A stretch of DNA of 64,000 bases. Source: Rhodospirillaceae bacterium. Lineage in GTDB: Bacteria; Pseudomonadota; Alphaproteobacteria; UBA7985. Positions 1 through 64,000 of this stretch are shown here, piece after piece (within the stretch, counting starts at the first letter, position 1; every line of letters starts with the position of its first letter). The notes beneath the pieces are model-generated. The model made no database searches, was not told the origin of the DNA, and was given only the letters and a program-made list of their open reading frames with translations. The stretch spans positions 75,554-139,553 of the forward strand of contig JAYQIC010000007.1 of the NCBI GenBank assembly GCA_038141425.1. The letters are read 5' to 3'. A program made the position numbers and the translations under genes.

Positions 1-1
1 C

Positions 2-2685
2 GCCAACGGCAACCTTCACATCGGTCACGCGCTCAACAAGATCCTCAAGGACGTCATCAACCGCACCCAGCAGATGCTCGGCAAGGACGCCTATTACGTG
101 CCGGGCTGGGACTGTCATGGCCTGCCGATCGAGTGGAAGATCGAAGAGCAATACCGCGAGCGCGGGCAGGATAAAGACGAGGTCGACGTCGTTGAATTCC
201 GCCGCGAGTGCCGCGACTTTGCTCAGGGTTGGGTCGAAGAGCAGACCCGGCAGTTCAAGCGCCTCGGGGTGCTGGGCAACTGGGATCAGCCCTACCTGAC
301 CATGCACTACGACGCCGAAGCGCAGATCGTGCGTGAGCTGGGCAAGTTCCTGCTCGACGGGCAGCTCTACAAGGGCAACAAGCCGGTGCTTTGGTCGGTG
401 GTCGAGAAAACCGCACTGGCCGACGCCGAGGTCGAATACTACCCGCACAAGTCGGTGACCATCTGGGTCAAGTTCCCGGTCAAATCTGCGCCTCAGCCAG
501 AGCTGGTCGGGGCGAGTGCCGTCATCTGGACCACCACCACCTGGACCATCCCCGGCAACCGCGCCATGGCGTTCCACGACGACATTGTCTACGGCGTCTA
601 CCGCGTCGATGCCGTCGCCGAAGGCTCGCTCGCGCAGGTCGGCGAACGCCTGATCATCGCCGATGAAACCGCTGAAGCGACCGCAGCTTCGGCAAAGATC
701 GAGGCCTGGACCCGGGAAGACCTTGAGGTCGATCTCACCGGCGTTATCGCCGCCCACCCTTTGGCTGAGCAGGGCTTCGACCACGACGTGCCCATGTTCC
801 ATGGCGACTATGTGACCACGGAGCAGGGGACGGGACTGGTCCACATCGCACCGGGTCACGGCTTCGATGACTGGCAGCTGGCGACCGTCCAGCACGGGGT
901 CGAAGTGCCGATGACGGTGGCCGAAGATGGCGCGTTCTATGACCACGTGCCGCTGTTCGGTGGCCTTGACGGTCTATGACCAGAAGGGCAAGGACGGCAC
1001 CGCGCTCGGCCCGATCCTGCGCGCGCTGATCGAGGCTGGTGGCCTGCTCGCCAAGGGCAAGCTGGAGCACTCCTATCCCCATTCGTGGCGGTCCAAGGCG
1101 CCCCTGATCTTCCGCAACACCGCCCAGTGGTTCATCTCCATGGAAGAGAAGGGCCTGCGCGTCGGTGCGCTCAAGGCGCTGGGCGACACCAGTTTTGTGC
1201 CAGAGCAGGGCCGCAACCGCATCACGTCGATGATCGAGAGCCGGCCCGACTGGTGCGTATCCCGACAGCGTGTCTGGGGCGTGCCGCTGCCGATTTTCGT
1301 GCGCAAGTCCGATGGCCAGCCGCTGCGTGACCCCAAGGTGATCGAACGCATCGCCGAGGCCTATGAGCTGGAAGGCGGCGACGCCTGGTTCAACAGCCCG
1401 CCTTCGCGCTTTCTGGGGAATGACTACGACCCGGAAGATTTTGAGCAGGGCCGCGACGTGGTCGAGGTCTGGTTTGACAGCGGCGCGACCCATAGCTTCG
1501 TGCTGGAAAAGCGTCCGGAGCTGAAGTGGCCGGCCGACCTGTATCTCGAAGGCTCGGACCAGCACCGCGGCTGGTTCCATTCCTCGCTGCTGGTCGGGGT
1601 CGGCACCCGTGGCCGCGCACCCTATGACGCCATCCTCACCCACGGCTTCGTGCTGGATGAGAAGGGCAACAAGATGTCCAAGTCGCTGGGCAACGTCACC
1701 GCACCCGACGATGTCGCCAAGGATTTCGGCATCGATATCCTGCGCTTGTGGGTCGTGGCATCGGACTACAGCGATGATCTTCGCATCGGCCCGGCGATCC
1801 TCAAGCATTCAGCCGATGCTTACCGCCGGTTCCGCAACTCACTGCGCTTCATCCTCGGCAATCTCGGCGATTTCCAGCCCTCGCAGGCCGTTGCCTACGA
1901 TGACCTGCCTGAGCTGGAGCGCTGGGTGCTGCACCGGCTGAGCGAGTTGGACGCGCTGGTGCGGACGTCGGCAGAGGCCTACGACTTCCACCGGCTGTAC
2001 ACCGAGCTGCACAATTTCTGCGCCGTCGATCTGTCCGCGCTTTACTTCGATATCCGCAAGGATGCGCTCTACTGTGACGCGCCGGACAGCCTGCGCGCCC
2101 GCGCGGCCCGGACCGTGCTGGCCGAGTGCTTCTCGTGCCTGACCGCGTGGCTGGCGCCGATCCTGTGCTTTCACTGCTGAAGAAGCCTGGCTGACCCGGC
2201 GCGAGGACGAGGCCGAACTGCCGGAGATGCTGGTCGACACCGACTCAGTCCATCTGCGTGTCATCCCCGAAATCCCGGCGCAGTGGTCGAACGCCGCGCT
2301 GGCCGACAAGTGGGCCGACGTTTTTGCGGTCCGCCGGGTGATCACCACCGCGCTTGAGCCCTTGCGGCAGGAAAAGACCATCGGTTCGAGCCTGCAGGCC
2401 GCGCCACGGGTGTTCCTATCCGCCGACAAGGCCGCCGCGCTGGCAGATGTTGATTTCACCGAAGTTGCCATTGTCTCCGGGGTCACGATCGAGACCGGTG
2501 AGGGACCCGCCGACGCTGTGCGGGTCGAAGACATCGCCGGCGTTGCGGTGGCGCCGCAGCTGGCCGAGGGTGAGAAGTGCCAGCGCTGCTGGCAGGTGCT
2601 GCCTGAAGTCAGCGCCCATCCCGATCACCTGTGCGCGCGCTGCGACGTTGCAGTGTCCGGGGCTGTGTCCGAGGCAGGGGCCTGA
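2..2685 (+). CDS. ileS: Isoleucine--tRNA ligase, 5'-partial (window starts about 60 aa into the gene). Apparent frameshifts near 940-980 and 2170-2230 split it into three ORFs.
   Basis: HIGH motif (NGNLHIGHALNK) at the window start, KMSKSLGN motif, C-terminal Zn-finger CQRCW...CARC. ORFs 74-979, 927-2180 and 2227-2685 are collinear with IleS. Confidence 0.9.
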
Positions 2686-2688
2686 CCC

Positions 2689-3192
2689 ATGCTGCGCTGG
2701 GGCATTCTACTCGCGTTGGCGGTGCTCGCCGCGGATCAGGTGACCAAAGCCCTGATCGTCGCCAACCTGCCGATATTCTCCGCCGCGACACCGTCGGTGA
2801 TCGACGTCACGCCCTTCCTCAACATCTGGCACGTGCGGAATTCCGGGATCGCCTTCTCCATCGGGAATTTTAACGATGGCGGGCGCTACTTCATTGGTGC
2901 GCTGGCCTTCGCGGTGGCGGCGGGGCTGATCATCATCGGGCGTAAGAGCAGCAATAATATGGTGATCGCGGCCTATGCGCTGATCGCCGGTGGCGCGCTC
3001 GGCAATGCCTTCGACCGTCTCAACCCGGGCCGCAAAACGGTGGTGGATTTCCTCGATTTTCACGTTGCGGGCCTGCACTGGCCCTCGTTCAACGTGGCAG
3101 ATTCGGCGATTGTTGTGGGGGTTGCCCTTATTCTGGCCGATATGTTGTTCTTGTCTGACCGGCGAGCGTCTTCGTCGTCTTCGCAGGAGTAG
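2689..3192 (+). CDS. lspA: Lipoprotein signal peptidase (signal peptidase II)
   Basis: 167 aa multi-TM protein immediately downstream of ileS (classic ileS-lspA synteny); FNVADSAIVVG motif. Confidence 0.85.
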   Translation: MLRWGILLALAVLAADQVTKALIVANLPIFSAATPSVIDVTPFLNIWHVRNSGIAFSIGNFNDGGRYFIGALAFAVAAGLIIIGRKSSNNMVIAAYALIAGGALGNAFDRLNPGRKTVVDFLDFHVAGLHWPSFNVADSAIVVGVALILADMLFLSDRRASSSSSQE

Positions 3193-3202
3193 GGCTTCAA
3201 TC

Positions 3203-3625
3203 ATGTCGATGGGCCGGGCCGTCATTTCTCTGATTATCGGGACCGCTGCCATCGGTGGGCTGACCGGATGTGGGAGCCTGACTCGGGGGCTGGGCTACTT
3301 CACCAGCGCCGGTCTGGTCGACGAGTACGCCATCCCGCAGAACCGCAGCCTCGCCATGCCGACCGATTTCTCGCGCATGCCCACGCCGCGCAACGAAGTT
3401 TCTGAGACGCAGAGCCTGCCCACCCCCGATGAGATCGAGGCGCTGGTGTTCACGATCGAACCCGAGGCCGCACCCGAGGAGCAGTACCAGCCGATCACGG
3501 TCATCGCGGGCGAAGTGCCGCAGTACCAGCCTATCGGCCGCATCGTTGCCAGCGGTTCGAACGGCGCCGCAACCCAGTTCCAGGTCTCTACCCAGACCAA
3601 TTCCGGGGGTCGATCTTCCCGGTAG
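3203..3625 (+). CDS. Putative lipoprotein (DUF3035-like). May continue into ORF 3631-3891 via a frameshift at the GGGGG run near 3603.
   Basis: N-terminus MSMGRAVISLIIGTAAIGGLTGCGSL has a lipobox (LTGC); Pro/Ala-rich downstream ORF in another frame. Confidence 0.5.
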   Translation: MSMGRAVISLIIGTAAIGGLTGCGSLTRGLGYFTSAGLVDEYAIPQNRSLAMPTDFSRMPTPRNEVSETQSLPTPDEIEALVFTIEPEAAPEEQYQPITVIAGEVPQYQPIGRIVASGSNGAATQFQVSTQTNSGGRSSR

Positions 3626-3958
3626 CCCCGGTGCCGTCGAACCCTGCTGGCCTTGCCCCGATCCCCGTGGCTTCAACCCCGGCCGCGGCCACGGCCTCGG
3701 AACCGGCCTTGGTACCGCTGACGGCAGAGCAGGCTGCCACCCTCGCGGCCATGGCTGTTGAAGCGCCGGTCGCGGTGAACCCAGCGGCTCCGGTATTAGC
3801 CAACACAACCGCCGAGCCGGACTTGCAGTGGATCACATCTCTGCCAGCTGGCGTGTCGATGATGGGTGAACCGGTCGTCGTCTCGCGATAATGCCCCATT
3901 TAAGGGGGCAGAAGGCGAGCATCCCCGCCCTGATCGCAACAACGACTCTGAGACCACA

Positions 3959-5317
3959 ATGAACAAACTGTTGCTCACTATCGCCGGTGCGCTGGCGTCG
4001 CTGGTCGCCCTGCCTGCCGGGGCGCTGTACGAGCAAGCGCGCTGGATCACCCTCGACAACGGCATGGACGTGATCGTCATCGAAAACCATCGTGCGCCAG
4101 CGGTCCACGCCCGTGTCGCCTACAAGGTAGGGGCGCTGGATGAACAGCCCGGAACCTACGGCATCGCCCACGTGCTCGAACACATGATGTTTCGCGGCGC
4201 ACCACCGCTGAACGGCAAGGGCCTCGCGCCCGGAGAGTACGACGCGACGCTCGACCGCATTGGTGCCGACAGCAACGCCTCGACCTCGGCCAATGTGACC
4301 TCCTACTACGCGTGGTTCGGCTCCGAGCATCTGGAGACCTTCCTCGTCCTCAACGCCATCCTGATGAACGGCCTCGACGCCGATCCGGACCAGCTGGAGA
4401 ACGAGAAAGGCGTGGTGCTGCAGGAATACCGCCAGCGGTGGGAGAACAACCCCGCCGCCCGCGCTGCGCACTTCCTGCGCGCCGACCTGCGCGGGGTCGC
4501 CGCCTATGATCACCCGATCATCGGCACCAAAGAAGACTTCGAGGCCCTGACCTCAGCCGATCTGCTCGACTTTCACCAGACTTGGTACCATCCCAACAAT
4601 GCGGTGCTGATCGTCGCCGGTGACGTGGTCCCGGAGGAGGTTTTTGCCCTCGCTGAACAGCACTTCGGCAGCTTCGAAGCCGTTCCGGTGCCTGCCCGCC
4701 TCCGGCCCGATGCTGAACGCCCGTTCGAGGCTGATTTCGAGACCGTGACCGACGCGCTGATCACAAAGCCATCGGCCCGCCGGGCGTGGCGCCTGCCGGA
4801 AGTCGTGGCCGAGACCGGGGTCGAAGCCTTCCGGACCCGCTACGCGGCGCGGCTGCTGTCGTCCATGCTGACCTCAGGTCTGGACGCACCCTTTACCCGC
4901 TATCTGCAGACCGAGCGTCAGATCGCGCTGAGTGCCGGGTTCTCGCTTGTCCTCGACGAAGGCCAGGACTGGGCGATCCTCAGCATCGAACCGGTGGAGG
5001 GACAGGACCCCGTTGCCGTGCTCGATGAAGCCGAAGACTTCCTGCGCAACTGGCTGGAAAGCGATCTGACCACCGAGCGGCTGGAGCGGCAGAAGCGTCG
5101 CTTCGTCAACGGCCTTGTTTACGCCGCCGATAGCATCGATGGCCCGGCGACCTCGTTTGAGAGCGTGGTCGCGACCAACGGCGACTATGGCGTGTTTCTG
5201 ACCCTCGAAGACACCATCAATTCCATGACAATCGACGACATCCGCGCCGTGGCGGCGCTGTTTCTTGACCAGACCAGCGCCCCCAAGACGCTGGTCCTTG
5301 GCCCGCTGGAGGAATAG
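3959..5317 (+). CDS. M16 family zinc peptidase (pitrilysin/insulinase-like), secreted
   Basis: Signal peptide; inverted zinc motif HVLEHMMFRG (HxxEH); about 450 aa. Confidence 0.8.
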   Translation: MNKLLLTIAGALASLVALPAGALYEQARWITLDNGMDVIVIENHRAPAVHARVAYKVGALDEQPGTYGIAHVLEHMMFRGAPPLNGKGLAPGEYDATLDRIGADSNASTSANVTSYYAWFGSEHLETFLVLNAILMNGLDADPDQLENEKGVVLQEYRQRWENNPAARAAHFLRADLRGVAAYDHPIIGTKEDFEALTSADLLDFHQTWYHPNNAVLIVAGDVVPEEVFALAEQHFGSFEAVPVPARLRPDAERPFEADFETVTDALITKPSARRAWRLPEVVAETGVEAFRTRYAARLLSSMLTSGLDAPFTRYLQTERQIALSAGFSLVLDEGQDWAILSIEPVEGQDPVAVLDEAEDFLRNWLESDLTTERLERQKRRFVNGLVYAADSIDGPATSFESVVATNGDYGVFLTLEDTINSMTIDDIRAVAALFLDQTSAPKTLVLGPLEE

Positions 5318-5320
5318 GCG

Positions 5321-6673
5321 ATGAGAACCCTGATCCCGAACCTGCGGCGGCCTGCGCTGTCGCTCGCTGCTGCTGCCGGTCTGATCGCGGTCTTTGGCCT
5401 TGGCCAGCCCGCTGCCGCCATCGATATTCAGGTGGTGCCGATCACCGACGAGGTCGATGCGTGGCTGGTCGAAGATCACACCAACCCGCTGATCACGCTC
5501 AAATTCGGCTTCGAAGGCGGCTCCCGCTGGGACGAGCCGGGCAAGGAGGGCACCGCTTCGCTGGCCTTCGGATCACTGAACGAGGGCGCAGGCGAGATGA
5601 ACGCCGAGACCTTCCTCGGACTGCTGCAGGATGAGGCCGTTTCCATGGCCGGCAGCGCCGGGTTCAAGTGGTCGACGGTCAGCTTCCAGACCCCGACAGC
5701 GTCGATCGACTTTGCCTTCGAGCAGCTTGAAACCATGCTCACGGACCCTGCCTTTGACCCCGAGGGGGTCGAGCGCATGCGGCGCGATGCCCTCGCCGGT
5801 GCCGCGCAACGGGCTCGAGCGCCCGGCGCGCAGCTGGGCGAGGCCTTCTTCGACGCGCTCTGGGGTGAGGATGATCCGCGGAACCGTAAGTTCAGCGGCG
5901 ATATGGAGACCATTCCGGCGATCACCCAGGCCGATCTGTTCGCGGTCACCGACCGCATCATCGGGCGGAACAACGTCATTATCGCAGCGGTGGGCGACAT
6001 CACGCCCGACGAGCTGCGCCGCCGGGTGGCGCCTATTCTTGCGCGCCTGCCGGAGGTGACCCCGCCCGAAGACCTCGCGCCGCCGGTGTTTGCGCGTTTC
6101 GAGGCACCGGTCGCCATCGACTTTGACCAGACCCAGACTATCGTCTACGCGGTCGCCCCGGCCTTCCCGCGCACCGACCCGGACAACTACGCCGCGCGTG
6201 TGGTCAGCCACATCCTCGGCGCCGGGGGTCTGAGCTCGCGGCTGAGCGAGCGGGTCCGCAACCAGCTCGGGTTGGTCTATGGCATCAACAGCAGCTATTC
6301 GGGCCGCGCCGACTACGGCTCGGTTTCCTTCAACTTTGCCACGGCCAACGATGCCGCCGATGAGGCGCTGGATGCCACGCTGGAAGTCTGGCAAGACTTC
6401 GCCGAGAACGGCCCAACGGCCGAGGAAGTCGAGGAGGCCATCGCCTACCTCACCGGCTCCTATGCCAACTACTTCCTCAATTCGAACGACGTGGTCGACT
6501 ATGTGTTGAGTATCCAGATCCAGGATCTGCCGCCCGATTTCCCCGAGTTCCGCAACGACCTGTTCCGCGCGGTGACGCTCGAGGACGCGCAGCGGACGGC
6601 ACGGCGGCTCTACAGCGAAGAACTGCGCTATGGTCTGGTGGGTCGCCCAACGGCGTTTACACCGGACGAGTAA
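5321..6673 (+). CDS. M16 family peptidase, second subunit (partner of upstream gene, probably non-catalytic)
   Basis: Signal peptide; M16 fold-like length (450 aa) and composition; start 4 nt after the stop of the upstream M16 gene; no HxxEH motif. Confidence 0.7.
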   Translation: MRTLIPNLRRPALSLAAAAGLIAVFGLGQPAAAIDIQVVPITDEVDAWLVEDHTNPLITLKFGFEGGSRWDEPGKEGTASLAFGSLNEGAGEMNAETFLGLLQDEAVSMAGSAGFKWSTVSFQTPTASIDFAFEQLETMLTDPAFDPEGVERMRRDALAGAAQRARAPGAQLGEAFFDALWGEDDPRNRKFSGDMETIPAITQADLFAVTDRIIGRNNVIIAAVGDITPDELRRRVAPILARLPEVTPPEDLAPPVFARFEAPVAIDFDQTQTIVYAVAPAFPRTDPDNYAARVVSHILGAGGLSSRLSERVRNQLGLVYGINSSYSGRADYGSVSFNFATANDAADEALDATLEVWQDFAENGPTAEEVEEAIAYLTGSYANYFLNSNDVVDYVLSIQIQDLPPDFPEFRNDLFRAVTLEDAQRTARRLYSEELRYGLVGRPTAFTPDE

Positions 6674-6736
6674 GCCTCGCCGAAACAGGTTGGAACCGGG
6701 CTTGCTTTCAGGCCCGGTTTCCGGCGAAATCGGGGC

Positions 6737-7510
6737 ATGCAATTCGACCCCGATCCCCTGCTTGGCCCCGACGATCCACCGCCCTTCCATTGGGTGCAGC
6801 GGCGGCCTGCGCAGCGCACTCTGCTGCTCAATGATCACGCCGGGTTTCGCACGCCCAAGGCGCTGGGTGATCTCGGCCTGCCCGACTACGCCTGGCGCAG
6901 CCACATCGTCGGCGATTGGGGGATGGAGGCGCTGGGCCGGGATTTGGTGCAGCGGCTCGATGGCTCGCTGATCGAGGGCGTTTATTCCCGCGCCGTGCTC
7001 GACCTGAACCGGCGTCCGACCGACTGGGACATGGCCGGGGCCATGCTCGACGGCGTTTCAGTGCCCGCCAACTGCGATCTTGCGCCTGCGTCCTACGCCG
7101 CCCGGATCGAGGCGATCCACCGCCCTTACCACGACGAGATCGAGGCTTTTATTGCCGAGATGGAGCACCCGCACCCGCTGATCGTGCACTGCCACTCCTT
7201 CACCGACTGCCTGATGTCGACACCGGACGACCCGCGACCGTGGGAAATCGGGCTGCTGCACTATTGTGAAGAAGACCGCGCCGGGGCCGCCATCGACTGG
7301 CTGCGGCGACACACCAACTACACGGTTGGGGATAACCAGCCCTACGACCTGTTCGAGCGGATGACAGGCTCCTACGCTCTGCACAACATGCACCGGACCT
7401 TGCCTGCTATCACCTTTGAAATCCGACAGGATCTCATCACCACGGCAGCGGAGGTGGACCACTGGGCCAGCCTGCTCGACGCCATGATCAAGGACGTGTT
7501 TCAGCCATGA
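6737..7510 (+). CDS. N-formylglutamate amidohydrolase (FGase/HutG-like) family protein
   Basis: 257 aa; N-terminal LLLNDHAGF, typical of the FGase family. Confidence 0.55.
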   Translation: MQFDPDPLLGPDDPPPFHWVQRRPAQRTLLLNDHAGFRTPKALGDLGLPDYAWRSHIVGDWGMEALGRDLVQRLDGSLIEGVYSRAVLDLNRRPTDWDMAGAMLDGVSVPANCDLAPASYAARIEAIHRPYHDEIEAFIAEMEHPHPLIVHCHSFTDCLMSTPDDPRPWEIGLLHYCEEDRAGAAIDWLRRHTNYTVGDNQPYDLFERMTGSYALHNMHRTLPAITFEIRQDLITTAAEVDHWASLLDAMIKDVFQP

Positions 7511-7818
7511 CAGACCTGGATACTGCCACCCGGACCGAACTCGAAGCCGCCGCGTTTCGCGCCCTGCGCGCGCACCTGATGGAGCGCAGTGACGTGCAGA
7601 ATATCGACATGATGAACCTCGCCGGGTTCTGCCGGAACTGCCTGTCGCGCTGGTACGGTGAAGCTGCAGGCGAGCGCGGGATTGAGATGACCAAGGACGA
7701 GGCACGCGAAGCCTTCTACGGTGAACCCTACGAGGACTGGCGCGCCAAGCACCAGACCGAAGCAACCACAAGAACAGCAGGCTGCCTTTGCCAAGGCCGC
7801 TGCAGCGGAGAAGTGACG
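7507..7818 (+). CDS. DUF1244 family protein. In this assembly it reads through in frame into gapR (single 206-aa ORF 7507-8127).
   Basis: N-terminal about 100 aa (ELEAAAFRALRAHLMERSDVQNIDMMNLAGFCRNCLSRWY) matches the DUF1244 pattern. The +1 frame gives a plausible C-terminus ...QEQQAAFAKAAAAEK then TGA overlapping the gapR ATG. Confidence 0.5.
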
Positions 7819-8127
7819 ATGTCCGACGAATTCGACAACGAACTCGACCAGATCATGGCCGACACCACGGCCAAGGCCGAACCCATGCCTTCGGGCACCC
7901 CCGCTGCTGCTGCGCTGATCCAGTTCATCGAGCGCGTCGAGCGGCTCGAAGAAGAAAAGGCCGGTCTGATGGAGGATATCCGCTCGGTCTACGGCGAGGC
8001 TAAGGGGGCTGGTTTTGACCCCAAGATCATGCGCGCCATCGTACGCCTGCGGAAGATGGAGCCCGCCGACCGGCAGGAGCAGGAAGCCCTGATCGAAACC
8101 TACAAGGCCGCCGTTGGCATGGGCTGA
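7819..8127 (+). CDS. gapR: GapR (DUF2312/UPF0335) nucleoid-associated protein
   Basis: MSDEFDNELDQ...FIERVERLEEEKAGLMEDIRSVYGEAKGAGFDPKIMRAIVRLRKMEPADRQEQEALIETYKAAVGMG aligns closely to Caulobacter GapR. Confidence 0.7.
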   Translation: MSDEFDNELDQIMADTTAKAEPMPSGTPAAAALIQFIERVERLEEEKAGLMEDIRSVYGEAKGAGFDPKIMRAIVRLRKMEPADRQEQEALIETYKAAVGMG

Positions 8128-8166
8128 GCCCTGATCAAGGTGAACTTGAACCGCCGTTAAGTCGAC

Positions 8167-8682
8167 TCAGCCGTCGAGCTTGATATCGGGCAGAGGCATG
8201 ACGTCAATACCGTCGTCGAGCAGGGCGTCGACCTGCTCCTTCGACGCTTTGCCGCGGATGCCGCGATCAGGCTTTTCGCCGTCGTGGATGGCGCGGGCTT
8301 CTTCGGCAAATTTATCACCCACGTCCTCGTGGGTCTTCTCCACCGATGCCCGTACCGCGTGGAAGAACTGGCGCGCGGCGGCGACCTGCTCCGGTGACCA
8401 GTTGTTCGGCGCTGAGGTGGTCTGAACCGCTGGCTTCGCCTGTGCCTGCATCTGTGGCTGGGGTAGTGGTTGGGGTGGCGCTGGCAGCGAAGCAGTCTCC
8501 GCTTTGCCACGGTCCCGACCCCCGCGTACGTTCGGCTTCATCAGCGTTTTCTGCACCGAGGCATCGTTGCAGTGCGGGCAGGACACCAGACCGCGCTCGC
8601 GCTGGTCATCGAAACTGGCGCTGTCCGCAAACCAGGCTTCGAAGCCATGGCCCTGAGAACACTGGAGGCTGAACTTGATCAT
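8167..8682 (-). CDS. DUF1178 family zinc-ribbon protein
   Basis: MIKFSLQCSQGHGFEAWFADSASFD...CPHCND, characteristic DUF1178 N-terminus. Confidence 0.6.
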   Translation of the reverse strand: MIKFSLQCSQGHGFEAWFADSASFDDQRERGLVSCPHCNDASVQKTLMKPNVRGGRDRGKAETASLPAPPQPLPQPQMQAQAKPAVQTTSAPNNWSPEQVAAARQFFHAVRASVEKTHEDVGDKFAEEARAIHDGEKPDRGIRGKASKEQVDALLDDGIDVMPLPDIKLDG

Positions 8683-8707
8683 GGCCCTAATTTAGGGAGT
8701 CGGTGGC

Positions 8708-9583
8708 TCAGTGGGAAGATGAGAGGTGAAAGGTTCTGGCGTGATCCAGCGCCGGGATCGCCTGACGGGCCGCGCTGACCTTCTCGAAATCGAGGTCGAA
8801 GGCGAGGATGCCGGGCTCGGTTTCCGACGCCAGCTCCGCGACGATTTCGCCCCAGGGACTGACCACGCAGGAATGTCCGTAGGTCCGCCGCTCGCCCGCG
8901 TGTTCCCCGCAGGTGCCCGCCGCCAGCACCCAGCTGCCGGTCTCGATCGCCCGGGCGCGCAGAAGCACGTGCCAGTGCGCCCGGCCCGTGGTCTGAGTGA
9001 AGGCTGCCGGGATCAGCAACACGTTGGCACCGGCCATGGCCAGCGATTGATGCAGCGCCGGAAAGCGCAGGTCGTAGCAGATCGTGTGACCAAGGACCAC
9101 AGGGCTGTCGGGCAGGGCGGAGAGCAGTGCCTCTTCGCCCGGGGTGAAAATCTCGCTCTCCCCGTAGTGCTGGCCATCGCCGATTTGAACGTCGAACAGG
9201 TGGATTTTGTCGTAGCTGTTGATCACCTCGCCTTCCGGGCTGAACAGGATCTGGCGGTTGACCATCGAGCCGGGAATTTCCCCGGCGACGAGCACCGACC
9301 CCAGACACAGGAACACCGACAGCTCGGCGGACAGCCGCTGCCCCATGGCGAAGACCGGGTCCTGTTCGAGCGGCAGGGCCTGGGCCATCATTACCTCGCG
9401 GTCGGGCTGGATGACGTTGCTGGCCTCGGCGGTCAGGATCATCTGGGGCCTGTGGTCAGTGGCAGCCTGCCGGATCATGGTTTCCAGCGACCCCGCATTA
9501 ACTGCCGGGTCAGGGCCGACACAGAACTGGATCAGGCTGACTTTCACGGCTTTTTCCTTCTCTCTGCGCGCCTTTTCCACCAT
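8708..9583 (-). CDS. Carbon-nitrogen hydrolase (nitrilase/amidase superfamily) protein
   Basis: About 290 aa with a CYDLRFP block and a nitrilase-superfamily-like layout. Confidence 0.7.
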   Translation of the reverse strand: MVEKARREKEKAVKVSLIQFCVGPDPAVNAGSLETMIRQAATDHRPQMILTAEASNVIQPDREVMMAQALPLEQDPVFAMGQRLSAELSVFLCLGSVLVAGEIPGSMVNRQILFSPEGEVINSYDKIHLFDVQIGDGQHYGESEIFTPGEEALLSALPDSPVVLGHTICYDLRFPALHQSLAMAGANVLLIPAAFTQTTGRAHWHVLLRARAIETGSWVLAAGTCGEHAGERRTYGHSCVVSPWGEIVAELASETEPGILAFDLDFEKVSAARQAIPALDHARTFHLSSSH

Positions 9584-9731
9584 TGTTGCGCAGGCTCAGA
9601 GGCTCCCTTGCACAATGACGCACTGGTAAGGGGCATCACTCGACCCTAAGCTAAAGGGAGTTCAGGGCCGTGGAAACCACCTTCGCCAAGGATCGGTTGC
9701 CCGCCTGAGATCAACGCTGAGAGTACCGGTT

Positions 9732-10948
9732 TTGGACTACGCTTCATTCTTTTCCGATCGCTTGTCATCGCTGCACAAGGAAGGGCGCTACCGCGTCTTC
9801 GCTAACCTTGAGCGCGTGTCGGGCAAGCATCCGAAGGCGGTCTACCGTGATCCCCTGACCGGGACGGCGCGGGAGATTACCGTCTGGTGCTCAAACGACT
9901 ACCTCGGCATGGGTCAGAACGTCAGCGTGCAGCAGGCCATGGCCAACGCTGCGCTGGAGCAGGGCGCGGGCGTCGGTGGCACGCGCAATATTTCCGGCAC
10001 CAACCAGCTGCACGTGGAACTGGAACGGGAGCTGGCCGAACTGCACGGCAAAGAAGCCGGGCTAATCTTCACCTCTGGCTACGTCAGCAATCTCGCTGCG
10101 CTGGGCACGCTGGCTGCGAACCTCAAGGACTGCCTGATTTTCTCCGACCGGCTCAACCACGCGTCGATGATCGAGGCGATGCGCTGGGCGCGTGCGGAGA
10201 AGGTGATTTTCGAGCACAACGATATGGCTGATCTGGAAGCCAAGCTGCGCCAGGCTGACCCGGACCGCCCCAAGATAATCGCCTTTGAGTCCTGCTATTC
10301 GATGGAGGGCGACTTCGCCCCCATCGGCACCATCTGCGACCTCGCCGAAAAGTACGGCGCGCTGACTTATCTCGATGAAGTCCACGCGGTCGGGCTCTAC
10401 GGCCTGCACGGTGGTGGGGTGTCCGAACGCGACCAGCAGGCGCACCGGATCGACGTGATCGAAGGCACGCTGGCCAAGGCCTTCGGCTGCATGGGCGGCT
10501 ATATCGCGGCGAACAGCGATATTGTCGACTTCGTCCGCTCCTACGCCTCGGCCTTTATCTTTACCACCGCGCTGCCGCCGTCGCTCACCGCTGGCGCGCT
10601 ACAGGCTGTGCGACACCTGAAGGCCAGCCAGCAGGAACGCCTGCGGTTGCAGGAACGTGCTGCGACATTGAAGAGCAAGCTGCGCGCCGCGCAGTTGCCG
10701 TTCATGATGTCGGAAAGCCATATCGTGCCGGTCTTGGTCGGGGACGCACGCCGCTGCCGCGAAGCCTCGGATATCCTGCTCGAAGATTTCAACATCTACG
10801 TCCAGCCGATCAACTATCCGACCGTGCCGCGCGGCACCGAGCGCCTGCGTTTCACCCCGGGCCGATGCACACGGATGAAGACATGGACCAGCTGGTCGCA
10901 GCGCTGCAGGCGACCTGGGCTCGCCTGAGCCTGTCGCAAGCCGCCTGA
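9732..10948 (+). CDS. hemA: 5-aminolevulinate synthase. A 1-nt homopolymer indel near 10860 shifts the last about 30 codons.
   Basis: N-terminus [23 protein letters not shown]...[10 protein letters not shown] and the PLP-enzyme body are typical of ALAS. Alternate frame restores the C-terminus ...[31 protein letters not shown]. Confidence 0.9.
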
Positions 10949-11016
10949 AACCTCTCGAAATCCGGGCCGATTTGACCCATATGTGCCCCGACACGCTTTA
11001 CTAAGGCTGGGAAAAA

Positions 11017-11328
11017 ATGCTCGTCGCGACCCTCGTTACCATCGCAGAAGCCCTGCAATTCGCCATCCGGGTGCTGAACCTGATCCTGCTGGTTTACATC
11101 GTTATCGGCTGGCTGCGGGTGTTCAACGTGGGCTTTGCCTTCAACCCTGTTGTCGGACAGATTTACGTGGGCCTGCACTCGGTGCTGGACCCGATCCTGT
11201 CGCTGATCCGTCGCGTGATCCCGACCCGCTACGGCGGTATCGATATTTCCCCCATTGTGCTGCTCGGCGGGCTCTGGCTGTTGCAGACCTTTGTGCGGAC
11301 CTGGGCACGCCAGATCATGCTGGGCTAG
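11017..11328 (+). CDS. YggT family membrane protein
   Basis: 103 aa, two TM segments, YggT-like sequence. Confidence 0.6.
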   Translation: MLVATLVTIAEALQFAIRVLNLILLVYIVIGWLRVFNVGFAFNPVVGQIYVGLHSVLDPILSLIRRVIPTRYGGIDISPIVLLGGLWLLQTFVRTWARQIMLG

Positions 11329-11485
11329 GCCGATTGGCCGGAAAAGCGGCTGGTCTTCGCCAGAGCCTGTCGCTTTAGCGATTGCCGATGTAGGCCTGCG
11401 CCCTATGGTCGCGCCAGAACCTATCCGATAGTGCAGAGCAGGCAGGGGCAAGTGGCTCCCTGCTCGAAACAAGGAGCACAGCGCC

Positions 11486-12382
11486 ATGACAGCGAAACTG
11501 ATCGACGGTAAGGCCTTCGCAGCCGGTCTGCGGGAGCGCGTGAAAGGTGGTGCCGATGCCCTGATGAGCAGCCATGGCGTCAAGCCGGGGTTGGCCGTGG
11601 TGATCGTCGGTGAAGACCCGGCCAGTCAGGTCTACGTGCGCAACAAGGTCAAGCAGACCGCCGAAGCGGGTATGGAGTCCATCCATCACGAACTGCCGGC
11701 AACCACTGAGCAGGCTAAGCTCGAAACCCTGATCGCCGCGCTCAACGCCGATCCGAAGATCCACGGCATTCTGGTGCAACTGCCGCTGCCCGGTCATATC
11801 GACAGCGACGCCGTGCTGGCCCGCATCGTGCCGGAAAAGGACGTGGACGGCTTCCACGAGGTCAATGTCGGCCGCCTCTCTATCGGCGCGACCGGCAATG
11901 CCAAGCCGATCATTCCCTGCACGCCGTGGGGCTCGCTGATGCTGATCAAGGACACGCTGGGCGATATTTCCGGCGCCAACGCTGTCGTCGTCGGCCGCTC
12001 GAACATCGTCGGCAAGCCGATGGCGCAACTGCTGCTCGGTGCCAACGCCACTGTTACCATCGCCCATTCCCGCACCCGGGACCTTCAGGCGCTGTGCAAG
12101 ACCGCCGATATTCTGGTCGCGGCCGTGGGCCGTCCTGAAATGGTGCGCGGCGACTGGGTGCGCGACGGGGCCTGCGTGATCGACGTCGGCATCAACCGCA
12201 TCCCCAAGGATGACGGCAAGACCCGACTGGTCGGCGACGTTGCCTTCGACGAGTGCCTTGGCCATGCAGGTTCGATCACGCCGGTCCCCGGTGGGGTTGG
12301 CCCCATGACCATCGCCTGCCTGCTCGCCAACACCCTGACGGCGGCGCACCGCTCACTGGGGCTGGACGACCCCGAAGTCTGA
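11486..12382 (+). CDS. folD: Bifunctional methylenetetrahydrofolate dehydrogenase/methenyl-THF cyclohydrolase
   Basis: 298 aa; [20 protein letters not shown]-terminus, LPLPGHID and [12 protein letters not shown] motifs. Confidence 0.9.
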
Positions 12383-12520
12383 TCCGATCCCCAGGACAGG
12401 GCACCGACCCGCTATCACTCAGGTGTGAGCCGGCGTTGGAAGGCTTGTGTCGCCTTTCCCGGCCGATGGTCTATGTTAGCGTTCAGACATCGCATGCGAC
12501 AGGACAGGGGAATTCGGCCC

Positions 12521-13492
12521 ATGACACCCATCATCCGGCCCGACTGGTGGCTGCCAGAGAGTGCAGCAACCGATGAGAGTATCTACCGCAACCGCCGTGA
12601 CATCCTGAAGGCTCTGGGCATTGGCTCCGTCGGTGCCGGTCTGGCGCTGAGTGGTGGTCTCCCGGCCGGCGCGGATACCAGCGACCTGTACCCGGTGGAC
12701 CGCAACCCGAATTTTGCCGCGACGCTCAATGGCCGCCCGATGACCAGCTACGAGATCGCCACGACCTACAACAACTACTATGAATTCGGCACGTCGAAGA
12801 AGGTCTCTGCCAACGCGCAGAAGCTGAACACCGAGCCTTGGCCGATCGAGATCGGCGGTCTGGTCAACAACCCGATGACGCTGGATTTTGAAGACCTCGT
12901 CCGCAAGATGCCGCTTGAGGAGCGCGTCTATCGCCTGCGCTGCGTTGAAGCCTGGTCCATGGTCGTGCCGTGGTCGGGCTTTCCCCTGCGCGAGCTGGTG
13001 AAGATGGCCGACCCGACTTCGGATGCGAAGTACGTCCGCCTGACATCCTTCCTCCGTCCGGACGAAGCCCGGCAGCAGTACCGCAGCCGCTGGCCCTTCC
13101 CCTACGTCGAGGGACTGGAACTGGCCGAAGCCACCAACGACCTCGCCTTTATGGTGACGGGCCTGTACGGCGAGCCGTTGCCCAAGCAGAATGGCGCGCC
13201 CATGCGGCTGACCGTGCCGTGGAAGTACGGCTTCAAGCACAACAAGGGCATCACCCGCATCGACTTCGTGGCGGAAAAGCCGACCACCTTCTGGATGACC
13301 GCCGGGCCAGCCGAATATGGCTTCTTCGCCAACGTGAACCCGGAAGTGCCTCACCGGCGCTGGTCACAGGCCACCGAGCGGGATATCGGCCGCCGCGGGC
13401 AGCAGATGGAGACCCAGCTGTACAACGGCTATGCGGCGCAGGTGGCATCGCTTTACACCGGTCGCGATTCTGGTCGCGACATCTTCTTCTGA
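12521..13492 (+). CDS. msrP: Protein-methionine-sulfoxide reductase catalytic subunit MsrP (YedY, molybdopterin, Tat-secreted)
   Basis: MTPIIRPDWWLPESAATDESIYRNRRDILKALGIGSVGAG twin-arginine signal, sulfite-oxidase-like body. Confidence 0.85.
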   Translation: MTPIIRPDWWLPESAATDESIYRNRRDILKALGIGSVGAGLALSGGLPAGADTSDLYPVDRNPNFAATLNGRPMTSYEIATTYNNYYEFGTSKKVSANAQKLNTEPWPIEIGGLVNNPMTLDFEDLVRKMPLEERVYRLRCVEAWSMVVPWSGFPLRELVKMADPTSDAKYVRLTSFLRPDEARQQYRSRWPFPYVEGLELAEATNDLAFMVTGLYGEPLPKQNGAPMRLTVPWKYGFKHNKGITRIDFVAEKPTTFWMTAGPAEYGFFANVNPEVPHRRWSQATERDIGRRGQQMETQLYNGYAAQVASLYTGRDSGRDIFF

Positions 13493-13562
13493 TCGGACTG
13501 GACTGGATTGGCAGACATGGCCTCTGACCCCGTTGTCGATACTGCCGCAGGCCCGAGCCTGC

Positions 13563-13907
13563 GTGGTCGGTTGCTTCGGCTGGCTCGCGCTGGGGATCCA
13601 GGGGCTGGGCCTGCTCGGGCTGGCGCTGTCGGTCATCGCCTTCCTGATCGGGCTGGTGGTGCTGGGGCCAGCGCAGGTTCTGGGCGCTTCGGTCGATGAA
13701 ATCTGGTTCCAGACCAACGCCTTCAGCCTCGACCTGTTTCAGGTGTTTATCGAGCGCAAGCTTTTCTTCTGGCTGCCCAACCCGACCGACCCTTGGTTTA
13801 ACGTGATCCGACCCATCCTGTTCCGCCGTCCGGTCACTCTCGCGCTGGCCGCCATCGTTATTTTTGCGCTGGGTCGGGTGCTGCGCCGGGTCAGCCGCCG
13901 GGTCTGA
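13563..13907 (+). CDS. Small hypothetical membrane protein (not MsrQ-like); start uncertain
   Basis: Frame with two hydrophobic segments (LGLLGLALSVIAFLIGLVVLG ... LALAAIVIFALG) between msrP and the aldehyde dehydrogenase gene. Confidence 0.3.
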   Translation: MVGCFGWLALGIQGLGLLGLALSVIAFLIGLVVLGPAQVLGASVDEIWFQTNAFSLDLFQVFIERKLFFWLPNPTDPWFNVIRPILFRRPVTLALAAIVIFALGRVLRRVSRRV

Positions 13908-13989
13908 GCTTTGGCCTGAAAGCACTGGCATCGCCGCGCGCGCCAATGCTACACCGCTGCTAACAGAAGTCTGCGGGAGCACTACGGCG

Positions 13990-15441
13990 ATGATCACTAA
14001 GCACACCTATGTCGGCGGACAGCCCCGCCCTTCGGGTCTCGAACCCTTCGACAAGCTCTACCCGGCAACCGGGGAAGTGATCGCGAAGATCGAGCCGACA
14101 TCGCTCGAACAGCTCGATGAAGTCATCGCCGAAGCCGCCGAAGCGCAGAAGGCCTGGGCCGCCCTGTCCGGGACAGTGCGCGGCAGGGTGCTGCTCCGTG
14201 CTGCAAAGATCCTGCAGGACCGCAACGAAGCGCTGTCCCGGGTCGAGGTCATGGACGTTGGCAAAGCTATCGCCGAGGCAGAAAGCGGCGACGTGCCATC
14301 CGGCCCTGATGCGCTCGAGTACTTCGGCGGCATCGCCCGCGACATGCCCGGTACCTTCCACACCTATCCCGGCGCGGTTGGCTTCACCCAGCGCGTGCCA
14401 CTGGGGGTCTGTGCCGGGATCGGCGCGTGGAACTACCCGACGCAGATCGCGTGCTGGAAAGCCGCTCCGGCGCTGGCTGCGGGCAACGCCTTCATCCACA
14501 AACCCTCCGAGGAAACCCCGCTGGTCGCTTACGAGATCGCCGACGCGCTGACCGAAGCCGGCCTGCCCAGCGGCCTGTTCAGCATCGTGCAGGGCGATGC
14601 CACCATCGGCCGCGCGCTGTGCGAGCATCCCGGGGTCGCTAAGGTGTCCCTGACCGGCGGCGTCGACACCGGCAAGCTGATCATCAAGCAGTCTGCCGAC
14701 ACGCTGAAGAAGGTGACGCTCGAACTCGGCGGCAAGTCACCGCTGATCGTGTTCGAGGACGCCAACCTCGATGACGCGGTCGGCGTGGCGCTGTCCGCAA
14801 ATTTCTATACAGCGGGCGAGGTGTGCTCCAACGGCACGCGCGTGTTCGTCCATCGCTCGATCGCCGACAAGTTCCTCGCCGAAGTCGTGCGCCGCACGGC
14901 GAGCATCCGGGTCGGCGACCCCATGGACCGCGACGTGCACATGGGCGCGCTGATCTCCGAGACCCACATGAACAAGGTTCTGGAGTACATCGAAATCGGC
15001 AAGGCTGAGGGGGCGACCCTGTCCGCCGGGGGCAACCGGGTCCGGCCGCAGGGTTTTGAGAACGGCTACTTCGTCGAGCCGACCGTATTCTCCGGCTGCA
15101 CCGACAACATGCGCATTGTGCGCGAGGAGATTTTCGGCCCGGTGATGTCGGTGCTCGTGTTTGACGATGAGGACGAGGCCGTCAGCCGTGCCAACGATAC
15201 CTTCTTCGGGCTGGGCGCGGGCCTGATGACCACGTCGCTGGCCCGGGCGCACCGGGTTGCCGACCAGCTGCAATCCGGCTCGGTCTGGGTCAACACCTAC
15301 AACATCTGCCCGCCGGATCTGCCCTTTGGCGGGTCCAAGCAAAGTGGCTTCGGGCGTGAGAATAGCCGCTTCGCCTTGGAAGGCTACACCGAGGTGCGTT
15401 CGACCTACATGGACCTCAACAATTTCGAAGGCGCTTACTGA
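13990..15441 (+). CDS. NAD-dependent aldehyde dehydrogenase, betaine-aldehyde dehydrogenase (BetB)-like
   Basis: ELGGKSP block, catalytic GEVCSNGTR region, about 483 aa ALDH architecture. Confidence 0.85.
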   Translation: MITKHTYVGGQPRPSGLEPFDKLYPATGEVIAKIEPTSLEQLDEVIAEAAEAQKAWAALSGTVRGRVLLRAAKILQDRNEALSRVEVMDVGKAIAEAESGDVPSGPDALEYFGGIARDMPGTFHTYPGAVGFTQRVPLGVCAGIGAWNYPTQIACWKAAPALAAGNAFIHKPSEETPLVAYEIADALTEAGLPSGLFSIVQGDATIGRALCEHPGVAKVSLTGGVDTGKLIIKQSADTLKKVTLELGGKSPLIVFEDANLDDAVGVALSANFYTAGEVCSNGTRVFVHRSIADKFLAEVVRRTASIRVGDPMDRDVHMGALISETHMNKVLEYIEIGKAEGATLSAGGNRVRPQGFENGYFVEPTVFSGCTDNMRIVREEIFGPVMSVLVFDDEDEAVSRANDTFFGLGAGLMTTSLARAHRVADQLQSGSVWVNTYNICPPDLPFGGSKQSGFGRENSRFALEGYTEVRSTYMDLNNFEGAY

Positions 15442-15472
15442 CGCGCGCGCGGCGGCGCCTTTTCGAGCCGAG

Positions 15473-15505
15473 AAAAAGCCCGCGGCGGCCGCTGCGGGCT
15501 TTTTC
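15473..15505. terminator. Bidirectional rho-independent terminator between convergent ALDH (+) and rpmA-fusion (-) genes
   Basis: AAAAAGCCCGCGGCGGCCGCTGCGGGCTTTTT: GC-rich hairpin flanked by an A-run and a T-run. Confidence 0.6.
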
Positions 15506-15545
15506 GTATCTTGTCTTAGTCAGAACCGCGTGGCGGTGTCCGGCC

Positions 15546-16238
15546 TCAGCCCATGTCGGCGGCAGCCTTGGACCAGTCGCCGAGCTTGGACGCCGCGAGG
15601 CCGGTCTCGCCAGCGAGCCACTCCAGATCGGCTTCGGAGAAGCCGCTGAGCTGGGCGTACATGTAGACGCCTGCGCCGTTGAGGGCTTCGACAGCCTTCG
15701 GACCGAGGCCTTTAATTGCCTTCAGGTCGTCGGCGTCGGCCGGTGCCTTTTTCAGCAGGCCCTTGGGCGCGCCGCCAGCCTTGGCCGGAGCCGCAGCCTT
15801 CTCGGCCTTTGGCTTAGCAGCGGCTTTGGGCTTGGCTTCAGCCTTGGCAGCAGACTTTTCCTCTGCCGGCGCTTTGGCAGCCTTCGTGGAAACCGAGGCC
15901 GACGCAACGGCTACGGCAGCAGCAGCCTTGGCCGAAGCCGTCGGTGCACCGATCTTCTTGTTGCTCGAAGCCGGGGTATTCGGGTTGTCATCGACGATGG
16001 ACACCAGCGAACGACCGAGCAGGCCAACGTGGAACTTCACGAAAACATCGGAGAGGGCGAACAGCGTGTGGTCACGGCCCAGGCCCATGTTGGCGCCCGG
16101 GTGGAACTTGGTGCCGCGCTGGCGCACGATGATGTTGCCAGCGGTGACAGCTTCGCCGCCGAAGCGCTTGACGCCGAGGCGCTTGCTTTCTGAGTCTCGA
16201 CCGTTGCGCGAACTACCGCCTGCTTTCTTATGTGCCAT
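15546..16238 (-). CDS. rpmA: 50S ribosomal protein L27 homolog fused to an Ala/Lys/Pro-rich linker and a C-terminal helix-hairpin-helix domain (230 aa)
   Basis: N-terminal 85 aa [28 protein letters not shown]...GRDHTLFAL is canonical bL27. It then continues in frame through [30 protein letters not shown] to [39 protein letters not shown] (HhH-like). No rplU upstream. Confidence 0.75.
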
Positions 16239-16348
16239 GTTCTGGCTCCCTTTGGGGACATCTCAAATCAGACGCCGTGTTTAGAGCCTGCTTGCGGCTT
16301 TGTCCACCTGCGTCGCGTGCATGAAAGCCAGCCCTCAGCGTCCTAGCC

Positions 16349-18319
16349 TCAGCCCAGATACATGACGTCTGTTTCTGGGAGCGCGTAGACCGGTTCGCCG
16401 GTGTACAGCGTCAGTTGATCGCCGGTGTTGAAGTCCATGACGATGGCATAGCCGTCATAGCGGGTCGTATAATCGGCGGGGGCAAAGCCGACCAGTGCGA
16501 TTTCGTCGACGCCCGATTCGAAATCACTCACCTCGTCGATGCCATAACCCGGGGCAAATACGAACACATCCGCGCCACCGCCGCCGTAGAGATAATCGCG
16601 CCCCGGGCCGGGGTCGAGACGGTTGCCAACCTCGTTGCCATAGAGGCTGTCGTTGCCTGATCCCGTGGTTGCGTTCTCGATCACCACGTCCAGCGCGATC
16701 CCGAGGTTACCGTAGCTGTATTCGCGCATCAGGTCGGTCAGCTCGTAGAGCTTCGAGGTTGCATCCGAGAACACCACTTCGAAGGCGACCCCGCCCGCCC
16801 AGTAGCCGGGGGCATCAGACACAATGGCCATCTCGGTTTCATCGGCTGAGATGTCTGCTGACAGGTGGCTGCCCCCGCTCAGGATATTGACGCTGTGGAT
16901 GGTCACCGGATTGTCGGTCAGTTCTTCGACCTGACGCACCCAACGGGCCTGCGGCGGCGCACCGACGAGGCTGAGGTTGCCGGCATTCAGATCGATCGAC
17001 GCGTTGCCGAAACCGGTGTGCCGGATTTCGTCAATCCCGCCGGCGTCCCAGATGGTCTCGAACACCGGCGTATTGCTGTCGAAGGTATAGACCGTGTTGT
17101 CGGCCCGGGTGGTCATGTTGGCACCGTAGAGGTGCTGCAGCGCCGCGATGTCGTAGATCATCGGCTGCGCGGGCGAGTGCCCGCCTTCGCCGGTGGACCA
17201 GGACAGCGTGCCGCCCATGATGGTGTAGAGGTCATCGGCCACCCACGGGTCCATCGAGCGTCCTTCGAAGGCATGATCCAGCCCCAGCGCATGGCCGATC
17301 TCGTGCACTAGAACCGTAGCGCCACCGCCCAGCGGGTCTTCAAAGTAGAAATCGCGCATGGCCACCGGGTCGAGGTGGATATCGCCACTGTCTTCAACCG
17401 CGCGTGGGTTGTCGCCCGGCCGGGACCATCGCCCAGCCTTCCGTCATCCCGGTGGGGTCATCGACGAAGCCGCCGCGGTCGTAGGCGAGGTTGATGTGAC
17501 CGCGGTTGAGGCCGTCGGCGGTGTAGGTGCCCGCCCCCGGTCGGTGACTTCGGTCAGCCGGATGTTGGCGACTTCTTCGATCGCCGCCATGATCTCGCGG
17601 GTGCGTTCCTGTTCCAGCGCGCCAAAGGGCTGGATGCCGGCGAAACTGGTGCTCGGCATGGACTCGACCGCGAACGAGTACGTCAGCTCGACCGGCTCGT
17701 TGTATGTGCCGCTGCCGTTCCAGTGCGCCATGGGCGAGACGGGATCGTCCTCAGGGAAAAGCAGCGCGTCGATGTTCGGATCACCGGTGAAGTAGGGGTC
17801 GGTGGGGGCTGGCGGTGTCGGCGGTCCCCAAGGGTCGCCACCGTCGGAGAAGAGGGCCACCGCGAGGCTGCCCATCGTGAACAGTCCTGCCGCGACGAAG
17901 GCACCGCCGGCGAGCCACTCGATGGTTTCGAGGTCAAAGGGGCGGGTGCGCGCGCTCGCCATCAGCATCGACTGTGTCGGGCTCAGATTGCTCTGCCCGG
18001 CGAGGGCGTTGGGGTCGATACTGCCGTCGGCGCCGAGCATGGCCAGCGCTTCGCGGACCGGCGCAGGCACGTCTTCTGCCGCCACTAAGGTCTCGCCCTC
18101 AGGCCCGCTGGCGCGGTAGGTCCCAGGTGTTAGCTGCTCGTAGTCGATGCCGTTGAACAGCAGGGCACCGGCTGGTTCCGCAGCGGCGATCCCCGCACTC
18201 CCGGCCAGCAGCAGCAGGCGTCGTCGGCGTGGCCTGTAACCGCGTTGCTTTCGCTGTAGCATTGACCCATCCCACGTTTCGTCGGTGCTCACAGTGGACG
18301 CACTCTGCCCCAAAGTCAT
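16349..18319 (-). pseudogene. Serralysin-like (M10B) secreted metalloprotease with C-terminal RTX calcium-binding repeats; at least two frameshifts (about 17370-17440 and about 17530)
   Basis: HEIGHALGLDH zinc motif, DIAALQHLYG Met-turn region, GGxGxD repeats (GNDSLYGNEVGN, GGGGADVFVF). N-terminal part is in ORF 17444-18319, catalytic part in 16349-17365. Confidence 0.7.
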
Positions 18320-18377
18320 GGCGGAAATGGGTTCGGCGAGGGTGGAAAGCGGTCATAAAGCTCTGATAAACAAGGGC

Positions 18378-19514
<1,137 letters not shown>

Positions 19515-21261
19515 CGCAGCATCAGCACCGCCCCACGTGCGGTCATGAAGCCTACGACGCTGAGGAACAGGCCGTGCATCCCCAGCCATGGCACCAGCAC
19601 CAGCACCAGAGCCGTCTGGACCACCACCCCGGCAATCACCGAATCCCGCATGTCGCCGGCGCGGGTCGCGCCGAGGAAGATACCGTCGAGCATGAACGCT
19701 GCGGTCATATAGAACCCGCTGAGGTAAATGTAGGGCATGAGTTCCCGACTGAGCGCGAGCACGTCGGGCAGTTTGGTGATGTAGGCCAGCGCCCAGCTCC
19801 CGGCCGTGGCGAAAATCACGGCTGCGATCACCGACGAGACCAGCGACCAGAACACCACCAGCCGGGTCGATCGCAGCAGCCGGTCGCGCCGTCCCGCGCC
19901 CACAGCCTCGCTCGCCGGAGAAGGCTTCGGCGGCGACGGCGAAGGCATCCATGCCATAGACGATCAGGCCGAACATCTGCCACAGCACGGCGAGGGTATC
20001 GGCGTTGACACCATCCAGCCCGCCGCGCTGGTCGAGCCAGTCTGCGGCTTTGAACAGCACCAGAAAGGCAACAGCAAAGGCGAGGCTGCGCAGGAAGAAG
20101 TTGGCGTTGGTGGAGAACAGCTTCAGCCAATCCGCCCGCTGCCAGATGCCCTCCAGCCCGGACCTGCCCGAGCGGCCGATGATGCCGAGGCGGAGCAGGA
20201 TCAGCCCGCCCAGCGCGACCCCGGCGTAGCTGGCGATAACGCTGCCCAGCGCGACCCCGGCCACGCCCATATCGAGCACCAGCACCAGCCACGCGGAAAC
20301 CGCGATGTTGGTGAGGTTGATGAAAGCCTGAAGCAGCAGCACCAGTCCGGTCCGCTGCTGCCCGACCAGCCAGCCGAAGCAGACGTAGCTGAACAGCACG
20401 GCCGGCGCCGCCCAGATCCGGATACCGAGGTAGGTCTCCACCGAGGGCTGCAGGTCGGTCTGCCAGCCCATGGCGCTGTTCAGGCCGAACCAGAACAAGG
20501 GGGCCAGCACCCACAGCAAGGCGCCGCCGACACCGGCGATGATCAGGCCCCGCCACAGCACGGCGAACAGTCGTTGCTCGTTCTGCTCCCCGAAGGCCTG
20601 CGCGGTGTAGCCGCCGGTCGAAAGGCGCAGGAAGCCGAGCGTCCAGAAGGTGAAGGTGAAAATCTGGCTGGCGAGGGCAACCCCGCCCTGCAAACCCGCC
20701 GTTTCCAGCTGTCCCACGATGGCCACGTCGGCCAGCGAAAGCTGCGGCTCGGTGATCCCGCTGAGGAAGGCCGGAAACGCCACGGCGACGACCCGGCCGT
20801 GGGTAATGGGGCGCAGGGCCTTGGAAGACAGCGGCTGTTGTTGCGTCATAGTCCCTCTGAGCGCCTGTCGACCCACACGGATCAGCGGATGAATAGTCCT
20901 TCGACACCAGAATTATGGCGTTCACAAGCGGAGACTATCATGCACGGCTGGGTCTGGGCTGCGACTCGAGCATCTAAGGCCCTGAGACTCCGAAATTCTC
21001 CGCAACAACATAAAAATCGAAACAAACGACGCGACGCACTTTTTAGGCGAGATACATGTGAAAAACACTCTTTAAGGCCGCTAAAAACGCATAATTGGTG
21101 CCTCTATGCAACAGATATACCGGTTTTTGATTAAAACGGCGGCAACATGGGCCTTCGATTCTTGCCCGGGACTCGGGAAGACCTACCCTGATTCGCGAAA
21201 GTGAGCAGAGCAACTCAATTGCGTTGCTTTTCTAATGCGCTTTCAGCGTTTCCTCCCCCTC

Positions 21262-21299
21262 GAAGGGTCCGAACCTCAACAGGTTTCGGGCCCTTTTTT
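21262..21299 (+). terminator. Orphan rho-independent terminator on the + strand with no upstream + strand CDS (candidate 3' end of a small RNA)
   Basis: GAAGGGTCCGAACC-TCAACA-GGTTTCGGGCCCTTTTTT; sits in a 480-bp AT-rich intergenic region. Confidence 0.45.
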
Positions 21300-21356
21300 C
21301 TGCCCGCTGCCGGCCGGTCGATCGAGGGTGCGCGGCAAGTCCTGCAACGGGATCGA

Positions 21357-21902
21357 TCACTCCCCGGGAGCCAGCGCCAATTGAAACAGCACCGTGGGTG
21401 CCCATTTGCCGAATTTCCGGCCGATATCGGTGAGGAAACCGACCCGCTCGAAGCCATAAGCGAGGTGAAAACGTACAGACGGATTTTCTTCAACGGCGAT
21501 GTCGGGGTCGAGGCTGGCGACAGCCAGCATGGTTTTCATGCCCAGCTCGCGGCAATGGTCGGTGACCGCGTCCATCAGCCGCCGACCCAGGCCCATTCCC
21601 TGTGCATCGGGGTGGACGTAGATCGAGCTTTCCACAGAGAACCGGTAAGCTGTCCGGGGGCGGTAGGGGCTGGCGTAGGCGTAGCCGATGATTTGACCGG
21701 TCGCGGGATCTTCGGCAACGAGGTAGGGCAGGCCCTTGTCCAGCACCGCCTCGGCCCGGGCCTGCATTTCCGCGGGCGTGGGTGGTACTTCCTCGAAGCT
21801 GATGAAGGTGTTCAGCACGAACGGCGCGTAGATCGCGGCGAGGGTGTCAGCGTCGCGCGCCGGGTTCACCGGGCGCAGGGTCGGGGTCATGGTCTTCGGC
21901 AT
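21357..21902 (-). CDS. GNAT family N-acetyltransferase (phosphinothricin-acetyltransferase-like)
   Basis: 181 aa; IGYAYASPYRPRTAYRFSVESSIYVHPDAQGMGLGRRLM acetyl-CoA binding region. Confidence 0.7.
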   Translation of the reverse strand: MPKTMTPTLRPVNPARDADTLAAIYAPFVLNTFISFEEVPPTPAEMQARAEAVLDKGLPYLVAEDPATGQIIGYAYASPYRPRTAYRFSVESSIYVHPDAQGMGLGRRLMDAVTDHCRELGMKTMLAVASLDPDIAVEENPSVRFHLAYGFERVGFLTDIGRKFGKWAPTVLFQLALAPGE

Positions 21903-21988
21903 CCTCGTCGCACGGGTGATGATTTTTGCGCTCTGCGGTGTACTTTCTTACAACAGTCTCCGTCCACTTCAGAAACCAAAGAAGTCCC

Positions 21989-23074
21989 ATGGCCCAGGTA
22001 CAAGCCGAAATCGTTCTCCCCACGCAGGAACTCCGCGACGACATCCCGTTTTTCCAGAACGTTCTGGGGATGCGCATGGATACCATTTTTCCCGCCGATG
22101 ACCCGTCGGTGGCGGTGTTTTCCGGGCACGGCCTGCGGGTGCGGGTGGACAAGGACGCGACCACGCAGCCGGGCAAAATACGGATTCTGACCGAAGACCC
22201 TGAGACCTTTGCTGACGGCGCGACCAGCCTGACTGCGCCCAACGGCACCGAGATTGAAATCGCGCCGCTGAACCCGCCGCTGATCATGCCGGAGACCCAG
22301 CACAGCTTCATGGTCCGCCGGCTGGCCGATCAGGCACCTTGGGTGATCGGGCGCGCGGGCATGCACTACCGCGATCTGATCCCCGACCGCTTGGGCGGCT
22401 CCATCATTGCCAGCCATATCCGCATTCCCGATGGCGGGCCGGTGCCGGATTCCGTGCACTACCACACCGTCGGGTTTCAACTGATCTTCTGCTACCGCGG
22501 CTGGGTCGATCTGGTCTACGAGGATCAGGGCGAGCCCTTCCGTCTGTTCGCCGGGAACTGCGTGATTCAGCCGCCTGAAATCCGCCATCAGGTGCTCTAC
22601 GCCAGCGACAATATTGAGGTGATCGAGATCGGTGTCCCGGCGGAGCACATCACCACGCTCGACCACAGCATGAAGCTGCCGACCCCGGACTTCCACCCGG
22701 ACCGGGAGTTTCAAGGCCAGCGCTTCGTGCACCACCAGGCCGAAGACGCGGCGTGGCAGGACTTCCGCATCCCCGGCTTTATCTCCCGCGACACCACCAT
22801 CGCCGCCAACACCAAGAACGTTGCCGGGGTCGAGGTCGTGCGATCCAAGGGCACGCCGACACAGGCGACCCGGCATACCAGCGACATCCTGTTCACCTTT
22901 GTGATGGAAGGCGGGATGACGCTGCTCGGTGAGGACGGGGCCTCCCACCGGCTGTCGCCGGGCGATGCCTTCGTGGTGCCGCCCGACATGGTGACGACCT
23001 ACAGCGAGCCGAGCGAAGACCTCGAACTGCTCGAAGTATCCCTGCCCGGTGCCTTCGAAACGCATCTTGCCTAG
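21989..23074 (+). CDS. Cupin domain-containing protein (two-domain)
   Basis: About 360 aa; cupin beta-barrel blocks (HYHTVGFQLIFCYRGWVDLVYEDQG; HTSDILFTFVMEGGMTLLGEDG). Confidence 0.5.
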   Translation: MAQVQAEIVLPTQELRDDIPFFQNVLGMRMDTIFPADDPSVAVFSGHGLRVRVDKDATTQPGKIRILTEDPETFADGATSLTAPNGTEIEIAPLNPPLIMPETQHSFMVRRLADQAPWVIGRAGMHYRDLIPDRLGGSIIASHIRIPDGGPVPDSVHYHTVGFQLIFCYRGWVDLVYEDQGEPFRLFAGNCVIQPPEIRHQVLYASDNIEVIEIGVPAEHITTLDHSMKLPTPDFHPDREFQGQRFVHHQAEDAAWQDFRIPGFISRDTTIAANTKNVAGVEVVRSKGTPTQATRHTSDILFTFVMEGGMTLLGEDGASHRLSPGDAFVVPPDMVTTYSEPSEDLELLEVSLPGAFETHLA

Positions 23075-23130
23075 CGCTGTCTGAGCCGTCAGGCTGGCGC
23101 GAGTTTCAGACTGAGGGAGGGCTTGCGACG

Positions 23131-24265
23131 ATGAGCGACGTGACCCGGACAGACGTAATCGTGATTGGCGCCGGTATCGCGGGGGCTTCGGCCGCCGATG
23201 CGCTGGCGGCAGACTGCAATGTCGTGCTGCTCGAACGCGAACCCCAGCCCGGCTATCACACCACCGGGCGGTCCGCCGCGCTGTTCGCGCCGGTCTACGG
23301 GCCTGCCGCCGATCCGGGCGCTGACGCGCGCTTCCGCAGCCTTTATGTCCGGCCCGCCGGAGGGCTTTGCCGACAGCCCGATTTTGTCGCCGCGCGGTGC
23401 CCTGTTCATCGCGCGGGAAGACCAGCTGTCCGCGATGCAGGACCTGCACGACGAATTACGCGCCGAGGGCAATTTCGAAGAGCTGGACGAGGTCGGGATC
23501 CGCGCCTGCAGCCGCTGGTGAGTGAGGGCTACGCCGCTGCCGGGCTTTATAACGTAAACTGCGAGGACATCGACGTCGCGACGTTGCATCAGGGGTTTTT
23601 GCGCCGTGCCCGCGCCCGGGGATGCACAACCGTGACCAATGCCGAAGTGCTGTCGCTCGAGCAGCTCGGCGATGGCTGGCGGGTGCATACCACGGCGGGT
23701 CCGTTCGAAGCGCCGCGCGTGGTCAACGCCGCCGGTGCCTGGGCCGATGCGCTCGGGCAGATGGCCGGGGCCGAGCCCATCGGGCTGATCCCCAAGCGTC
23801 GCACCGCCATGCAGATTGCCGCGCCGGACGGAACCGAGGTTGGCGGCATGCCGATCGTGGTGGACGTGCAGGAGGAGTTCTACGTCAAGCCTGTCGCCGG
23901 GCAACTGCTGCTGTCACCGGCCAACGAAGACCACGACGTTCCCAGCGACGTTCAGCCCGACGAGCTGGACATTGCCATCTGCGTGGACCGGGTCGAGCGT
24001 GCCTTCGACTTCCGCGTCGGCCGGATTGAGACCCGCTGGGCGGGGCTACGCAGCTTCGTCGCCGACAAGTGCCCGGTTGCGGGCTATTCGGCCGAGGTAC
24101 CGGGCTTTTTCTGGCTGCGCGGGGCAGGGGGGCTACGGCATTCAGACTTCGCCCGCGCTGGGGGAGCTGGCCGCAGCGCTGGTGCTGGGCAAGCCGCTGC
24201 CGCAGGCCATGGTCGATGAGGGTGTCGATCTGGCATCGCTCGCGCCGGAGCGTCTTTCAGCCTGA
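23131..24265 (+). CDS. FAD-dependent oxidoreductase (DAO family), fragmented by at least 2 frameshifts (about 23290-23330 and about 23520; the end is also in another frame)
   Basis: N-terminal dinucleotide fold DVIVIGAGIAGASAADALA; collinear pieces in ORFs 23131-, 23165-23521, 23816-24265 (GYGIQTSPALGELAAALVLGKPLP). Confidence 0.65.
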
Positions 24266-24271
24266 ACCGGG

Positions 24272-25282
24272 TCAGGCGAGGCTGTCCTCGCCCTCGAACA
24301 GGCTGGGGTCGCGCAGCACCGCCGGGTCCAGCGCCCCGAGCCGCTCGATCAGCGACCGCACCATGGCCGCAACATCAGCGTGATTGGTGGTCGGCTGCAG
24401 CGCCTCATCGAGATAGAGGTCCCGTGACAGTTCAACCTGCAGCGCATGCACCCCGGCCTTGGGGTCGCCGTGGCGCTGGATGATGTAGCCCCCAGCGTAG
24501 GGCCGGTTCCATTCCACAATCAGCCCCGAATTCCACAGCCGGTGCAACACCGACAGCACCACCGGCTTGGCGCAGGTGGTGCCAAATCGGTCGCCGAGCA
24601 CGGCGTCGACTGCACCGGTCGAAAGCCCCTGTCCCTCGCCGGGGACGTGGCGCAGGCGGAAGGGGTTGCGGTCCCGCCGCAGCCCCCGGGTCGCCGAGGG
24701 CGACAGGCCCGGCATGGAATGGCAGTCGACCAGAATGGCGTGGCCAAACTGAGCGCAGGTCAGCCGCAGCTGCTCGGCCAACGCGTCATGGTAGGCGCGG
24801 TGAACTGTGTCCAGCCGGTGCTGCACTGTCTCCGCTGACAGCCGATGGTCGCCGTAGATGCTCTGTTTGCCGCCGATCAGCGTCGGCACCACGCCCAGCC
24901 CGGCCAGCACGCGCGGTGAGCGGTTTCGGTGGGGTGGCAGATCAGCGCCGTCGTCAAACAGGTCAGGGTCGAGCTCGTCCCGGTCGCGGTTCACATCGCA
25001 GTAGGCGCGGCTGTAGCCGCAGACGACCAGCGGCACGGACAGCGCCGCAGCGGCAGGTTCGACCAGGTCCAGCACCCCGAAATCAGTCGCCTGCAACAGC
25101 ACGTCTTCGTCGAGCGCGCTGGCTTGCCGCAGTTCCTCGGGCAGGAAGGTGCCTGCGTGCGGGCATGACAGCACCACAGGCAGTGATGGCTGTTCGGGCC
25201 GGACGACAGACACGGGCGGCGGCGATGACATGGCTGTCACCATAGGCGTGCGACGAAAAACAGGAAGCCGGAAAAAACCCAT
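24272..25282 (-). CDS. N-formylglutamate amidohydrolase family protein (second paralog in window)
   Basis: VVLSCPHAGTFLP and SRAYCDVNR motifs typical of the FGase family. Confidence 0.65.
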   Translation of the reverse strand: MGFFRLPVFRRTPMVTAMSSPPPVSVVRPEQPSLPVVLSCPHAGTFLPEELRQASALDEDVLLQATDFGVLDLVEPAAAALSVPLVVCGYSRAYCDVNRDRDELDPDLFDDGADLPPHRNRSPRVLAGLGVVPTLIGGKQSIYGDHRLSAETVQHRLDTVHRAYHDALAEQLRLTCAQFGHAILVDCHSMPGLSPSATRGLRRDRNPFRLRHVPGEGQGLSTGAVDAVLGDRFGTTCAKPVVLSVLHRLWNSGLIVEWNRPYAGGYIIQRHGDPKAGVHALQVELSRDLYLDEALQPTTNHADVAAMVRSLIERLGALDPAVLRDPSLFEGEDSLA

Positions 25283-25360
25283 GCCAAGGGATTGCCAAGC
25301 TCAAGGCTTGGGGCTAAGCCCCTTGTTCTGGCGACGGACCGCAGGGTTCGTGCTTCGGTT

Positions 25361-25435
25361 GGGCGGTTAGCTCAGCGGTAGAGCACCACGTTGACATCGT
25401 GGTGGCCACTGGTTCGATCCCAGTACCGCCCACCA
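25361..25435 (+). tRNA. tRNA-Val (anticodon GAC), CCA encoded
   Basis: GGGCGGT acceptor stem, GCTCAGCGGTAGAGC D-arm, anticodon loop TTGACAT, GGTTCGATCC T-arm, 3' ACCGCCCACCA. Confidence 0.9.
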
Positions 25436-25501
25436 TTTCCCTTTGACATCCCCGGACAGTGCTTCAAACCTCAGGGCCTCAATCTGCAGGGGGAACGCGC
25501 T

Positions 25502-26893
25502 GTGCCACGTCTCTGGATCAGGAATCCGCTGGCCGTCTTTGCCGAGCAGCCCGCCGATGGCGGCGTGGTGGTCGAAGGCGGGCGGATCGCCGAGTTGGTG
25601 CCCTTGGGCATGACCCCGGACCACGATCAGGTCTACGACGCCAGCGAGCAGGTGCTGATCCCCGGCCTGATCAACACACACCACCATATGTATCAGACCC
25701 TGACACGGGCTCTGCCCGGCGCGGTGGACAAGGAGCTGTTTGACTGGCTCAAGGCGCTTTACCCGGTCTGGGCAGGGCTCAGCCCCGACATGGTCTCGGT
25801 CAGCAGCGAACTGGCCATGGCGGAACTGCTGCTCTCGGGCTGCACGACGACCACGGACCATCACTATGTTTTCCCCGTCAGGGCACGACGACGCCATCGA
25901 CCGGCAGGTGGCCGCAGCGCAGGCGCTGGGGATCCGCGTTGTGCTGACCCGGGGTTCGATGAGCCTTTCGGTCGAGGACGGCGGGCTGCCGCCAAAATCG
26001 GTGGTGCAGGACGAGGACAGCATCCTCGCCGACAGCGCCCGGCTGATCGATCGCTTCCACGACGCTGATCCGCTGGCCATGACCCAGATTGCTCTAGCGC
26101 CGTGCTCGCCGTTTTCGGTGACCCGGGGGCTGATGCAGGCTTCGGCCGAACTGGCGCGGGCGCGGGGGTGCTGCTGCACACCCACCTCGCGGAGACCGAG
26201 GACGAAAACGCGTTTTGCGAAGCGACCTTTGGCTGCCGACCGCTGGACTATGTCGAGGACTGTGGCTGGCTTGAGACCAAGGCCTGGTACGCCCATGGCG
26301 TGCACTTCAATGCAGACGAGCGGGACCGACTGGCGCGCGCCGGAGCAGGGGTCGCGTCCTGCAGTCATTCCAACATGCATCTGGCCAGCGGGATCTGCTC
26401 GGCCTGCGAGCTGGAAACCGCCGGTGTCGGCGTCGGGCTGGGGGTCGATGGCTCGGCGTCCAACGATGCATCGAACATGATGCAGGAAGTGCGCGCAGCG
26501 TGGCTGCTGCAACGGCTGAAATACGGCTCTGCCGCGGTGTCATGGCGTGATGCGCTGCGCTGGGGCACGGCCGGGTCGGCGGATCTGCTCGGCCGTGACG
26601 CGCTGGGTCGGATTGCACCGGGCATGGCGGCGGACCTCGCGTTGTTCCGGTTGGATGAGCCGCGTTTCAGCGGGGCGGGGGATCCGCTGGCGGCGCTGGT
26701 GGTTTGCGGCGCACACCGCGCGGAGGCTGTCATGGTTGCGGGCGAATGGCGGGTGAAATCGCGCGCGCTTGTTGGTGCAGACCTTGCCGGCATCATGGCG
26801 CGCCACGGGCAGGCTGCAGCGGCGCTGCAGGCGGGTCTCTTAGGTGCACGGGTCCGGGGTAGGCATGGCGATTTCGAACGCGATTTGCACTGA
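25502..26893 (+). CDS. Amidohydrolase, 8-oxoguanine deaminase / TRZ-ATZ family-like; GTG start; two frameshifts (about 25860 and about 26100-26160)
   Basis: LWIRNPLAVF...VLIPGLINTHHHMYQTLTRALP metal-binding HxH block; collinear ORFs 25391-26068, 25740-26480, 26102-26893. Confidence 0.65.
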
Positions 26894-27167
26894 ATCACCA
26901 ATGACTTTGCATTGATCTGACGGCATTGGGTCGTCGGGCTGGCCGATCGATCCGCGGTCTCGGACGGTCAGCGGACCAGAGTCGTTGCGCTGCGGCACGA
27001 AACTGCGGCGCAAACGGACAAACCATAATGAGCTGTAAGTTGCACGTTTGCGTCGACAATTGGCTTTCGATGCCCTATTTGATCGCCTTGCTTTTGTGCA
27101 GGCTCGTGACGGGCGCTGCGGATGCAGGGCAAGGCGTCACAACTCACTCTGGCCGACAAGACGAATT

Positions 27168-27943
27168 ATGAACACAACGCCGACGTTGCAAGTAGAGAAC
27201 CTCGTCAAGACCTACGGGGGTGTCCAGGCGGTTCGCGGGGTCAGTTTTGACGTCATGCCGCAGACCATCGTTGGCCTGATCGGGCCCAACGGCGCGGGCA
27301 AGACCACGACCTTCAACATGATCGCTGGCGCAGAGAAGCCGACCGAGGGCCGTGTTGGTTCGACGGTGCCGAAATCACCGGCAAGCCGACCGACCAGCTC
27401 TACGATCGCGGCATTGTTCGCACGTTCCAGCTCAGTCATGAGTACGGAAAGATGACCGCGCTCGAAAACCTGATGGTCGCTGGCGCCAACCAGCCGGGCG
27501 AGAATATCTTCATGAACTGGATCGCCCCCGGTGCGGTGCGCCGGCGCGAGCGTGAAGTCCATGAGCGCGCCGAAGAGACGCTGGCGTTTCTCGGCCTGAC
27601 CCATGTAACCAACGAGCTGGCCGCTAACCTGTCCGGCGGGCAGAAGAAGCTGCTCGAGCTGGGCCGGACGATGATGACCGACGCCAAGCTGGTATTGCTG
27701 GACGAGCGGGGCGCCGGGGTGAACCCGACCCTGATGCTCAAGGTCATCGACATGATCCGCCGCCTGAATGAAGAGCGCGGCTATACTTTCTGCATCATTG
27801 AACACGACATGGATCTGATCGCCGACCTCTGTGACACGGTGGTGGTGCTGGCCGAGGGCCAGGTGCTGACGCGTGGTCCCATGTCCGATGTGCGCACTGA
27901 CGAGCGTGTGATCGATGCTTATTTCGGCGGAGACGTGGTTTGA
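27168..27943 (+). CDS. livG: Branched-chain amino acid ABC transporter ATP-binding protein; 1-nt deletion (TTT to TT) near 27355
   Basis: Walker A GPNGAGKTT, LSGGQ signature; frameshifted continuation in ORF 27452-27943. Confidence 0.85.
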
Positions 27944-27994
27944 CCCTAGACTTGTATCGGACACCACTGCGCTTCTATGGGAGGTCGCCGCAGC

Positions 27995-28717
27995 ATGGCT
28001 GAAGCCAAGAAAGTACTGGAACTGAGCGACATTCATGCGGGCTATGGAGACACCGACATCCTCCACGGCATCAACATGCACGTCTGCGACGACGAAGTGG
28101 TGGTGGTCATCGGTCCCAATGGTGCGGGTAAGTCCACGGCCGTGAAGGCGATTCTGGGCCTGCTCAACATCCGCCAGGGCGAGGTGCTGCTCAACGAGCA
28201 GGTGATCACCGGCACACCGCCGGAGAAGGTAATCAATCAGCGCGTCAGCTACGTGCCCCAGACCCACAACGTGTTTGTGAGCCTGACGGTTCAGGAAAAC
28301 CTTGAAATGGGGGCCTGGACCGTGCCCGAGGGCATGAACGACCGTATCGAGCGCATGTACGAGATGTTCCCCGATCTGGCGGAAAAGCGGCGGCAGGCCG
28401 CGGGTTCGCTGTCGGGTGGTCAGCGGCAGATGGTGGCCATGGCGAAGGCGCTGATGGTTGATCCGGAAGTGCTGCTGCTCGACGAACCGACGGCGGGTCT
28501 TTCGCCGCTGTATCGCTCGGTGATTTTTGCGGCCGTACAGTCGATCAAGGACAACGGCGTTCCGGTGCTGATGGTCGAGCAGAACGCCAAGCAGGCGCTG
28601 GGTGTCGCCGATCGCGGTTACGTCCTCGTCGACGGCAGCAACCGCCACACCGGCACGGGCCAGGAGCTCCGCGAAGACCCCGAGGTCGCGCGTATGTTCC
28701 TCGGCGCCCGGGATTAG
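27995..28717 (+). CDS. livF: Branched-chain amino acid ABC transporter ATP-binding protein
   Basis: GPNGAGKST Walker A, LSGGQRQM signature, 241 aa. Confidence 0.85.
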   Translation: MAEAKKVLELSDIHAGYGDTDILHGINMHVCDDEVVVVIGPNGAGKSTAVKAILGLLNIRQGEVLLNEQVITGTPPEKVINQRVSYVPQTHNVFVSLTVQENLEMGAWTVPEGMNDRIERMYEMFPDLAEKRRQAAGSLSGGQRQMVAMAKALMVDPEVLLLDEPTAGLSPLYRSVIFAAVQSIKDNGVPVLMVEQNAKQALGVADRGYVLVDGSNRHTGTGQELREDPEVARMFLGARD

Positions 28718-28732
28718 GGGAGGATCGCGACC

Positions 28733-29749
28733 ATGTGGGACGCCTTTGGCTTCGAGTTCATCAACTTCTACCTGATCCCCGGGCTGGTGCTTGGCTGCAT
28801 CTACGCGCTGGGCGCGATCGGGATTACCCTGACCTTCGGCATTCTGCGCTTCGCCAACTTCGCCCACGGCGAAGTGATGATGAGCAGCGCCTATCTGACC
28901 TATACCTTCATGGCGCTGGCCGCCGGGCTGGGGTTCAGCGTGGTGCCGCTGGTCGCGGCCATCCCGGCGGCGGTAGTGACCATCGGGATCGCCCTGGTGA
29001 TCGACCGGTTCTTCTATCGCCCCTTTAGAAAGAGCGAGACGATCATCATCGTGATGGCCAGCTTTGGCATGATGCTGATGGTGCGCGCGCTGGTGCCGGT
29101 TATCTGGGGCCCGAACCAGATCACCTTCGTCCGGGGCATCACCCCGATGAAGCCCTATCTGGACGGCATGCTGCTGGTGCAGGACAAGCAGTGGCTGATC
29201 GTCATGGGGACGATTGTGGTCATGACCGTGTTAAGCCTGATCATGAACTACACCCGCATCGGCAAGGCCATGCGCGCGGTATCCGACAGCCCTGATCTTG
29301 CTCGGGTGACGGGCATCAACGTTGAGACGGTGATCCGTGCAACGTGGATCATCGGTGGTTTCTGTGCCGCCGTGGCCGGGGTGTTCCTGGCCATGAACAC
29401 GCAGCAGCTGTCCGTGACCATGGGCTTCCGCATGCTGCTGCCCATGTTTGCTGCTGCGATCCTTGGCGGGATCGGCCGGCCGGTGGGCGCCATTGTCGGC
29501 GGCATGGTCATCGGCCTCGCCGAAGAGCTGATCGCCTATCCGTGGCAGGGTGCGGCCATGCAGGTGGTCTGGTGGTTCTCCGAGGTTATCAACGCAACCG
29601 GCATGACCGAGTGGGCCAAGGCCGTGCACAAGGAAGTGCGCAGCACGCCGCTGCTCAGCCCCGGCTACAAGGCCGGCGTTGCCTTCGGGATCATGGTGAT
29701 CATGCTGATTGTCCGTCCCGCCGGGTTGTTCAAAGGGAGGGTGTTCTAG
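28733..29749 (+). CDS. livH: Branched-chain amino acid ABC transporter permease
   Basis: 338 aa polytopic membrane protein, LivH-like. Confidence 0.8.
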   Translation: MWDAFGFEFINFYLIPGLVLGCIYALGAIGITLTFGILRFANFAHGEVMMSSAYLTYTFMALAAGLGFSVVPLVAAIPAAVVTIGIALVIDRFFYRPFRKSETIIIVMASFGMMLMVRALVPVIWGPNQITFVRGITPMKPYLDGMLLVQDKQWLIVMGTIVVMTVLSLIMNYTRIGKAMRAVSDSPDLARVTGINVETVIRATWIIGGFCAAVAGVFLAMNTQQLSVTMGFRMLLPMFAAAILGGIGRPVGAIVGGMVIGLAEELIAYPWQGAAMQVVWWFSEVINATGMTEWAKAVHKEVRSTPLLSPGYKAGVAFGIMVIMLIVRPAGLFKGRVF

Positions 29750-30839
29750 ATGTTTGAGTGGCTGCTCAGCGACCAGATGGTCGGCAACATGCTCTACGTG
29801 AACAGCCTGCTGCTCATGGGGGGATCTACGCCCTCATGTGTCTGGGCCTGAACGTGCAGTGGGGCTTTACCGGCCTGTTCAACGCCGGGATCGCCGGGTT
29901 TGCGGCCGTGGGGGCCTATACCTACGCGATTCTGACCACCTTTGCCTCCGGCATGCACATCGGGGGATACGAACTGCCGATCTGGGTCGGCATGCTCGCC
30001 GCCATGATCGCCAGTGGGATTATCGCACTGGGGATCGGGGCGATCTGTATCCGTCTGCGTGCGGACTATCTCGCCATCGCGACCATCGGCATCGCGGAGA
30101 TCATCAAGCTGATCCTCAAGAACGAGACCGCCATTACCAATGGCCCGCGCGGTGTCGCCAAGATCCCGCGCAGTTGGGAACACCTTGGCGATGCCCGGGT
30201 GGCTGAGAAGCTGCCCTGGCGGCTGTTCGGCGAGCCCACGGCCTACGAGGGCTTTTTCCGGGAATGGTACCCGCTGCTGTTCATGCTGACCGTGGTCGGT
30301 TTCGTGTTGCTGGTTTATCTGGCGCTGGAGATCGCGCGCACCTCGCCCTGGGGCCGGGTGATGACAGCGATCCGTGAAAATGAGGCTGCCGCCCGCGCTG
30401 CGGGAAAGAACGTGACCCGACTGCGGATCGAATCCTTTGTGGTCGGCGCGGTGATTATCGGACTCGCTGGTGCATTTTACGCGCAGCAACTGCGGTTTAT
30501 TGAACCTACCAATGCCTTTGACCCCACTAAATTGACCTTCCTTGTGTGGGTTATGTTGATCATGGGCGGCAGTGGGAATAACCGTGGCGCAGTCTTGGGT
30601 GGCTTGATGCTCTGGGTGATATGGTCGGGAACGGAGCTGGTTATCCGCTTCGGCGCCAATGTTCTTGGCGATGTTTTCCCGATTTGTCGCCCAGTGTGCT
30701 GGTCACCAAAGCAAGTTTCTTGCGCCTGTTCCTGATCGGGCTGATACTTCAGTTCGTCTTGCAGAGATTCCCGAAAGGGATACTACCCGAGGTGCGTCCC
30801 GCTGCCCTCGGGGGAAAAACCAACGAAGTGCGGGACTAA
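29750..30839 (+). CDS. livM: Branched-chain amino acid ABC transporter permease; frameshifts near 29820 and 30680
   Basis: ATG at 29750 overlaps the livH stop; collinear ORFs 29758-30735 and 30621-30839. Confidence 0.75.
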
Positions 30840-30859
30840 CGTCTTTGGAGGAAATACCC

Positions 30860-32053
30860 ATGAAAAAGACTCTTCTGGTAAGCGCAGCGGCACTGGCTTT
30901 CGCCTCTGTGGCTTCCGCTCAGGTCAAAGTCGGTAACCCGATGGCTGTTACCGGCCCGATCCCAGACCTCGTTGCCCCCATGGTTGACGCGGTAAACCTC
31001 GCTGTTGCTCACGTGAACGAGCAGGGTGGTGTTCTGGGTCAAGAATACGTAATGGTCGCTGCCGACTCGGGCTGTGATCCGGCTGCTGCCGTCGACGCCG
31101 TTACCAAGCTGGTGAACGTTGATCAGGTTTCCGCCCTCATCGGTCCGGTTTGTTCCGGCGCCACCATCGCGCAGGCAACTTCCGTTGCTATTCCTGCCGG
31201 TGTTGTGACCCTGTCTGTTTCTGCGTCTTCACCAGCGATCTCTACGCTGGAAGAGGGCACCGACCTGGTCTTCCGTACCGCTGCTTCCGATGCTTACCAG
31301 GGTGTTGCTCTGGCTGAGTTGGCAATTGCGTCTGGCCTCAGCGACATCGCTGTTTCCTACGCTCAGGACGACTACAACGCCGCTCTGGCTGCTGTATTCG
31401 CGGAGGCCTTTGCTTCCATGGGCGGCACCGTTACCGCGAACGAAGCACACGAGCCAGACAAGGCTTCGTACCGTTCTGAAGTTGCCACCATGGGCTCCAC
31501 CTCCGACAATCTGGCGCTATTCGCGTACTATGGTTCCGGCGGTATCACCCTGATGCGTAACGCTCTGGAAACCGGTGCGTTCTCGACCTTCATCGGTGCT
31601 GACGGCATGCTGTCTCAGGAAACCATCGACCAGATCGGTGGCGAGAACATGGGTGCTGCGACCTTCACCACCTCCGCTTCTGACCAAAGCCGGGCTGGGT
31701 TTGTGGCGTGGGCAGCACTGGCTGAAGCTGCTGGTGTACCAGCGTCCGATCCGTTCGTTGCAAACTCCTACGATGCAGCCTTCATGATGGCTCTGGCGAT
31801 CGAAGCGGCTGGCTCTGCTGACCGTGACGGTATCGCTGCTGGTCTGCGGGCGATCTCCGGCCCAGACGGTGAAACCATCTACCCTGGTGAATTCGCTAAG
31901 GCGAAGGAAATCCTCGCTGCTGGTGGTTCCATCAACTACGACGGGGGGTCCGGCCCACAGGACTTCGACGGTAACGGCGACGTTGCTGGCTTCTTCAGCG
32001 CGAACGTTGTTGTGCCTAAAGGTTCTGCAGACCAAGCTGACCATCGGGTCTAA
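30860..32053 (+). CDS. ABC transporter substrate-binding protein (Leu/Ile/Val-binding family). Possible frameshift near 32010; an alternative end at 32099 gives C-terminus ...SYDPDYVWSSTLLK.
   Basis: Signal peptide MKKTLLVSAAALAFASVASA, GGAG RBS, periplasmic binding-protein type-1 fold-like sequence. Confidence 0.75.
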   Translation: MKKTLLVSAAALAFASVASAQVKVGNPMAVTGPIPDLVAPMVDAVNLAVAHVNEQGGVLGQEYVMVAADSGCDPAAAVDAVTKLVNVDQVSALIGPVCSGATIAQATSVAIPAGVVTLSVSASSPAISTLEEGTDLVFRTAASDAYQGVALAELAIASGLSDIAVSYAQDDYNAALAAVFAEAFASMGGTVTANEAHEPDKASYRSEVATMGSTSDNLALFAYYGSGGITLMRNALETGAFSTFIGADGMLSQETIDQIGGENMGAATFTTSASDQSRAGFVAWAALAEAAGVPASDPFVANSYDAAFMMALAIEAAGSADRDGIAAGLRAISGPDGETIYPGEFAKAKEILAAGGSINYDGGSGPQDFDGNGDVAGFFSANVVVPKGSADQADHRV

Positions 32054-32099
32054 GTCCTACGACCCAGACTATGTTTGGTCGTCCACGCTGCTGAAGTAA

Positions 32100-32733
32100 G
32101 TCGCTAGCTTTTAGAAGAGGTGTCGGGTGCAATCCCGGCGCGGTGGTGGCGCTGGTCCTCGCGAGGGGGTCAGCGCCGCTTTCTTTTTGGGGACGACCTG
32201 TCGCGGATTGTGAGCGTGAGAGATTTGTAAACCACGAAGCGGCGTCAAATCGAGCGCGCCACGGTAACCTTGCGTGCTGGAGTGGCTCACTTTTCCGACA
32301 CGGTGAGTGGCGCGCTCGGACCTTGGCCGCTTCGCGGCCTTCGGTCCTCCCACGCGCAACTTCTTTTTTATTGGCTCGAATTGGGGTTGCCGTTACGCCC
32401 GGAACAGGTTGCGCCGACCTTGTCTCGACCGCTTCGCGGTCTTCGCCAAGGCGTCGCGCAAACAAGAATGAGAGACGCCACGCCGAGCGGAGCACGGCGT
32501 GTCTGTTTAATTGCGCGGATTTGAGCCGCAGGCCGCGAAGCGGCCCAGGCTCAAGTCCGCAACCTGAGGCCTTTGCGCCGGAGCAAGACGCGTTGCGTAG
32601 GTGCAGAAAAGGACCTACTGGTAACCATAAAGTTCCGCACTGACACGCCGGTGACGCTCCGGCGCAAGAACCCGGGCGCAGACCTGCTTGGCTGGAGCTC
32701 AAACAGTACAACCAGAGCCAGAAGGGGCCGAGC
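32100..32733. repeat. Intergenic repeat region A: hairpin-rich composite repeats sharing modules with 35165-35881 and 62200-62700
   Basis: 47-nt block 32414-32460 identical to 62333-62379; 43-nt module 32220-32262 recurs at 62594-62636 and inverted at 35449-35486; multiple GC-hairpins with GAA/TTC triloops. Confidence 0.6.
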
Positions 32734-35164
32734 GTGAAGCGTCAAACCGAAGCCGTCATCATTGGCGGCGGAGTCATCGGGTGTTCGATCGCCTATCACC
32801 TCGCCAAGCTTGGCATGACCGACGTCATGCTGCTGGAGCGTCAGGAGCTGACCAGCGGGTCATCCTGGCACGCGGCCGGAGGCGTCCACGGTCTGCACGA
32901 CACCAATAACATCGCGCGGCTCCAGTACTACACTATGAACCTATACCCGGAACTGGAGCAGGAAACCGCGCAGTCTGTTGGCTTCCAACAGACCCGATAC
33001 CTCTACTTGGCCCAGACGGAAGACCGCGCGCACCAGCTGCGGATCAGTGCGGCCAAGGCCCGCCAGTTTTCCGGGGTGGAATTCCACGAGATCAGCCTCG
33101 AAGAAGCGTCGGAGCGTCATCCCTTTGTCAATCTCGACGGTATCCGGATGGCGGTCTGGGAGTCCGGAAAGTGGTCACGTCGACGTCAACGGTGTCACCC
33201 ATGCCTATGCGCAGGCAGCCCGAAACCGTGGTGTCAGCATCGAGCGGTTTTGCCCGGTGCTGGAGACCAACCCGCGCCCCGATGGCGGCTGGGACGTGGT
33301 CACGGAAAAGGGTACGATCCAGACCCGGGTGCTGGTGAACGCGGCGGGCCTCTGGGGGCGGGAAGTGGCACGGCTGGCAGGCCTCGAGCTACCGCTGATG
33401 CCGCTCGAGCACCAGTACTTTGTCACCGAGGAGATACCTGAGGTCGCCGCGCTCGGCTTTGAACTGCCGGCCGTCGCGGACCGAGACGGTGAGTACTACC
33501 TGCGGCAGGAGGGCGAGGGCTTTCTCGTCGGCGCCTACGAGCGCGATGGACGCTACTGGTCTGAGAACGGCACGCCGCTGGACTTCGGTCATGAGCTGCT
33601 CAACGACGATCTGGATCGGATCGCTGACAACGTCATGCGGGCCTGTGAGCGGCTTCCAGCACTCGGGGAGGCGGGCATCAAGCGGGTAATCAACGGGCCC
33701 ATGATCTGGTCACCGGATGCGGCTGCTCTGCTTGGTCCCGTGCCAGAGTTGAGCAACTACTACACCGCTTGCGGCATCATCCCCGGATTCTCCCAGTCCG
33801 GGGGCCTGGGGCTGACGCTCGCGCAGTGGATCATCGACGGTGAACCTGAGTACGACATGTTCCCCTGGGACATGGCGCGCTACGGCGACTGGTCCGGGAA
33901 GGCCTTCACCAAGGCCCGCACGCTGGAGACCTACGGCACCCGCTTTTCGATCCATTTCCCTTTCGAGGAGCGCGAGGGCGGGCGCCCGGTCCGCAAGCGT
34001 CCGGTCTACGACCTGCAGAAGCAGCTGGGGGCTGTGTTCGGCCTCAATTTCGGCTGGGAACATCCACTGTGGTACGCCCCTGAAGGCGAGGTGGCCGAGG
34101 ACAGATATGGCTTCGAGCGTCAGGATTGGTGGCACCATGTCGGCGCTGAGTGCCGCGCGCTGCGCTCGGGCGTGGGGATCATAGATGTCTCCAACTTCGC
34201 CAAGTACGAGATCCGGGGCGCCGGTGCTGCCCGCTGGCTGAACCAGGTGGTCGCCAACCGCGTGCCGACGGAGGTCGGACGCTCGTGCCTGACGCCTTTG
34301 CTGTCGGTAAGGGGCGGAATCGCTGGCGACTTCACCATCACCATGCTCGACGAGGAGCACTTTCTGATGATCGGCTCCGGGATGGCCGAGCGGTACCACC
34401 GCCGCTACTTCAACGCGGTGCCACGGCCAGACAGCGTCAGCTTCCAAAGCATGACCAGCGGCTGGGCGGGCTTTAATGTGGCCGGGCCTTCAGCGCGGGA
34501 ACTGCTGGGACGCCTGACCAACGACGACATCAGCAACGAGGCCTTCCGCTTCATGCGCTCGCGTCAGATGACCGTTGCGGGTCTGGCGGCGAAGGTGCTG
34601 CGGGTCAGTTTCACGGGCGATCTTGGCTACGAGATCTATGTGCCGGAAGCCGATCAGCAGGCCCTCTATCAGGCTTTGCTGGATGCCGGCGAAGAACTGT
34701 CGGTGCGGCCGGTCGGGTCGCGGGCGCTGATGAGCCTGCGTCTGGAGAAGGGTTACGGCTCATGGGGGCGGGAATACTCGCCGGAGTACTGGCCGCAGGA
34801 GGTTGGGCTGGACCGACTGATCAAGCTCGATAAGGACGAGGCCTTTCTCGGCAAGCAGGCCTACATGGAACTGATGGACCGGCCGCCCCGGGAACAGCTG
34901 GTGGTCATGCGGGTCGACACCCCAAACAACGCTGATCCGGTCGGCGGCGAGCCAATCTTCTCACGGGCGGGCGACTATATTGGTCGGGTGAGTTCCGGGG
35001 GGTACTCTTATACCACCGAGCAGGGCCTCGCGCTGGGCTTCCTGAAGCCGGAATACTGCGAGCCGGGGACGGCCGTAGACGTTGCTGCGCTCGGCCTGCC
35101 GCACGCTGGAACGGTTCTGGGTGAGGCGCCTTTTGATCCGTCCGGCGCGCGTCTTCGCGGCTGA
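32734..35164 (+). CDS. Dimethylglycine/sarcosine dehydrogenase family protein (FAD oxidoreductase plus GcvT-like folate-binding domain); GTG start; frameshift near 33165 (AA to AAA)
   Basis: N-terminal AVIIGGGVIGCSIAYHLAK FAD fold; C-terminal aminomethyltransferase-like domain; collinear ORFs 32734-33441 and 32978-35164; about 810 aa total. Confidence 0.8.
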
Positions 35165-35881
35165 TAGGCTTGGGGGCGACAGTTGGCCTTAGCATTCGAT
35201 GAAAATTTGCGCGACGCTTGGCGCCGCCGCGCGAAGCGCGGTCGGCGGCAAGTCGGCGCAATTTCTTTCGGCTAACATTTAATACGCTCAAAGGTCCTGC
35301 GACAGGATCAGGATAAACGCCGCCGTGTTAAGCGCAAAGTAAGGAGCTGTTAACTGCTGAATGCGTGTTGAGAGTGTAGAAGAAGCAGCATGGAGCACTC
35401 CAACGCGCTCACAGCGAAGCGTTTTGAGCGCCAAGTGAAAGATGTTGCGTGCTCGATTTGACGCCGCTTCGCGGCTTACAAATCTCTCCCGCGCAGTCAA
35501 ACGGAAAGGCTGCGCTGCGCGCAGCCTGACGTCTTCTCTCTTAGAATTTGCGCGACGCTTGGTCGCCGCGCGAAGCGCGGTCGGGGCAAGTCGGCGCAAC
35601 CTCATTTCAGGCAGGACTCTACCACGCTCAAAGGCGTAGCCGTTTTGAGCGTAAAGAGAAGGTCGGCGCAAAAACACCTCCACTGGTCCGCCTTGGCCTT
35701 CGCCATCGTCGAGCCTTCCCAGCCAGACAGAGAGACAGCGAGCCAGCGCCAACACCGCGCATTGTGGGCTGCCGCAGCTCAACCTTGGTCGGCAGGGCAT
35801 TCGCCCTATCTCTTCATCTAGGCGGCGTGCAATCGCATCCCCCGCCCTATGTACATTGTCCCGTAATGAGGAAACGCACCC
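35165..35881. repeat. Intergenic repeat region B: two direct copies of a 53-56 nt long-hairpin module plus an inverted copy of the module from region A, and CGCTCAAA/TTTGAGCG palindromes
   Basis: 35206-35261 and 35546-35598 are near-identical; reverse complement at 62478-62533; 35449-35598 is inverted-homologous to 62478-62636. Confidence 0.6.
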
Positions 35882-36385
35882 ATGAAAAAGCTGTTTGCTT
35901 CCGCCGCTGTCGCCCTTGCCGCTCTGGCCTTTGGCGCCGCCCCCGTTGCTGTCGCCGAAGACGCACAGCCCAACATCTATCAGACCGCTCAAGCGGCCGG
36001 TTCCTTCAACGTCTTGCTCGCAGCTGTTGACGCAGCTGGCTTTGATTCCATCCTGCAGGGCGAGGGCCCGCTGACCGTATTTGCGCCAGTGGATGAAGTC
36101 TTTGCCAATCTGCCAGAAGGCACGGTCGAGGCCCTGCTGGCCGAAGAAGGCATGGTGACGCTGAAGGCGATCCTCGGCTACCATGTCGTACCGGGCAAGA
36201 TCATGGCGGCCGACCTCGTAGGCCAGACCATGGAGCTGCAGACCGCCGCGGGCATCCCGCTGTCGGTCGATGGCACGGGTGACGCGGTCATCCTCGGCGG
36301 CGCGGCACCTGTCGTCAGCGCTGACATCGAGACCGCCAACGGCGTCATCCACGTGATCGCCGGTATCCTGCTGCCGGGCCAGTAA
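35882..36385 (+). CDS. Fasciclin (FAS1) domain protein, secreted
   Basis: Signal peptide; FAS1 motifs TVFAPVDEVFANLPEGT and GVIHVIAGILLP. Confidence 0.85.
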   Translation: MKKLFASAAVALAALAFGAAPVAVAEDAQPNIYQTAQAAGSFNVLLAAVDAAGFDSILQGEGPLTVFAPVDEVFANLPEGTVEALLAEEGMVTLKAILGYHVVPGKIMAADLVGQTMELQTAAGIPLSVDGTGDAVILGGAAPVVSADIETANGVIHVIAGILLPGQ

Positions 36386-36446
36386 GCCCAGCCGCCCGCG
36401 CGCCTCGGCTCCCCGGAGCGCGCCTACATCGTGCCAGCCCCGTCGG

Positions 36447-36962
36447 TCAGTTGACGGGGCGGCTCAGGGCCCGGTCGACGAGCCGGGCCATAAGGTCGAT
36501 GCGAACCCTGATATCGATGTCGCCGCGCGCCATGATATCGGCGAGGAACGGCCCGGTCTTGCGGCGCAGTTCCGCCAGCCAGTCGGGGTCTTCGCAGGGC
36601 CATTCGGCAAAGCCGAACCATCGCTCACTGCCGTAGTCGAAGTAGATGCCGTGCGCCCCCGGCCCCGAGCGCCCGGTGACGGTGAACACGGCCTCGTTCT
36701 CCTTGAGCTGATAGCCCGTGGGGGAGCTGAAGTAGCTGTAGCCGCCAAACACCCGCCCGCCATAGGGGCTCTGCACCCCGTCCAGCGCCAGCATCACATA
36801 CACAATCATCAGCTGTCCGAGTGCGTCGAACTGCAGGTTCACCTCATGCCCGGCATCGCGGTAGGTGATCACCGTCTCTTCCAGCCCGCAGGCGCCGCTC
36901 GCGCTGTAGTAGCCCGGGGGCGGGCGCTCATCGGAAATCTGCGCATGTGCCGGGCCCACCAT
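36447..36962 (-). CDS. Hypothetical protein
   Basis: 171-aa ORF with protein-like composition and no recognised motifs; extent uncertain. Confidence 0.3.
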   Translation of the reverse strand: MVGPAHAQISDERPPPGYYSASGACGLEETVITYRDAGHEVNLQFDALGQLMIVYVMLALDGVQSPYGGRVFGGYSYFSSPTGYQLKENEAVFTVTGRSGPGAHGIYFDYGSERWFGFAEWPCEDPDWLAELRRKTGPFLADIMARGDIDIRVRIDLMARLVDRALSRPVN

Positions 36963-37249
36963 CGCGAACCAGCGAGCCCCAGCCCGCCAAGCCCGCCGAG
37001 CCCCCCAACGAACAGGCCTGGCAGCCGATCAGCCGCCGCCCCGGCACCGACATTAACGACGGGCCAGCCCGCCTGCCGCCACCGGAAACCATAGCCGACG
37101 CCCTGTCCGGAAAGACCGCATTCAACACTCCGCGTGCATCCATATATTATGCGTCAACCCTTAGCCCAAGACCGCAAGGATAGACAGGCCCTTGTCGGCG
37201 TCCTATCACCCCCTGTGATCACCTCAATCTGAACGGAGACGGCGCCACC

Positions 37250-38932
37250 ATGGCCAGCTACCAGTACGTCTATGTCATGAAGGGCCTGCGCAAGGTCTTT
37301 CCCGGCGGCAAGGAAGTCCTCAAGAACGTGTACCTGAGCTTTCTGCCCGGGGCGAAAATCGGCGTCGTCGGCCTCAACGGCTCGGGTAAGTCGACGCTGA
37401 TGAAGCTCATGGCCGGACTGGATCAGGAATACGACGGCGAGGCCTGGGCCGCCGAGGGCGCGAAAGGCGGCTACCTGCCGCAGGAACCGCAGCTCGACCC
37501 GACCAAGACCGTGGGCGAGAACGTGATGATGGCCATGGCCGAGACCAAGGCCGTGCTCGACCGCTTCAACGAAGTCACCGCGCTGACCGCCGACCCGGAG
37601 ACCGACGACGACACCCTCAACGACCTTTACATGGAAATGGGCGAGTTGCAGGAGAAGATCGACGCAGCCGACGGCTGGGACCTCGACCGCACGCTGGAAA
37701 TCGCCATGGACGCGCTGCGCTGCCCGCCGGCGGACTCGGCGGTCGACACGCTCTCGGGCGGGGAAAAGCGCCGGGTGGCGCTGTGCCAGCTGCTGCTGTC
37801 CAAGCCCGACCTGCTGCTGCTCGATGAGCCGACCAACCATCTGGACGCGGAGTCCGTCGCATGGCTCGAGCGTTTCCTCGACGAATACAGCGGCACCGTC
37901 GTGTGCGTGACCCACGATCGCTACTTCCTCGACAACATCGCCGGCTGGATCCTTGAAATGGACCGCGGCGAGTGCATCCCGTTCGAGGGCAATTATTCGG
38001 CCTGGCTCGAGCAGAAGCAGAAGCGGCTGGCGCAGGAAGCCAAGTCCGAGAGCGACAAGCAGAAGTATCTGGAGCGCGAGCTCGCCTGGGTGCGGCAGGG
38101 GGCCAAGGGCCGCCAGTCCAAGTCCAAGGCGCGGATCCAGCAGTACGAGGAACTGGCCAACACCGCCGCGCGCGAGAAGTACGAGCCCGGCACCATCGCC
38201 ATCCCGACCGCCGAGCGGCTGGGCAATCTGGTGCTGGAGGTCGACGGCGTGCGCAAGGCCTTCGGCGAAGACCTGCTGATCGAGGACCTGTCCTTCCGCG
38301 TCCCGCCCGGCGCCATCGTCGGCATCATCGGCCCCAACGGTGCGGGTAAGTCGACCCTGTTCAAGATGATCACCGGCGCCGAAACCCCGGACAGCGGCAG
38401 CGTCCGGCTGGGGGAGACCGTGTCGCTGGGTTACGTCGACCAGAGCCGCGACCACCTCATCGACAAGAACTCGGTGTGGCAGGAGATTTCCGACGGCCTT
38501 GACATGATCGACGTCGGCAAGACCCAGATGCCCTCGCGCGCCTACGTCGGCGCCTTCAACTTCAAGGGCGGGGACCAGCAGAAGTCGGTGGGGCAGCTCT
38601 CGGGCGGGGAGCGCAACCGCGTGCACCTGGCCAAGATGCTCAAGACCGGCGCCAACCTGATCCTGCTCGATGAGCCGACCAACGACCTGGACGTCGACAC
38701 CCTGCGCTCGCTGGAGGAGGCGCTGCAGAAATTCGCGGGCTGCGCCATGGTGATCAGCCACGACCGCTGGTTCCTCGACCGGCTGGCGACCCACATTCTG
38801 GCCTATGAAGGCGAGAGCCACGTTGAGTGGTACGAGGGCAACTACAGCGACTACGAGGCTGACCGCAAGCGCCGCCTGGGCGCGGACGCCGATCAGCCGA
38901 CACGGATCAAGTACAAGCGCCTGACCCGGTGA
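37250..38932 (+). CDS. ettA: Energy-dependent translational throttle protein EttA (ABC-F ATPase)
   Basis: MASYQYVYVMKGLRKVFPGGKEVLKNVYLSF N-terminus, two ABC domains, 560 aa. Confidence 0.9.
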   Translation: MASYQYVYVMKGLRKVFPGGKEVLKNVYLSFLPGAKIGVVGLNGSGKSTLMKLMAGLDQEYDGEAWAAEGAKGGYLPQEPQLDPTKTVGENVMMAMAETKAVLDRFNEVTALTADPETDDDTLNDLYMEMGELQEKIDAADGWDLDRTLEIAMDALRCPPADSAVDTLSGGEKRRVALCQLLLSKPDLLLLDEPTNHLDAESVAWLERFLDEYSGTVVCVTHDRYFLDNIAGWILEMDRGECIPFEGNYSAWLEQKQKRLAQEAKSESDKQKYLERELAWVRQGAKGRQSKSKARIQQYEELANTAAREKYEPGTIAIPTAERLGNLVLEVDGVRKAFGEDLLIEDLSFRVPPGAIVGIIGPNGAGKSTLFKMITGAETPDSGSVRLGETVSLGYVDQSRDHLIDKNSVWQEISDGLDMIDVGKTQMPSRAYVGAFNFKGGDQQKSVGQLSGGERNRVHLAKMLKTGANLILLDEPTNDLDVDTLRSLEEALQKFAGCAMVISHDRWFLDRLATHILAYEGESHVEWYEGNYSDYEADRKRRLGADADQPTRIKYKRLTR

Positions 38933-39015
38933 ACTACTGAACCTCAATCAGCCTTGACCCGATAGCGTTTCTGGTCCTCATTCTCCGTACAGAAAAGGGA
39001 GAGGGGAGACAAGAT

Positions 39016-40420
39016 ATGACTGCCAGTCTGACTCCACCACGCATGCCGCTGTGGACCAAGGCCGCCTACGGCTTTGCCGACACCGGCATCAACGTTTTTG
39101 TCATCTTCAAGGGCCTGCTGATCCTCGCCTTCATGGTGCAGTACGCGGGCATCGACCCGGCCCTGGCGGGGTGGGTTACATCCTCGGTGCTGGTGCTTGA
39201 TATCATCACCGACCCGATCATGGGCTGGGTTTCAGACCGGACTGGCGGGCGTTTTGGTCGTCGTCATCCCTATATCTTCAGTGGCGCGGTGCTCATGGTC
39301 GCCCTGATGGTGCTGACCTTCGCCGTCCCTGCCGGGCTGGGGCCACAGGCGGCCGCGTTGTGGATCCTGATGTTCTTCGGGTTGAGTTCGATCGCCTTCA
39401 CCATGGTCGCTATTCCTTACAGCTCGCTGGCCGTCGAGATCACCGACAGCCCGCGCGAGCGTTCGACCATGACCGGTTGGCGCATGGCGGCGGCGGGGCT
39501 GGGTATCCTGCTCACCGGCGGGGCCTTCCCGATCCTGATCAACCCAGCGGCCTCGGACTGAGCCATCCGATCGCCATCCTCGTCTACGCGCCGATTATCA
39601 TCGGCACCATCTGGCTCGCCTGCCTTGCGACTTACCGCTTCCGCAACAAGCGGCCGACCACGCCCGTCAGCCTTGGGCGCCAGATCGGCGCCGCGTTGCG
39701 CAATCGGCGGTTCGTGGTGCTGGTGGCGGTCTACGGTGTGCAGACCATCGGCATCGCCGTCATTACCGCCGGCATCCCCTTTGCCGCCGCAGAGCTGATC
39801 ATCACCGAGGGCGCCAGCGGGGCGCTCGCCACCGTCTACGTGCTGGGAGCGTTCTCGACCGCCTTCGCCCTGTTCGTCCTCGGCTCGATGCTGTCACAGG
39901 CCGTGTGGGTCGCGCTGTCGGCGGCGATCGGTAAGATCACGACCTTTGCAGCAGGGAACGCTCTACTACGCCGCAGTCTTGACTGGCTTTTTCCTGGTGC
40001 TGCCAACCACGGGCATGATCGAAGCCGGGACAGACCAACCTCGCTTTGATCACGCTGTTCATCTTTCTGATTGGCTCGGCCAACGGCTGCTACCAGCAAC
40101 TGCCCTGGGCGATTATGCCGGACCTGGTCGACTGGTCGGCCAAGCGCGAGTCCTTTGAGGTTGCGGGCGCATTCAGCGGGTTCTGGCTGCTGGGGCAAAA
40201 GGTTGGTAATGCCATCGCGCCGCTGTTCTTCACCCAGATCCTCGCAGCCTATGGCTGGATTGCCACGCAGGACGGTGGAGTATCGGTGGATCAGCCCGAC
40301 GCAGCTGTTGCAGCGCTGCGCTGGTCGCTGACGCTGGTGCCAGCTGGGTTGTTTGCCGTGTCTGTGCCGCTCTACCTCTGGCTCGACCGGCAGGCAAAGG
40401 CAGCGCAGGAAGCGGCATAG
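39016..40420 (+). CDS. MFS transporter, glycoside-pentoside-hexuronide (GPH):cation symporter family; frameshifts near 39540 and 39960-40046
   Basis: GWVSDRTGGRFGRRHPYIF (GPH signature-like); pieces in ORFs 39016-39561, 39360-40049, 40046-40420. Confidence 0.65.
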
Positions 40421-40441
40421 GCCCGGAGAGCGCTGCTTCCC

Positions 40442-41248
40442 GTGACCGTTCCTGCGGCCCCTGATCTGAGCATCATCATCCCGGTTTACCGAGCGCAGGA
40501 CACGCTTGCCCGCGCACTGGCTTCGATCGACGTGCCTGCGGGGGTGTCAGCCGAGATTATCCTGAGCGTCGACGATGGCGACAACTACAGCGCGTTCGCT
40601 GGTCAGAATCCGATGGTCCGGCTGATCACCAGCCCTCAGCAGCGAACCGGCCCTGGCCCGGCCCGCAACCGCGGCGTGGCAGCGGCACGCGGCGCCTTCC
40701 TCGCCTACCTCGATGCCGACGACAGCTGGTCGCCGGGCTATCTGGCGGCCCTGCTCCCGATGGCACGGCACGAGGGCTGTGCCTTTGCCGCGACGGTGGT
40801 GGAGACGCCCAACGGCGAGGCGCTGGCGCAGTTTCCCCGGCACGCCCGGGCGACTGATGCTGTCGGATTTCGCCCGTTGGGGTGCGTCTTTCCACCCGGT
40901 CCACGCTGCCGGGCTGCCACGGGGCAGGGCGGAGGGTCCATTCTGGAACGCCCCGCGCAGGATGTCATGCACGCAGTCGAGGTGTTCATGGCCTGCGGTC
41001 TTACCGCCGCGCTGGAGACCAGCGTCGCCTATCGTCTGCGTCTGGGGGCAGAAACCGTCACCACAGTGAGCGATTTTTCCAGTCGGCTAAGCACCGCCTA
41101 TGCCACCTACGACCGGGCGCTGGCAGAGACCTGGGCGCAGACACTCTTCGCCGGGAAGAGCGCCCTGAACGACCGCTATGAGCGCGAGCGACTGCCTGAT
41201 GAGAGCTTCTACGCCTTCGTCACCCGCGTGATTGTACCAGAGGCTTGA
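40442..41248 (+). CDS. Glycosyltransferase family 2 protein (GTG start)
   Basis: LSIIIPVYRAQDTLARAL...YLDADD (DxD) motifs. Confidence 0.7.
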   Translation: MTVPAAPDLSIIIPVYRAQDTLARALASIDVPAGVSAEIILSVDDGDNYSAFAGQNPMVRLITSPQQRTGPGPARNRGVAAARGAFLAYLDADDSWSPGYLAALLPMARHEGCAFAATVVETPNGEALAQFPRHARATDAVGFRPLGCVFPPGPRCRAATGQGGGSILERPAQDVMHAVEVFMACGLTAALETSVAYRLRLGAETVTTVSDFSSRLSTAYATYDRALAETWAQTLFAGKSALNDRYERERLPDESFYAFVTRVIVPEA

Positions 41249-42075
41249 GCGGCCTGATCCAGCGCAGCCGTCCAGTCGGCCTGCGCCTGGACCAGCGCCA
41301 GTTCATCGAGACCCAGCGTCTTCGTTCGCTCCAGCAGCTCGACCAGCGCCGCACAGATCCGCGCGGTCCGCTGCGTCAGTCCTTTGCCCGGTGCATAAAG
41401 GCCAGTACTCAGCGCAGCGATGAAGTCACCGACCCCGTTGGGTTCGCGCTCGAAGACAACCGCCGGGTGCTCGATCCGTGCCGCCTCAGCTGCATCGAAG
41501 CAGAACACGCCGCGACCGACGGTATCCGGTGTCATGGTCTCTGCCGACGTCACCAGACCGGCGGCAAAGCCAATCGCCTGCAATTCGCTCCGGAGCGCGT
41601 CCAGACCCGCGACAGCGCGGCCAGCGAGGGTCTCCGCTTCGAAGGCATTGGGCGTGATCAGGGATGCCAGCCCAGGCGCTGCGCTGCGGAACAGCTCCAC
41701 AAGACCCGCCTCGACGTAAAGCCTGCCCTGATCACCCATTACCGGATCGATGATGATCGGCAGGTCGGGCTTCGACGACCGCAGCTCGCCGAGCAGCTCG
41801 AACACTGTCCTTGCCTGCGCTGTACTGGCAAAGAAGCCGGTCTGTACCGCGCTCAAACGGTCGAGCACTCCCCGGCGACCCAGGGCGTCGAAATAATCCC
41901 GGAGCAGGGCGGGGGAGGTCGCCTCACCCACCGCATCGGGATAGCCCTTGTGGTTGCTGAGGATCACCGTCGGGACTGCAACCACGTCAAACCCCAGCCG
42001 CCGCAGGGCGAAGTCTGCGACGCTGTTGCCAACGTGTCCGAACAGAACCTGACTGGAGATAGTCAAAATTGTCAT
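41209..42075 (-). CDS. pdxY: Pyridoxal/pyridoxamine kinase
   Basis: MTILTISSQVLFGHVGNSVADFALRRLGFDV N-terminus, PfkB-like ribokinase fold. Confidence 0.75.
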   Translation of the reverse strand: MTILTISSQVLFGHVGNSVADFALRRLGFDVVAVPTVILSNHKGYPDAVGEATSPALLRDYFDALGRRGVLDRLSAVQTGFFASTAQARTVFELLGELRSSKPDLPIIIDPVMGDQGRLYVEAGLVELFRSAAPGLASLITPNAFEAETLAGRAVAGLDALRSELQAIGFAAGLVTSAETMTPDTVGRGVFCFDAAEAARIEHPAVVFEREPNGVGDFIAALSTGLYAPGKGLTQRTARICAALVELLERTKTLGLDELALVQAQADWTAALDQAAQASGTITRVTKA

Positions 42076-42171
42076 TGCAGAACCAATGCTCAAAAAACGT
42101 CGCAGGTGATTGAAGCAGTGCCGGAGTTAAGCTACTCGATGACTGTCACAGACCGACACCCGGGATCTTCC

Positions 42172-42573
42172 ATGACCGATCAAGATACGCCTGTCCAGCG
42201 GCCGCTTTCTCCGCACCTTCAGGTTTACCGCCTACCGCTCTTGCCGCTGATGTCTATTTCCCACCGCGTGACCGGCGTTGGCCTCGCATTTGGCACACTG
42301 GTGCTCGCGTGGTGGCTGGCGGCGTTGGCTACGGGGCCGGGGGCTTATGATCTATTCATTCGCTTCATGAACCCGCTTGGCGGACTGGCGTTGCTGGGCT
42401 GGATGATCGCGATTGCCTACCACTTCTGTAACGGCATCCGTCACCTGATCTGGGACACGGGCCACGCGCTCGATCTGGGCAGCGCCGAGCGCGCCGGATA
42501 CCTCGTGCTTGTCGGCTGGCTGGTGCTGTCAGCGGCGATGGTCGGCAGCGCGCTGCTGTTCTGGCTGGGCTGA
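42172..42573 (+). CDS. sdhC: Succinate dehydrogenase cytochrome b556 subunit
   Basis: RPLSPHLQVYRLPLLPLMSISHRVTG motif, three TM helices. Confidence 0.85.
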   Translation: MTDQDTPVQRPLSPHLQVYRLPLLPLMSISHRVTGVGLAFGTLVLAWWLAALATGPGAYDLFIRFMNPLGGLALLGWMIAIAYHFCNGIRHLIWDTGHALDLGSAERAGYLVLVGWLVLSAAMVGSALLFWLG

Positions 42574-42587
42574 GGGGAGACGCGATC

Positions 42588-42974
42588 ATGAGTAAGTCAC
42601 AGACTACCCCTTCGTTGAAAACCGCTCGCGGCCTCGGCTCTGCCAAGGAAGGCACAGATCACTGGTGGATGCAGCGCCTGAGCGCGGTCGCCATGATGCT
42701 GCTCGCTCCGCTGATGATCTTCCTCGTTATCACCCTGATCGGTGAGCCCTACGATGCCGTGGTGGCGAAGATGAGCTCGCCGCTGTGGGGCGGGATCGCG
42801 CTGCTGTTTGTCTGCGCGTCGTTTTACCACGCCCATCTCGGCTTACAGGTGGTGATCGAAGATTATATTGGTGGTCATGCGGCCCGGCTCACCCTGATCA
42901 TCCTGATCCGGGGCGCACTGATAATTCTTGGCTTGATCGCGGTGCTGTCCGTGCTCCGTCTGATGCTGACGTGA
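42588..42974 (+). CDS. sdhD: Succinate dehydrogenase hydrophobic membrane anchor subunit
   Basis: 128 aa, three TM helices, heme-ligand His (FYHAHLG); sdhCDAB synteny. Confidence 0.85.
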   Translation: MSKSQTTPSLKTARGLGSAKEGTDHWWMQRLSAVAMMLLAPLMIFLVITLIGEPYDAVVAKMSSPLWGGIALLFVCASFYHAHLGLQVVIEDYIGGHAARLTLIILIRGALIILGLIAVLSVLRLMLT

Positions 42975-43010
42975 GCCGCTCGTCGGCCAACTGTTTAAGG
43001 AAACGCTTTA

Positions 43011-44808
43011 ATGGCGACCACTGAGTACCAGTTTACTGACCATAGCTTTGACGTGATTGTCGTCGGCGCCGGGGGCTCCGGCCTCCGCGCGACGCTTGGC
43101 CTGGCCGAAGCCGGGCTGAAAACTGCGAACATCACCAAAGTCTTCCCGACCCGGTCCCATACCGTTGCTGCGCAGGGCGGTATTGCTGCGTCGCTGGGTA
43201 ACATGGGCGAAGATGACTGGCGCTGGCACATGTACGATACCGTGAAGGGCTCGGACTGGCTGGGTGATCAGGACGCCATCGAATACATGACCCGCGAGGC
43301 AGTGCCAGCGATCATCGAACTCGAGCACTACGGCATGCCATTCTCACGGCGCGAAGACGGCAAGATCTACCAGCGCCCCTTCGGCGGCATGACCACCAAC
43401 TACGGCGAAGGGCGGGCAGGCTCAGCGCACCTGCGCGGCGGCGGACCGGACCGGCCACGCCATGCTGCACACGCTCTACCAGCAGTCGCTGCGCGCTTCG
43501 GCAGAGTTTTTTATCGAATACTTCGCCATTGACCTGATCATGGATGACGACGGCGCCTGCCGCGGCGTGGTGGCGCTGAAAATGGACGACGGCACGCTGC
43601 ACCGGTTCCGGGCGCAGCGGACCATCCTCGCAACGGGCGGCTATGGCCGCGCCTACTTTTCCTGTACGGCTGCGCACACCTGCACTGGCGACGGCGGCGG
43701 TATGGCCCTGCGCGCGGGTATACCGGTGCAGGACATGGAATTCGTGCAGTTCCATCCCACGGGCGTCTACGGTGTTGGCGCGCTGATCACGGAGGGTGCA
43801 CGGGGTGAGGGCGGTATCCTGCGTAACAGCGAAGGTGAGCGTTTCATGGAGCGCTACGCGCCATCGGCCAAGGATCTGGCTTCCCGTGACGTGGTTTCCC
43901 GCGCCATGACCATGGAGATCCGTGAAGGCCGCGGGGCAGGGGAAGACAACGATCACATCATGCTTGACCTCTCGCACCTCCCGCCGAGCCAGCTTGAAGA
44001 ACGCCTGCCCGGTATTTCGGAGACCGCGCGTATCTTCTCCGGTGTCGATGTCACCAAGGCACCGATCCCGGTCCTGCCGACCTGTCACTACAATATGGGC
44101 GGTATCCCGACGAACTATCACGGCGAAGTATTGCGCCCGACCGAGCGCGACCCAGAGGCTGTGGTTGATGGCCTGATGGCGGTGGGCGAGGCCGCTTGTG
44201 TCTCCGTGCACGGCGCGAATCGCCTTGGGTCCAACTCCCTGCTGGATCTTGTCGTCTTTGGCCGCGCTGCTGGTCTTCGGTGTAAGGAAATGGTCGAACC
44301 CGGCGCCAAGCAGCGCGATCTACCGGCTGATGCAGGCGACAACAGCCTCGCGCGGCTGGACAAGGCGCGCCACGCCAATGGTGAAACCGGGACTGCCGAC
44401 CTGCGACTGGAAATGCAGCGGGTGATGCAGAACAACTGCGCCGTGTTCCGCACCGGAGAAGTGCTGACCGAGGGCGTCGAGCTGATGGATCAGGCCTGGG
44501 CCAAGCGCGACGATCTTCGCGTTGCCGACAAGTCGCTGGTCTGGAACTCCGATCTGATCGAAACGCTCGAATTTGACAACCTGATCTACCAGTCTTCGGC
44601 GACGATCAACTCGGCCGCCAACCGCGAAGAATCCCGCGGCGCCCACGCGCGTGAGGATTTCCCCGAGCGCGACGACGATAACTGGATGAACCACTCGCTC
44701 GCCTGGATCGACGAAACCGGCAAGGCCGATATCACGTACCGCTCGGTGGTGATGCGTACCTTGACCAACGACGTCGCCGTAGTCGAGCCCGCCAAGCGGG
44801 TCTACTCA
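43011..44808 (+). CDS. sdhA: Succinate dehydrogenase flavoprotein subunit; frameshift near 43440 and apparent loss of the stop codon (ORF reads through into sdhB)
   Basis: [18 protein letters not shown] fold, HTVAAQGG covalent-FAD His region; collinear ORFs 43011-43532 and 43462-45048; expected C-terminus ...KRVY at 44805. Confidence 0.85.
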
Positions 44809-44846
44809 CCCCGCCAGCGCAATAAAAACAGAAGAAGCATCGAGAA

Positions 44847-45638
44847 ATGGCTGAGTTTACCCTCCCCCGAAATTCCAAGGTCAAGAAAGGCCTCCACTGG
44901 AAGGTGCCAGCCGACAAGGCCGGGGAGAGTGGTAAAACCCGGTCGTTCAAAGTCTACCGCTGGAACCCTGACACGGGTGAGAACCCGCGATTGGATACCT
45001 ACGAAGTGCCGGTGGAGCGTATGGGGCAGATGGTTCTCGACGCCCTGATCTGGATCAAGAACAACGTCGACAGCTCGCTGACTTTCCGCCGATCGTGCCG
45101 GGAAGGGGTTTGCGGCTCCTGCTCCATGAACATCGACGGTACCAACACGCTGGCCTGCACCAAGAACCTCGACGACATCCGTGGCGATGTGGGCGTCTAC
45201 CCACTGCCACACCGGCCGGTGGTCAAGGATCTGGTGCCCGACCTGAATCAGCTGTACAGCCAGCTGGCTTCGATCGAGCCCTGGCTCAAGACCGACAGTC
45301 CGGCGCCTTCGCGCGAGCGGTATCAGTCGGTTGAAGACCGCGCGAAGCTTGATGGTCTGTGGGAATGCATCCTGTGCTTCTCGTGTTCGACCGCCTGTCC
45401 GTCATACTGGTGGAACGGCGACCGGTACCTTGGCCCGGCGATCCTGCTGCAGGCTTACCGCTGGCTTGCCGACAGCCGCGATGAAGCGACTGGCGAACGG
45501 CTTGACGCGCTGGAAGACCCATTCAGACTTTATCGCTGCCACACCATTATGAACTGCACCAAGACCTGCTCCAAGGGTCTGCACCCGGCCAAAGCCATCA
45601 CTGAAATCAAAAAAATGATGGTCGAACGGCGGGGGTGA
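44847..45638 (+). CDS. sdhB: Succinate dehydrogenase iron-sulfur subunit
   Basis: Fe-S cysteine clusters CRxGxCGSC, CxxCxxCxxxCP; 263 aa. Confidence 0.9.
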
Positions 45639-45793
45639 ACCGCCAGCACTCTGCCGTTTTGAAGTATGTTCTGGCCGCCAGTACCTAAATCCTAAGCGCT
45701 GAGCGGGGCTTGGTCCCTAGACAGCCTTTGATCGGCACAAGAAAAGGGCGCCCGGACGCGCCCTGTTTTAATGTTTTGCCGTGCCGGCTCGGC

Positions 45794-46558
45794 CTATTCG
45801 GCAAAGGCCTTCTCGATCACGTAGTCGCCGGGTTCGCTGTTCGAGCCCTCGACCAGCCCGGCCTGCTCACAAAGGGTGGCACAGTCCTTGAGCATTTCCA
45901 TGGACCCACAGATCATCACCCGATCCACCGCCGGGTCAAAAGGAGCGGTTCCCACGGCGTCGAACAGACTGCCATCCTGGATCAGGTTCGTGATACGCCC
46001 CTGAACCGGGTAGTCCTCGCGCGTGACCGAGGTGAAGTGCACCAGCTTATCGCCGACGACTTCCGACAGCATCTCGTCCGCTGCGATCTCCGCGACCAGA
46101 TCCAGCCCATACTGCAGCTCCGAAACCTCGCGCGTGGTGTGACACAGCACGACTTTCTCGAAGCGCTCAAAGGTCTCCGGCTCGCGGATCAACGAGGCAA
46201 AGGGCGCGATCCCCGTACCGGTGGACAGCATGTAAAGCGTCTTTCCCGGGCGCAGAGCGTCGAGCACCAGCGTGCCGGTCGACTTCTTGCCGAGGATCAC
46301 GGTATCGCCTTCACCGATGTTCTGCAGACGCGAGGTCAGCGGACCATCCGGTACCTTGATCGAGAAGAATTCGAGGTTGTCGTCCCATGCCGGGGAGGCG
46401 ATCGAATAGGCGCGCAGCAGCGGCTTACCGTTGTCCCCGGGCAGGCCGATCATCACGAATTCACCCGAGCGGAACCGGAAGCCCGTAGGCCGGGTCATGC
46501 GGAACCGGAACAGGCGGTCGGTGTAGTGTTGGGTTTCAAGTACGGTTTGTTCGAACAT
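45794..46558 (-). CDS. fpr: Ferredoxin--NADP(+) reductase
   Basis: RAYSIASP FAD-binding motif, FNR-type two-domain 254 aa protein. Confidence 0.8.
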   Translation of the reverse strand: MFEQTVLETQHYTDRLFRFRMTRPTGFRFRSGEFVMIGLPGDNGKPLLRAYSIASPAWDDNLEFFSIKVPDGPLTSRLQNIGEGDTVILGKKSTGTLVLDALRPGKTLYMLSTGTGIAPFASLIREPETFERFEKVVLCHTTREVSELQYGLDLVAEIAADEMLSEVVGDKLVHFTSVTREDYPVQGRITNLIQDGSLFDAVGTAPFDPAVDRVMICGSMEMLKDCATLCEQAGLVEGSNSEPGDYVIEKAFAE

Positions 46559-46581
46559 GAATGGTGATCCGGTCCTCGGTC

Positions 46582-47400
46582 TCAGTCCTGGTTCCAGGGC
46601 AGGTTTGCGGCCTTCCAGCCGTTGAGCAGCCCGCGCCGACCAGAGGCATTCTTGGCACCCTCGAAACCGTCAGAAACGTTGGTCAGGTCCTTGAAACCAG
46701 CTTCCTTCAGCGCTTCGGCGGCGGCAAGGCTGCGCACGCCCGAACGACAAAGGACGAAGATCGGCGTTTCCTGCGTCAGCCCGGCCTCGCTGACTTCATC
46801 GAGGAAACTGGGGTTTGCTGCGCCGTAAGGAAAGGTTTGCCACTGGATGCCGACACTGCGCTCAAAGGCGGGGCGGCCCACGAACTGCCATTCCGCCGTG
46901 GTGCGCACGTCAAGCAGGACGGCGTTGGTGCTTTCCTGCAGAGCCTCAAAGGCTTCAGCGGCTGTCAGAGATTGAATTTTCACGCGGTGTCTGTGCCTCT
47001 CGTCCCAGATTGAGGGTGCCTTACCCGACTTGGTGTAGAGCTGATCGGGTGCCACATTCGTCGCGTGACGCCAAGCCTCCTCACCGTGACGGCTGACCAG
47101 CTCATCGTCGAGGTGGATCTCCGAAAACCCGCACTGGAAGGCCATGCGTGCCTGATCCGGCATCAGGTTGCCGTTGGCGATGATGCGAAAGCCTTCGCCC
47201 CGCTCTCGCCGGGCGCGGCGGGCGTAGGAAAAGCCCCGGCCATCGGCCGCGCTGGGGAAGTTGAAGGTCAGGCAGTCTTCGCAGCCGTCGAAGGCCTGCT
47301 CCTGCAGGCCCGGCTCACCGCCGTCGACCCGCAGTCCGGCTTCGGACACCGGGCCTTCGTGGTGGTCGAAAGCCGCGCCCTGTTCCTTAAGCACCCACAT
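46582..47400 (-). CDS. DUF934 domain protein fused to a C-terminal rhodanese (sulfurtransferase) domain
   Basis: DGRGFSYARRAR...NGNLMPDQARMAFQCGFSE is DUF934-like; C-terminal LLDVRTTAEW...VLCRSGVRS rhodanese active-site Cys loop. Overlaps the cysI stop by 14 nt. Confidence 0.7.
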   Translation of the reverse strand: MWVLKEQGAAFDHHEGPVSEAGLRVDGGEPGLQEQAFDGCEDCLTFNFPSAADGRGFSYARRARRERGEGFRIIANGNLMPDQARMAFQCGFSEIHLDDELVSRHGEEAWRHATNVAPDQLYTKSGKAPSIWDERHRHRVKIQSLTAAEAFEALQESTNAVLLDVRTTAEWQFVGRPAFERSVGIQWQTFPYGAANPSFLDEVSEAGLTQETPIFVLCRSGVRSLAAAEALKEAGFKDLTNVSDGFEGAKNASGRRGLLNGWKAANLPWNQD

Positions 47401-49036
47401 AGACGGCCTCCTTGAACGGGGCCTTGCCGACCCGGGCGTAAGTATCGGGGAAGCGCTCGTCAGCGCCGGTGCGCAGGCTCAGATAGATGTCGAGCACCCG
47501 TCCGATGGCGGCAGGCACCTGATCTCGGTCAAAGCCCGGGCCCAGCACCTCGCCCACGGCCGCGTTCTCATCGGACCGGCCGCCGAGCGTGATCTGGTAG
47601 TTTTCCTTCTCGGCCTTGTTCAGCCCCAGAATACCGATGTTCGCGGCGTGGTGATGGCCACAGGCGTTGATGCAGCCCGAGATATTCAGGCTGATCGGGC
47701 CCAGGGCGTCCGCCGCTTCCCGCTCGCGCAACATGGTCGAGAGTTCCTGCGCCACCGGGATCGAGCGTGCAGTGGCGAGGCCGCAGTAGTCCAGCCCCGG
47801 GCAGGCGATGATATCGCTGGCTTCACCGATGTTGTCTTCGGCGAGGCCGATGTCCTGCAGCCCTTTGTACAGACCGGGCAGATCCACAGCCCGCACGTAG
47901 GGAAAGACCACGTTCTGGCGTTGGGTGATGCGCAGTTCTCCGGCGGAGAAGGTGTCGGCGAGATCGGCCAGCGCCTGCATTTGCGTGCCGGTGACATCAC
48001 CGGGAATCCCGCCCTTGGGCTTGACTGAGATCTGCACCACAGCCCAGCCGGGTACGCGATGGGCGGCAACATTCTGGCCGACCCAAGCCTGCAGACCAGA
48101 CGAGGCGGTGCTCAGGTCGAGGCTTTCGGCGGGCTCCATGTCTGGCTGCGAGGCTTCGAACTGCGCGCGGATGCGTTCGTATTCGTCGACAGCCGGCTGG
48201 AAGGGTGCCGTATCCATGCCCGCAAGCTCTGCCCGCACCTCGTCGCGGTAGCTCTCCAGCCCCAGCTCTTCGACCAGGATCTTGATCCGGGCCTTGTACT
48301 TGTTGTCCCGGCGGCCGTGCAGGTTGTAGATGCGCAGCATTGCTTCGAGCAGCGGCAGCAGGTCAGGCAGGGCCACGGCCTCTTCGAACAGTTTGGCGAC
48401 GCGTGGTGTCCGGCCCTGTCCACCGCCGACGTAGAGGTCGAAGACGGGGTTGCAGCTGTCGTCGGTCTTGGCCCAGATGCCGATGTCGTGGAATTTCATC
48501 GCGGCGCGGTCTTCGGCGGCGCCGGTGACGGCAAACTTGAACTTGCGCGGCAGAAACGCGAATTCCGGGTGCAGCATCGACCATTGCCGCAGCAGCTCGG
48601 AGACCGGACGCGGGTCAACAAACTCATCCGCCGCCACCCCGGCGAAGGGGTCGGAGGTGACGTTGCGGATACAGTTGCCCGACGTCTGGATCGCATGCAT
48701 CTGCACCGAAGCCAGATGGTCGAGAATATCGGGGGTATCGACCAGCTTGGGCCAGTTGAACTGAATGTTCTGCCGGGTGGTGAAATGCCCGTAGCCCTTG
48801 TCATAGGTATCGGCGATGTAGCCCAGCTTGCGCAGCTGGGTGCTGTTCAGCTCACCGTAAGGGATGGCGATGCGCAGCATGTAGGCGTGGAGCTGCAGAT
48901 ACAGCCCGTTCTGCAGGCGCAGCGGGCGGAACTCTTCTTCACTGAGCTGGCCGGTCAGGCGTCGCTCGACCTGGTCGCGGAACTCGCGCGCGCGGTCCTC
49001 CACGAAGGCCTGATCGTGGGTGTCGTAGGCGTACAT
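47387..49036 (-). CDS. cysI: Sulfite reductase hemoprotein (NirA/CysI family, ferredoxin-dependent type)
   Basis: 549 aa nitrite/sulfite reductase 4Fe-4S/siroheme domains; cysteine cluster CPGLDYCGLA...CINACGHH. Confidence 0.85.
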   Translation of the reverse strand: MYAYDTHDQAFVEDRAREFRDQVERRLTGQLSEEEFRPLRLQNGLYLQLHAYMLRIAIPYGELNSTQLRKLGYIADTYDKGYGHFTTRQNIQFNWPKLVDTPDILDHLASVQMHAIQTSGNCIRNVTSDPFAGVAADEFVDPRPVSELLRQWSMLHPEFAFLPRKFKFAVTGAAEDRAAMKFHDIGIWAKTDDSCNPVFDLYVGGGQGRTPRVAKLFEEAVALPDLLPLLEAMLRIYNLHGRRDNKYKARIKILVEELGLESYRDEVRAELAGMDTAPFQPAVDEYERIRAQFEASQPDMEPAESLDLSTASSGLQAWVGQNVAAHRVPGWAVVQISVKPKGGIPGDVTGTQMQALADLADTFSAGELRITQRQNVVFPYVRAVDLPGLYKGLQDIGLAEDNIGEASDIIACPGLDYCGLATARSIPVAQELSTMLREREAADALGPISLNISGCINACGHHHAANIGILGLNKAEKENYQITLGGRSDENAAVGEVLGPGFDRDQVPAAIGRVLDIYLSLRTGADERFPDTYARVGKAPFKEAVYVGA

Positions 49037-49038
49037 GT

Positions 49039-49380
49039 TCAGCGATCCCTAGGCTGCGTGGCGGTTCTCGGTGTCCGTCGCTGGCACGTTGGTACAGGCA
49101 CGCTCGGCCCCGCCAGGCGGCGGATTTCCCGCAGTTTCAGCGGCATGGGCCCGGTACTGTCTTCGGGCCGCAAAGCGACCAGATAGGCGCCGACGACCCG
49201 ATTGGCGGTTTCTTCAGCCTGACCCTTTGAAAGCAGGGCTTGGGCAGTCTCCGTTCCCTGACTGATCAGGGCGTCGTTGATATCCGAGGTCCAGCTTTCG
49301 TCGGCTGACCAGAACACGATATCGCCGATGCGGACATCATTGGCGGTCAGGACCGCCTTGGTGGGGAGTGCATTGGCCAT
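49039..49380 (-). CDS. DUF2849 domain protein
   Basis: 113 aa; MANALPTKAVLTANDVRIGDIVFW...; conserved position between cysG and cysI. Confidence 0.65.
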   Translation of the reverse strand: MANALPTKAVLTANDVRIGDIVFWSADESWTSDINDALISQGTETAQALLSKGQAEETANRVVGAYLVALRPEDSTGPMPLKLREIRRLAGPSVPVPTCQRRTPRTATQPRDR

Positions 49381-49382
49381 CT

Positions 49383-50438
49383 CTAAGCTGCCTTTCGTGC
49401 AGGGTTGGTGGTCCGGCGTGCGTCCGGATGTTGGTTCAAAGTCTCGATGGATTTGGTCTGGCCAGAGGGGGCTTTCTGGAGTTCGGCTTCGATCCCCGGG
49501 ATGAGCCGCACGGCAAAACCCGCAGCGCGCGCGGCGCGAAGTTCAGCATAGGCCAGGTGACCGCTGCCGCTGACCAGCCGCGTGACGCTGTGCCCGGCAC
49601 GCAGATGGTCGAGCAGGGCTGTGGTCGCGCCCAGACCATGGGTTTCGATGATCGCTTCCCGGCGTGCCAGTTCCAGCACGGCGCGCGACACCAGCGGTTC
49701 GGAGAGCACGACATCAGCGTTGTCCAGCGCCTGATGCCCGGCCACAGTCAGCAGGTCGGCCTGCCCGGCACCAGTTCCGACGATGGTCAGGCGCCCGGCT
49801 GATGGTGCGGTTCCCACCGCGTGGCTCGACAGCAGGTCCTGGCCCAATGCCTCGATATCGGCGGCTTTCGTCAGGCGCTGTTCCCGCGCGCCACTGAAAA
49901 AGCGCTGCCAGAAGTCGCGCCGGGCACCGCCCGCGGGCAGGCTATGGGCCACGGCTTCCCGCAGCGAAGCCGCGATCCGGGCGATGAGACCCAGCCCCGG
50001 CTCGAGCATAAATTCGACCTGCGCTTTAATCCGTCGCGCGAGAACCGGCGCCGTGCCCTCGGTGCCAATCGCCACCACCACCGGGTCGCGATCGACCAGC
50101 GCCGGGGTGGAAAAATCAGAAACGGCGGGCTGATCGGCAGCACAGACGAGGATACCGGCAGCGCGAAGACGGGTCGCCAGTCGGGCATCCAGCGCCTCGT
50201 CGCCGGTCGCGGCGTAGGCAAAGGCGATGTTTTCAGGCAGGTCGAAGGTCAGTGGGTTGGTCCGCACACGGATCACGCCATCAAGCGCCAGCAACGGCGC
50301 TTCGAAGTGCGGGGCGATGGCGATTACCGTGGCTTCGGTTTTAAGCAGCAGGCGCAGCTTAGCCGCAGCCTCTTCGCCGCCACCGAAGACGATGACGCTG
50401 CGATCAGCAACGTCGATGAACAGGGGGAAGGCTTTCAT
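49383..50438 (-). CDS. cysG: Siroheme synthase-like protein: precorrin-2 dehydrogenase/ferrochelatase domain plus a C-terminally truncated uroporphyrinogen-III methyltransferase domain
   Basis: N-terminus FPLFIDVADRSVIVFGGGEEAAAKL (NAD fold); middle GRLTIVGTGAGQADLLT resembles the SUMT N-terminus, but the protein ends after about 150 aa of that domain. Confidence 0.65.
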   Translation of the reverse strand: MKAFPLFIDVADRSVIVFGGGEEAAAKLRLLLKTEATVIAIAPHFEAPLLALDGVIRVRTNPLTFDLPENIAFAYAATGDEALDARLATRLRAAGILVCAADQPAVSDFSTPALVDRDPVVVAIGTEGTAPVLARRIKAQVEFMLEPGLGLIARIAASLREAVAHSLPAGGARRDFWQRFFSGAREQRLTKAADIEALGQDLLSSHAVGTAPSAGRLTIVGTGAGQADLLTVAGHQALDNADVVLSEPLVSRAVLELARREAIIETHGLGATTALLDHLRAGHSVTRLVSGSGHLAYAELRAARAAGFAVRLIPGIEAELQKAPSGQTKSIETLNQHPDARRTTNPARKAA

Positions 50439-50520
50439 GGCTCACTCCGTGGAACGCCCATCAAATGTGCCAATTTCCCAAATAATCACAATATGGGAGA
50501 AAAAATAAGCCTGAAATAAC

Positions 50521-50570
50521 AAAAGGCGCGAGATATCACAGCACGGCGTGCTGTTTCGCGCCTTTTCGTA
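50521..50570 (-). terminator. Rho-independent terminator downstream of the HU gene
   Basis: AAAAGGCGCGAGA...nested palindrome ACAGCACGGCGTGCTGT...TTCGCGCCTTTT. Confidence 0.55.
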
Positions 50571-50636
50571 GGAATATGTTCTGCCAGATGGCGACCGAGC
50601 TGAATTCAGTTTCGGTCGCGATCAGCAGATGGGGCC

Positions 50637-50924
50637 TTAGGAACCAGCCAGAGCGTTCTTCAGAGCGGTCGAAGCCTTGAAGGAAGCAACGCGCTTCTCA
50701 GGGATCTGGATCGTCGCGCCCGTCGACGGGTTGCGGCCGGTGCGTGCTGCCCGTACTTCGGACTTGATGGTCGCGAAGGAGCCCATAGCGACATCGTTAC
50801 CGGCAACCAGTTCCCCCTGAACGGAAGACAGGTAAGCTTCGATGGTAGACTTGGCCTGAGCTTCGGACACGCCGGCACTCTTTGCTGCTGCGGAAACCAG
50901 AGCGGTATGTGCGGTTTTGGACAT
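50637..50924 (-). CDS. hupB: HU family DNA-binding protein
   Basis: 95 aa; MSKTAHTALVSA...GSFATIKSEVRAARTGRNPSTGATIQIPEKRVASFKASTALK HU signature arm. Confidence 0.9.
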   Translation of the reverse strand: MSKTAHTALVSAAAKSAGVSEAQAKSTIEAYLSSVQGELVAGNDVAMGSFATIKSEVRAARTGRNPSTGATIQIPEKRVASFKASTALKNALAGS

Positions 50925-51202
50925 CGTTGTTACTCCCTTGTGTCATGGCGCATTCGCACCATCCCGATTGAGCCTTTGGTTTACTCAATCTTGGCCCACA
51001 ACAAAAGAGATTATGCGCATTTTCAGCCCTAAACAGACTGATTCGTGGGGAAAATGGGCAATTTCAACCGCCTTGAGCAGCGTTGAACAATTCAAATGGC
51101 AGGTTTTAGGGCTGAAAATGGCCCGAAGCGCCCAGCCCGAACCCCCTACAGATCGGGGGGTTTCGGGCCGGACTTCAGACCAAAACAGCCTTGGGAGGGC
51201 GT

Positions 51203-51493
51203 TTAGGACCCCGGTGTGAAGGCTTCGTCACCCATGATGGTGATGACGTTGGACTCCAGGATAGCGCCTGCAGCAGCGCGCTTGGCCCGCAGTTCTTCGT
51301 GGGTCGCAAAGGCCTTCATGGCTTCCGGGGAGTCGAATTCGATGATCACCATCATCTTGTTGTCGTCTTCCTTGGTGGCACCGGCAAAGACGAGACGCGC
51401 ACCGAGGGCATTTAGTTCAGCCTCGTTTTCGAAGTACATTTCCTTCCACGGCTTGAAACCGCGTTCCAGATCCTGAGTTAGTTGGACGAACAT
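51203..51493 (-). CDS. Small conserved hypothetical protein
   Basis: MFVQLTQDLERGFKPWKEMYFENEAELNALGARLVFAGATKEDDNKMMVIIEFDSPEAMKAF; about 97 aa, soluble. Confidence 0.4.
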   Translation of the reverse strand: MFVQLTQDLERGFKPWKEMYFENEAELNALGARLVFAGATKEDDNKMMVIIEFDSPEAMKAFATHEELRAKRAAAGAILESNVITIMGDEAFTPGS

Positions 51494-51719
51494 GCGTTGA
51501 TCTCCCTGTGAAGTCGCTGAGTTGCCTATTTTTCTAGTGAAACAAGTGTGATCGCATTGCTGATGCATCGCAATCGCTTTGGACCGGTCGGGAACGAGCA
51601 ATTTAAGCAGTTTTGACTTAGGCGTATCAGCGATGGCCCTTGCACTGGCGGCTGGACCCTTTGGATTTGCCCCGTACTATGGCTCACCATTGATCGTGAA
51701 GCACAGGGGACGAACCATG

Positions 51720-52169
51720 ACCGACGCCATCACCATTCGCCCACTCCGCCGCGAGGACCACGCCGACTGGTCCCGGCTCTGGACCGGCTACCTCGAGTTC
51801 TATGAAACGCAGCTGAGCGAAGAGGTATATCGGGTCTCGTTCGAGCGATTGCTGATGGATGATCCACACGAGTACAGCGGTTTGATCGCCGAGGTCGACG
51901 GCCAGCCCGTCGGGCTGGCCCATTTCCTGTTTCACCGGTCCATGTGGACCGTCGAGAACACCTGCTATCTAATGGATCTGTTCGTTGATCCGACCATCCG
52001 GGGGAAGGGCGTTGGCCGCGCGCTGATCGAGGCGGTGCATGCGGCGGCCAAGGCGGCTGGGGTCACCGAGACCTACTGGCAGACCCAGGAGTTCAACTAC
52101 AAGGGCCGCATGCTCTATGATCAGGTGGCCAGCCGGACGCCCTTCATCATCTATTCCAAGGAGGACTGA
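51720..52169 (+). CDS. GNAT family N-acetyltransferase
   Basis: LFVDPTIRGKGVGRALIEAVHAAAKAAG acetyl-CoA binding motif. Confidence 0.7.
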   Translation, partial: TDAITIRPLRREDHADWSRLWTGYLEFYETQLSEEVYRVSFERLLMDDPHEYSGLIAEVDGQPVGLAHFLFHRSMWTVENTCYLMDLFVDPTIRGKGVGRALIEAVHAAAKAAGVTETYWQTQEFNYKGRMLYDQVASRTPFIIYSKED

Positions 52170-52211
52170 GCCGGCGCGTCGTCCCCGCCGGCCCTGACAC
52201 AGGACCCGGCC

Positions 52212-53264
52212 CTAGCGGTCGGCGCAGAGCATCCGGGTCGCACGCTGGTCGAGACCGGGCAATGCGCCATGACCCCCGAAGCGGTATTCGAAATACTCGT
52301 TGGTGATCATGTCTGAACGGGGCTTGAGCGCCCGGTCCAGCGCCCGTGCATTGCCAACCGGAACGATGGTGTCGCGCACGCCATGGTGGGTCTGCACCCG
52401 CTCGGGCAACAGGTCGGCAAAGTGCAGCGCAGAGCCGCCCAGCAGCTGCATGCGCAGCTCTTCAAAGCTCGTCTGGCCGTCGTAGTAGGCCTCGACGAAG
52501 GTCCCGGGAAAGCCGTAGTAGGGGCTGACTTCCTCACCGCGCAGGTGCCCGATGACGCCGTTGATCATGTCGGGATAGGTGAGCACGTCGGTCGGGCCAA
52601 AGACGTTGACCACCCGATCAACCCGGGGGTCGCGGATCCCCAGCATCAGGGAAACACCGCCACCGCGCGAGTAGCCCCATGCGCTGACATCGTTGTCCTG
52701 CGCGCCGGGGTAGTTGTCCACGACGCCGGAGATCAGTGCCATGACGTCGATGACGTCACGGTTGATCAGGCTCTTTTCGCCTGTGCTCTCGTAGGTGTCG
52801 TCGAAGATCCGCAGTTCTTCGCCGCGGAAGCTGGGGACAACAACGAAGAAGTCGGCGAGGCAGTCATCGACAAGTTCGAAGGCCCATTCGGCTTCGATGC
52901 CGTCCCAACCGCCGTGGTTGAGCACGAGGATCGGCGCGGGCTGCCCGGGGCGGTAGTCCTGTGGCGTGCGAACGGCAGAGTAGTGGCGGTTGCCCTCCAC
53001 CCGCTGGCTGACAACGTCGAGCCGGTAGCCTTCGTCTTCGAAGCTGTCTTCAACCTTCCACCGTGTGGCGGGCGCCACCGGCTCTGCCCAGGCGTCGAGG
53101 ACAGCGCTTCGCTCAGCGGCGGTCGGCGGCGCGAAAATGCGCTGCAGGGTTTCAGCCTGAGAGGCGCCGGCGAGGCCCAGTGCGACCGTGGTGGCGCAGA
53201 GGGCCGCCGCCGCCGCGGTGGCCTTTGCCTTGGACTTCCAGCCAGACAGGCCGCCTGCAATCAA
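52212..53264 (-). CDS. Secreted alpha/beta hydrolase (esterase/peptidase S9-like)
   Basis: Signal peptide; GYSRGGG nucleophile elbow (GxSxG); about 350 aa. Confidence 0.6.
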   Translation of the reverse strand: MIAGGLSGWKSKAKATAAAAALCATTVALGLAGASQAETLQRIFAPPTAAERSAVLDAWAEPVAPATRWKVEDSFEDEGYRLDVVSQRVEGNRHYSAVRTPQDYRPGQPAPILVLNHGGWDGIEAEWAFELVDDCLADFFVVVPSFRGEELRIFDDTYESTGEKSLINRDVIDVMALISGVVDNYPGAQDNDVSAWGYSRGGGVSLMLGIRDPRVDRVVNVFGPTDVLTYPDMINGVIGHLRGEEVSPYYGFPGTFVEAYYDGQTSFEELRMQLLGGSALHFADLLPERVQTHHGVRDTIVPVGNARALDRALKPRSDMITNEYFEYRFGGHGALPGLDQRATRMLCADR

Positions 53265-53440
53265 GGAGCGGGAGGGGAGAGCGGAGGGGTGGAGGCGTGG
53301 TGATAGGGCATGGTGCTGCTCGGTTCCGGGTTGTGGTGGTTCGTGTCATTACCCCACCTTACACAACGCAGAACCGAGAGCGTTTACAAGCCTTAGCCAG
53401 AATCTCACCTTTTTATGTCAAAGGTGAATGATTTTTTCGC

Positions 53441-53868
53441 CTACTTCGCGTTCAGCTTGGAGAGACAGGCGATCAAGGTGATCAGCGGGATCAGCATGAA
53501 CAGGGCGGCGAAGATGTTGAATCCGTTGAAACCGTTGTACCCGAAGGTGCTGGCCATACCCCCGCAATGAACTGCGTGCCCATCATGGCGACGACTGCGA
53601 TGGCGCCGATGCGGGCCCGAGCCGGGTTTGCGGACAACAGGCCGATGAAAAAGATGATCGCGCCCATGCCGAGCATGTGGGCGAACCACACCACTTCGAC
53701 GACCGCCGCGATGTTCAGCTCACGCTCGGTCAGCTCGCCCGTCCAGAAGGTGCTGGCGGAGCTTACTGCCTGACCGCTAATCAGAGCGATCCCGGTGAAG
53801 ACAACCAGAAAGGCGCCCATGACCATGAGCCAGAGCCGTGTATTCAGAATTGTACCGAGAAGTTGCAT
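53441..53868 (-). CDS. Hypothetical membrane protein; frameshift near 53570
   Basis: Hydrophobic ORFs 53491-53904 and 53441-53689 are collinear. Confidence 0.35.
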
Positions 53869-54087
53869 CGGAGTTCCCCTTGAGTGATGCCAGAATGGTT
53901 GCATACGAATTCACTAATTTAGCAACGCTGTCTATTTAAATGGAACTAGAGAGACCCTTTTCTCACGAAAGGCGCCAGTCTATCGGCGGATCTTTCGTTG
54001 TCGGCGTCGGATTTTAGTGCACTTTGTTCCGGGAGCTTTGCCACCGAGCCGCTCGGTCTGGCCGACCAACAGGATTGGATTTTTTCT

Positions 54088-55221
54088 ATGCGTTCTTCAC
54101 AGCTGTTCTCGCCGATCACCCTGGGCGGGATCGAACTGAGCAACCGGATCGTGGTGGCACCCATGTGCCAGTACAGTGCCGACGACGGCAGCGCCACCGA
54201 CTGGCATCTCATGCACCTGGGTCAGTTTGCGGTCAGCGGCGTGGGCCTGATCTTCGTGGAAGCCACCGGCGTCAGCCCGGAAGCGCGGATTTCTCCCGGC
54301 TGTCTGGGGCTGTGGTCCGATGAGAATCAGGAGGCATTGGCTCGTGTGGTCGGGTTCTGCCGCGACTACGGTAACGCCACGATGGGCATTCAGCTGGCCC
54401 ACGCCGGGCGCAAGGCCTCGACCGATCTGCCCTGGTACGGCGGCGCGCCAATCCCTGCGGCTGACCCTCGGGGCTGGCAAACGGTTGCCCCGTCCTCGAC
54501 GCCCTACAACGATGCCTTTGAAACACCGACTGCGCTGGACGATGAGGGGCTGGCGAAGATCGTCGATGACTTTGTTGCCGCAGCCCGGCGGGCCGACGAA
54601 ATCGGCTTTGACGTGGTCGAAGTGCACATGGCCCACGGCTACCTGATGCACCAGTTCCTGTCGCCGTTGAGCAACCAGCGCAACGACGCTTACGGCGGTG
54701 CGCTGGAAGGGCGGATGCGGTTCCCGCTGGAGGTTTTCGCCGCCGTTCGTGCGGTCTGGCCCAAGACCAAGGCGCTGGGCGTCCGGATCTCCGCCACCGA
54801 CTGGGTCGAGGGCTCAAGCTGGACGGTCGAGGAAGCCAGCCGATTTACCGCTGCGCTCTATGCCGCCGGCGCTGACTTCATCGACGTTTCCAGCGGTGGC
54901 AACTCACCGGCGCAGCAGATCGAAGCCGGTCCGGGCTATCAGACCGGCTTTGCCGCAACCATAAGGCGCGAGGTCGGCATTCCGACCATGGCGGTTGGGC
55001 AGATCACGGAGCCACGGCAGGCCGAAGCCATCCTGCGCTCCGGTCAGGCGGATATGGTGGCGCTGGCGCGCGGTATGCTGATTAACCCGCGTTGGGCCTG
55101 GCATGCCGCAGAAGCGCTGGATGCCGAGGCGACCTTTGCCCCGCAATACATGCGTTCGAGCCGGGCGCTCCGCGGTGAACCAGTGCCGGGGAACCCGCCG
55201 GTGAAGGCGCGCAAGGACTGA
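54088..55221 (+). CDS. NADH:flavin oxidoreductase / Old Yellow Enzyme family (NemA-like)
   Basis: SPITLGGIELSNRIVVAPMCQYSA...HLMHLGQFAVSGVGLIFVEAT...IQLAHAGRKAS OYE motifs. Confidence 0.85.
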   Translation: MRSSQLFSPITLGGIELSNRIVVAPMCQYSADDGSATDWHLMHLGQFAVSGVGLIFVEATGVSPEARISPGCLGLWSDENQEALARVVGFCRDYGNATMGIQLAHAGRKASTDLPWYGGAPIPAADPRGWQTVAPSSTPYNDAFETPTALDDEGLAKIVDDFVAAARRADEIGFDVVEVHMAHGYLMHQFLSPLSNQRNDAYGGALEGRMRFPLEVFAAVRAVWPKTKALGVRISATDWVEGSSWTVEEASRFTAALYAAGADFIDVSSGGNSPAQQIEAGPGYQTGFAATIRREVGIPTMAVGQITEPRQAEAILRSGQADMVALARGMLINPRWAWHAAEALDAEATFAPQYMRSSRALRGEPVPGNPPVKARKD

Positions 55222-55228
55222 CGCGCTA

Positions 55229-55644
55229 CTAGTCGTCGCGGCCGGGCTCGTCTGGATTGCTGGAAAACAGTGCGATTTTGTTTCCTTGCGGGTCGCGCAG
55301 ATAGCCGACGTAGAACCGCGGGCCGTAGGCTGCCCGGAACCCCGGCGCGCCCTCATCAGTGCCGCCCGCGGCCAGTGCGGCGGCGTGCAGCGCCCTGACC
55401 TGCGCCTGATTGCTGGCTTCGAAGGCCACCATGCTGCCGTTACCCGCCGACGCCGGCCGGCCGTCGAAGGGTGGTTTGACGTAGAATTCGGGCAGGGCAG
55501 GGCAGTCGGGAGATGTTTGGATCAGGGCGAAGCTGAGCCCCTCCTCACTCTCTTCAAGGCCGTAGCCCAGGGCGGGCAGGAAGCGGCATAGAAACGCTTG
55601 GCGCGGGCGATGTCGGACGCGCCGACAGACAGGTAAGCGACCAT
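55229..55644 (-). CDS. VOC (glyoxalase/bleomycin-resistance) family protein; frameshift near 55580
   Basis: MVAYLSVGASDIARAKRFY... N-terminus recovered from the adjacent frame; C-terminus GPRFYVGYLRDPQGNKIALF. Confidence 0.55.
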
Positions 55645-55654
55645 CTGGATTTCT

Positions 55655-57056
55655 CTATTGGATGCTGTCGACGATCATATTGGCCATCTGGCGCAGTGGC
55701 TCGACATTGTAGGTGAAAGCGGGCGACGTGTTTACCTCGTTGATGACGAAATCCGGATCCTCCACCAGGAGATCTTCAGAGATAAAATCGATGCTTCCCT
55801 CTTGTATGTCGAAAATCTTCATAATCTTTTGAACAACCTGACGAACCTGCTCAGGCAAATCATCTTCGGTGAAGTAATAGTTCGTATGGCCAAAGGTCCC
55901 ATTTTGCTGATGTATGAAAAACACCTGATCTTTTTCGAGGACTGAGTCATACGTGAGTCCGGCCCGCTCCAGATTTGCATTGAAAACTGGCGATCGCATC
56001 ATGTTTTTGAAAATGGGCCTCGGTTTGGTGAAGTTCTCACCCGGCTCGGTATCCTCGCAAAATGTTTTCAGCAATGAGCGGATGTTGCTCGAACCATCGC
56101 CAAACAGTCTGGGTCGGTACTTCTGATGAATGAAAATGATTTCACCATCAAACAGGCAAACTCGATAGCTTTCGCCAAAAAAAATGCTTTTCAACAATGA
56201 AATCGTATTCGTTTAAATTGATTCGGTCCAAAATTGATCGTAAATAAGACTCGTCCATAATATTTGCATAGATAGCAATATTACCATTAGTATTATTTGG
56301 CTTCAGGACAATTGGGTATGAATTTTCAGCTGCAAAATCCAGAATATCTTGCGGGCTGTATACAAACTGAGGGTCAGTGGTTGGAATGTTAGCGTCCCTG
56401 AGGATGTCACACGTCAGCTTTTTGCTCATCAGCAGCTTGACCGTCAGTTCACCGGTCGTTTCCGATAGACTGCCCCGGAACAACCGAAATTTTTCACCCT
56501 TGCCGACCATGAACGTACCGCTCTTGTCCACCTCCGTGACGGGCGCATCTCGATCGTGGATGAACCTGAGGATGATACGCTGGTTCAGGCCTTTCAGGCC
56601 GTGTTGTTTGAGGGCTTCCTGAAACTGGCCAACCTGTTCGAGGAAACGGGCTTGATCGAACTGTTTCGTGGGGGCGAGGAGCCCGTCTTCGAGCAAGTGC
56701 TTAAAGAGCCGCGCCGGGAGCCATCGGGGACCAACCCGCGTGGGTAGGTAGTATTGCCCATTGAGGTCGCTGCCGCGTTCCGGCTGAAAGACACCAACCT
56801 GAAACACGGGCCACTTGGCGGCGAGGCATGCGCGGTAGACCCACCCCAGCACCTGTCGGGCGCGTCCATCCAGCGGGCTCGTCTGTGGCGTCTCGAATTC
56901 AGGCTCTTCCCATGCGCCAAGGGCCCGGTCGAGAGCCTTGACCGCGTCTTTGTTAAAGGCAGCGGAGGTTGCGCCCTCGACGATGAAGCCGACGGCTGCG
57001 CCTTTGAGGCCATTCTCTGGTTCGGCTACGTAGCTAAGCTTTGATACCAATGTCAC
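55655..57056 (-). CDS. ATP-grasp ligase (cyanophycin-synthetase/RimK-like ATP-grasp domain) with an unrelated N-terminal domain; frameshift near 56150-56200. The ATP-grasp half is in AT-rich DNA.
   Basis: C-terminal blocks ...YPIVLKPNNTNGNIAIYANI..., GDGSSNIRSLLKTF, DSVLEKDQVFFIHQQNGTFG, SIDFISEDLLVEDPDFVINEVNTSPAF match the ATP-grasp B and C subdomains. Pieces in ORFs 56148-57056 and 55655-56197. Confidence 0.6.
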
Positions 57057-57322
57057 GCTGGGCTCGCCTTTTCAGGTTTCCGGGATCAGGCATCCTAAAA
57101 AGGTGCGCTGTCTTAGATCGTGAGGAAATCCATGCGTCTGTAAAGGGCCAGCATGTTGAGGCGAGGTGAAACACCCTAAAAATGCAGTGGTTTTATATCG
57201 GTGAGCCTGCACGGATGACTTGGGTGCAAAACGACCCGATCAGCAGTTCAGGGCACTCTATCCGCTGCGGGCAGCAGTGAGGGCCGTCGCATTCGATGGC
57301 CCTCGCTGGTCTGTCTCAGATT

Positions 57323-57949
57323 TCAGAACTGGAACACTGCAACCTGAACGTCGACGCAGGGCGGGTTCGGGAAGTCTGCCTCGCAGCCCCCGTTCATCGT
57401 GTTCAGCATATCGTTGAGGATGGCCGGATCAGCCGGTCCGTGATCGCGAACCACGAGGTGGATCTCTGCCGTGCCGGGCAGGACGATGCCGGGGCCGCCC
57501 ATGGCTTCGGAAACGTCACCGATCGGTAGGTGGGCATTAAAGACGATGTTGCCGGACTGGTCGGCGACCATCCCATCGGCCCGAAGGACGGAAATACCGA
57601 CGGCTTCCCACTGCGGCAGGTTCACGGGCGGCAGGCCGTCGTCAGTGATGATCACTGCGCCGTCAGCGTCGGTCAGCAGCACGTCATCGGTGCCGCACGC
57701 ACCGTCGGTGCAGTTTTCCGGATAGTTATAGACGGTCCACCACAGGGTATAGGCGTTGTTCGGAACCAGGTCGGTTGTCGAGACCCGTGTCGCGAGGCCG
57801 TAATCCATCCGATCGAGGCTGGCTTCAGAATTGGCGACGGCACCGAAGTCGGGCAACGAAATCATTGTGGTGTTCTGTGTTTCGGCCTGAGCGATCGTGC
57901 CGAAGGCGAAGAGGACGAGGGTTGATAGCAAGGCGATGGCGGTCTTCAT
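57323..57949 (-). CDS. Secreted hypothetical protein (signal peptide, about 190 aa mature, 6 Cys)
   Basis: MKTAIALLSTLVLFAFGTIAQA signal peptide; no recognised domain; lies in a lower-GC region next to tRNA-Trp. Confidence 0.4.
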   Translation of the reverse strand: MKTAIALLSTLVLFAFGTIAQAETQNTTMISLPDFGAVANSEASLDRMDYGLATRVSTTDLVPNNAYTLWWTVYNYPENCTDGACGTDDVLLTDADGAVIITDDGLPPVNLPQWEAVGISVLRADGMVADQSGNIVFNAHLPIGDVSEAMGGPGIVLPGTAEIHLVVRDHGPADPAILNDMLNTMNGGCEADFPNPPCVDVQVAVFQF

Positions 57950-58321
57950 GGTCAGGATCCTTAACTCGGTAAAAAAGTTCAAACACACTAAAACTGTCAA
58001 TATTTCTTTCAGATACGGGCTGTGTCAATCGGTAACCAATGGTGTTGAAGGTGGCGAGCCGCCCCAAAGCCCCGAATACCGGGGGCAAAGCACGGCACTC
58101 AAATTAGTGGAATTCCATTCACAAACCGTGCCGTCCGCTAGGCTATACCTCCCTAGATCCGTGGAGGAAGCTGCAACGGCTCGTAACCTCTGCTCGCGCC
58201 TTTGGCCCTTGCCGCTAAGCTATTTTACTGCCGGTGCCTTCAGCGGCGTCTGGATGCGGCTACTTTAACCAGAAAATGGGTTTTGTCAGGACCGGTAACC
58301 GGGGAAGGGGGAGAGGGATGA

Positions 58322-58394
58322 TGGACCATACAGGATTCGAACCTGTGGCCTTCCGATTGGAATCGGACGCTCTATCCTGCTGAGCTAATGGCCC
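58322..58394 (-). tRNA. tRNA-Trp (anticodon CCA) with an apparent 6-nt anticodon loop (TTCCAA; expected TTCCAAA). No encoded CCA.
   Basis: Reverse complement GGGCCATTAGCTCAGCAGGATAGAGCGTCCGATTCCAATCGGAAGGCCACAGGTTCGAATCCTGTATGGTCCA folds as a cloverleaf with 7/4/5/5-bp stems and a GGTTCGAATCC T-arm. Confidence 0.8.
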
Positions 58395-58490
58395 TTCGTG
58401 GGTCCGCAGACCGAGGCGCATCATAGTCGGTAAATCGGTGCCGTCCACGATGGCATTTCACAAAGTCTTTCCTCGGCAAACCCACCTTGA

Positions 58491-59443
58491 CTACCAGGCC
58501 TTTGCAGCCTCCACCGCTGCAGTCAGGGCTTCAATAATCGCGGGTTCGGCCGCGGAATGCCCCGCCTGCTGCACCACCTGCAGGTCGAGCTGCGGCCAAC
58601 GCTGCTGCAGTTCATAGGCGCCAGAGAGCGGACAGATCATGTCGAACCGACCGTGGACCAGCACGCCCGGAAAATCGAAACCACCCTCGGGAACGCAGGA
58701 CAGCGCACCGTGCTCGGGGTCGTCGAAAAAGCAGTCGTGGGCCAGGTAGTGTGCCTCACAGCGGGCCATGCGCCACGCCGCTTCCGAGGCGCCGAAAGAC
58801 CCGCCCCCGGCCAACGAGGAACAGGCGGACTCATAGCGGGTCCAGGCTTCCCCGCCGATAGCCGCACCCGACGGTCACGGTCGTCCAGCCGTTCGCGGTA
58901 GCCCGCAAGCGGGTCCCCGCGCCGATCCTCGGGCAGGGCCTCCAGCCATCGGCGGTGGGCGTCGGGGTAGAACCGGCTCAGCCCGTCGAGGAACCATTCG
59001 CGGTCTGCCCGCCGACCGAGGAACAACCCGCGCAGGACGAGCCCGCGCACGGTGTCGGGGTGCTGCCCCGCATAGGCCAGTGCCAGCGTCGCGCCCCAGG
59101 AGCCACCAAACACCAACCACTGGGCGACGCCGAGATGGCGCCGCAGCGCATCGGAATCCGCGACGAGGTGCCAGGTGGTGTTGGCTCGCAGGCCGCCACC
59201 GGGGGTCGAGCGCCCTGCGCCGCGCTGGTCAAACTGGATCACGCGATAGTGGCTGAGGTCGAAGAAGCGCCGGGTCCAGGCGTTGGCGCCGGCCCCGGGG
59301 CCCCCGTGCAGGCAGACCACAGGCACGCCCTCGGGGTTGCCCGCCTGTTCGTAGTACAGGCTGTGCCCATCCGAGACCGGGAGATAACCGCGGTCGTAGG
59401 CCTGTTCGCCCTGTCCCCGCTTTGAGTGTTCGACCTTATCCAT
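58491..59443 (-). CDS. pip: Prolyl aminopeptidase (proline iminopeptidase); frameshift near 58815-58880
   Basis: N-terminus MDKVEHSKRGQGEQAYDRGYLPVSDGHSLYYEQAGNPEGVPVVCLHGGPGAG, GGSWGATLAL nucleophile, C-terminus HGRFDMICPL...AGHSAAEP in ORF 58491-58814. Confidence 0.8.
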
Positions 59444-59494
59444 GCTGCACCCTATATCTGTTCCATACAGCAAGTTCTCAAGGTGAAAGCGACC

Positions 59495-60849
59495 ATGACC
59501 CAGGCAAATCCCGCACCCGCCCTCGACCTCGAAGACCGGGTTGGGGCCCTGATCGACCGCGCGCGCGCTGCCGGCGCCGATGCTGCAGACGCTTCGGTGT
59601 TCGGCAGTGACCAGATTTCGGTGGGCCGCCGGATGGGGCAGATCGAGACGCTCGAGCGGGCGGACAGTGCCGGGGTCGACCTGCGTGTGTTCGTCGACGG
59701 CCAGATCGCGCAGGTAAGCGGCAGTGATCTGTCCGACCAGGGCCTGATACGCCTTGCCGAGCGAGCTGTGGGCATGGCCCGCCACAGCCCCGCAGATCCC
59801 TTCGCCAAGCTCGCTGAGCCGGGGCAGGTGGCGACCGAGTGGCCGACGTTGGAAACCGCAGACCCGGTCGAACCGTCCACCGACGGCCTGCTGGCTATGG
59901 CTGAGGCTATGGAAGACGCCATGCTGTCGGTCGAGGGCGTGACCAACTCCGGCGGGGTTTCGGCTGGCTGGACCAAATCTTCGCTTGTTATGGCAACGAC
60001 CAACGGATTCGTCGGATCGGTGCAGGCGACTCGTTTCGGGATATCCGGCAGCGCCATCGCCGGCAGCGGTGAGGCGCAGAAGCGCGACTTCGACTACGAC
60101 CTCGCCGTCTTCGCCGAAGACCTCGGCGATCCGGCTGCCGTGGGGCGGGAGGCCGGACAACGGGCGGTCAGTCAGCTCGGGGCACGCCCGGGTGCGACGG
60201 CCAAAGTGCCGGTGATTTTCGAGCCCCGGGTTGCTGTGCGCATGCTCGGGCTGCTGACCGGTGCGATCAACGGCGAGTCCGTGGTGCGCGGCACCAGTCT
60301 GCTCGCTGATCACGTCGGCGAGCTGGTGATTTCGCCCGACCTCTCGGTGCACGAAGACCCGTTCAAGGCGCGTGGGCAGGGCAGCCGCCCGTTCGATGGT
60401 GAGGGCCTGCCGGTCCAGCCGCGCGCGATTTTCGAAAACGGTGTGCTCCAGACCCATCTGCACAATCTTGCGACCGCCGCGCAGGCCGGTGTCGAGCCCA
60501 CAGGCCACGCCAGCCGTGCCGGGGCGTCAATCGGGGTCGGCCACGCCAATCTGTGGCTCAGCCCGGGATCGGTGTCGGTCGAGGATATGCTGGCAGCAGC
60601 GGGTGAGGCCTTCTACGTCACCTCGCTGATGGGGCAGGGCGCGAATATGATCACCGGAGACTACAGCCAGGGCGCGACCGGCTTCTGGGTCCGCGATGGC
60701 CAGCTTGCTGAACCGGTGGAGAGCATGACGCTGGGGGCCGGCTGCAGGATATGTGGCGTTCGATGTCGGCGGCTGATGATCTGACTTTCTTTGGTGGCAT
60801 GGGCACGCCGACGGTGCAGATGGATGGTCTGACCGTGGCCGGCGCCTGA
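59495..60849 (+). CDS. pmbA: TldD/PmbA family metalloprotease (PmbA/TldE-like); frameshift at a GGGGG run near 60745
   Basis: PmbA_TldD domain; corrected C-terminus LQDMWRSMSAADDLTFFGGMGTPTVQMDGLTVAGA is canonical. Confidence 0.8.
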
Positions 60850-60910
60850 GGCTGCGCATGCCGGGCGGCGTGATGGAGGATCAGGCCGTGAGGCGCGCAG
60901 TGGGGTCCGC

Positions 60911-62198
60911 TTGCTGACCCTGCTGTCCATGCTGTCTGTTTTGTTGGCGCCGCTGCTGGTGCTGGGACTGCGCTTGCGTGGGGAACCGGCTGCGCGGACT
61001 GATGAACGGCTCGCCCGGCGCTCTCCGGCAAAGATGGAGCGAGCGAAGAACACCAAAGCGACCGATGCCCGCGAAGTGCTGTGGTTCCATGGGGCATCTG
61101 TTGGTGAAGTCCGGGCGCTGCTGCCGCTTGTTCTTCACTATGCAGACCGGTTTCAAGCTGGAGCAGGCGTCCTGCTAACGGTGCAGAGCGCACAGGGTTA
61201 CGCGGTCGCAGCGCAGGCGCTCGAGGCTTGCCCGCAGGCGGCAGTCGCCATGGCGCCCATGGATCATCCCGGGGTTATGACGCGGTTCTGTCGGCTTTAT
61301 CGGCTGCGCGGGCTGGTGCTCTACGAGAATGAAATCTGGCCCTGCTGGCTGGCCGCAACGCGGATGAGGGGCGTTCCAGTGGTCCTGCTCGATGCCTCGT
61401 TGTCGGCGCCCAGCCTGGGGTTCTGGCGGCGTTGGCCGGGGCTCGCGGCGTCGGTCGGGGCAGCGCTGTCGCGGGTGACAGCTGCGGACGCCGGGCAGAC
61501 ATCGGCCCTGCAAGCGCTGGGCTGGGGGCCGGTGCGGAAGGCGTTGCCGCTGAAGCTGGTTGGCTCGGCGCTGCCGGTTGATCCGGCGGAACTGGCGCGC
61601 TGGCAGCGCTGGCGCCGGAAGGATGCGCCACTGCTGGTCTTTGCCAACGTCCACCCTGGTGAAATCCGGGCCGTGGCGGACATGATCGCGGCCTGGATGG
61701 TGCGGGGGCGGGGGGCGGACAAGGCAGGGCCACCGCGTAAAGACGGGGATCGGGCTGAGGTGCAGATCATTGTCGCACCCCGACATCCGGAGAAGCTGGC
61801 GCATTTCGAGCAGGTCCTCGGTGACGAAGGGCCCGGGTTGGCATACTGGACCGGATTTGGGACGCTGGGTACGCTCTACGCGCTGGGCGGAACGGTGGTG
61901 GTCGGCGGCGGTTTCGACCCGCGGGTCGGCTCGCACAACCCGATGGAAGCGCTCCGGGCGGGCTGTCGTCACCGTTTGCGGGCCGCACGCCGGAAAGCAG
62001 GCGACGTTGATAGCGTTGCTTGAAGCCGAAGGGCTGCTTGCGCGCTGGTCCGATCTGGTTTCGCCAGAGGGCCGGAGCAACGGCTCTGGTACGGCTGATG
62101 CCGGGTCGGAAACGCTCGACGCTCTGTCGAGAAAGGCGGAAGCAACAGCGCTTGCAGCGATCGAGGAGGCTGTTTTCGGGACGAAACCCGATGCCTGA
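60911..62198 (+). CDS. waaA: 3-deoxy-D-manno-octulosonic acid (Kdo) transferase; frameshift near 61960
   Basis: LWFHGASVGEVRALLPL motif; C-terminal continuation in ORF 61770-62198 (VVTVCGPHAGKQATLIALLEAEGLL). Confidence 0.8.
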
Positions 62199-62199
62199 G

Positions 62200-62700
62200 A
62201 TTTGAGACCGGAACGCCGCGTGGCTGGTCTTTTTGACGTTTATCGCTCAACAGGGCGGAGTTTATCCGGAGCCTGTCGAAGGACCGTTGAGCACCTTTCT
62301 CTCTTTACGCTCAACACGGCTGCGTGATCGACCCGACCTTGTCTCGACCGCTTCGCGGTCTTCGCCAAGGCGTCGCGCATTTAACTTTTGCGCTCAAAAC
62401 GCTACGCTGTGAGCGCGTTGGAGATCATTGATGGAACGACGCTCAAAGTGCCGCATGTTGAGTGTCAGAGGAAAGAAGTTGCGCCGACTTGTCCCCGACC
62501 GCGCTTCGCGCGGCGGGGCCAAGCGTCGCGCAACTCCATAGAAAAATGACGTCAGGCCGGGCGAAGCGCGGCCTGTCCGTTTGACTGCGCGGGGAGATTT
62601 GTAAGCCGCGAAGCGGCGTCGAATCGAGCCCGCCACCCTACGGTGTTTGTTAAAAGTGATCGATCTGGGAGCGAGCAAGCCCGGAGAACCCACCGCTGTC
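62200..62700. repeat. Intergenic repeat region C: inverted copy of the about 160-bp composite element from region B, plus the 47-nt block shared with region A
   Basis: 62333-62379 identical to 32414-32460; 62478-62636 is the reverse-complement homolog of 35449-35598; several CGCTCAAA-N11-TTGAG palindromes. Confidence 0.6.
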
Positions 62701-64000
62701 TCAGAGTAGTGAGCCCTGATCTTCGTCCACCTCGCGAGGGGGTCGCTTTGACCGACCTGCAGTCCCGGTAGACGATGTCGTCGTCTTGGGTGGTTTTACC
62801 CCCCTCGACGCCTCTGTTTCGCCGGCAATCACGTCAATCGGGCCATCGATGAAGTGCAGCCGCAGCCGGTCACCGTCTGCAACGCCTCCGGCACGTGGCA
62901 CGACCGCTCCATCCTCGGCGCTGACCCAGACGTAGCCCTGTTCCAGAAGCCGGTCCCGGCTCGTTGCAAAGGAGTCCAGCAACCGCTGAACGTTACTGAG
63001 CGCCTGCTGGTGCTGGTCCAGGCGCCGCGCGGTTGCCTGCTGCATGCGGTCACCAAAGCGCTGAGCAGCGAACGTCCCCGCGCGCGAGCGTGCGGCCTGC
63101 CCCGCCGCGGACCCAAGCCGATCGCTCAGGCTGCGCGCCTGTTCGCCCATGCGCTGCAGTCGTTCCCGTGGGTGACGCACTTTGGCAGCGACAGTGTCGA
63201 GCTGGCTCTTCTGCCCCGGATTGCCGCCTGCAGTCCCCGGTCGAGCCGCTGTTCGAGCACGTCGAGGGCCTGTCGACGCTCCTGCAGCACCCGGTTGGGA
63301 TCGACCAGCCCGCGCGCCAGCCCGGCCAGCTCGGTCCTCGCCTGCTGTGCCTTGCGCTGCAGCCCACGGCCGATGCGCGCACCAAATTCCTCCACCCCGA
63401 GCAGCAGGTCAGCCCGCACCGGGACCGCCATTTCTGCAGCCCCGGTGGGCGTCGGCGCGCGGCGGTCGGCGACAAAGTCGATCAGTGTCGTGTCGGTCTC
63501 GTGTCCGACGGCTGAAATCACCGGGATACGGCTGGCTGCCACCGCCCGCACCACGGCCTCTTCGTTAAAGCCCCACAGGTCTTCCAGCGAACCCCCGCCC
63601 CGGCCCACGATCAGAACGTCCGGCCGCGGCACGTCGCCTCCGGGTTCAATGGCGTTGAAACCCGCAATCGCGGCCGCAACGTCCGGCGCTGCCCGCTCCC
63701 CCTGCACCGAGACCGGCCACAGGAGTACGTGCCGGGGAAAGCGGTCCGCAACCCGGTGCAGAATATCGCGGATCACCGCGCCGGTGGGTGAGGTCACCAC
63801 CCCGATCACCTGCGGCAGAAACGGCAGGGGCTGCTTTCGTCCAGCCTCGAAAAGGCCCTCGGCCATCAGCCGCTTACGCCGGTCCTCGAGCAGCTTCAGC
63901 AGCGCGCCTTCGCCCGCCAGCTCCATCTGCTCGATCACCACCTGATACTTCGATCCGCCGGGGAAGGTGGTCAGCTTGCCGGTGACAATGACCTCCATGC
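62701..64000 (-). CDS. xseA: Exodeoxyribonuclease VII large subunit, 5' end outside the window; frameshift near 63150-63180
   Basis: ORF 63126-63998 ([25 protein letters not shown]...[58 protein letters not shown]) and ORF 62701-63180 are collinear with XseA. Confidence 0.8.

Follow-up and report, generated by a model that had tools for sequence, protein, structure and literature searches.

A ribosomal protein bL27 gene with a linker and (HhH)2 tail, set apart from rplU, in a marine alphaproteobacterial clade

An rpmA gene apart from rplU

Ribosomal protein bL27 is usually a minimal protein of about 85–90 amino acids, and its N-terminus extends to the peptidyl-transferase centre. In the window examined here (the whole stretch of DNA that was analysed, 64,000 nucleotides), the gene for bL27, rpmA, encodes a considerably longer product in which the core is followed by an extension of about 145 amino acids in three parts. 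The genes and signals discussed below are the following:

15472..15505, no strand assigned: GC-rich hairpin of 15 pairs (9 of them G–C) with a loop of 4, preceded by an A-run and followed by a T-run
15546..16238, minus strand: rpmA coding sequence, 230 codons, ATG start, stop codon at 15546–15548, encoding bL27, linker and (HhH)2 tail
15549..15758, minus strand: C-terminal (HhH)2 domain, residues 161–230, about 65 amino acids, pI 4.6, with a KGLGPK hairpin motif
15759..15875, minus strand: low-complexity cationic Ala/Lys/Pro/Glu linker, residues 122–160
15876..15983, minus strand: conserved post-core segment, residues 86–121, with 33 of 36 residues identical to the relative P0054
15984..16238, minus strand: bL27 core, residues 1–85, with the AHKKAGGS N-terminal tail and the beta-sandwich domain
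16018..16045, minus strand: four private second-codon-position changes to T (G65V, Y66F, Q73L and R74L) in the L27 beta-hairpin
16239..16332, minus strand: conserved upstream region with promoter-like TGGACA (16306–16301), a 17-nt spacer, TAAACA (16283–16278) and a Shine–Dalgarno (SD) sequence AGGGAG (16251–16246)

The preliminary description of this DNA had placed rpmA alone between a convergent aldehyde dehydrogenase gene, separated from it by a strong terminator, and a protease gene, with no rplU ahead of it. All three neighbours, including the 15-pair hairpin at 15472–15505, are present as described, and tblastn found neither rplU nor a second L27 gene in the 64-kb window. One weak tail-like tblastn match elsewhere, at 44203–44286, is out of frame and contains a stop codon, and was set aside as noise. 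The RNA genes that Rfam models identify in the window are two tRNAs, with no rRNA.

The hairpin is kept in relatives and looks like a bidirectional intrinsic terminator common to rpmA and the convergent aldehyde dehydrogenase gene. On the other side of rpmA, the roughly 94 nt that precede the start codon are nearly identical between the window and the related contig L004, even though L004 lacks the upstream protease gene. The SD sequence lies 7 nt before the start. A strict sigma-70 scan upstream of rpmA returned no promoter; from its conservation we infer that the 94-nt block holds the gene's own promoter and 5′ untranslated region. On these signals rpmA is predicted to be monocistronic, with transcription that would start in its own promoter-like region and end at the hairpin terminator.

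The arrangement extends well beyond this assembly. Marine contigs, from TARA and other sources, show the gene order dusA, rpmA, aldH-x-msrP-like-folD both at 97% and at about 65–70% protein identity, and the upstream protease gene is an insertion confined to the closer subclade. Deep subclades, at about 50% identity, carry the fused rpmA in other locations: in the P0069 subclade it lies between divergent rplJ-rplL and rpoB-rpoC, and in another it adjoins acyl-CoA dehydrogenase genes. No rplU was found within 10 kb of the fused gene in contigs L001–L006 or in the shorter flanks of L094–L098, and among the loci listed, 16 belong to the alphaproteobacterial clade with fused L27, and neither rplU nor a short L27 gene lies in their flanks. 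Among the matches listed from other genomes, which were all canonical L27 loci, rplU immediately precedes rpmA in 80 of 80 genomes. The position of rpmA away from rplU is a trait of this marine alphaproteobacterial clade.

A canonical bL27 core in an intact fused gene

P0001 has the same sequence as the encoded protein (100% identity), and over 20 full-length relatives match it at 97%. Its similarity to bL27 spans residues 1–81, with a Pfam match to PF01016 over residues 2–79 (E = 9e-36; 122.2 bits against a cut-off of 20.5) and an NCBIfam match to TIGR00062 (122.7 bits against a curated cut-off of 90.35). The core shares 75.6% identity with Escherichia coli L27 over 82 amino acids (tblastn) and 72–78% with canonical L27s, a range typical of orthologs, and its dN/dS is 0.086 against L004. 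The protein begins with MAHKKAGGS and has no N-terminal propeptide; M1, A2, H3, K4, K5, G8 and S9 are invariant in 56 of 56 fused L27s. In an AlphaFold2 (AF2) model, strands are predicted across residues 36–82 with pLDDT 77–88, and the AHKKAGGS tail is disordered when the protein is modelled alone. The canonical bL27 N-terminus originally read from the open reading frame is thereby borne out by both profile scores, far over their cut-offs, and by the alignment to bL27 that had been proposed as a check.

A fusion of this kind in a single draft assembly could be spurious, and the preliminary description had itself named a stop codon or frameshift near 15985–16000 as a way in which an 89-aa L27 might have become joined to a separate downstream open reading frame. 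Its remark that the assembly is indel-prone was accurate: compared with three contigs of about 97% identity (L001–L003), the window carries six private single-base indels in 10.7 kb, at 17419, 17539, 21300, 23307, 24118 and 25878, and the first two of these split the neighbouring protease gene, which is a single gene of 637 amino acids in relatives. Within rpmA, however, the same comparison yields no indel. The reading frame is continuous in more than 60 full-length relatives with identities from 97% down to 40%, and more than 100 protein clusters from independent assemblies (ENA, JGI, NCBI and Logan) carry the L27 fusion. Past the core, the substitutions that separate the window from L001 fall overwhelmingly at third codon positions of the fused frame, with 14 synonymous and 2 non-synonymous differences in the linker and 8 and 0 in the tail, which indicates that the extension is translated in frame and is under purifying selection. 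Given the independent clusters and the mostly synonymous differences in linker and tail, an assembly or sequencing artefact is so improbable that we set it aside: the fusion is a real, intact gene. The tail has a dN/dS of 0.19 against L004, and the substitution patterns point to purifying selection on core, linker and tail alike.

Substitutions private to the window copy

The window copy departs from its relatives in a short stretch of the core. At the site of G65V, Y66F, Q73L and R74L all relatives read DGYVKFHVGQRGRS, with GGT, TAC, CAG and CGC as the codons of the four residues. G65, part of a near-invariant DG turn, is kept in 90% or more of 56 fused L27s; the set of conserved beta-sandwich residues that includes G65 is broken in the window copy alone, which has V65. 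Compared with L001, the core shows 5 non-synonymous differences to 1 synonymous, whereas outside the core the gene has 2 and 22, respectively (Fisher p = 8e-4). These counts suggest that the window allele may be miscalled or impaired.

If the four changes were real, the allele could be damaged, through relaxed selection or pseudogenization. Such a reading would account for the excess of non-synonymous differences in the core and for the cluster itself: in 28 bp, four codons have acquired a T at the second position, each change being non-conservative and absent from relatives. Against it, the frame, start codon, SD sequence and terminator are all intact, the remainder of the gene shows only synonymous drift, and the assembly contains further private errors; moreover, a tight cluster of changes of one type fits a consensus or polishing error, or one multi-nucleotide event, better than decay. 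We therefore regard a damaged allele as very unlikely. Because private indels lie close by, a consensus error is the simplest reading of the cluster at 16018–16045, and a real multi-nucleotide mutation is also possible.

A cationic linker and a compact (HhH)2 domain

The extension begins with the conserved post-core segment, for which AF2 predicts a helix at residues 101–115 with low confidence and which the alignment shows to be missing in the P0069 and P0075 subclades. Together with the low-complexity linker it forms a stretch (residues 86–160) that is 39% Ala, 19% Lys and 11% Pro, with a pI of 10.3, and whose synonymous sites are saturated between the window and P0054. The linker has AF2 pLDDT values below 50, which points to disorder, and its length varies among relatives, with fused proteins ranging from 209 to 257 amino acids. 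Overall, the model resembles beads on a string, with pLDDT 77–88 for the core, below 50 for the linker and 83–92 for the tail.

The tail, modelled with 128 homologous tails, is predicted to fold compactly into four main helices (pLDDT 92), with a G-hydrophobic-G hairpin between two helices in an (HhH)2-type arrangement. G177 and G179 of the KGLGPK motif are invariant in fused L27s. Pfam scores for the window tail fall below the gathering cut-offs for both HHH_5 (PF14520; 16.7 bits against 27) and HHH (PF00633; 16.5 bits against 24); for many relatives of the window protein a PF14520 match is precomputed. In Foldseek comparisons the predicted domain superimposes on the N-terminal (HhH)2 domain of RadA, Rad51 and Dmc1 with an rmsd of 1.4–1.5 Å over 57–60 residues; query-normalized TM-scores are 0.62–0.67 and the probability reaches 1.0, with E-values above 0.1. 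The tail thus appears to share the fold of these domains, with a weak RadA profile match, but differs from them in sequence (about 20% identity), and the window protein has no ATPase core. On the predicted model, this relation is one of structural resemblance and not of family membership.

Composition, the AF2 fold and the weak HHH and HHH_5 matches agree with the initial reading of the extension as an Ala/Lys/Pro/Glu linker followed by a helix-hairpin-helix-like module, together about 140 residues. The comparison with HhH families that had been proposed gave weak family scores together with a predicted (HhH)2 fold that superimposes on RadA and Rad51. Stand-alone homologs of the tail are named 'predicted FEN-1-like 5′ DNA nuclease' or 'NuoE' by their sources. 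We rejected the nuclease label: Pfam and NCBIfam assign no nuclease family to what is a helical domain of about 65 amino acids only, which lacks a PIN-like catalytic nuclease domain.

The same module on other ribosomal proteins and membrane complexes

The preliminary description had allowed for a novel extension, and this part of it did not survive comparison with annotation models and structures. The linker and tail belong to a known COG3743-like extension module of alphaproteobacterial NuoE, bL21 and bS2. Three NCBIfam models match them through their extension part only: PRK12373 (NuoE, E = 1.4e-14), PRK12278 (long bL21, E = 7e-9) and PRK12311 (long bS2, E = 7e-7). A profile built from ten L27 tails retrieves 23,149 representative clusters at E ≤ 1e-3, and its top matches are proteins with 3–26 tandem copies of the domain, to which Pfam assigns HHH_5, DUF4332 or Cdd1 scores. 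Against the Protein Data Bank (PDB), the tail profile matches Urf1 (protein-3h) of Rhodovulum sulfidophilum (9WQV, 9wqv_a; E = 2e-38) and protein-O of Dinoroseobacter shibae (8YY9, 8yy9_O; E = 1e-37). Further hosts are bS2, with two copies, bL31, bS16, NuoE, an HlyD-like protein and coiled-coil proteins of about 1,000 amino acids. In the window L27 and in L21, S2, S16, L31 and NuoE, the domain is placed at the C-terminus of a complete host protein, behind an Ala/Lys/Pro/Glu linker.

A close counterpart is the long alphaproteobacterial bL21 of PRK12278 (about 216–223 amino acids). It likewise combines a ribosomal core, a cationic Ala/Lys/Pro linker and the same C-terminal domain of about 65 amino acids, and its gene, rplU, is the usual immediate upstream neighbour of rpmA. 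It differs in that the host is L21, and the L27 of those genomes is short, canonical and encoded in the operon. Loci of this type, with the module at the C-terminus of L21 followed by a short L27, occur in Citromicrobium, Chelativorans, Phyllobacteriaceae and Granulosicoccaceae. Three loci that at first resembled full-length L27 fusions (L034, L035 and L043) proved to encode two proteins, with the tail belonging to L21 and a short L27 coming after it. A search for homologs of the tail by itself returned just two fragments of the fused rpmA gene, one of them mislabelled 'L21, partial' by its source.

The best sequence matches to the linker and tail are the NuoE extension and Urf1, protein-O and protein-3h, in which the domain is likewise borne on a long flexible loop. 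Their hosts, by contrast, are respiratory or photosynthetic membrane complexes and not the ribosome, and Urf1 has an N-terminal transmembrane hairpin that the window L27 lacks. In D. shibae protein-O, the C-terminal domain sits on a long flexible loop and could not be traced in the map, and the functions of C-terminal domains of this type are called obscure (PMC12079452). In the Rdv. sulfidophilum RC-LH1 complex, only a truncated N-terminal fragment of Urf1 is present, and the functions of Urf1 are called unknown (PMC13066640). Among solved bL27 structures there is none with an HhH extension, and our literature search found no paper on L27 or other ribosomal proteins with an HhH tail. The L27 architecture is genuine, conserved and undescribed, and both the module and the principle of attaching it are already contained in annotation models. 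Unusual though the L27 case is, it is not unique, since the same tail occurs on several other ribosomal proteins and on complex I.

The fused protein as the probable sole L27 of the clade

Fused L27s also occur outside the Alphaproteobacteria. In the complete genome of Anseongella ginsenosidimutans (Bacteroidota) and in an Anaerolineae metagenome-assembled genome (Chloroflexota), the fused gene follows a 103-aa rplU in a canonical operon. The Bacteroidota fusions (Anseongella, Saprospiraceae and Lewinellaceae) and those of Anaerolineae have the same order of L27 core, linker and HhH domain as the window protein, at 39–48% full-length identity. They differ from it in several respects: the Anseongella and Anaerolineae genes stay in the rplU-rpmA operon, their products bear an additional C-terminal tail helix (TWPxQA...), and the linkers of the whole group differ from that of the window. 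The fusions in Bacteroidota and Anaerolineae and that of the window are probably of independent origin.

A search for the same architecture in related alphaproteobacteria, one of the checks initially suggested, thus shows it to be the norm of the clade and to recur in Bacteroidota and Chloroflexota. Because it is the norm of the clade, the idea of a fusion unique to the source genome falls, as the preliminary description had itself foreseen.

That description left two options: a divergent L27 paralog with a nucleic-acid-binding tail, or the only L27 of the organism, with a novel extension. The second is favoured in its first half, the ortholog-like core and the fused copies in canonical operons elsewhere both pointing to a sole L27; as set out above, the extension itself is not novel. 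A specialized second paralog, with a canonical short rpmA after rplU elsewhere in the genome and a conditional or extraribosomal use for the fused copy, would explain the gene's separation from rplU and its location amid metabolic genes, and the unusual core substitutions of the window copy could be read in the same way. We nevertheless judge it unlikely. The core evolves like that of an essential ortholog, by its dN/dS and its identity to canonical L27s; the clade retains the fusion in three genomic contexts, of which the rplJL/rpoBC cluster is one; other phyla have the fused gene itself in the rplU-rpmA operon; and a short L27 gene is absent from the 64-kb window and from the flanks of the 16 clade loci already mentioned, among those listed. 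The fused copies in the operons of Anseongella and the Anaerolineae genome make a housekeeping function the most likely one, and the window rpmA would then be the sole L27 copy. For this uncultured clade of marine Alphaproteobacteria, we consider it likely that the gene, split from rplU and encoding a bL27 with a linker–(HhH)2 tail, serves as the housekeeping rpmA and is probably the only one.

Possible roles of the tail

A model for the tail can be proposed on this basis. The bL27 core would assemble into the 50S subunit as usual, with the AHKKAGGS segment able to reach the peptidyl-transferase centre, and the tail would project from the subunit surface as a flexible tether. Through its Lys-rich linker and GxGPK hairpin, the tail might then make non-specific contacts with the backbone of nucleoid DNA or of RNA. 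The part played by bL21 in many other Alphaproteobacteria would fall to bL27 in this clade. Because the module's hosts lie on both ribosomal subunits and in unrelated complexes, one specific target site on the ribosome is unlikely.

Several observations speak against DNA binding in any simple form. With a pI of 4.6, the tail domain is acidic, and in the window subclade the family's two near-invariant arginines have been lost, with GRxxRD replaced by ASKLGD. Many hosts of the module are membrane complexes, and these would equally suit a protein–protein or localization role. The tail might accordingly bring all its carriers together at one partner or location, such as the cytoplasmic face of the membrane or self-associated clusters; these carriers comprise ribosomal proteins, complex I, phasin and, in RC-LH1, Urf1. 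Such a tag is supported by the occurrence of the module on NuoE, on HlyD-like proteins, on coiled-coil proteins anchored in the membrane and on Urf1 or protein-O, whose gene lies between nuoE and nuoF. It is also supported by the acidity of the domain, the distribution of ribosomal hosts over both subunits, which implies no single docking site, and the existence of proteins with 3 to 26 tandem copies. On the other side, the fold and GxGPK hairpin are those of (HhH)2 domains that bind DNA backbone, for example the N-terminal domain of Rad51 and RadA; the linker is strongly basic and resembles histone H1; and no partner is known, the papers on these domains calling their function obscure. We treat a protein–protein or localization tag as a possible but doubtful explanation, and favour putative binding to nucleic-acid backbone.

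A broader and more speculative proposal, which we think improbable, is that the (HhH)2 tail is a shared address tag that gathers ribosomes, complex I, RC-LH1 and polyhydroxybutyrate (PHB) granules on one scaffold through homotypic or DNA-mediated binding. The tag would reach ribosomes on bL27, bL21, bS2, bS16 or bL31; for complex I its carrier would be NuoE, and for RC-LH1 it would be Urf1. As rpmA departed from the rplU operon in this clade, bL27 would have taken over the tag that bL21 had carried on the ribosome. Were this so, the L27 fusion would be one piece of an undescribed system for the spatial organization of the bacterial cell.

The fusion described here is of value chiefly because it opens the way to a very large domain family that has repeatedly been attached to ribosomal proteins: in bacteria the module is carried by five or more ribosomal proteins, from both subunits, in addition to complex I and an RC-LH1 subunit. 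Because A. ginsenosidimutans is a cultured carrier with a fused L27 in a normal operon, the role of the tail on the ribosome is directly testable. For annotation, the lesson is that an rpmA gene apart from rplU and with a 140-aa extension is a trait of this clade and not an error; databases annotate the fused proteins plainly as '50S ribosomal protein L27'. Outside bacteria, the tail profile also gives weak matches to the N-terminal part of archaeal eL32 (9l94_Q, E = 0.002; Haloarcula marismortui L32e, E about 0.2).

Distribution of the tail module

The helix-hairpin-helix (HhH) module that ends the fused bL27 of the window is also carried by bS2, bL31, bS16 and NuoE (fetched loci L102 3800-5773, L104 9098-10216, L106 2007-2939 and L101 1007-1915), so that, counting bL21 and bL27, at least five bacterial ribosomal proteins from both subunits bear it. 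In the bS2 carrier, two modules stand in tandem after a linker of about 200 residues rich in Ala, Glu and Lys. Some membrane-anchored proteins contain three copies of the domain (L107 8369-10552), and three giant proteins, P0248 (3033 aa), P0249 (3115 aa) and P0250 (2280 aa), consist of tandem arrays of up to 26 copies of the roughly 70-aa unit. Many alphaproteobacterial L21 proteins (rplU of L016, L024, L030 and L070) end in a long Ala/Lys/Pro tail that lacks the HhH domain; linker and domain can therefore exist apart from each other.

Searched against the PDB, the profile built from the L27 tails gave weak matches to the N-terminal 60 or so residues of long archaeal eL32 proteins (9l94_Q, E = 0.002), including Haloarcula marismortui L32e (1s72_Y, E of about 0.2). 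On the basis of these weak profile matches, archaeal eL32 may be a counterpart, that is, a ribosomal protein bearing a domain of the tail type.

The 3′ end of rpmA as a recombination or insertion site

In one strain (618-kb contig ERZ28548087), an island of about 12.6 kb encoding glycosyltransferases and an ABC transporter separates rpmA from the aldehyde dehydrogenase gene aldH. On either side of the island lies one copy of a 396-bp direct repeat; the two copies, both on this contig, share 96% identity:

L001 10447-10842, one repeat copy
L092 8063-8458, the other repeat copy

The repeat consists of the terminal 247 bp or so of rpmA together with its terminator, and the distal copy is annotated as an orphan ORF of 102 aa (P0121). 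Because a direct repeat of the rpmA end flanks the island, the 3′ end of this gene is a site of recombination or insertion.

Changes private to the window

Within the L27 core, rpmA of the window has four private substitutions (16018, 16021, 16042 and 16045), each to T at a second codon position on the coding strand. They produce G65V, Y66F, Q73L and R74L in a stretch, DGYVKFHVGQRGRS, that is otherwise invariant, and the cluster could reflect either one multi-nucleotide mutation event or an error introduced by polishing.

The gene upstream of rpmA also differs from that of relatives:

16349-18319, minus strand, serralysin-like protease (Peptidase_M10_C)

A single 637-aa gene in relatives, it is broken in the window by private single-base indels at 17419 and 17539 into ORFs of 338 and 291 aa. 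The following 8 kb contain four more such indels (21300, 23307, 24118 and 25878). The explanation is either an indel-prone assembly or the presence of several pseudogenes.

An Rfam search of the window matched only two tRNA genes, with no rRNA or riboswitch found:

25361-25432, plus strand, tRNA gene
58322-58394, minus strand, tRNA gene

Other arrangements of fused L27

In a deeper alphaproteobacterial subclade with fused L27 (L087 and L088 8310-19580), rplJ-rplL is inverted relative to rpoB-rpoC and the fused rpmA lies in between, an uncommon rearrangement of a normally highly conserved cluster. Separately, a metagenomic protein of 153 aa (P0076) resembles a tandem L27-L27 fusion, in which a first core is followed by a second containing GGSTRNGRDS.

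Follow-up and report, generated by a model that had tools for sequence, protein, structure and literature searches.

A probable REP/BIME-like family of mosaic hairpin repeats in intergenic spacers of an uncultured marine alphaproteobacterial lineage

Background

Repetitive extragenic palindromes (REPs) are recognized by a set of operational criteria: they are extragenic, palindromic, short (14-40 nt in E. coli), similar to one another and present in many copies, with classical REPs exceeding 100 copies per genome (PMC12306157). The mosaics known as BIMEs display length polymorphism, hybrid forms and complementary mutations (PMC2817692). Among the motifs relevant to such hairpins is d(GCGAAGC), which forms an extraordinarily stable DNA mini-hairpin (PMC13037366).

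We analysed a 64-kb stretch of DNA (64,000 nt, hereafter the window) in which a first-pass annotation had described repeated, structured modules on both sides of a dimethylglycine-dehydrogenase-like (DMGDH-like) gene and at a third locus. These modules are compared below with their copies in related marine DNA and with known classes of bacterial repeats.

Results

Three intergenic regions of the window, A (32100-32733), B (35165-35881) and C (62200-62700), have in common a set of reusable hairpin modules of 52-57 nt, and these three loci together hold 18 module matches (Table 1). All of the repeats listed in the first-pass annotation were reproduced, with coordinates that were exact or off by a few bases. 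The inverted pair bracketing the DMGDH gene (32211-32262 and 35444-35495) spans 52 nt at 88% complementarity, while the long hairpin recurs as a direct pair (35204-35294 and 35545-35634; 83% over 93 nt). Region C shares with region A a 47-nt block (32414-32460 and 62333-62379; 100% identity), and carries the region B element in inverted form (35444-35606 against 62636-62472; 87% over 166 nt). The GC stems with a GAA apex that had been pointed out are likewise present, 11 of the window's 25 GCGAAGC heptamers falling inside the ~2 kb of modules. The H1 arm pattern matches seven times, where 1.28 matches are expected and none of 100 shuffles reached seven. Given these counts and the clustering of GCGAAGC, the repeats are beyond chance.

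When folded, the modules form long hairpins with DNA z-scores of -2 to -5.3; the exception is the H2 copy at 32205..32262, which has a degenerate apex and folds poorly (z = -0.09). Related strains retain GCCGC-GAA-GCGGC. The spacers are non-coding, as had been stated, in that their internal ORFs have no Pfam match and the gene calls of relatives leave them intergenic.

Table 1. Repeat modules in regions A, B and C of the window
Feature	Position	Strand	Basis and remarks
H2 hairpin (Family 2a)	32205..32262	+	Degenerate apex, ACCAC-GAA-GCGGC; inverted repeat of 35444-35495; 80-91% identity to 62569-62636
H5 hairpin (Family 2b)	32305..32359	-	Fold z = -2.99; inverted-repeat matches in window
H1v2 hairpin (Family 1b), 53 nt	32409..32461	-	Fold z = -3.1; includes the 47 nt 100% identical to 62333-62379
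H3' linker hairpin, CACGCCG…CGGCGTG	32462..32510	+	Aligns to H3 of B and C composites
H4 hairpin (Family 2c)	32511..32563	+	Fold -21.3 kcal/mol, z = -5.3
Type II composite (H1v2 + H3' + H4)	32403-32564		~71% identical to type I composites
H1 hairpin (Family 1a), 55 nt	35207..35261	+	Fold -29.5 kcal/mol, z = -4.45
H6-long module, ACGCTCAAAGG…GTGTTAAGCG	35284..35336	+	86% identity to inverted 62244-62292; also at related loci L002, L004, L126
H7 module, GCGCTCACAGC-GAA-GCGTTTTGAGCGC	35398..35436	+	95% complementary to 62387-62423
Type I composite: H2 35444-35495, H3 35496-35540, H1 35548-35599 (52 nt)	35444..35606	-	87% identical to 62472-62636; three-hairpin consensus fold
H6-short hairpin, ACGCTCAAAGGCGTAGCCGTTTTGAGCGT	35618..35654	+	Fold z = -4.7
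Orphan H1 3' terminus, GTCGGCGCAA	35655..35664	+	Alignment of orthologous spacers
H6-long (62244-62292) and partial H6-short (62300-62324)	62244..62324	-	86% and 92% identity to inverted region B copies
H1v2 hairpin, one outer terminus degenerate	62328..62380	-	47-nt exact match to 32414-32460
H7 module	62380..62423	-	Complementary to region B H7
H6-type hairpin, CGCTCAAAGTGCCGCATGTTGAG	62430..62470	+	Often precedes composite; same left neighbour at related loci L134, L131
Type I composite: H1 62479-62533, H3 62548-62585, H2 62585-62636	62472..62636	+	Match to region B composite; consensus fold

A scan for the apex motif distinguished at least five subfamilies, whose middle stems differ yet remain complementary. 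Family 1 hairpins have the termini TTGCGCGACGC…GTCGGCGCAA (TTGCGC…GCGCAA) and Family 2 hairpins the termini GTGCGCG…CGCGCCAC, and a GC-GAA-GC apex is common to both. Between H1 and H1v2, and among H2, H5 and H4, termini and apex are alike and the complementary middle stems are distinct. H1v2 has the H1 termini and the apex GACCGC-GAA-GCGGTC (16 occurrences in the window and fetched loci), and H5 has the H2 termini and apex with another complementary middle stem (GGACC/GGTCC; 19 copies in 17 fetched loci); H4 was found in five copies, each in a different fetched locus. The linker hairpins H3, H6 and H7 join with Family 1 and Family 2 hairpins into recurrent composites, of which the 163-nt H1-H3-H2 composite is a repeated unit in its own right, present at at least 12 loci and ending in short inverted GGTTGCG…CGCAACC. 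H1(-)H3(+)H2(+) and H5(-)H3(+)H2(+) are recurrent syntaxes, with partial alternation of orientation. Sub-hairpins are also found singly and recombine freely: one related locus (L001) carries a chimeric H1v2/H5 hairpin joined at the common apex, and at another (L127) H7 is amplified fourfold in tandem. Within the window, ACGCTCAAA of H6-short occurs five times against 0.36 expected.

Conservation differs between the hairpins. The H1 alignment has a mean column identity of 96% over 20 distinct variants; 10 copies match the consensus exactly, and the copy at 62479-62533 shows no differences from it. Pairing in H1 reaches 98% and includes 2 compensatory pairs, and the copy at 35207..35261 carries a compensatory change from C-G to G-C relative to the family consensus. 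Within the composite, compensatory double changes affect 6 pairs of H3, and H1 and H2 are nearly invariant. These formal counts cover H1 by itself and the composite; between subfamilies, covariation was read directly from the sequences, and an alignment in which MAFFT misplaced the H1v2 apex against H1 was left unused for this purpose.

Contrary to one outcome that the first-pass annotation had foreseen, the modules are not confined to the three window loci. We found them at ~20 distinct intergenic loci in relatives from Tara and JGI marine metagenomes and from MAGs. Exact H1 is present on 18 JGI metagenome contigs, 9 of them from one sample. At least three MAGs with modules are among the matches listed, one titled 'Geminicoccus sp. 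SP156'; the pattern used for the genome-contig scan, TTGCGCGACGCYTKG…GGTCG, was permissive, and among the matches listed most were chance hits in unrelated phyla. The 35 non-redundant H1 copies, collected with an exact search pattern and thus biased toward conserved copies, end sharply and are flanked by unrelated sequence. Identity between paralogous copies is 95-100%, again with sharp boundaries, and at one locus (L132) a ~320-nt block corresponding to 62333-62650 of region C recurs at ~90% identity between unrelated flanks. All copies lie outside gene calls and are thus extragenic; the GC3-based gene caller is rough (it chose the wrong strand at pmbA) and served only to ask whether ORFs span the copies. 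The window's pmbA copy is probably damaged by indels. Neighbouring genes tested against Pfam are ordinary housekeeping genes. Searches of plasmids and viral contigs gave no relevant match to the modules, and a full-text literature search with their sequence strings returned nothing relevant.

In most relatives the DMGDH-like gene itself is uninterrupted (809 aa); in the window, one additional C at 33164 splits it into two frames. The order SBP-DMGDH-fasciclin is the same in 10/10 relatives, whichever modules flank the gene. The spacer between SBP and DMGDH ranges from 401 to 634 nt across relatives, and that between DMGDH and fasciclin measures 289, 534, 717 or 751 nt (289 nt in six relatives, 717 nt here). 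The H1 copy at 35207..35261 starts 42 nt past the DMGDH stop codon and is resident at the same position in all relatives; downstream of the gene, 6/10 relatives have one H1 hairpin and no H2. In the window, the orphan H1 terminus of region B directly adjoins the unique sequence that trails the single H1 of relatives. The Na/Ca-exchanger locus likewise holds either one H1 or H1…H1 arrays of differing content. Length polymorphism was seen at three fixed loci compared across relatives, with arrays growing, shrinking and exchanging modules between close strains, usually beside a resident Family-1 hairpin.

As a separate observation, the spacer 3' of an ABC-F gene is also length-variable in relatives, the surplus there being unrelated AT-rich DNA.

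These comparisons bear on the proposal that the modules are remnants of a mobilised gene cassette. Inverted H2 copies do stand on both sides of the gene in the window, as a present or past mobile cassette bounded by H2 would have them. The arrangement is nevertheless absent in the six relatives without a downstream H2, and it is incidental, because module content varies between strains while gene order stays constant. The cassette proposal is thereby refuted, and the repeats give no indication of a mobile DMGDH gene. A variant of the same reading would make the hairpins integron attC sites, which are also imperfect palindromes of ~60 nt acting as folded single strands. The core sites of attC read 5'-RYYYAAC…GTTRRRY-3', whereas the termini here have the opposite polarity, 5'-GTTGCGC…GCGCAAC-3'. 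The aadA7 attC has the same GCCGC-TTC-GCGGC apex as the modules and 16 nt, GACGCCGCTTCGCGGC, in common with H2 (PMC2811028). Unlike attC sites, however, the modules are dispersed among housekeeping genes with no integrase and no cassette ORFs between them; tblastn with an approximate IntI1 query found no integrase-like gene in the window or the related loci. Wrong polarity and genomic context led us to drop the attC identity, and in either form we regard a cassette origin as extremely unlikely.

Another suggestion of the first-pass annotation, that the modules are structured RNA elements, is not supported. Under such a reading the hairpins would be primarily terminators, mRNA 3'-end stabilisers or multicopy small RNAs, duplicated for their usefulness and not through mobility. 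Many H1 copies do lie 3-40 nt past a stop codon, six relatives were found to have no family module other than one H1 between DMGDH and the gene that follows, and the H1 after DMGDH keeps its pairing in relatives via compensatory changes; to these may be added the covariation of H3 and the A-rich and T-rich tracts that flank the first H1 copy. Most H1 copies, however, have no T-tract and are followed by CC(N)…, and terminator-like sites show no excess over shuffles (0 in region C; 5 in A and B together against 3.4 expected). Relative to the upstream gene, copies stand in either orientation, one array sits between divergently transcribed genes, and the SBP gene is served by a canonical terminator of its own (32145-32190), apart from the modules. 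Promoter-like sites are absent, and regions A, B and C matched no Rfam covariance model at E ≤ 1, the only matches at gathering level being two tRNAs. Near-identical paralogues with sharp boundaries at ~20 unrelated loci are also better explained by the spread of a DNA element than by independent regulatory evolution. We therefore consider a primarily RNA-level origin unlikely. As a general explanation, the intrinsic terminator was rejected on the missing T-run, the lack of excess in the scan and the array between divergent genes.

The annotation had further proposed a REP/BIME-like or MITE-like family, of which the first half stands and the second, in its classical sense, does not. The 163-nt composite could be imagined as derived by deletion from a DDE-type insertion sequence and mobilised in trans, since it recurs as a discrete unit of a size typical of MITEs, with short inverted ends, at 12 or more loci. 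No target-site duplication was seen, however, at 35 H1 or 13 composite junctions, the flanking genes tested include no transposase, and the free recombination of singly occurring sub-hairpins is unlike a unitary MITE. With neither target-site duplications nor a parent IS seen, the classical MITE is unsupported and, in our assessment, very improbable. The reported lack of a transposase was also borne out in the window and in 376 kb of related DNA, only a small part of a genome. There, tblastn gave no match to RAYT, IS200 TnpA or IntI1, a weak negative for IS200 TnpA and IntI1 in that these two queries were approximate; the RayT query came from the E. coli K-12 record, and a search with it of the window and 36 related loci (the 376 kb) gave nothing below E = 0.3.

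Discussion

The modules resemble the REP/BIME elements of E. coli and other Gammaproteobacteria in being extragenic, GC-rich imperfect palindromes that form stem-loops and occur in highly similar copies with a consensus, seen here at ~20 distinct loci. Further points of likeness are the linker-joined mosaics, length polymorphism between strains, hybrid clusters and complementary mutations (PMC2817692, PMC12306157), and some published REPs share the GCGAAGC centre (Table 1 of PMC2817692). There are also differences. The units here are nested hairpins of 52-57 nt as against 14-40 nt, longer than the E. coli range although of the same order, under a criterion that has no fixed cut-off. The conserved GT[AG]G head of RAYT-associated REPs is missing in Family 1 (TTGCGC) and varies in Family 2 (GTGGCG or GTTGCG), five subfamilies with common termini and apex are unlike described REP/BIMEs, and the strict alternation of orientation in BIMEs is seen only partly. 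REPIN/RAYT systems of Pseudomonas fluorescens and the Stenotrophomonas SMAG repeats are alike in their hairpin-forming, non-autonomous units, near-identical copies, lack of target-site duplication and population-like sequence clusters (PMC3116915, PMC2817692). REPINs, however, comprise two REPs and a spacer, whereas each unit here is one long hairpin closed by a 3-nt loop. No RAYT gene between inverted repeats, the defining feature of such systems, turned up in the window or the 376 kb of related DNA.

Published REPs have no sequence similarity to the modules, and the host here is an uncultured marine alphaproteobacterium. Østerås et al., in 1995, reportedly described RIMEs as Rhizobiaceae intergenic mosaic elements derived from large palindromes. 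Those elements and ours have in common an alphaproteobacterial host and an organization as palindromic intergenic mosaics; they are unlike, by description only, in that RIMEs are two fixed elements of ~100-180 bp as opposed to a combinatorial set of interchangeable hairpins. The term RIME (Rhizobium-specific intergenic mosaic element) is cited in PMC2573895 and PMC2873474.

Taken together, the modules probably constitute a lineage-specific, REP/BIME-like mosaic family of repetitive extragenic palindromes, akin in behaviour to the elements of enterobacteria and pseudomonads. As such, the repeat family is a further example of the well-known REP/BIME class and not a gene cassette. We propose that its dispersal could be carried out by a trans-acting enzyme reading folded single-stranded DNA hairpins, through HUH chemistry of the RAYT or IS200/IS605-like kind, in which target-site duplications do not arise. 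Whole module blocks are copied between unrelated loci. Recombination or replication slippage at the common termini and apex would remodel the arrays locally. The hairpins would be tolerated and at times used as 3'-end stem-loops of upstream mRNAs.

We also considered that an unrecognised recombinase, or an HUH enzyme other than a RAYT, might use H1 as its single-stranded DNA attachment site, with the invariant d(GCGAAGC) apex and the termini as recognition features. Directly oriented Family-1 hairpins usually mark the limits of module arrays, and this, together with the constant position of the arrays beside a resident H1, is the pattern expected if H1-carrying blocks integrate at chromosomal H1. 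Though we judge it very unlikely, this scenario, if true, would mean that non-coding intergenic modules have a cassette system of their own.

As a probable REP/BIME-like family, the repeats document such a system in an uncultured marine alphaproteobacterial lineage, with a grammar of common termini, a mini-hairpin apex and interchangeable middle stems. They account for strain-to-strain differences in spacer length, probably break up short-read assemblies of the lineage and are possible markers for strain typing. Should the mobilising enzyme come to light, a defined substrate for the study of hairpin-directed DNA transposition outside the Gammaproteobacteria would be at hand in the conserved termini and apex.

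Hairpin modules of the repeat regions

The non-coding flanks of the DMGDH-like gene, in which ORFs have no Pfam match, and region C are made up of nested hairpins of 52-57 nt with fold z-scores of -2 to -5.3. All repeats listed in the first-pass annotation were reproduced, and the 165-nt block was found to have a third, more diverged copy (Table). Seven matches to the H1 arm pattern lie in the window, where 1.3 are expected; the ACGCTCAAA motif of H6-type hairpins is seen 5 times against 0.36 expected; and 11 of the window's 25 GCGAAGC heptamers lie inside the roughly 2 kb of repeat regions. The sequence of this apex, d(GCGAAGC), is a known DNA mini-hairpin of extraordinary stability (PMC13037366).

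A scan of the window and related DNA for strong GCGAAGC-centred hairpins yielded five subfamilies. Family 1 (H1 and H1v2) has the termini TTGCGCGACGC…GTCGGCGCAA, and Family 2 (H2, H5 and H4) the termini GTGCGCG…CGCGCCAC. The remaining modules, H3, H6 and H7, are linker hairpins. The middle stems of Family 2 differ (ATTTG/CAAAT in H2, GGACC/GGTCC in H5, GATTTGAGCC/GGCTCAAGTC in H4) and are still complementary, so that termini and apex are kept in sequence and middle stems in pairing only. Pairing across H1 copies is 98%, with two compensatory pairs in the alignment; in the 163-nt H1-H3-H2 composite, six pairs of H3 show compensatory double changes, and H1 and H2 are almost invariant. The long-standing H1 resident 3' of DMGDH differs between clades at some 4 to 7 of its 55 nt (counted from listed variants), and most H1 paralogues equal the consensus, a pattern consistent with the majority of copies having spread or been homogenised recently.

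Table. Coordinates of repeats and other features (window coordinates unless a locus is named)
Feature	Coordinates	Description
Region A, SBP-DMGDH spacer	32100-32733	634 nt
DMGDH-like gene	32734-35164
Region B, DMGDH-fasciclin spacer	35165-35881	717 nt
Region C	62200-62700
Inverted pair	32211-32262; 35444-35495	88% complementary
Direct long-hairpin pair	35204-35294; 35545-35634	83% identity
47-nt block	32414-32460; 62333-62379	identical
Region B element, inverted in region C	35444-35606; 62472-62636	87% identity
Third copy of 165-nt block	32403-32564	~71% identity
H1 (Family 1)		55 nt; apex CCGCGC-GAA-GCGCGG
H1v2 (Family 1)		53 nt; apex GACCGC-GAA-GCGGTC
H2 with attC 16-mer	35449-35472; 62608-62623	GACGCCGCTTCGCGGC or complement
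SBP terminator	32145-32190	16-pair stem, then TTCTTTTT
Extra C in DMGDH-like gene	33164	GAGTCCGG; GAGTCGG in L004, L002
ORFs of split DMGDH-like gene	32734-33441; 32978-35164
Apparently indel-damaged genes, including odd tRNA	58322-58394; 59426-60784; 60911-62198; 62701-63998
Low-GC island	55655-58000	GC 0.55 vs ~0.64
ABC-F/MFS spacer, window clade	38933-39015	84 nt
ABC-F/MFS spacer, other clade	L001 13013-13548; L002 13013-13710	~450-620 nt extra
Tandem H7 units, Na/Ca-exchanger locus	L127 4008-4165	four units, ~40 nt each
Contigs ending near repeat cluster		L128, L129, L134, L135, L137, L138, L141, L142, L143

The DMGDH locus in relatives

The fasciclin protein encoded beside region B also occurs on a large number of marine metagenome contigs, and ten syntenic loci were fetched through it. 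These share 88.5-96% identity with the window and keep the order SBP-DMGDH-fasciclin-ABC-F. Spacer length varies: 401 to 634 nt between SBP and DMGDH, and 289 nt (six relatives), 534, 717 (window) or 751 nt between DMGDH and fasciclin. The 289-nt form holds a single H1 and no other family module; in the long forms, a direct pair of Family-1 hairpins encloses modules that differ from one form to another. The inverted H2 pair had been read, as one of several options, as bracketing a mobilised gene cassette: the bracketing is present in the window, but the cassette is refuted, as spacer modules vary among relatives under a constant gene order.

A single extra C splits the DMGDH-like gene between two frames; its 809-aa protein is intact in most relatives. 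Elsewhere in the window xseA is split in two ORFs, waaA runs on in a different frame, pmbA, for which no exact match is on record, ends in an aberrant C-terminus, and ARAGORN calls a tRNA whose anticodon has 2 nt. Taken with the DMGDH frameshift, this apparent damage suggests sequencing indel errors rather than pseudogenes. The low-GC island adjoining the odd tRNA, whose ORFs have no Pfam match except a weak ATP-grasp-like one, may be horizontally acquired. The additional ABC-F/MFS spacer sequence of the other clade is AT-rich, with AGGATCG tandem repeats, and bears no relation to the hairpin family.

Dispersal and remodelling

The exact H1 pattern was found on 18 JGI metagenome contigs, nine of which come from a single sample. 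Among the matches listed in a genome scan with many chance matches, at least three MAGs carry true module copies; for one MAG, identity to the window is 91% over 8 kb, and one has the title 'Geminicoccus sp. SP156'. The 35 non-redundant H1 copies have sharp ends and unrelated flanks, and at least 12 loci carry the composite as a unit; no target-site duplication was found at either set. All module copies lie outside gene calls; they occur in both orientations, often 3-40 nt past a stop codon, and those adjoining genes that were searched against Pfam are housekeeping genes (PepA, TyrRS, fumarase, MscS, ProC and others). About half of the H1-bearing short-read metagenome contigs end no more than a few hundred bases from the repeat cluster, consistent with repeats breaking assemblies.

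At the Na/Ca-exchanger locus, where the spacer separates divergent genes, the three lineages have either a single H1 or H1…H1 arrays of differing content between identical flanks. Within one such array, slippage or unequal exchange has amplified H7 locally to four tandem units. Region C has a block of about 320 nt in common with locus L132, the flanks of which are unrelated, and locus L001 contains a chimeric hairpin with its junction at the shared apex.

Nature of the repeat family

The repeat regions had no match in Rfam, which led us to reject a known RNA family; the modules had none in plasmids or viral contigs, and we found no paper containing their terminal sequences. A general terminator role was rejected because terminator-like sites are not in excess and a T-tract is missing from most H1 copies. 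Separately, a canonical intrinsic terminator lies 45 nt past the SBP gene and is kept in all relatives; the modules start just downstream of it. H2 and the attC of the aadA7 integron cassette have a 16-mer in common, which we judge a coincidence of two GC-rich triloop hairpins; attC identity is ruled out by core polarity, by context and by the lack of an integrase in the window and related loci, searched with an approximate IntI1 query.

The interpretations offered in the first-pass annotation are supported in part: the REP/BIME-like one is, and the mobile gene delimited by the H2 pair is not. On operational REP criteria (PMC12306157) and BIME behaviour (PMC2817692), the hairpins are best read as a lineage-specific REP/BIME-like mosaic repeat family. 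Unlike classical REP/BIME elements, the units here are longer and Family 1 is without a GTAG head, and an E. coli RayT query (K-12 record) found no homologue in the 376 kb sampled, a small part of a genome. We therefore describe the modules as working like REP/BIME elements and do not claim the RAYT-associated class. Mobilisation would proceed through an enzyme whose substrate is folded single-stranded DNA, and the arrays may be remodelled by recombination at the termini and apex that the modules share.

What the first reader, a model, noticed from the sequence alone, without database searches (positions are those of the whole stretch)
55650..58394. Low-GC islet at the 3' side of tRNA-Trp with a compositionally chimeric ATP-grasp ligase and a secreted Cys-containing protein
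From about 55650 to about 56450 the DNA is conspicuously AT-rich (runs such as ATAATATTTGCATAGATAGCAATATTACCATTAGTATTATTTGG) against a roughly 65% GC background. Moderately reduced GC continues to the tRNA-Trp gene, whose 3' end points into this segment, the classic position of integrated islands. The islet encodes an ATP-grasp ligase whose ATP-grasp half is AT-rich while its N-terminal unknown-function domain (about 220 aa) is GC-rich, suggesting a domain acquired or recombined from a foreign source. It also encodes a 209-aa secreted protein with six cysteines and no recognisable domain. ATP-grasp ligases of the cyanophycin-synthetase/RimK-like type make peptide or isopeptide bonds (peptide modification, small-molecule-peptide conjugates), so this could be a small horizontally acquired peptide-ligation module.
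Basis: partly seen in the sequence, partly recalled or inferred. Interest (0 to 1): 0.6.

Follow-up and report, generated by a model that had tools for sequence, protein, structure and literature searches.

The report
Mosaic cyanophycin-synthetase-like ligase gene, AT-rich patch
The AT-rich spot is real and is the back 60% of one gene for an uncharacterised ATP-dependent peptide-bond-forming enzyme that looks stitched together from two different relatives, but the neighbouring tRNA is tRNA-Arg, not tRNA-Trp. The "secreted partner" is not linked to it, and the break in the gene is probably a sequencing error.

Summary
The GC dip is confirmed. It reaches 0.36-0.39 at about 56000-56450 against a window mean of 0.633, roughly 6 SD below it, and is the deepest dip in the window.

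It lies inside one 466-codon gene on the minus strand (55655-57056). In this assembly the gene is split by one extra T in a T-run (56177-56184). Relatives at 95-97% protein identity have T7 and an intact ORF.

The protein is a stand-alone cyanophycin-synthetase-like N+G (ATP-grasp) module with no M domain. It belongs to a small uncharacterised family, seen here mostly in metagenome contigs and alphaproteobacterial MAGs.

The gene is a mosaic. Residues 1-200 behave as family type A. Residues 201-466, the AT-rich part, behave as type B.

The downstream VOC gene is 66% identical to a VOC gene in a type-A gene cluster elsewhere.

The tRNA is tRNA-Arg(CCU) with one anticodon base missing here, not tRNA-Trp. 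This tRNA is an integration hot spot in related genomes. The window itself has no att repeat and no integrase. The same genes, with the same composition, occur in all close Geminicoccus relatives.

The 208-aa secreted protein has normal GC and four Cys in its mature part. It is not linked to the ligase in other genomes.

Several neighbouring conserved genes also carry window-specific 1-nt indels, so assembly errors are likely.

The parts
55655..57056 (-). Single gene for a 466-aa stand-alone cyanophycin-synthetase-like N+G (ATP-grasp) ligase. In this assembly it is split into ORFs 56148-57056 (302 aa) and 55655-56197 (180 aa).
   Evidence: ORFs. The intact 466-aa orthologues P0001/L001 and L005 are 97% and 95% identical at protein level. 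NCBIfam matches cyanophycin synthetase model positions 140-468 of 862 at E 4e-39. The AF2 model has pLDDT 89, and the Foldseek top hits are CphA2/CphA1 over about 500 columns.
56177..56184 (-). T8 homopolymer (codons 290-291) that causes the frameshift. Relatives have T7, which is in frame.
   Evidence: The window has +1 nt here. L001, L005 and L008 have T7. L002-L004 have a 1-nt shorter, interrupted run plus a stop at codon 273.
55650..56450 (.). AT-rich patch (GC 0.36-0.46) covering roughly codons 200-466 of the ligase gene. The core is at codons 251-300 (the G-lid module), with GC 0.31-0.33 and GC3 0.24-0.32.
   Evidence: The same dip is present in L005.
56457..57056 (-). GC-normal 5' part of the ligase gene (codons 1-200). 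It encodes the CphA-type N domain and the start of G-core, and is of family type A.
   Evidence: Over residues 1-200, identity is 36% on average to type A (type A to type A is also 36%) and 29% to type B. NJ bootstrap support for grouping with type B is 2%.
55229..55644 (-). VOC/glyoxalase-family gene starting 10 nt after the ligase stop codon. It is broken in this assembly by a 1-nt deletion at 55583.
   Evidence: The deletion relative to L001, L002 and L005. It is 66% identical to the VOC protein of the type-A cluster in L017.
57323..57949 (-). Gene for a 208-aa secreted protein of unknown function. It has a signal peptide, two conserved Cys pairs and an AEIHLVVRDHGP motif.
   Evidence: The AF2 model has pLDDT 90, with only weak similarity to Cu,Zn-SOD-like beta-sandwiches. 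Composition is ordinary, GC3 0.77.
58322..58394 (-). tRNA-Arg(CCU) gene with one anticodon base missing in this assembly (6-nt loop TTCCAA).
   Evidence: Rfam tRNA model scores 62 bits. ARAGORN reports 'tRNA-???'. Relatives carry TTCCTAA and are called tRNA-Arg(cct).

Best explanation
What it is. The AT-rich stretch is the 3' ~60% of one gene for a stand-alone cyanophycin-synthetase-like ligase. The protein has the CphA N domain plus the ATP-grasp G domain and no Mur-ligase M domain.

The gene is a mosaic. Its 5' 200 codons belong to one subtype (A) of a small family that has no functional annotation in the sources searched. The rest belongs to another subtype (B), and its very low GC suggests it came by recombination from a lower-GC donor. 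The A-type part and the adjacent VOC gene look like the remains of an A-type gene cluster (ligase, AMP-binding enzyme, VOC). In that cluster, the 3' part of the ligase gene and, presumably, the AMP-binding gene would have been replaced.

Timing. The event is older than the split of the Geminicoccus lineages sampled here. It is therefore not a recent island insertion.

Predicted mechanism (inferred, not shown). The enzyme binds ATP-Mg between G-core and G-lid. It phosphorylates a substrate carboxylate to an acyl-phosphate. An amine, such as an amino acid or peptide, then attacks the acyl-phosphate to give an amide bond. The product is not cyanophycin.

The break. The frameshift in the window's copy is most probably an assembly indel error.
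For: One gene:
- Orthologues at 95-97% protein identity are intact 466-aa ORFs: P0001/L001, and L005, which is 94.5% identical to L001 at DNA level.

CphA-like N+G:
- NCBIfam cyanophycin synthetase, E 4e-39, model positions 140-468.
- Best PDB sequence hits are CphA1 and CphA2.
- The AF2 model has pLDDT 89.3. Foldseek top hits are 7ta5, 7wae and 7lg5, with alignments of 495-515 columns.
- Several 600-650-aa relatives align from residue 1-16 onward.

Catalytic core kept:
- TeCphA1 K261, E300, R309, D431, E450 and N452 map to K252, E289, R298, D423, E440 and N442 (residue roles from PMC9427784).

Family:
- About 14 representative clusters of 447-489 aa align over their full length at 27-34% identity.

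Mosaic:
- N part: query-to-A 36.1%, equal to A-to-A 35.9%. Query-to-B 28.9%, close to A-to-B 28.2%.
- C part: query-to-A 22.5%, close to A-to-B 23.3%. Query-to-B 31.8%, close to A-to-A 32.2%.
- Bootstrap support for query+B is 2% in the N part and 87% in the C part.

Composition:
- GC3 is 0.66-0.72 in codons 1-200, 0.32 in codons 251-300, and 0.54-0.58 after that. Neighbouring genes have GC3 0.74-0.81.

VOC link:
- L017 carries, in order, an A-type ligase, an AMP-binding gene and a VOC gene. Its VOC is 66% identical to the Geminicoccus VOC (L002 copy).

Age and selection:
- The same dip is in L005, and nucleotide identity there is unremarkable at 94%.
- Synonymous changes exceed non-synonymous ones in both halves between L001 and L005: 21:10 and 26:14.

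Error reading:
- Window-specific 1-nt indels also break pip, pmbA, VOC, a 142-aa membrane protein and the tRNA anticodon.
- The Illumina contig L002 has a unique coding indel only in its already dead ligase gene.
Against: - The donor of the AT-rich part was not found. The nearest type-B proteins are only 32% identical and their genes have GC of 0.54-0.56. Plasmid and phage collections hold nothing closer than 25%.
- Family genes elsewhere also have lower GC than their neighbours, and a milder N-to-C GC decline. Part of the gradient could therefore be a family trait.
- The sequence distances are large and near saturation, and the trees are simple NJ trees.
- The last 16 codons have high GC3 (0.82) although they look B-type.
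- The T-run is also mutated in the L002-L004 lineage, and L008 has a +2 frameshift. A real frameshift in the window's strain therefore cannot be excluded.
- No substrate or product is known for any family member.
Confidence: 0.6

Rival explanations
1. The whole 55650-58320 segment is a small genomic island integrated at the 3' end of the tRNA. It carries a two-gene peptide-ligation module of a ligase plus a secreted substrate or partner.
For: The tRNA's 3' end faces the segment. In relatives the site is a real hot spot:
- L010 has a tyrosine integrase island that interrupts the tRNA.
- L005 has an AT-rich insert with a 45-nt repeat of a tRNA 3' half.
- L009, L010 and L011 all differ downstream of the tRNA.
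- Another family member, P0007-like, sits downstream of the same tRNA in L011, L012 and L016.
Against: - The window has no repeat of the tRNA 3' end and no integrase homologue.
- The secreted-protein gene has host-like composition, GC3 0.77.
- The segment is conserved in place in all close relatives, including L008 with pip 83% identical.
- L005 keeps the ligase but has lost most of the secreted-protein gene.
- Homologues of each protein elsewhere never have the other as a neighbour.
- The GC-normal N part and the VOC gene match a cluster (L017) whose flanking genes are entirely different from this locus. Whether a tRNA gene lies nearby there was not checked.
Confidence: 0.12
2. There was no foreign DNA. 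The AT-rich patch reflects local constraints or a mutational bias of this gene family, whose ATP-grasp halves are always less GC-rich. On this view the apparent mosaic is an artefact of unequal evolutionary rates in the two domains.
For: - In P0006's gene, GC falls from 0.64 to 0.51 along the gene.
- The family genes in L007 and L017 have GC 0.55-0.56, against 0.61-0.65 around them.
- The FYMINK amino-acid share rises from 18.5% to 34% in the C part, so part of the dip is encoded at protein level.
Against: - The dip here (GC 0.31-0.39, GC3 0.24-0.32) is far deeper than in any homologue examined.
- The identity matrices show the N part behaving exactly like a type-A member and the C part exactly like a type-B member. 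Rate variation alone does not predict this.
- The query and type B share specific motifs that type A lacks: EKHxxGESYRV, SIDFIxxDL, DPDFxIxExN, and the C-terminal helix.
Confidence: 0.13
3. The frameshift is real. In this strain the ligase gene is a pseudogene, or is switched on and off by slippage in the T-run. It could also be decoded by programmed or transcriptional slippage.
For: - The same T-run carries a different lesion (-1) in L002-L004, together with a stop codon, in three independent Illumina assemblies.
- L008 and P0004 carry other frameshifts in the AT-rich part.
- The gene is therefore dispensable and its homopolymers are mutable.
Against: - The window also has private 1-nt indels in pip, pmbA, VOC, a membrane-protein gene and the tRNA-Arg anticodon. 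This pattern is not expected in a living cell.
- Four of the seven private short indels in the three-way comparison hit genes or the tRNA, so they show no avoidance of coding sequence.
- Intact relatives with T7 show that no slippage is needed for expression.
Confidence: 0.25

Closest known systems
Cyanophycin synthetase 1 (CphA1; e.g. PDB 7lg5, 7wac)
   Same: Collinear N domain and ATP-grasp G domain, with G-core, G-lid and G-omega. The best sequence and structure matches are to it. The ATP/Mg and acyl-phosphate residues are conserved (K252, E289, R298, D423, E440, N442).
   Different: No M (MurE-like) domain, so no Arg-adding site. It is 466 aa against about 870-900 aa. Residues that hold the cyanophycin primer and the incoming Asp are not kept: E215 to K207, H267 to G258, R458 to T448. 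The NCBIfam score is 134 bits against a cut-off of 850.
Cyanophycin synthetase 2 (CphA2; PDB 7ta5, 8fxh)
   Same: It is the top Foldseek hit (7ta5, E 3e-22). Like CphA2, only the G-domain active site would be functional (background from PMC10273328, abstract only).
   Different: CphA2 proteins are about 600-650 aa and keep a reduced M domain. This protein ends right after the G domain. Sequence identity is only 16-18% in the structural alignment.
Uncharacterised 447-489-aa N+G ligase family (P0005-P0018), seen here in metagenome contigs and alphaproteobacterial MAGs
   Same: Full-length alignment at 27-34% identity with the same two-domain architecture. Some members also sit near tRNA-Arg(CCU) (L011, L012, L016) or next to a closely related VOC gene (L017).
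   Different: Other members occur as tandem paralogues. L007 has three. L006 has two, one of which lacks catalytic residues. They may also sit with a RimK-like ligase, an AMP-binding enzyme and a methyltransferase. The Geminicoccus gene is single and is an A/B mosaic with an extreme GC dip.
tRNA-gene-associated genomic islands
   Same: Position at the 3' side of a tRNA gene that is demonstrably used for integration in related genomes.
   Different: The window has no att repeat and no integrase. Only 0.8 kb is compositionally deviant, and the content is conserved among close relatives.

Membership tests
Cyanophycin synthetase CphA1 | Three-domain architecture N + G (ATP-grasp) + M (MurE-like), about 870-900 aa | tested here: not met
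   466 aa. The match covers only model positions 140-468 of 862, scoring 134 bits against a curated cut-off of 850. PDB matches end at about residue 470 of CphA1.
Cyanophycin synthetase CphA1 | G-domain ATP/Mg2+ and acyl-phosphate residues (TeCphA1 K261, E300, R309, D431, E450, N452) | tested here: met
   They map to K252, E289, R298, D423, E440 and N442. All are invariant or nearly invariant in the family alignment.
Cyanophycin synthetase CphA1 | Residues that bind the cyanophycin primer and substrate Asp (E215, H267, R458; also R323, N394, G456) | tested here: not met
   E215 maps to K207, H267 to G258, R458 to T448, G456 to A446. R323 maps to K312 and N394 to N385, which are similar or kept (residue roles from PMC9427784).
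Cyanophycin synthetase CphA1 | Makes multi-L-arginyl-poly-L-aspartate | not testable with these tools
   Needs enzyme assays.
Cyanophycin synthetase 2 (CphA2) | N + G + reduced M domain, about 600-650 aa | tested here: not met
   The protein ends 13 residues after the last G-domain helix begins, and no M remnant is present. The next gene (VOC) starts 10 nt after the stop codon.
ATP-grasp superfamily | ATP-grasp fold with a conserved Lys, a Glu, and an Asp/Glu/Asn Mg2+ triad | tested here: met
   Confident AF2 model. Foldseek hits include CphA, GshAB, Ddl, PsnB and LysX/ArgX. Residues as listed above.
tRNA-integrated genomic island | Lies at the 3' side of a tRNA gene | tested here: met
   tRNA at 58322-58394 on the minus strand; the segment lies at lower coordinates.
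tRNA-integrated genomic island | Direct repeat of the tRNA 3' end (att) at the far border | tested here: not met
   There is no second copy of the 26-nt tRNA 3' end with up to 3 mismatches in the 64 kb. The 16-nt core has only a chance-level 3-mismatch hit at 30427. The repeat search over 54500-59000 gave only short chance-level pairs.
tRNA-integrated genomic island | Integrase or other mobility gene | tested here: not met
   The segment has only the ligase and secreted-protein genes. tblastn with the L010 integrase finds nothing in the window.
tRNA-integrated genomic island | Variable presence among related genomes | tested here: inconclusive
   The content is the same in L001, L002 and L008 and mostly the same in L005, covering pip identities of 83% and above. 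It differs in L009, L010, L011 and L012, where pip is 71-74% identical and synteny downstream of the tRNA is lost altogether.
Programmed frameshift / transcriptional slippage gene | The frameshift site and the need to shift are conserved in orthologues | tested here: not met
   Orthologues L001, L005 and L008 have T7 and read through in frame.
RiPP ATP-grasp maturases (microviridin / GRASP-with-SPASM type) | Significant match to maturase models and an adjacent precursor peptide | tested here: not met
   Only marginal NCBIfam hits (E 0.0014-0.03, far below the cut-offs). Foldseek hits to PsnB and MdnC are much weaker than those to CphA. No precursor-like ORF was identified, but this was not searched exhaustively.

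The most novel reading that the evidence does not exclude
The stand-alone N+G cyanophycin-synthetase-like ligases may be a new ATP-grasp pathway. They occur singly here. Elsewhere they occur as tandem arrays that include catalytically dead paralogues, or with a RimK-like ligase, an AMP-binding enzyme, a VOC protein and a methyltransferase. Such a pathway could make an unknown oligo- or poly-amide, either a cyanophycin-like polymer or a small peptide natural product. On this reading, the Geminicoccus gene would be a natural, selected domain swap: an A-type N domain (polymer anchoring or oligomerisation) joined to a B-type catalytic core. That would show the modules are interchangeable.
Probability: 0.3. 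Interest if true: 0.65.

Novelty: new variant of a known kind. Interest (0 to 1): 0.4.

Why it matters
Cyanophycin synthetases are the only well-studied enzymes with this N+G design, and they attract interest as makers of biopolymers. A compact family that keeps the polymer-anchoring N domain and the ATP-grasp site but drops the second active site has not been described in the literature I could search. Such a family could make a different poly- or oligo-amide.

The Geminicoccus gene adds a clean natural example of intragenic mosaicism between two subtypes. The mosaic is visible both in composition and in phylogeny, and both halves appear to be under purifying selection.

On the practical side, the case shows how assembly indels can create a false tRNA-Trp and a false split gene.

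Tried and rejected
- I searched for att-like repeats of the tRNA 3' end and found none.
- I looked for a donor of the AT-rich half in plasmids and phages by tblastn. The hits were CphA or GshAB genes, one unannotated plasmid ORF and one unannotated phage contig, all at no more than 25% identity.
- The word-indexed protein search found only near-identical metagenome copies. The full HMMER search was needed to reach the family.
- Rfam found nothing but the tRNA in 50000-64000.
- Promoter and terminator scans gave nothing decisive.
- I tested the 'ligase + secreted protein module' idea through gene neighbourhoods of homologues of both proteins, and it failed.
- I considered that the odd tRNA might be a natural tRNA with Ala-like G3:U70 and a CCA anticodon or an unusual loop. 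I rejected this because relatives have a normal tRNA-Arg(CCU) (L002 differs from the window tRNA by the one missing base over its available part).
- I considered programmed frameshifting at the T-run and rejected it because orthologues are in frame.
- I considered recent transfer of the patch between Geminicoccus lineages. Nucleotide identity there (94%) is within the range of the flanks (82-96%).
- A first residue map with mafft --keeplength was mis-numbered and was redone.
- The literature searches found no paper on an M-less CphA-like family.
Full report
**1. Observation**

A sliding-window profile confirms a sharp GC dip. GC is 0.387 for 56000-56449, and the 300-nt minimum is 0.363 at 56051. 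The window mean is 0.633 with sd 0.046. Only one other, much milder, stretch (20851-21300) falls below mean minus 3 sd.

On the minus strand the region holds two overlapping ORFs in different frames, 56148-57056 (302 aa) and 55655-56197 (180 aa). It also holds a signal-peptide ORF (57323-57949 from its ATG, 208 aa) and a tRNA gene at 58322-58394.

The two ORFs join into one reading frame if one T is removed from a T8 run at 56177-56184. This gives ...IVEKHFFGESYRVCLFDGE..., a typical ATP-grasp motif.

**2. The tRNA is tRNA-Arg(CCU), not tRNA-Trp**

Rfam scores the gene as a good tRNA (62 bits). ARAGORN cannot name it because the anticodon loop has six bases, TTCCAA.

In metagenome contig L002 (96-97% identical DNA) the loop is TTCCTAA. 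ARAGORN calls tRNA-Arg(cct) at the same place in L008, L009, L011 and L012. In L005 the tRNA-Arg(cct) it calls is the second copy, inside the insert described in section 8.

**3. The assembly carries private single-base indels**

I aligned the window with L001, L002 and L005. Window-specific 1-nt indels fall at:
- 60736 (pmbA)
- 58851 (pip; it is an intact 328-aa ORF in L005 but split in the window)
- 58359 (the tRNA anticodon)
- 56184 (the ligase)
- 55583 (the VOC gene)
- 53564 (a 142-aa membrane protein)
- several intergenic sites

In the three-way region, four of the window's seven private short indels hit genes or the tRNA. The Illumina contig L002 has a private coding indel only in its ligase gene, which also carries a stop codon.

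Indels that do not avoid coding sequence, including a tRNA anticodon, are best explained as assembly errors. A truly decaying genome cannot be excluded without the reads.

**4. Organism and relatives**

The single hit in the species-representative genome collection is a MAG named Geminicoccus sp. SP156 (L005). It is 87-90% identical in DNA and has an intact 466-aa orthologue.

Metagenome copies:
- L001: 97% protein identity, intact, T7.
- L002-L004: a stop at codon 273 and a -1 shift in the same T-run, found in three independent assemblies.
- L008: pip 83% identical, same gene order, with a +2 frameshift at codon 418.

Between the two intact copies, synonymous differences exceed non-synonymous ones in both halves (21:10 and 26:14). 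The gene has therefore been under purifying selection, and it has been lost in at least one lineage.

**5. What the protein is**

- NCBIfam matches residues 137-463 to cyanophycin synthetase model positions 140-468 (E 4e-39). The score is far below the family cut-off because the M domain is missing.
- The best PDB sequence matches are CphA1 and CphA2.
- A full HMMER scan of 1.84 billion representatives finds about 14 clusters of 447-489 aa that align end to end at 27-34% identity. After those come longer CphA-like proteins, several of which align from residue 1-16 onward. The N-terminal region is therefore homologous to the CphA N domain.
- An AlphaFold model built on the family alignment is confident (pLDDT 89.3, pTM 0.83). 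Its best Foldseek matches are CphA2 7ta5 and CphA1 7wae, 7lg5 and 7lgm, with alignments of about 500 columns that cover essentially the whole protein.

I mapped the residues described for TeCphA1 (PMC9427784). The ATP/Mg2+ and acyl-phosphate residues are kept: K252, E289, R298, D423, E440 and N442. The residues that hold the cyanophycin primer and the incoming aspartate are not kept: E215 to K207, H267 to G258, R458 to T448.

So the protein should be an active carboxylate-amine ligase that works through an acyl-phosphate. It is not a cyanophycin synthetase. The chemistry is inferred from the fold and the conserved residues. The substrate is unknown.

**6. The gene is a mosaic**

Composition. 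GC3 by 50-codon blocks is 0.66-0.72 for codons 1-200, 0.54 for 201-250, 0.32 for 251-300 (the G-lid), and 0.54-0.58 up to codon 450. Neighbouring genes have GC3 of 0.74-0.81. The FYMINK amino-acid share rises from 18.5% to 34%. L005 shows the same profile.

Phylogeny. The family splits into a larger group (A) and a pair, P0006 and P0007 (B).

| Region | query-A | A-A | query-B | A-B | B-B |
|---|---|---|---|---|---|
| Residues 1-200 | 36.1% | 35.9% | 28.9% | 28.2% | 30.9% |
| Residues 201-466 | 22.5% | 32.2% | 31.8% | 23.3% | 41.2% |

NJ bootstrap support for query+B is 2% in the N part and 87% in the C part.

Motifs shared only with B include EKHxxGESYRV, SIDFIxxDL, DPDFxIxExN and the C-terminal helix.

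But the exchange is between two subtypes of one old two-domain family. It is not a fusion of an unknown domain with a foreign ATP-grasp domain.

**7. Gene context and a scenario**

The VOC gene starts 10 nt after the ligase stop codon.

In contig L017, a type-A ligase (P0010-like, the type closest to the query's N part) is preceded by a RimK-like ATP-grasp gene. It is followed by an AMP-binding enzyme, then a VOC protein 66% identical to the Geminicoccus VOC (L002 copy), then a methyltransferase.

The simplest reading is that Geminicoccus inherited or acquired an A-type cluster. A segment running from the middle of the ligase gene to just before VOC was then replaced by the 3' part of a B-like gene from a lower-GC source. 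This is inference.

The donor was not found. The nearest B proteins are 32% identical and come from genes with GC 0.54-0.56. Plasmid and phage collections hold nothing closer than 25%.

Family genes elsewhere are also somewhat GC-poor relative to their neighbours and show a mild N-to-C decline. Part of the gradient may therefore be a family trait. That is the main rival explanation.

**8. Is it a tRNA island?**

The site is a hot spot in the clade.
- In L010, the tRNA-Arg is cut right after the anticodon loop. It is followed by a tyrosine integrase (GC 0.46), a 1364-aa FG-GAP/cadherin protein and a DNA methylase.
- L009 encodes the identical pip protein but has different genes after an intact tRNA.
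- L011, L012 and L016 (pip 74% identical) carry, after the tRNA, a secreted 188-aa protein, an SAP-repeat protein and a weakly HprK-like 231-aa protein. A B-type ligase (P0007-like) follows, and all three contigs end just after it.
- L005 has the 5' half of the old tRNA followed by a 1.4-kb AT-rich insert. The insert carries a second, complete tRNA-Arg of the L009/L010 type, a 252-aa membrane ORF and a 45-nt repeat of that tRNA's 3' half. It replaces most of the secreted-protein gene.

In the window, however, there is no repeat of the tRNA 3' end and no integrase. The secreted-protein gene has ordinary composition. The arrangement is shared by all close relatives. DNA identity to L005 across the ligase gene (94%) is within the range of the flanks.

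The acquisition or recombination is therefore old relative to these lineages. The 'islet' has no recognisable borders.

**9. The secreted protein**

It has 43 homologues, none with a Pfam domain or a name. Conserved features are an AYTLW motif, two Cys pairs (C80/C85 and C189/C198), and AEIHLVVRDHGP with invariant H164 and H170.

The AF2 model (pLDDT 90) is a beta-sandwich. It has only weak similarity to periplasmic Cu,Zn-superoxide-dismutase-like folds (E 2e-3, TM 0.36-0.5).

Its homologues in long contigs (L013-L015) have no ATP-grasp neighbour, and ligase homologues have no such neighbour either. L005 shows that the ligase persists without it. The two genes are neighbours, not a module.

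**10. Comparison with what is known, and novelty**

The protein works like the G-domain site of cyanophycin synthetases. It fails the membership tests for CphA1 (no M domain, substrate residues not kept) and for CphA2 (no M remnant).

It belongs to an unnamed family. Sources annotate the members only as hypothetical proteins or with mixed automatic labels. I found no paper on them in the searchable library.

In other genomes, family members form tandem arrays: three paralogues in L007 and two in L006. Some paralogues lack the equivalents of R309, E450 and N452 and are probably inactive partners.

I rate this as a new variant of a known kind and of moderate interest. It combines a real, well-supported mosaic gene in an uncharacterised ligase family with several corrections: the tRNA identity, the split gene, the Cys count, and the module and island ideas.

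Noticed in passing
window 60736, 58851, 58359, 55583, 53564 (also 58052, 51163, 50533): Window-specific single-base indels break pmbA, pip, the tRNA-Arg anticodon, the VOC gene and a 142-aa membrane-protein gene. Relatives are intact at these positions. The assembly looks indel-error-prone, so gene calls elsewhere in this window should be treated with care.
   Followed up: partly
L005 3911-5377: In the Geminicoccus sp. SP156 MAG, the old tRNA-Arg is cut in the anticodon loop. It is followed by a 1.4-kb AT-rich insert carrying its own complete tRNA-Arg(CCT) of the L009/L010 type, with that lineage's upstream region. The insert also carries a 252-aa membrane ORF and a 45-nt repeat of the new tRNA's 3' half. 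It replaces most of the secreted-protein gene. It is either a remnant of an integrated element or a chimeric MAG contig.
   Followed up: partly
L010 11050-20951: A tRNA-Arg(CCU) is interrupted right after the anticodon loop. It is followed by a 408-aa tyrosine integrase (GC 0.46), a 1364-aa FG-GAP/cadherin-like protein, a 514-aa protein and a DNA methylase. L009 encodes the identical pip protein but lacks this island.
   Followed up: partly
L006 2583-3974; P0016, P0018: Some paralogues of the N+G ligase family lack the equivalents of CphA R309, E450 and N452. They sit in tandem with apparently active paralogues, so they may be pseudoenzyme partners.
   Followed up: partly
L017 7891-14727: Possible small biosynthetic cluster: a secreted 258-aa protein with an internal duplication, a RimK-like ATP-grasp (309 aa), a type-A N+G ligase (467 aa), an AMP-binding enzyme (597 aa), a VOC protein (142 aa) and a SAM methyltransferase (279 aa).
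   Followed up: no
L007 253-4576: Three tandem paralogues (464, 447 and 461 aa) of the N+G ligase family, with GC 0.55 next to an mnmA-like gene fragment with GC 0.65.
   Followed up: no
L012 2881-3345 (-) and 3461-4156 (+): A 154-aa protein made largely of (SAP)n repeats. Next to it is a 231-aa protein with a weak match to HprK-related kinase A (E 0.0013). Both lie just upstream of the B-type ligase.
   Followed up: no
window 20851-21300: The only other stretch of the window with GC below mean minus 3 sd (0.509). Not examined.
   Followed up: no
window 57323-57949 (-): The secreted 208-aa protein belongs to an unnamed family of about 43 clusters with invariant His164 and His170 and two conserved Cys pairs. 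It has a weak Cu,Zn-SOD-like beta-sandwich fold, so it may be a periplasmic metal-binding protein.
   Followed up: partly
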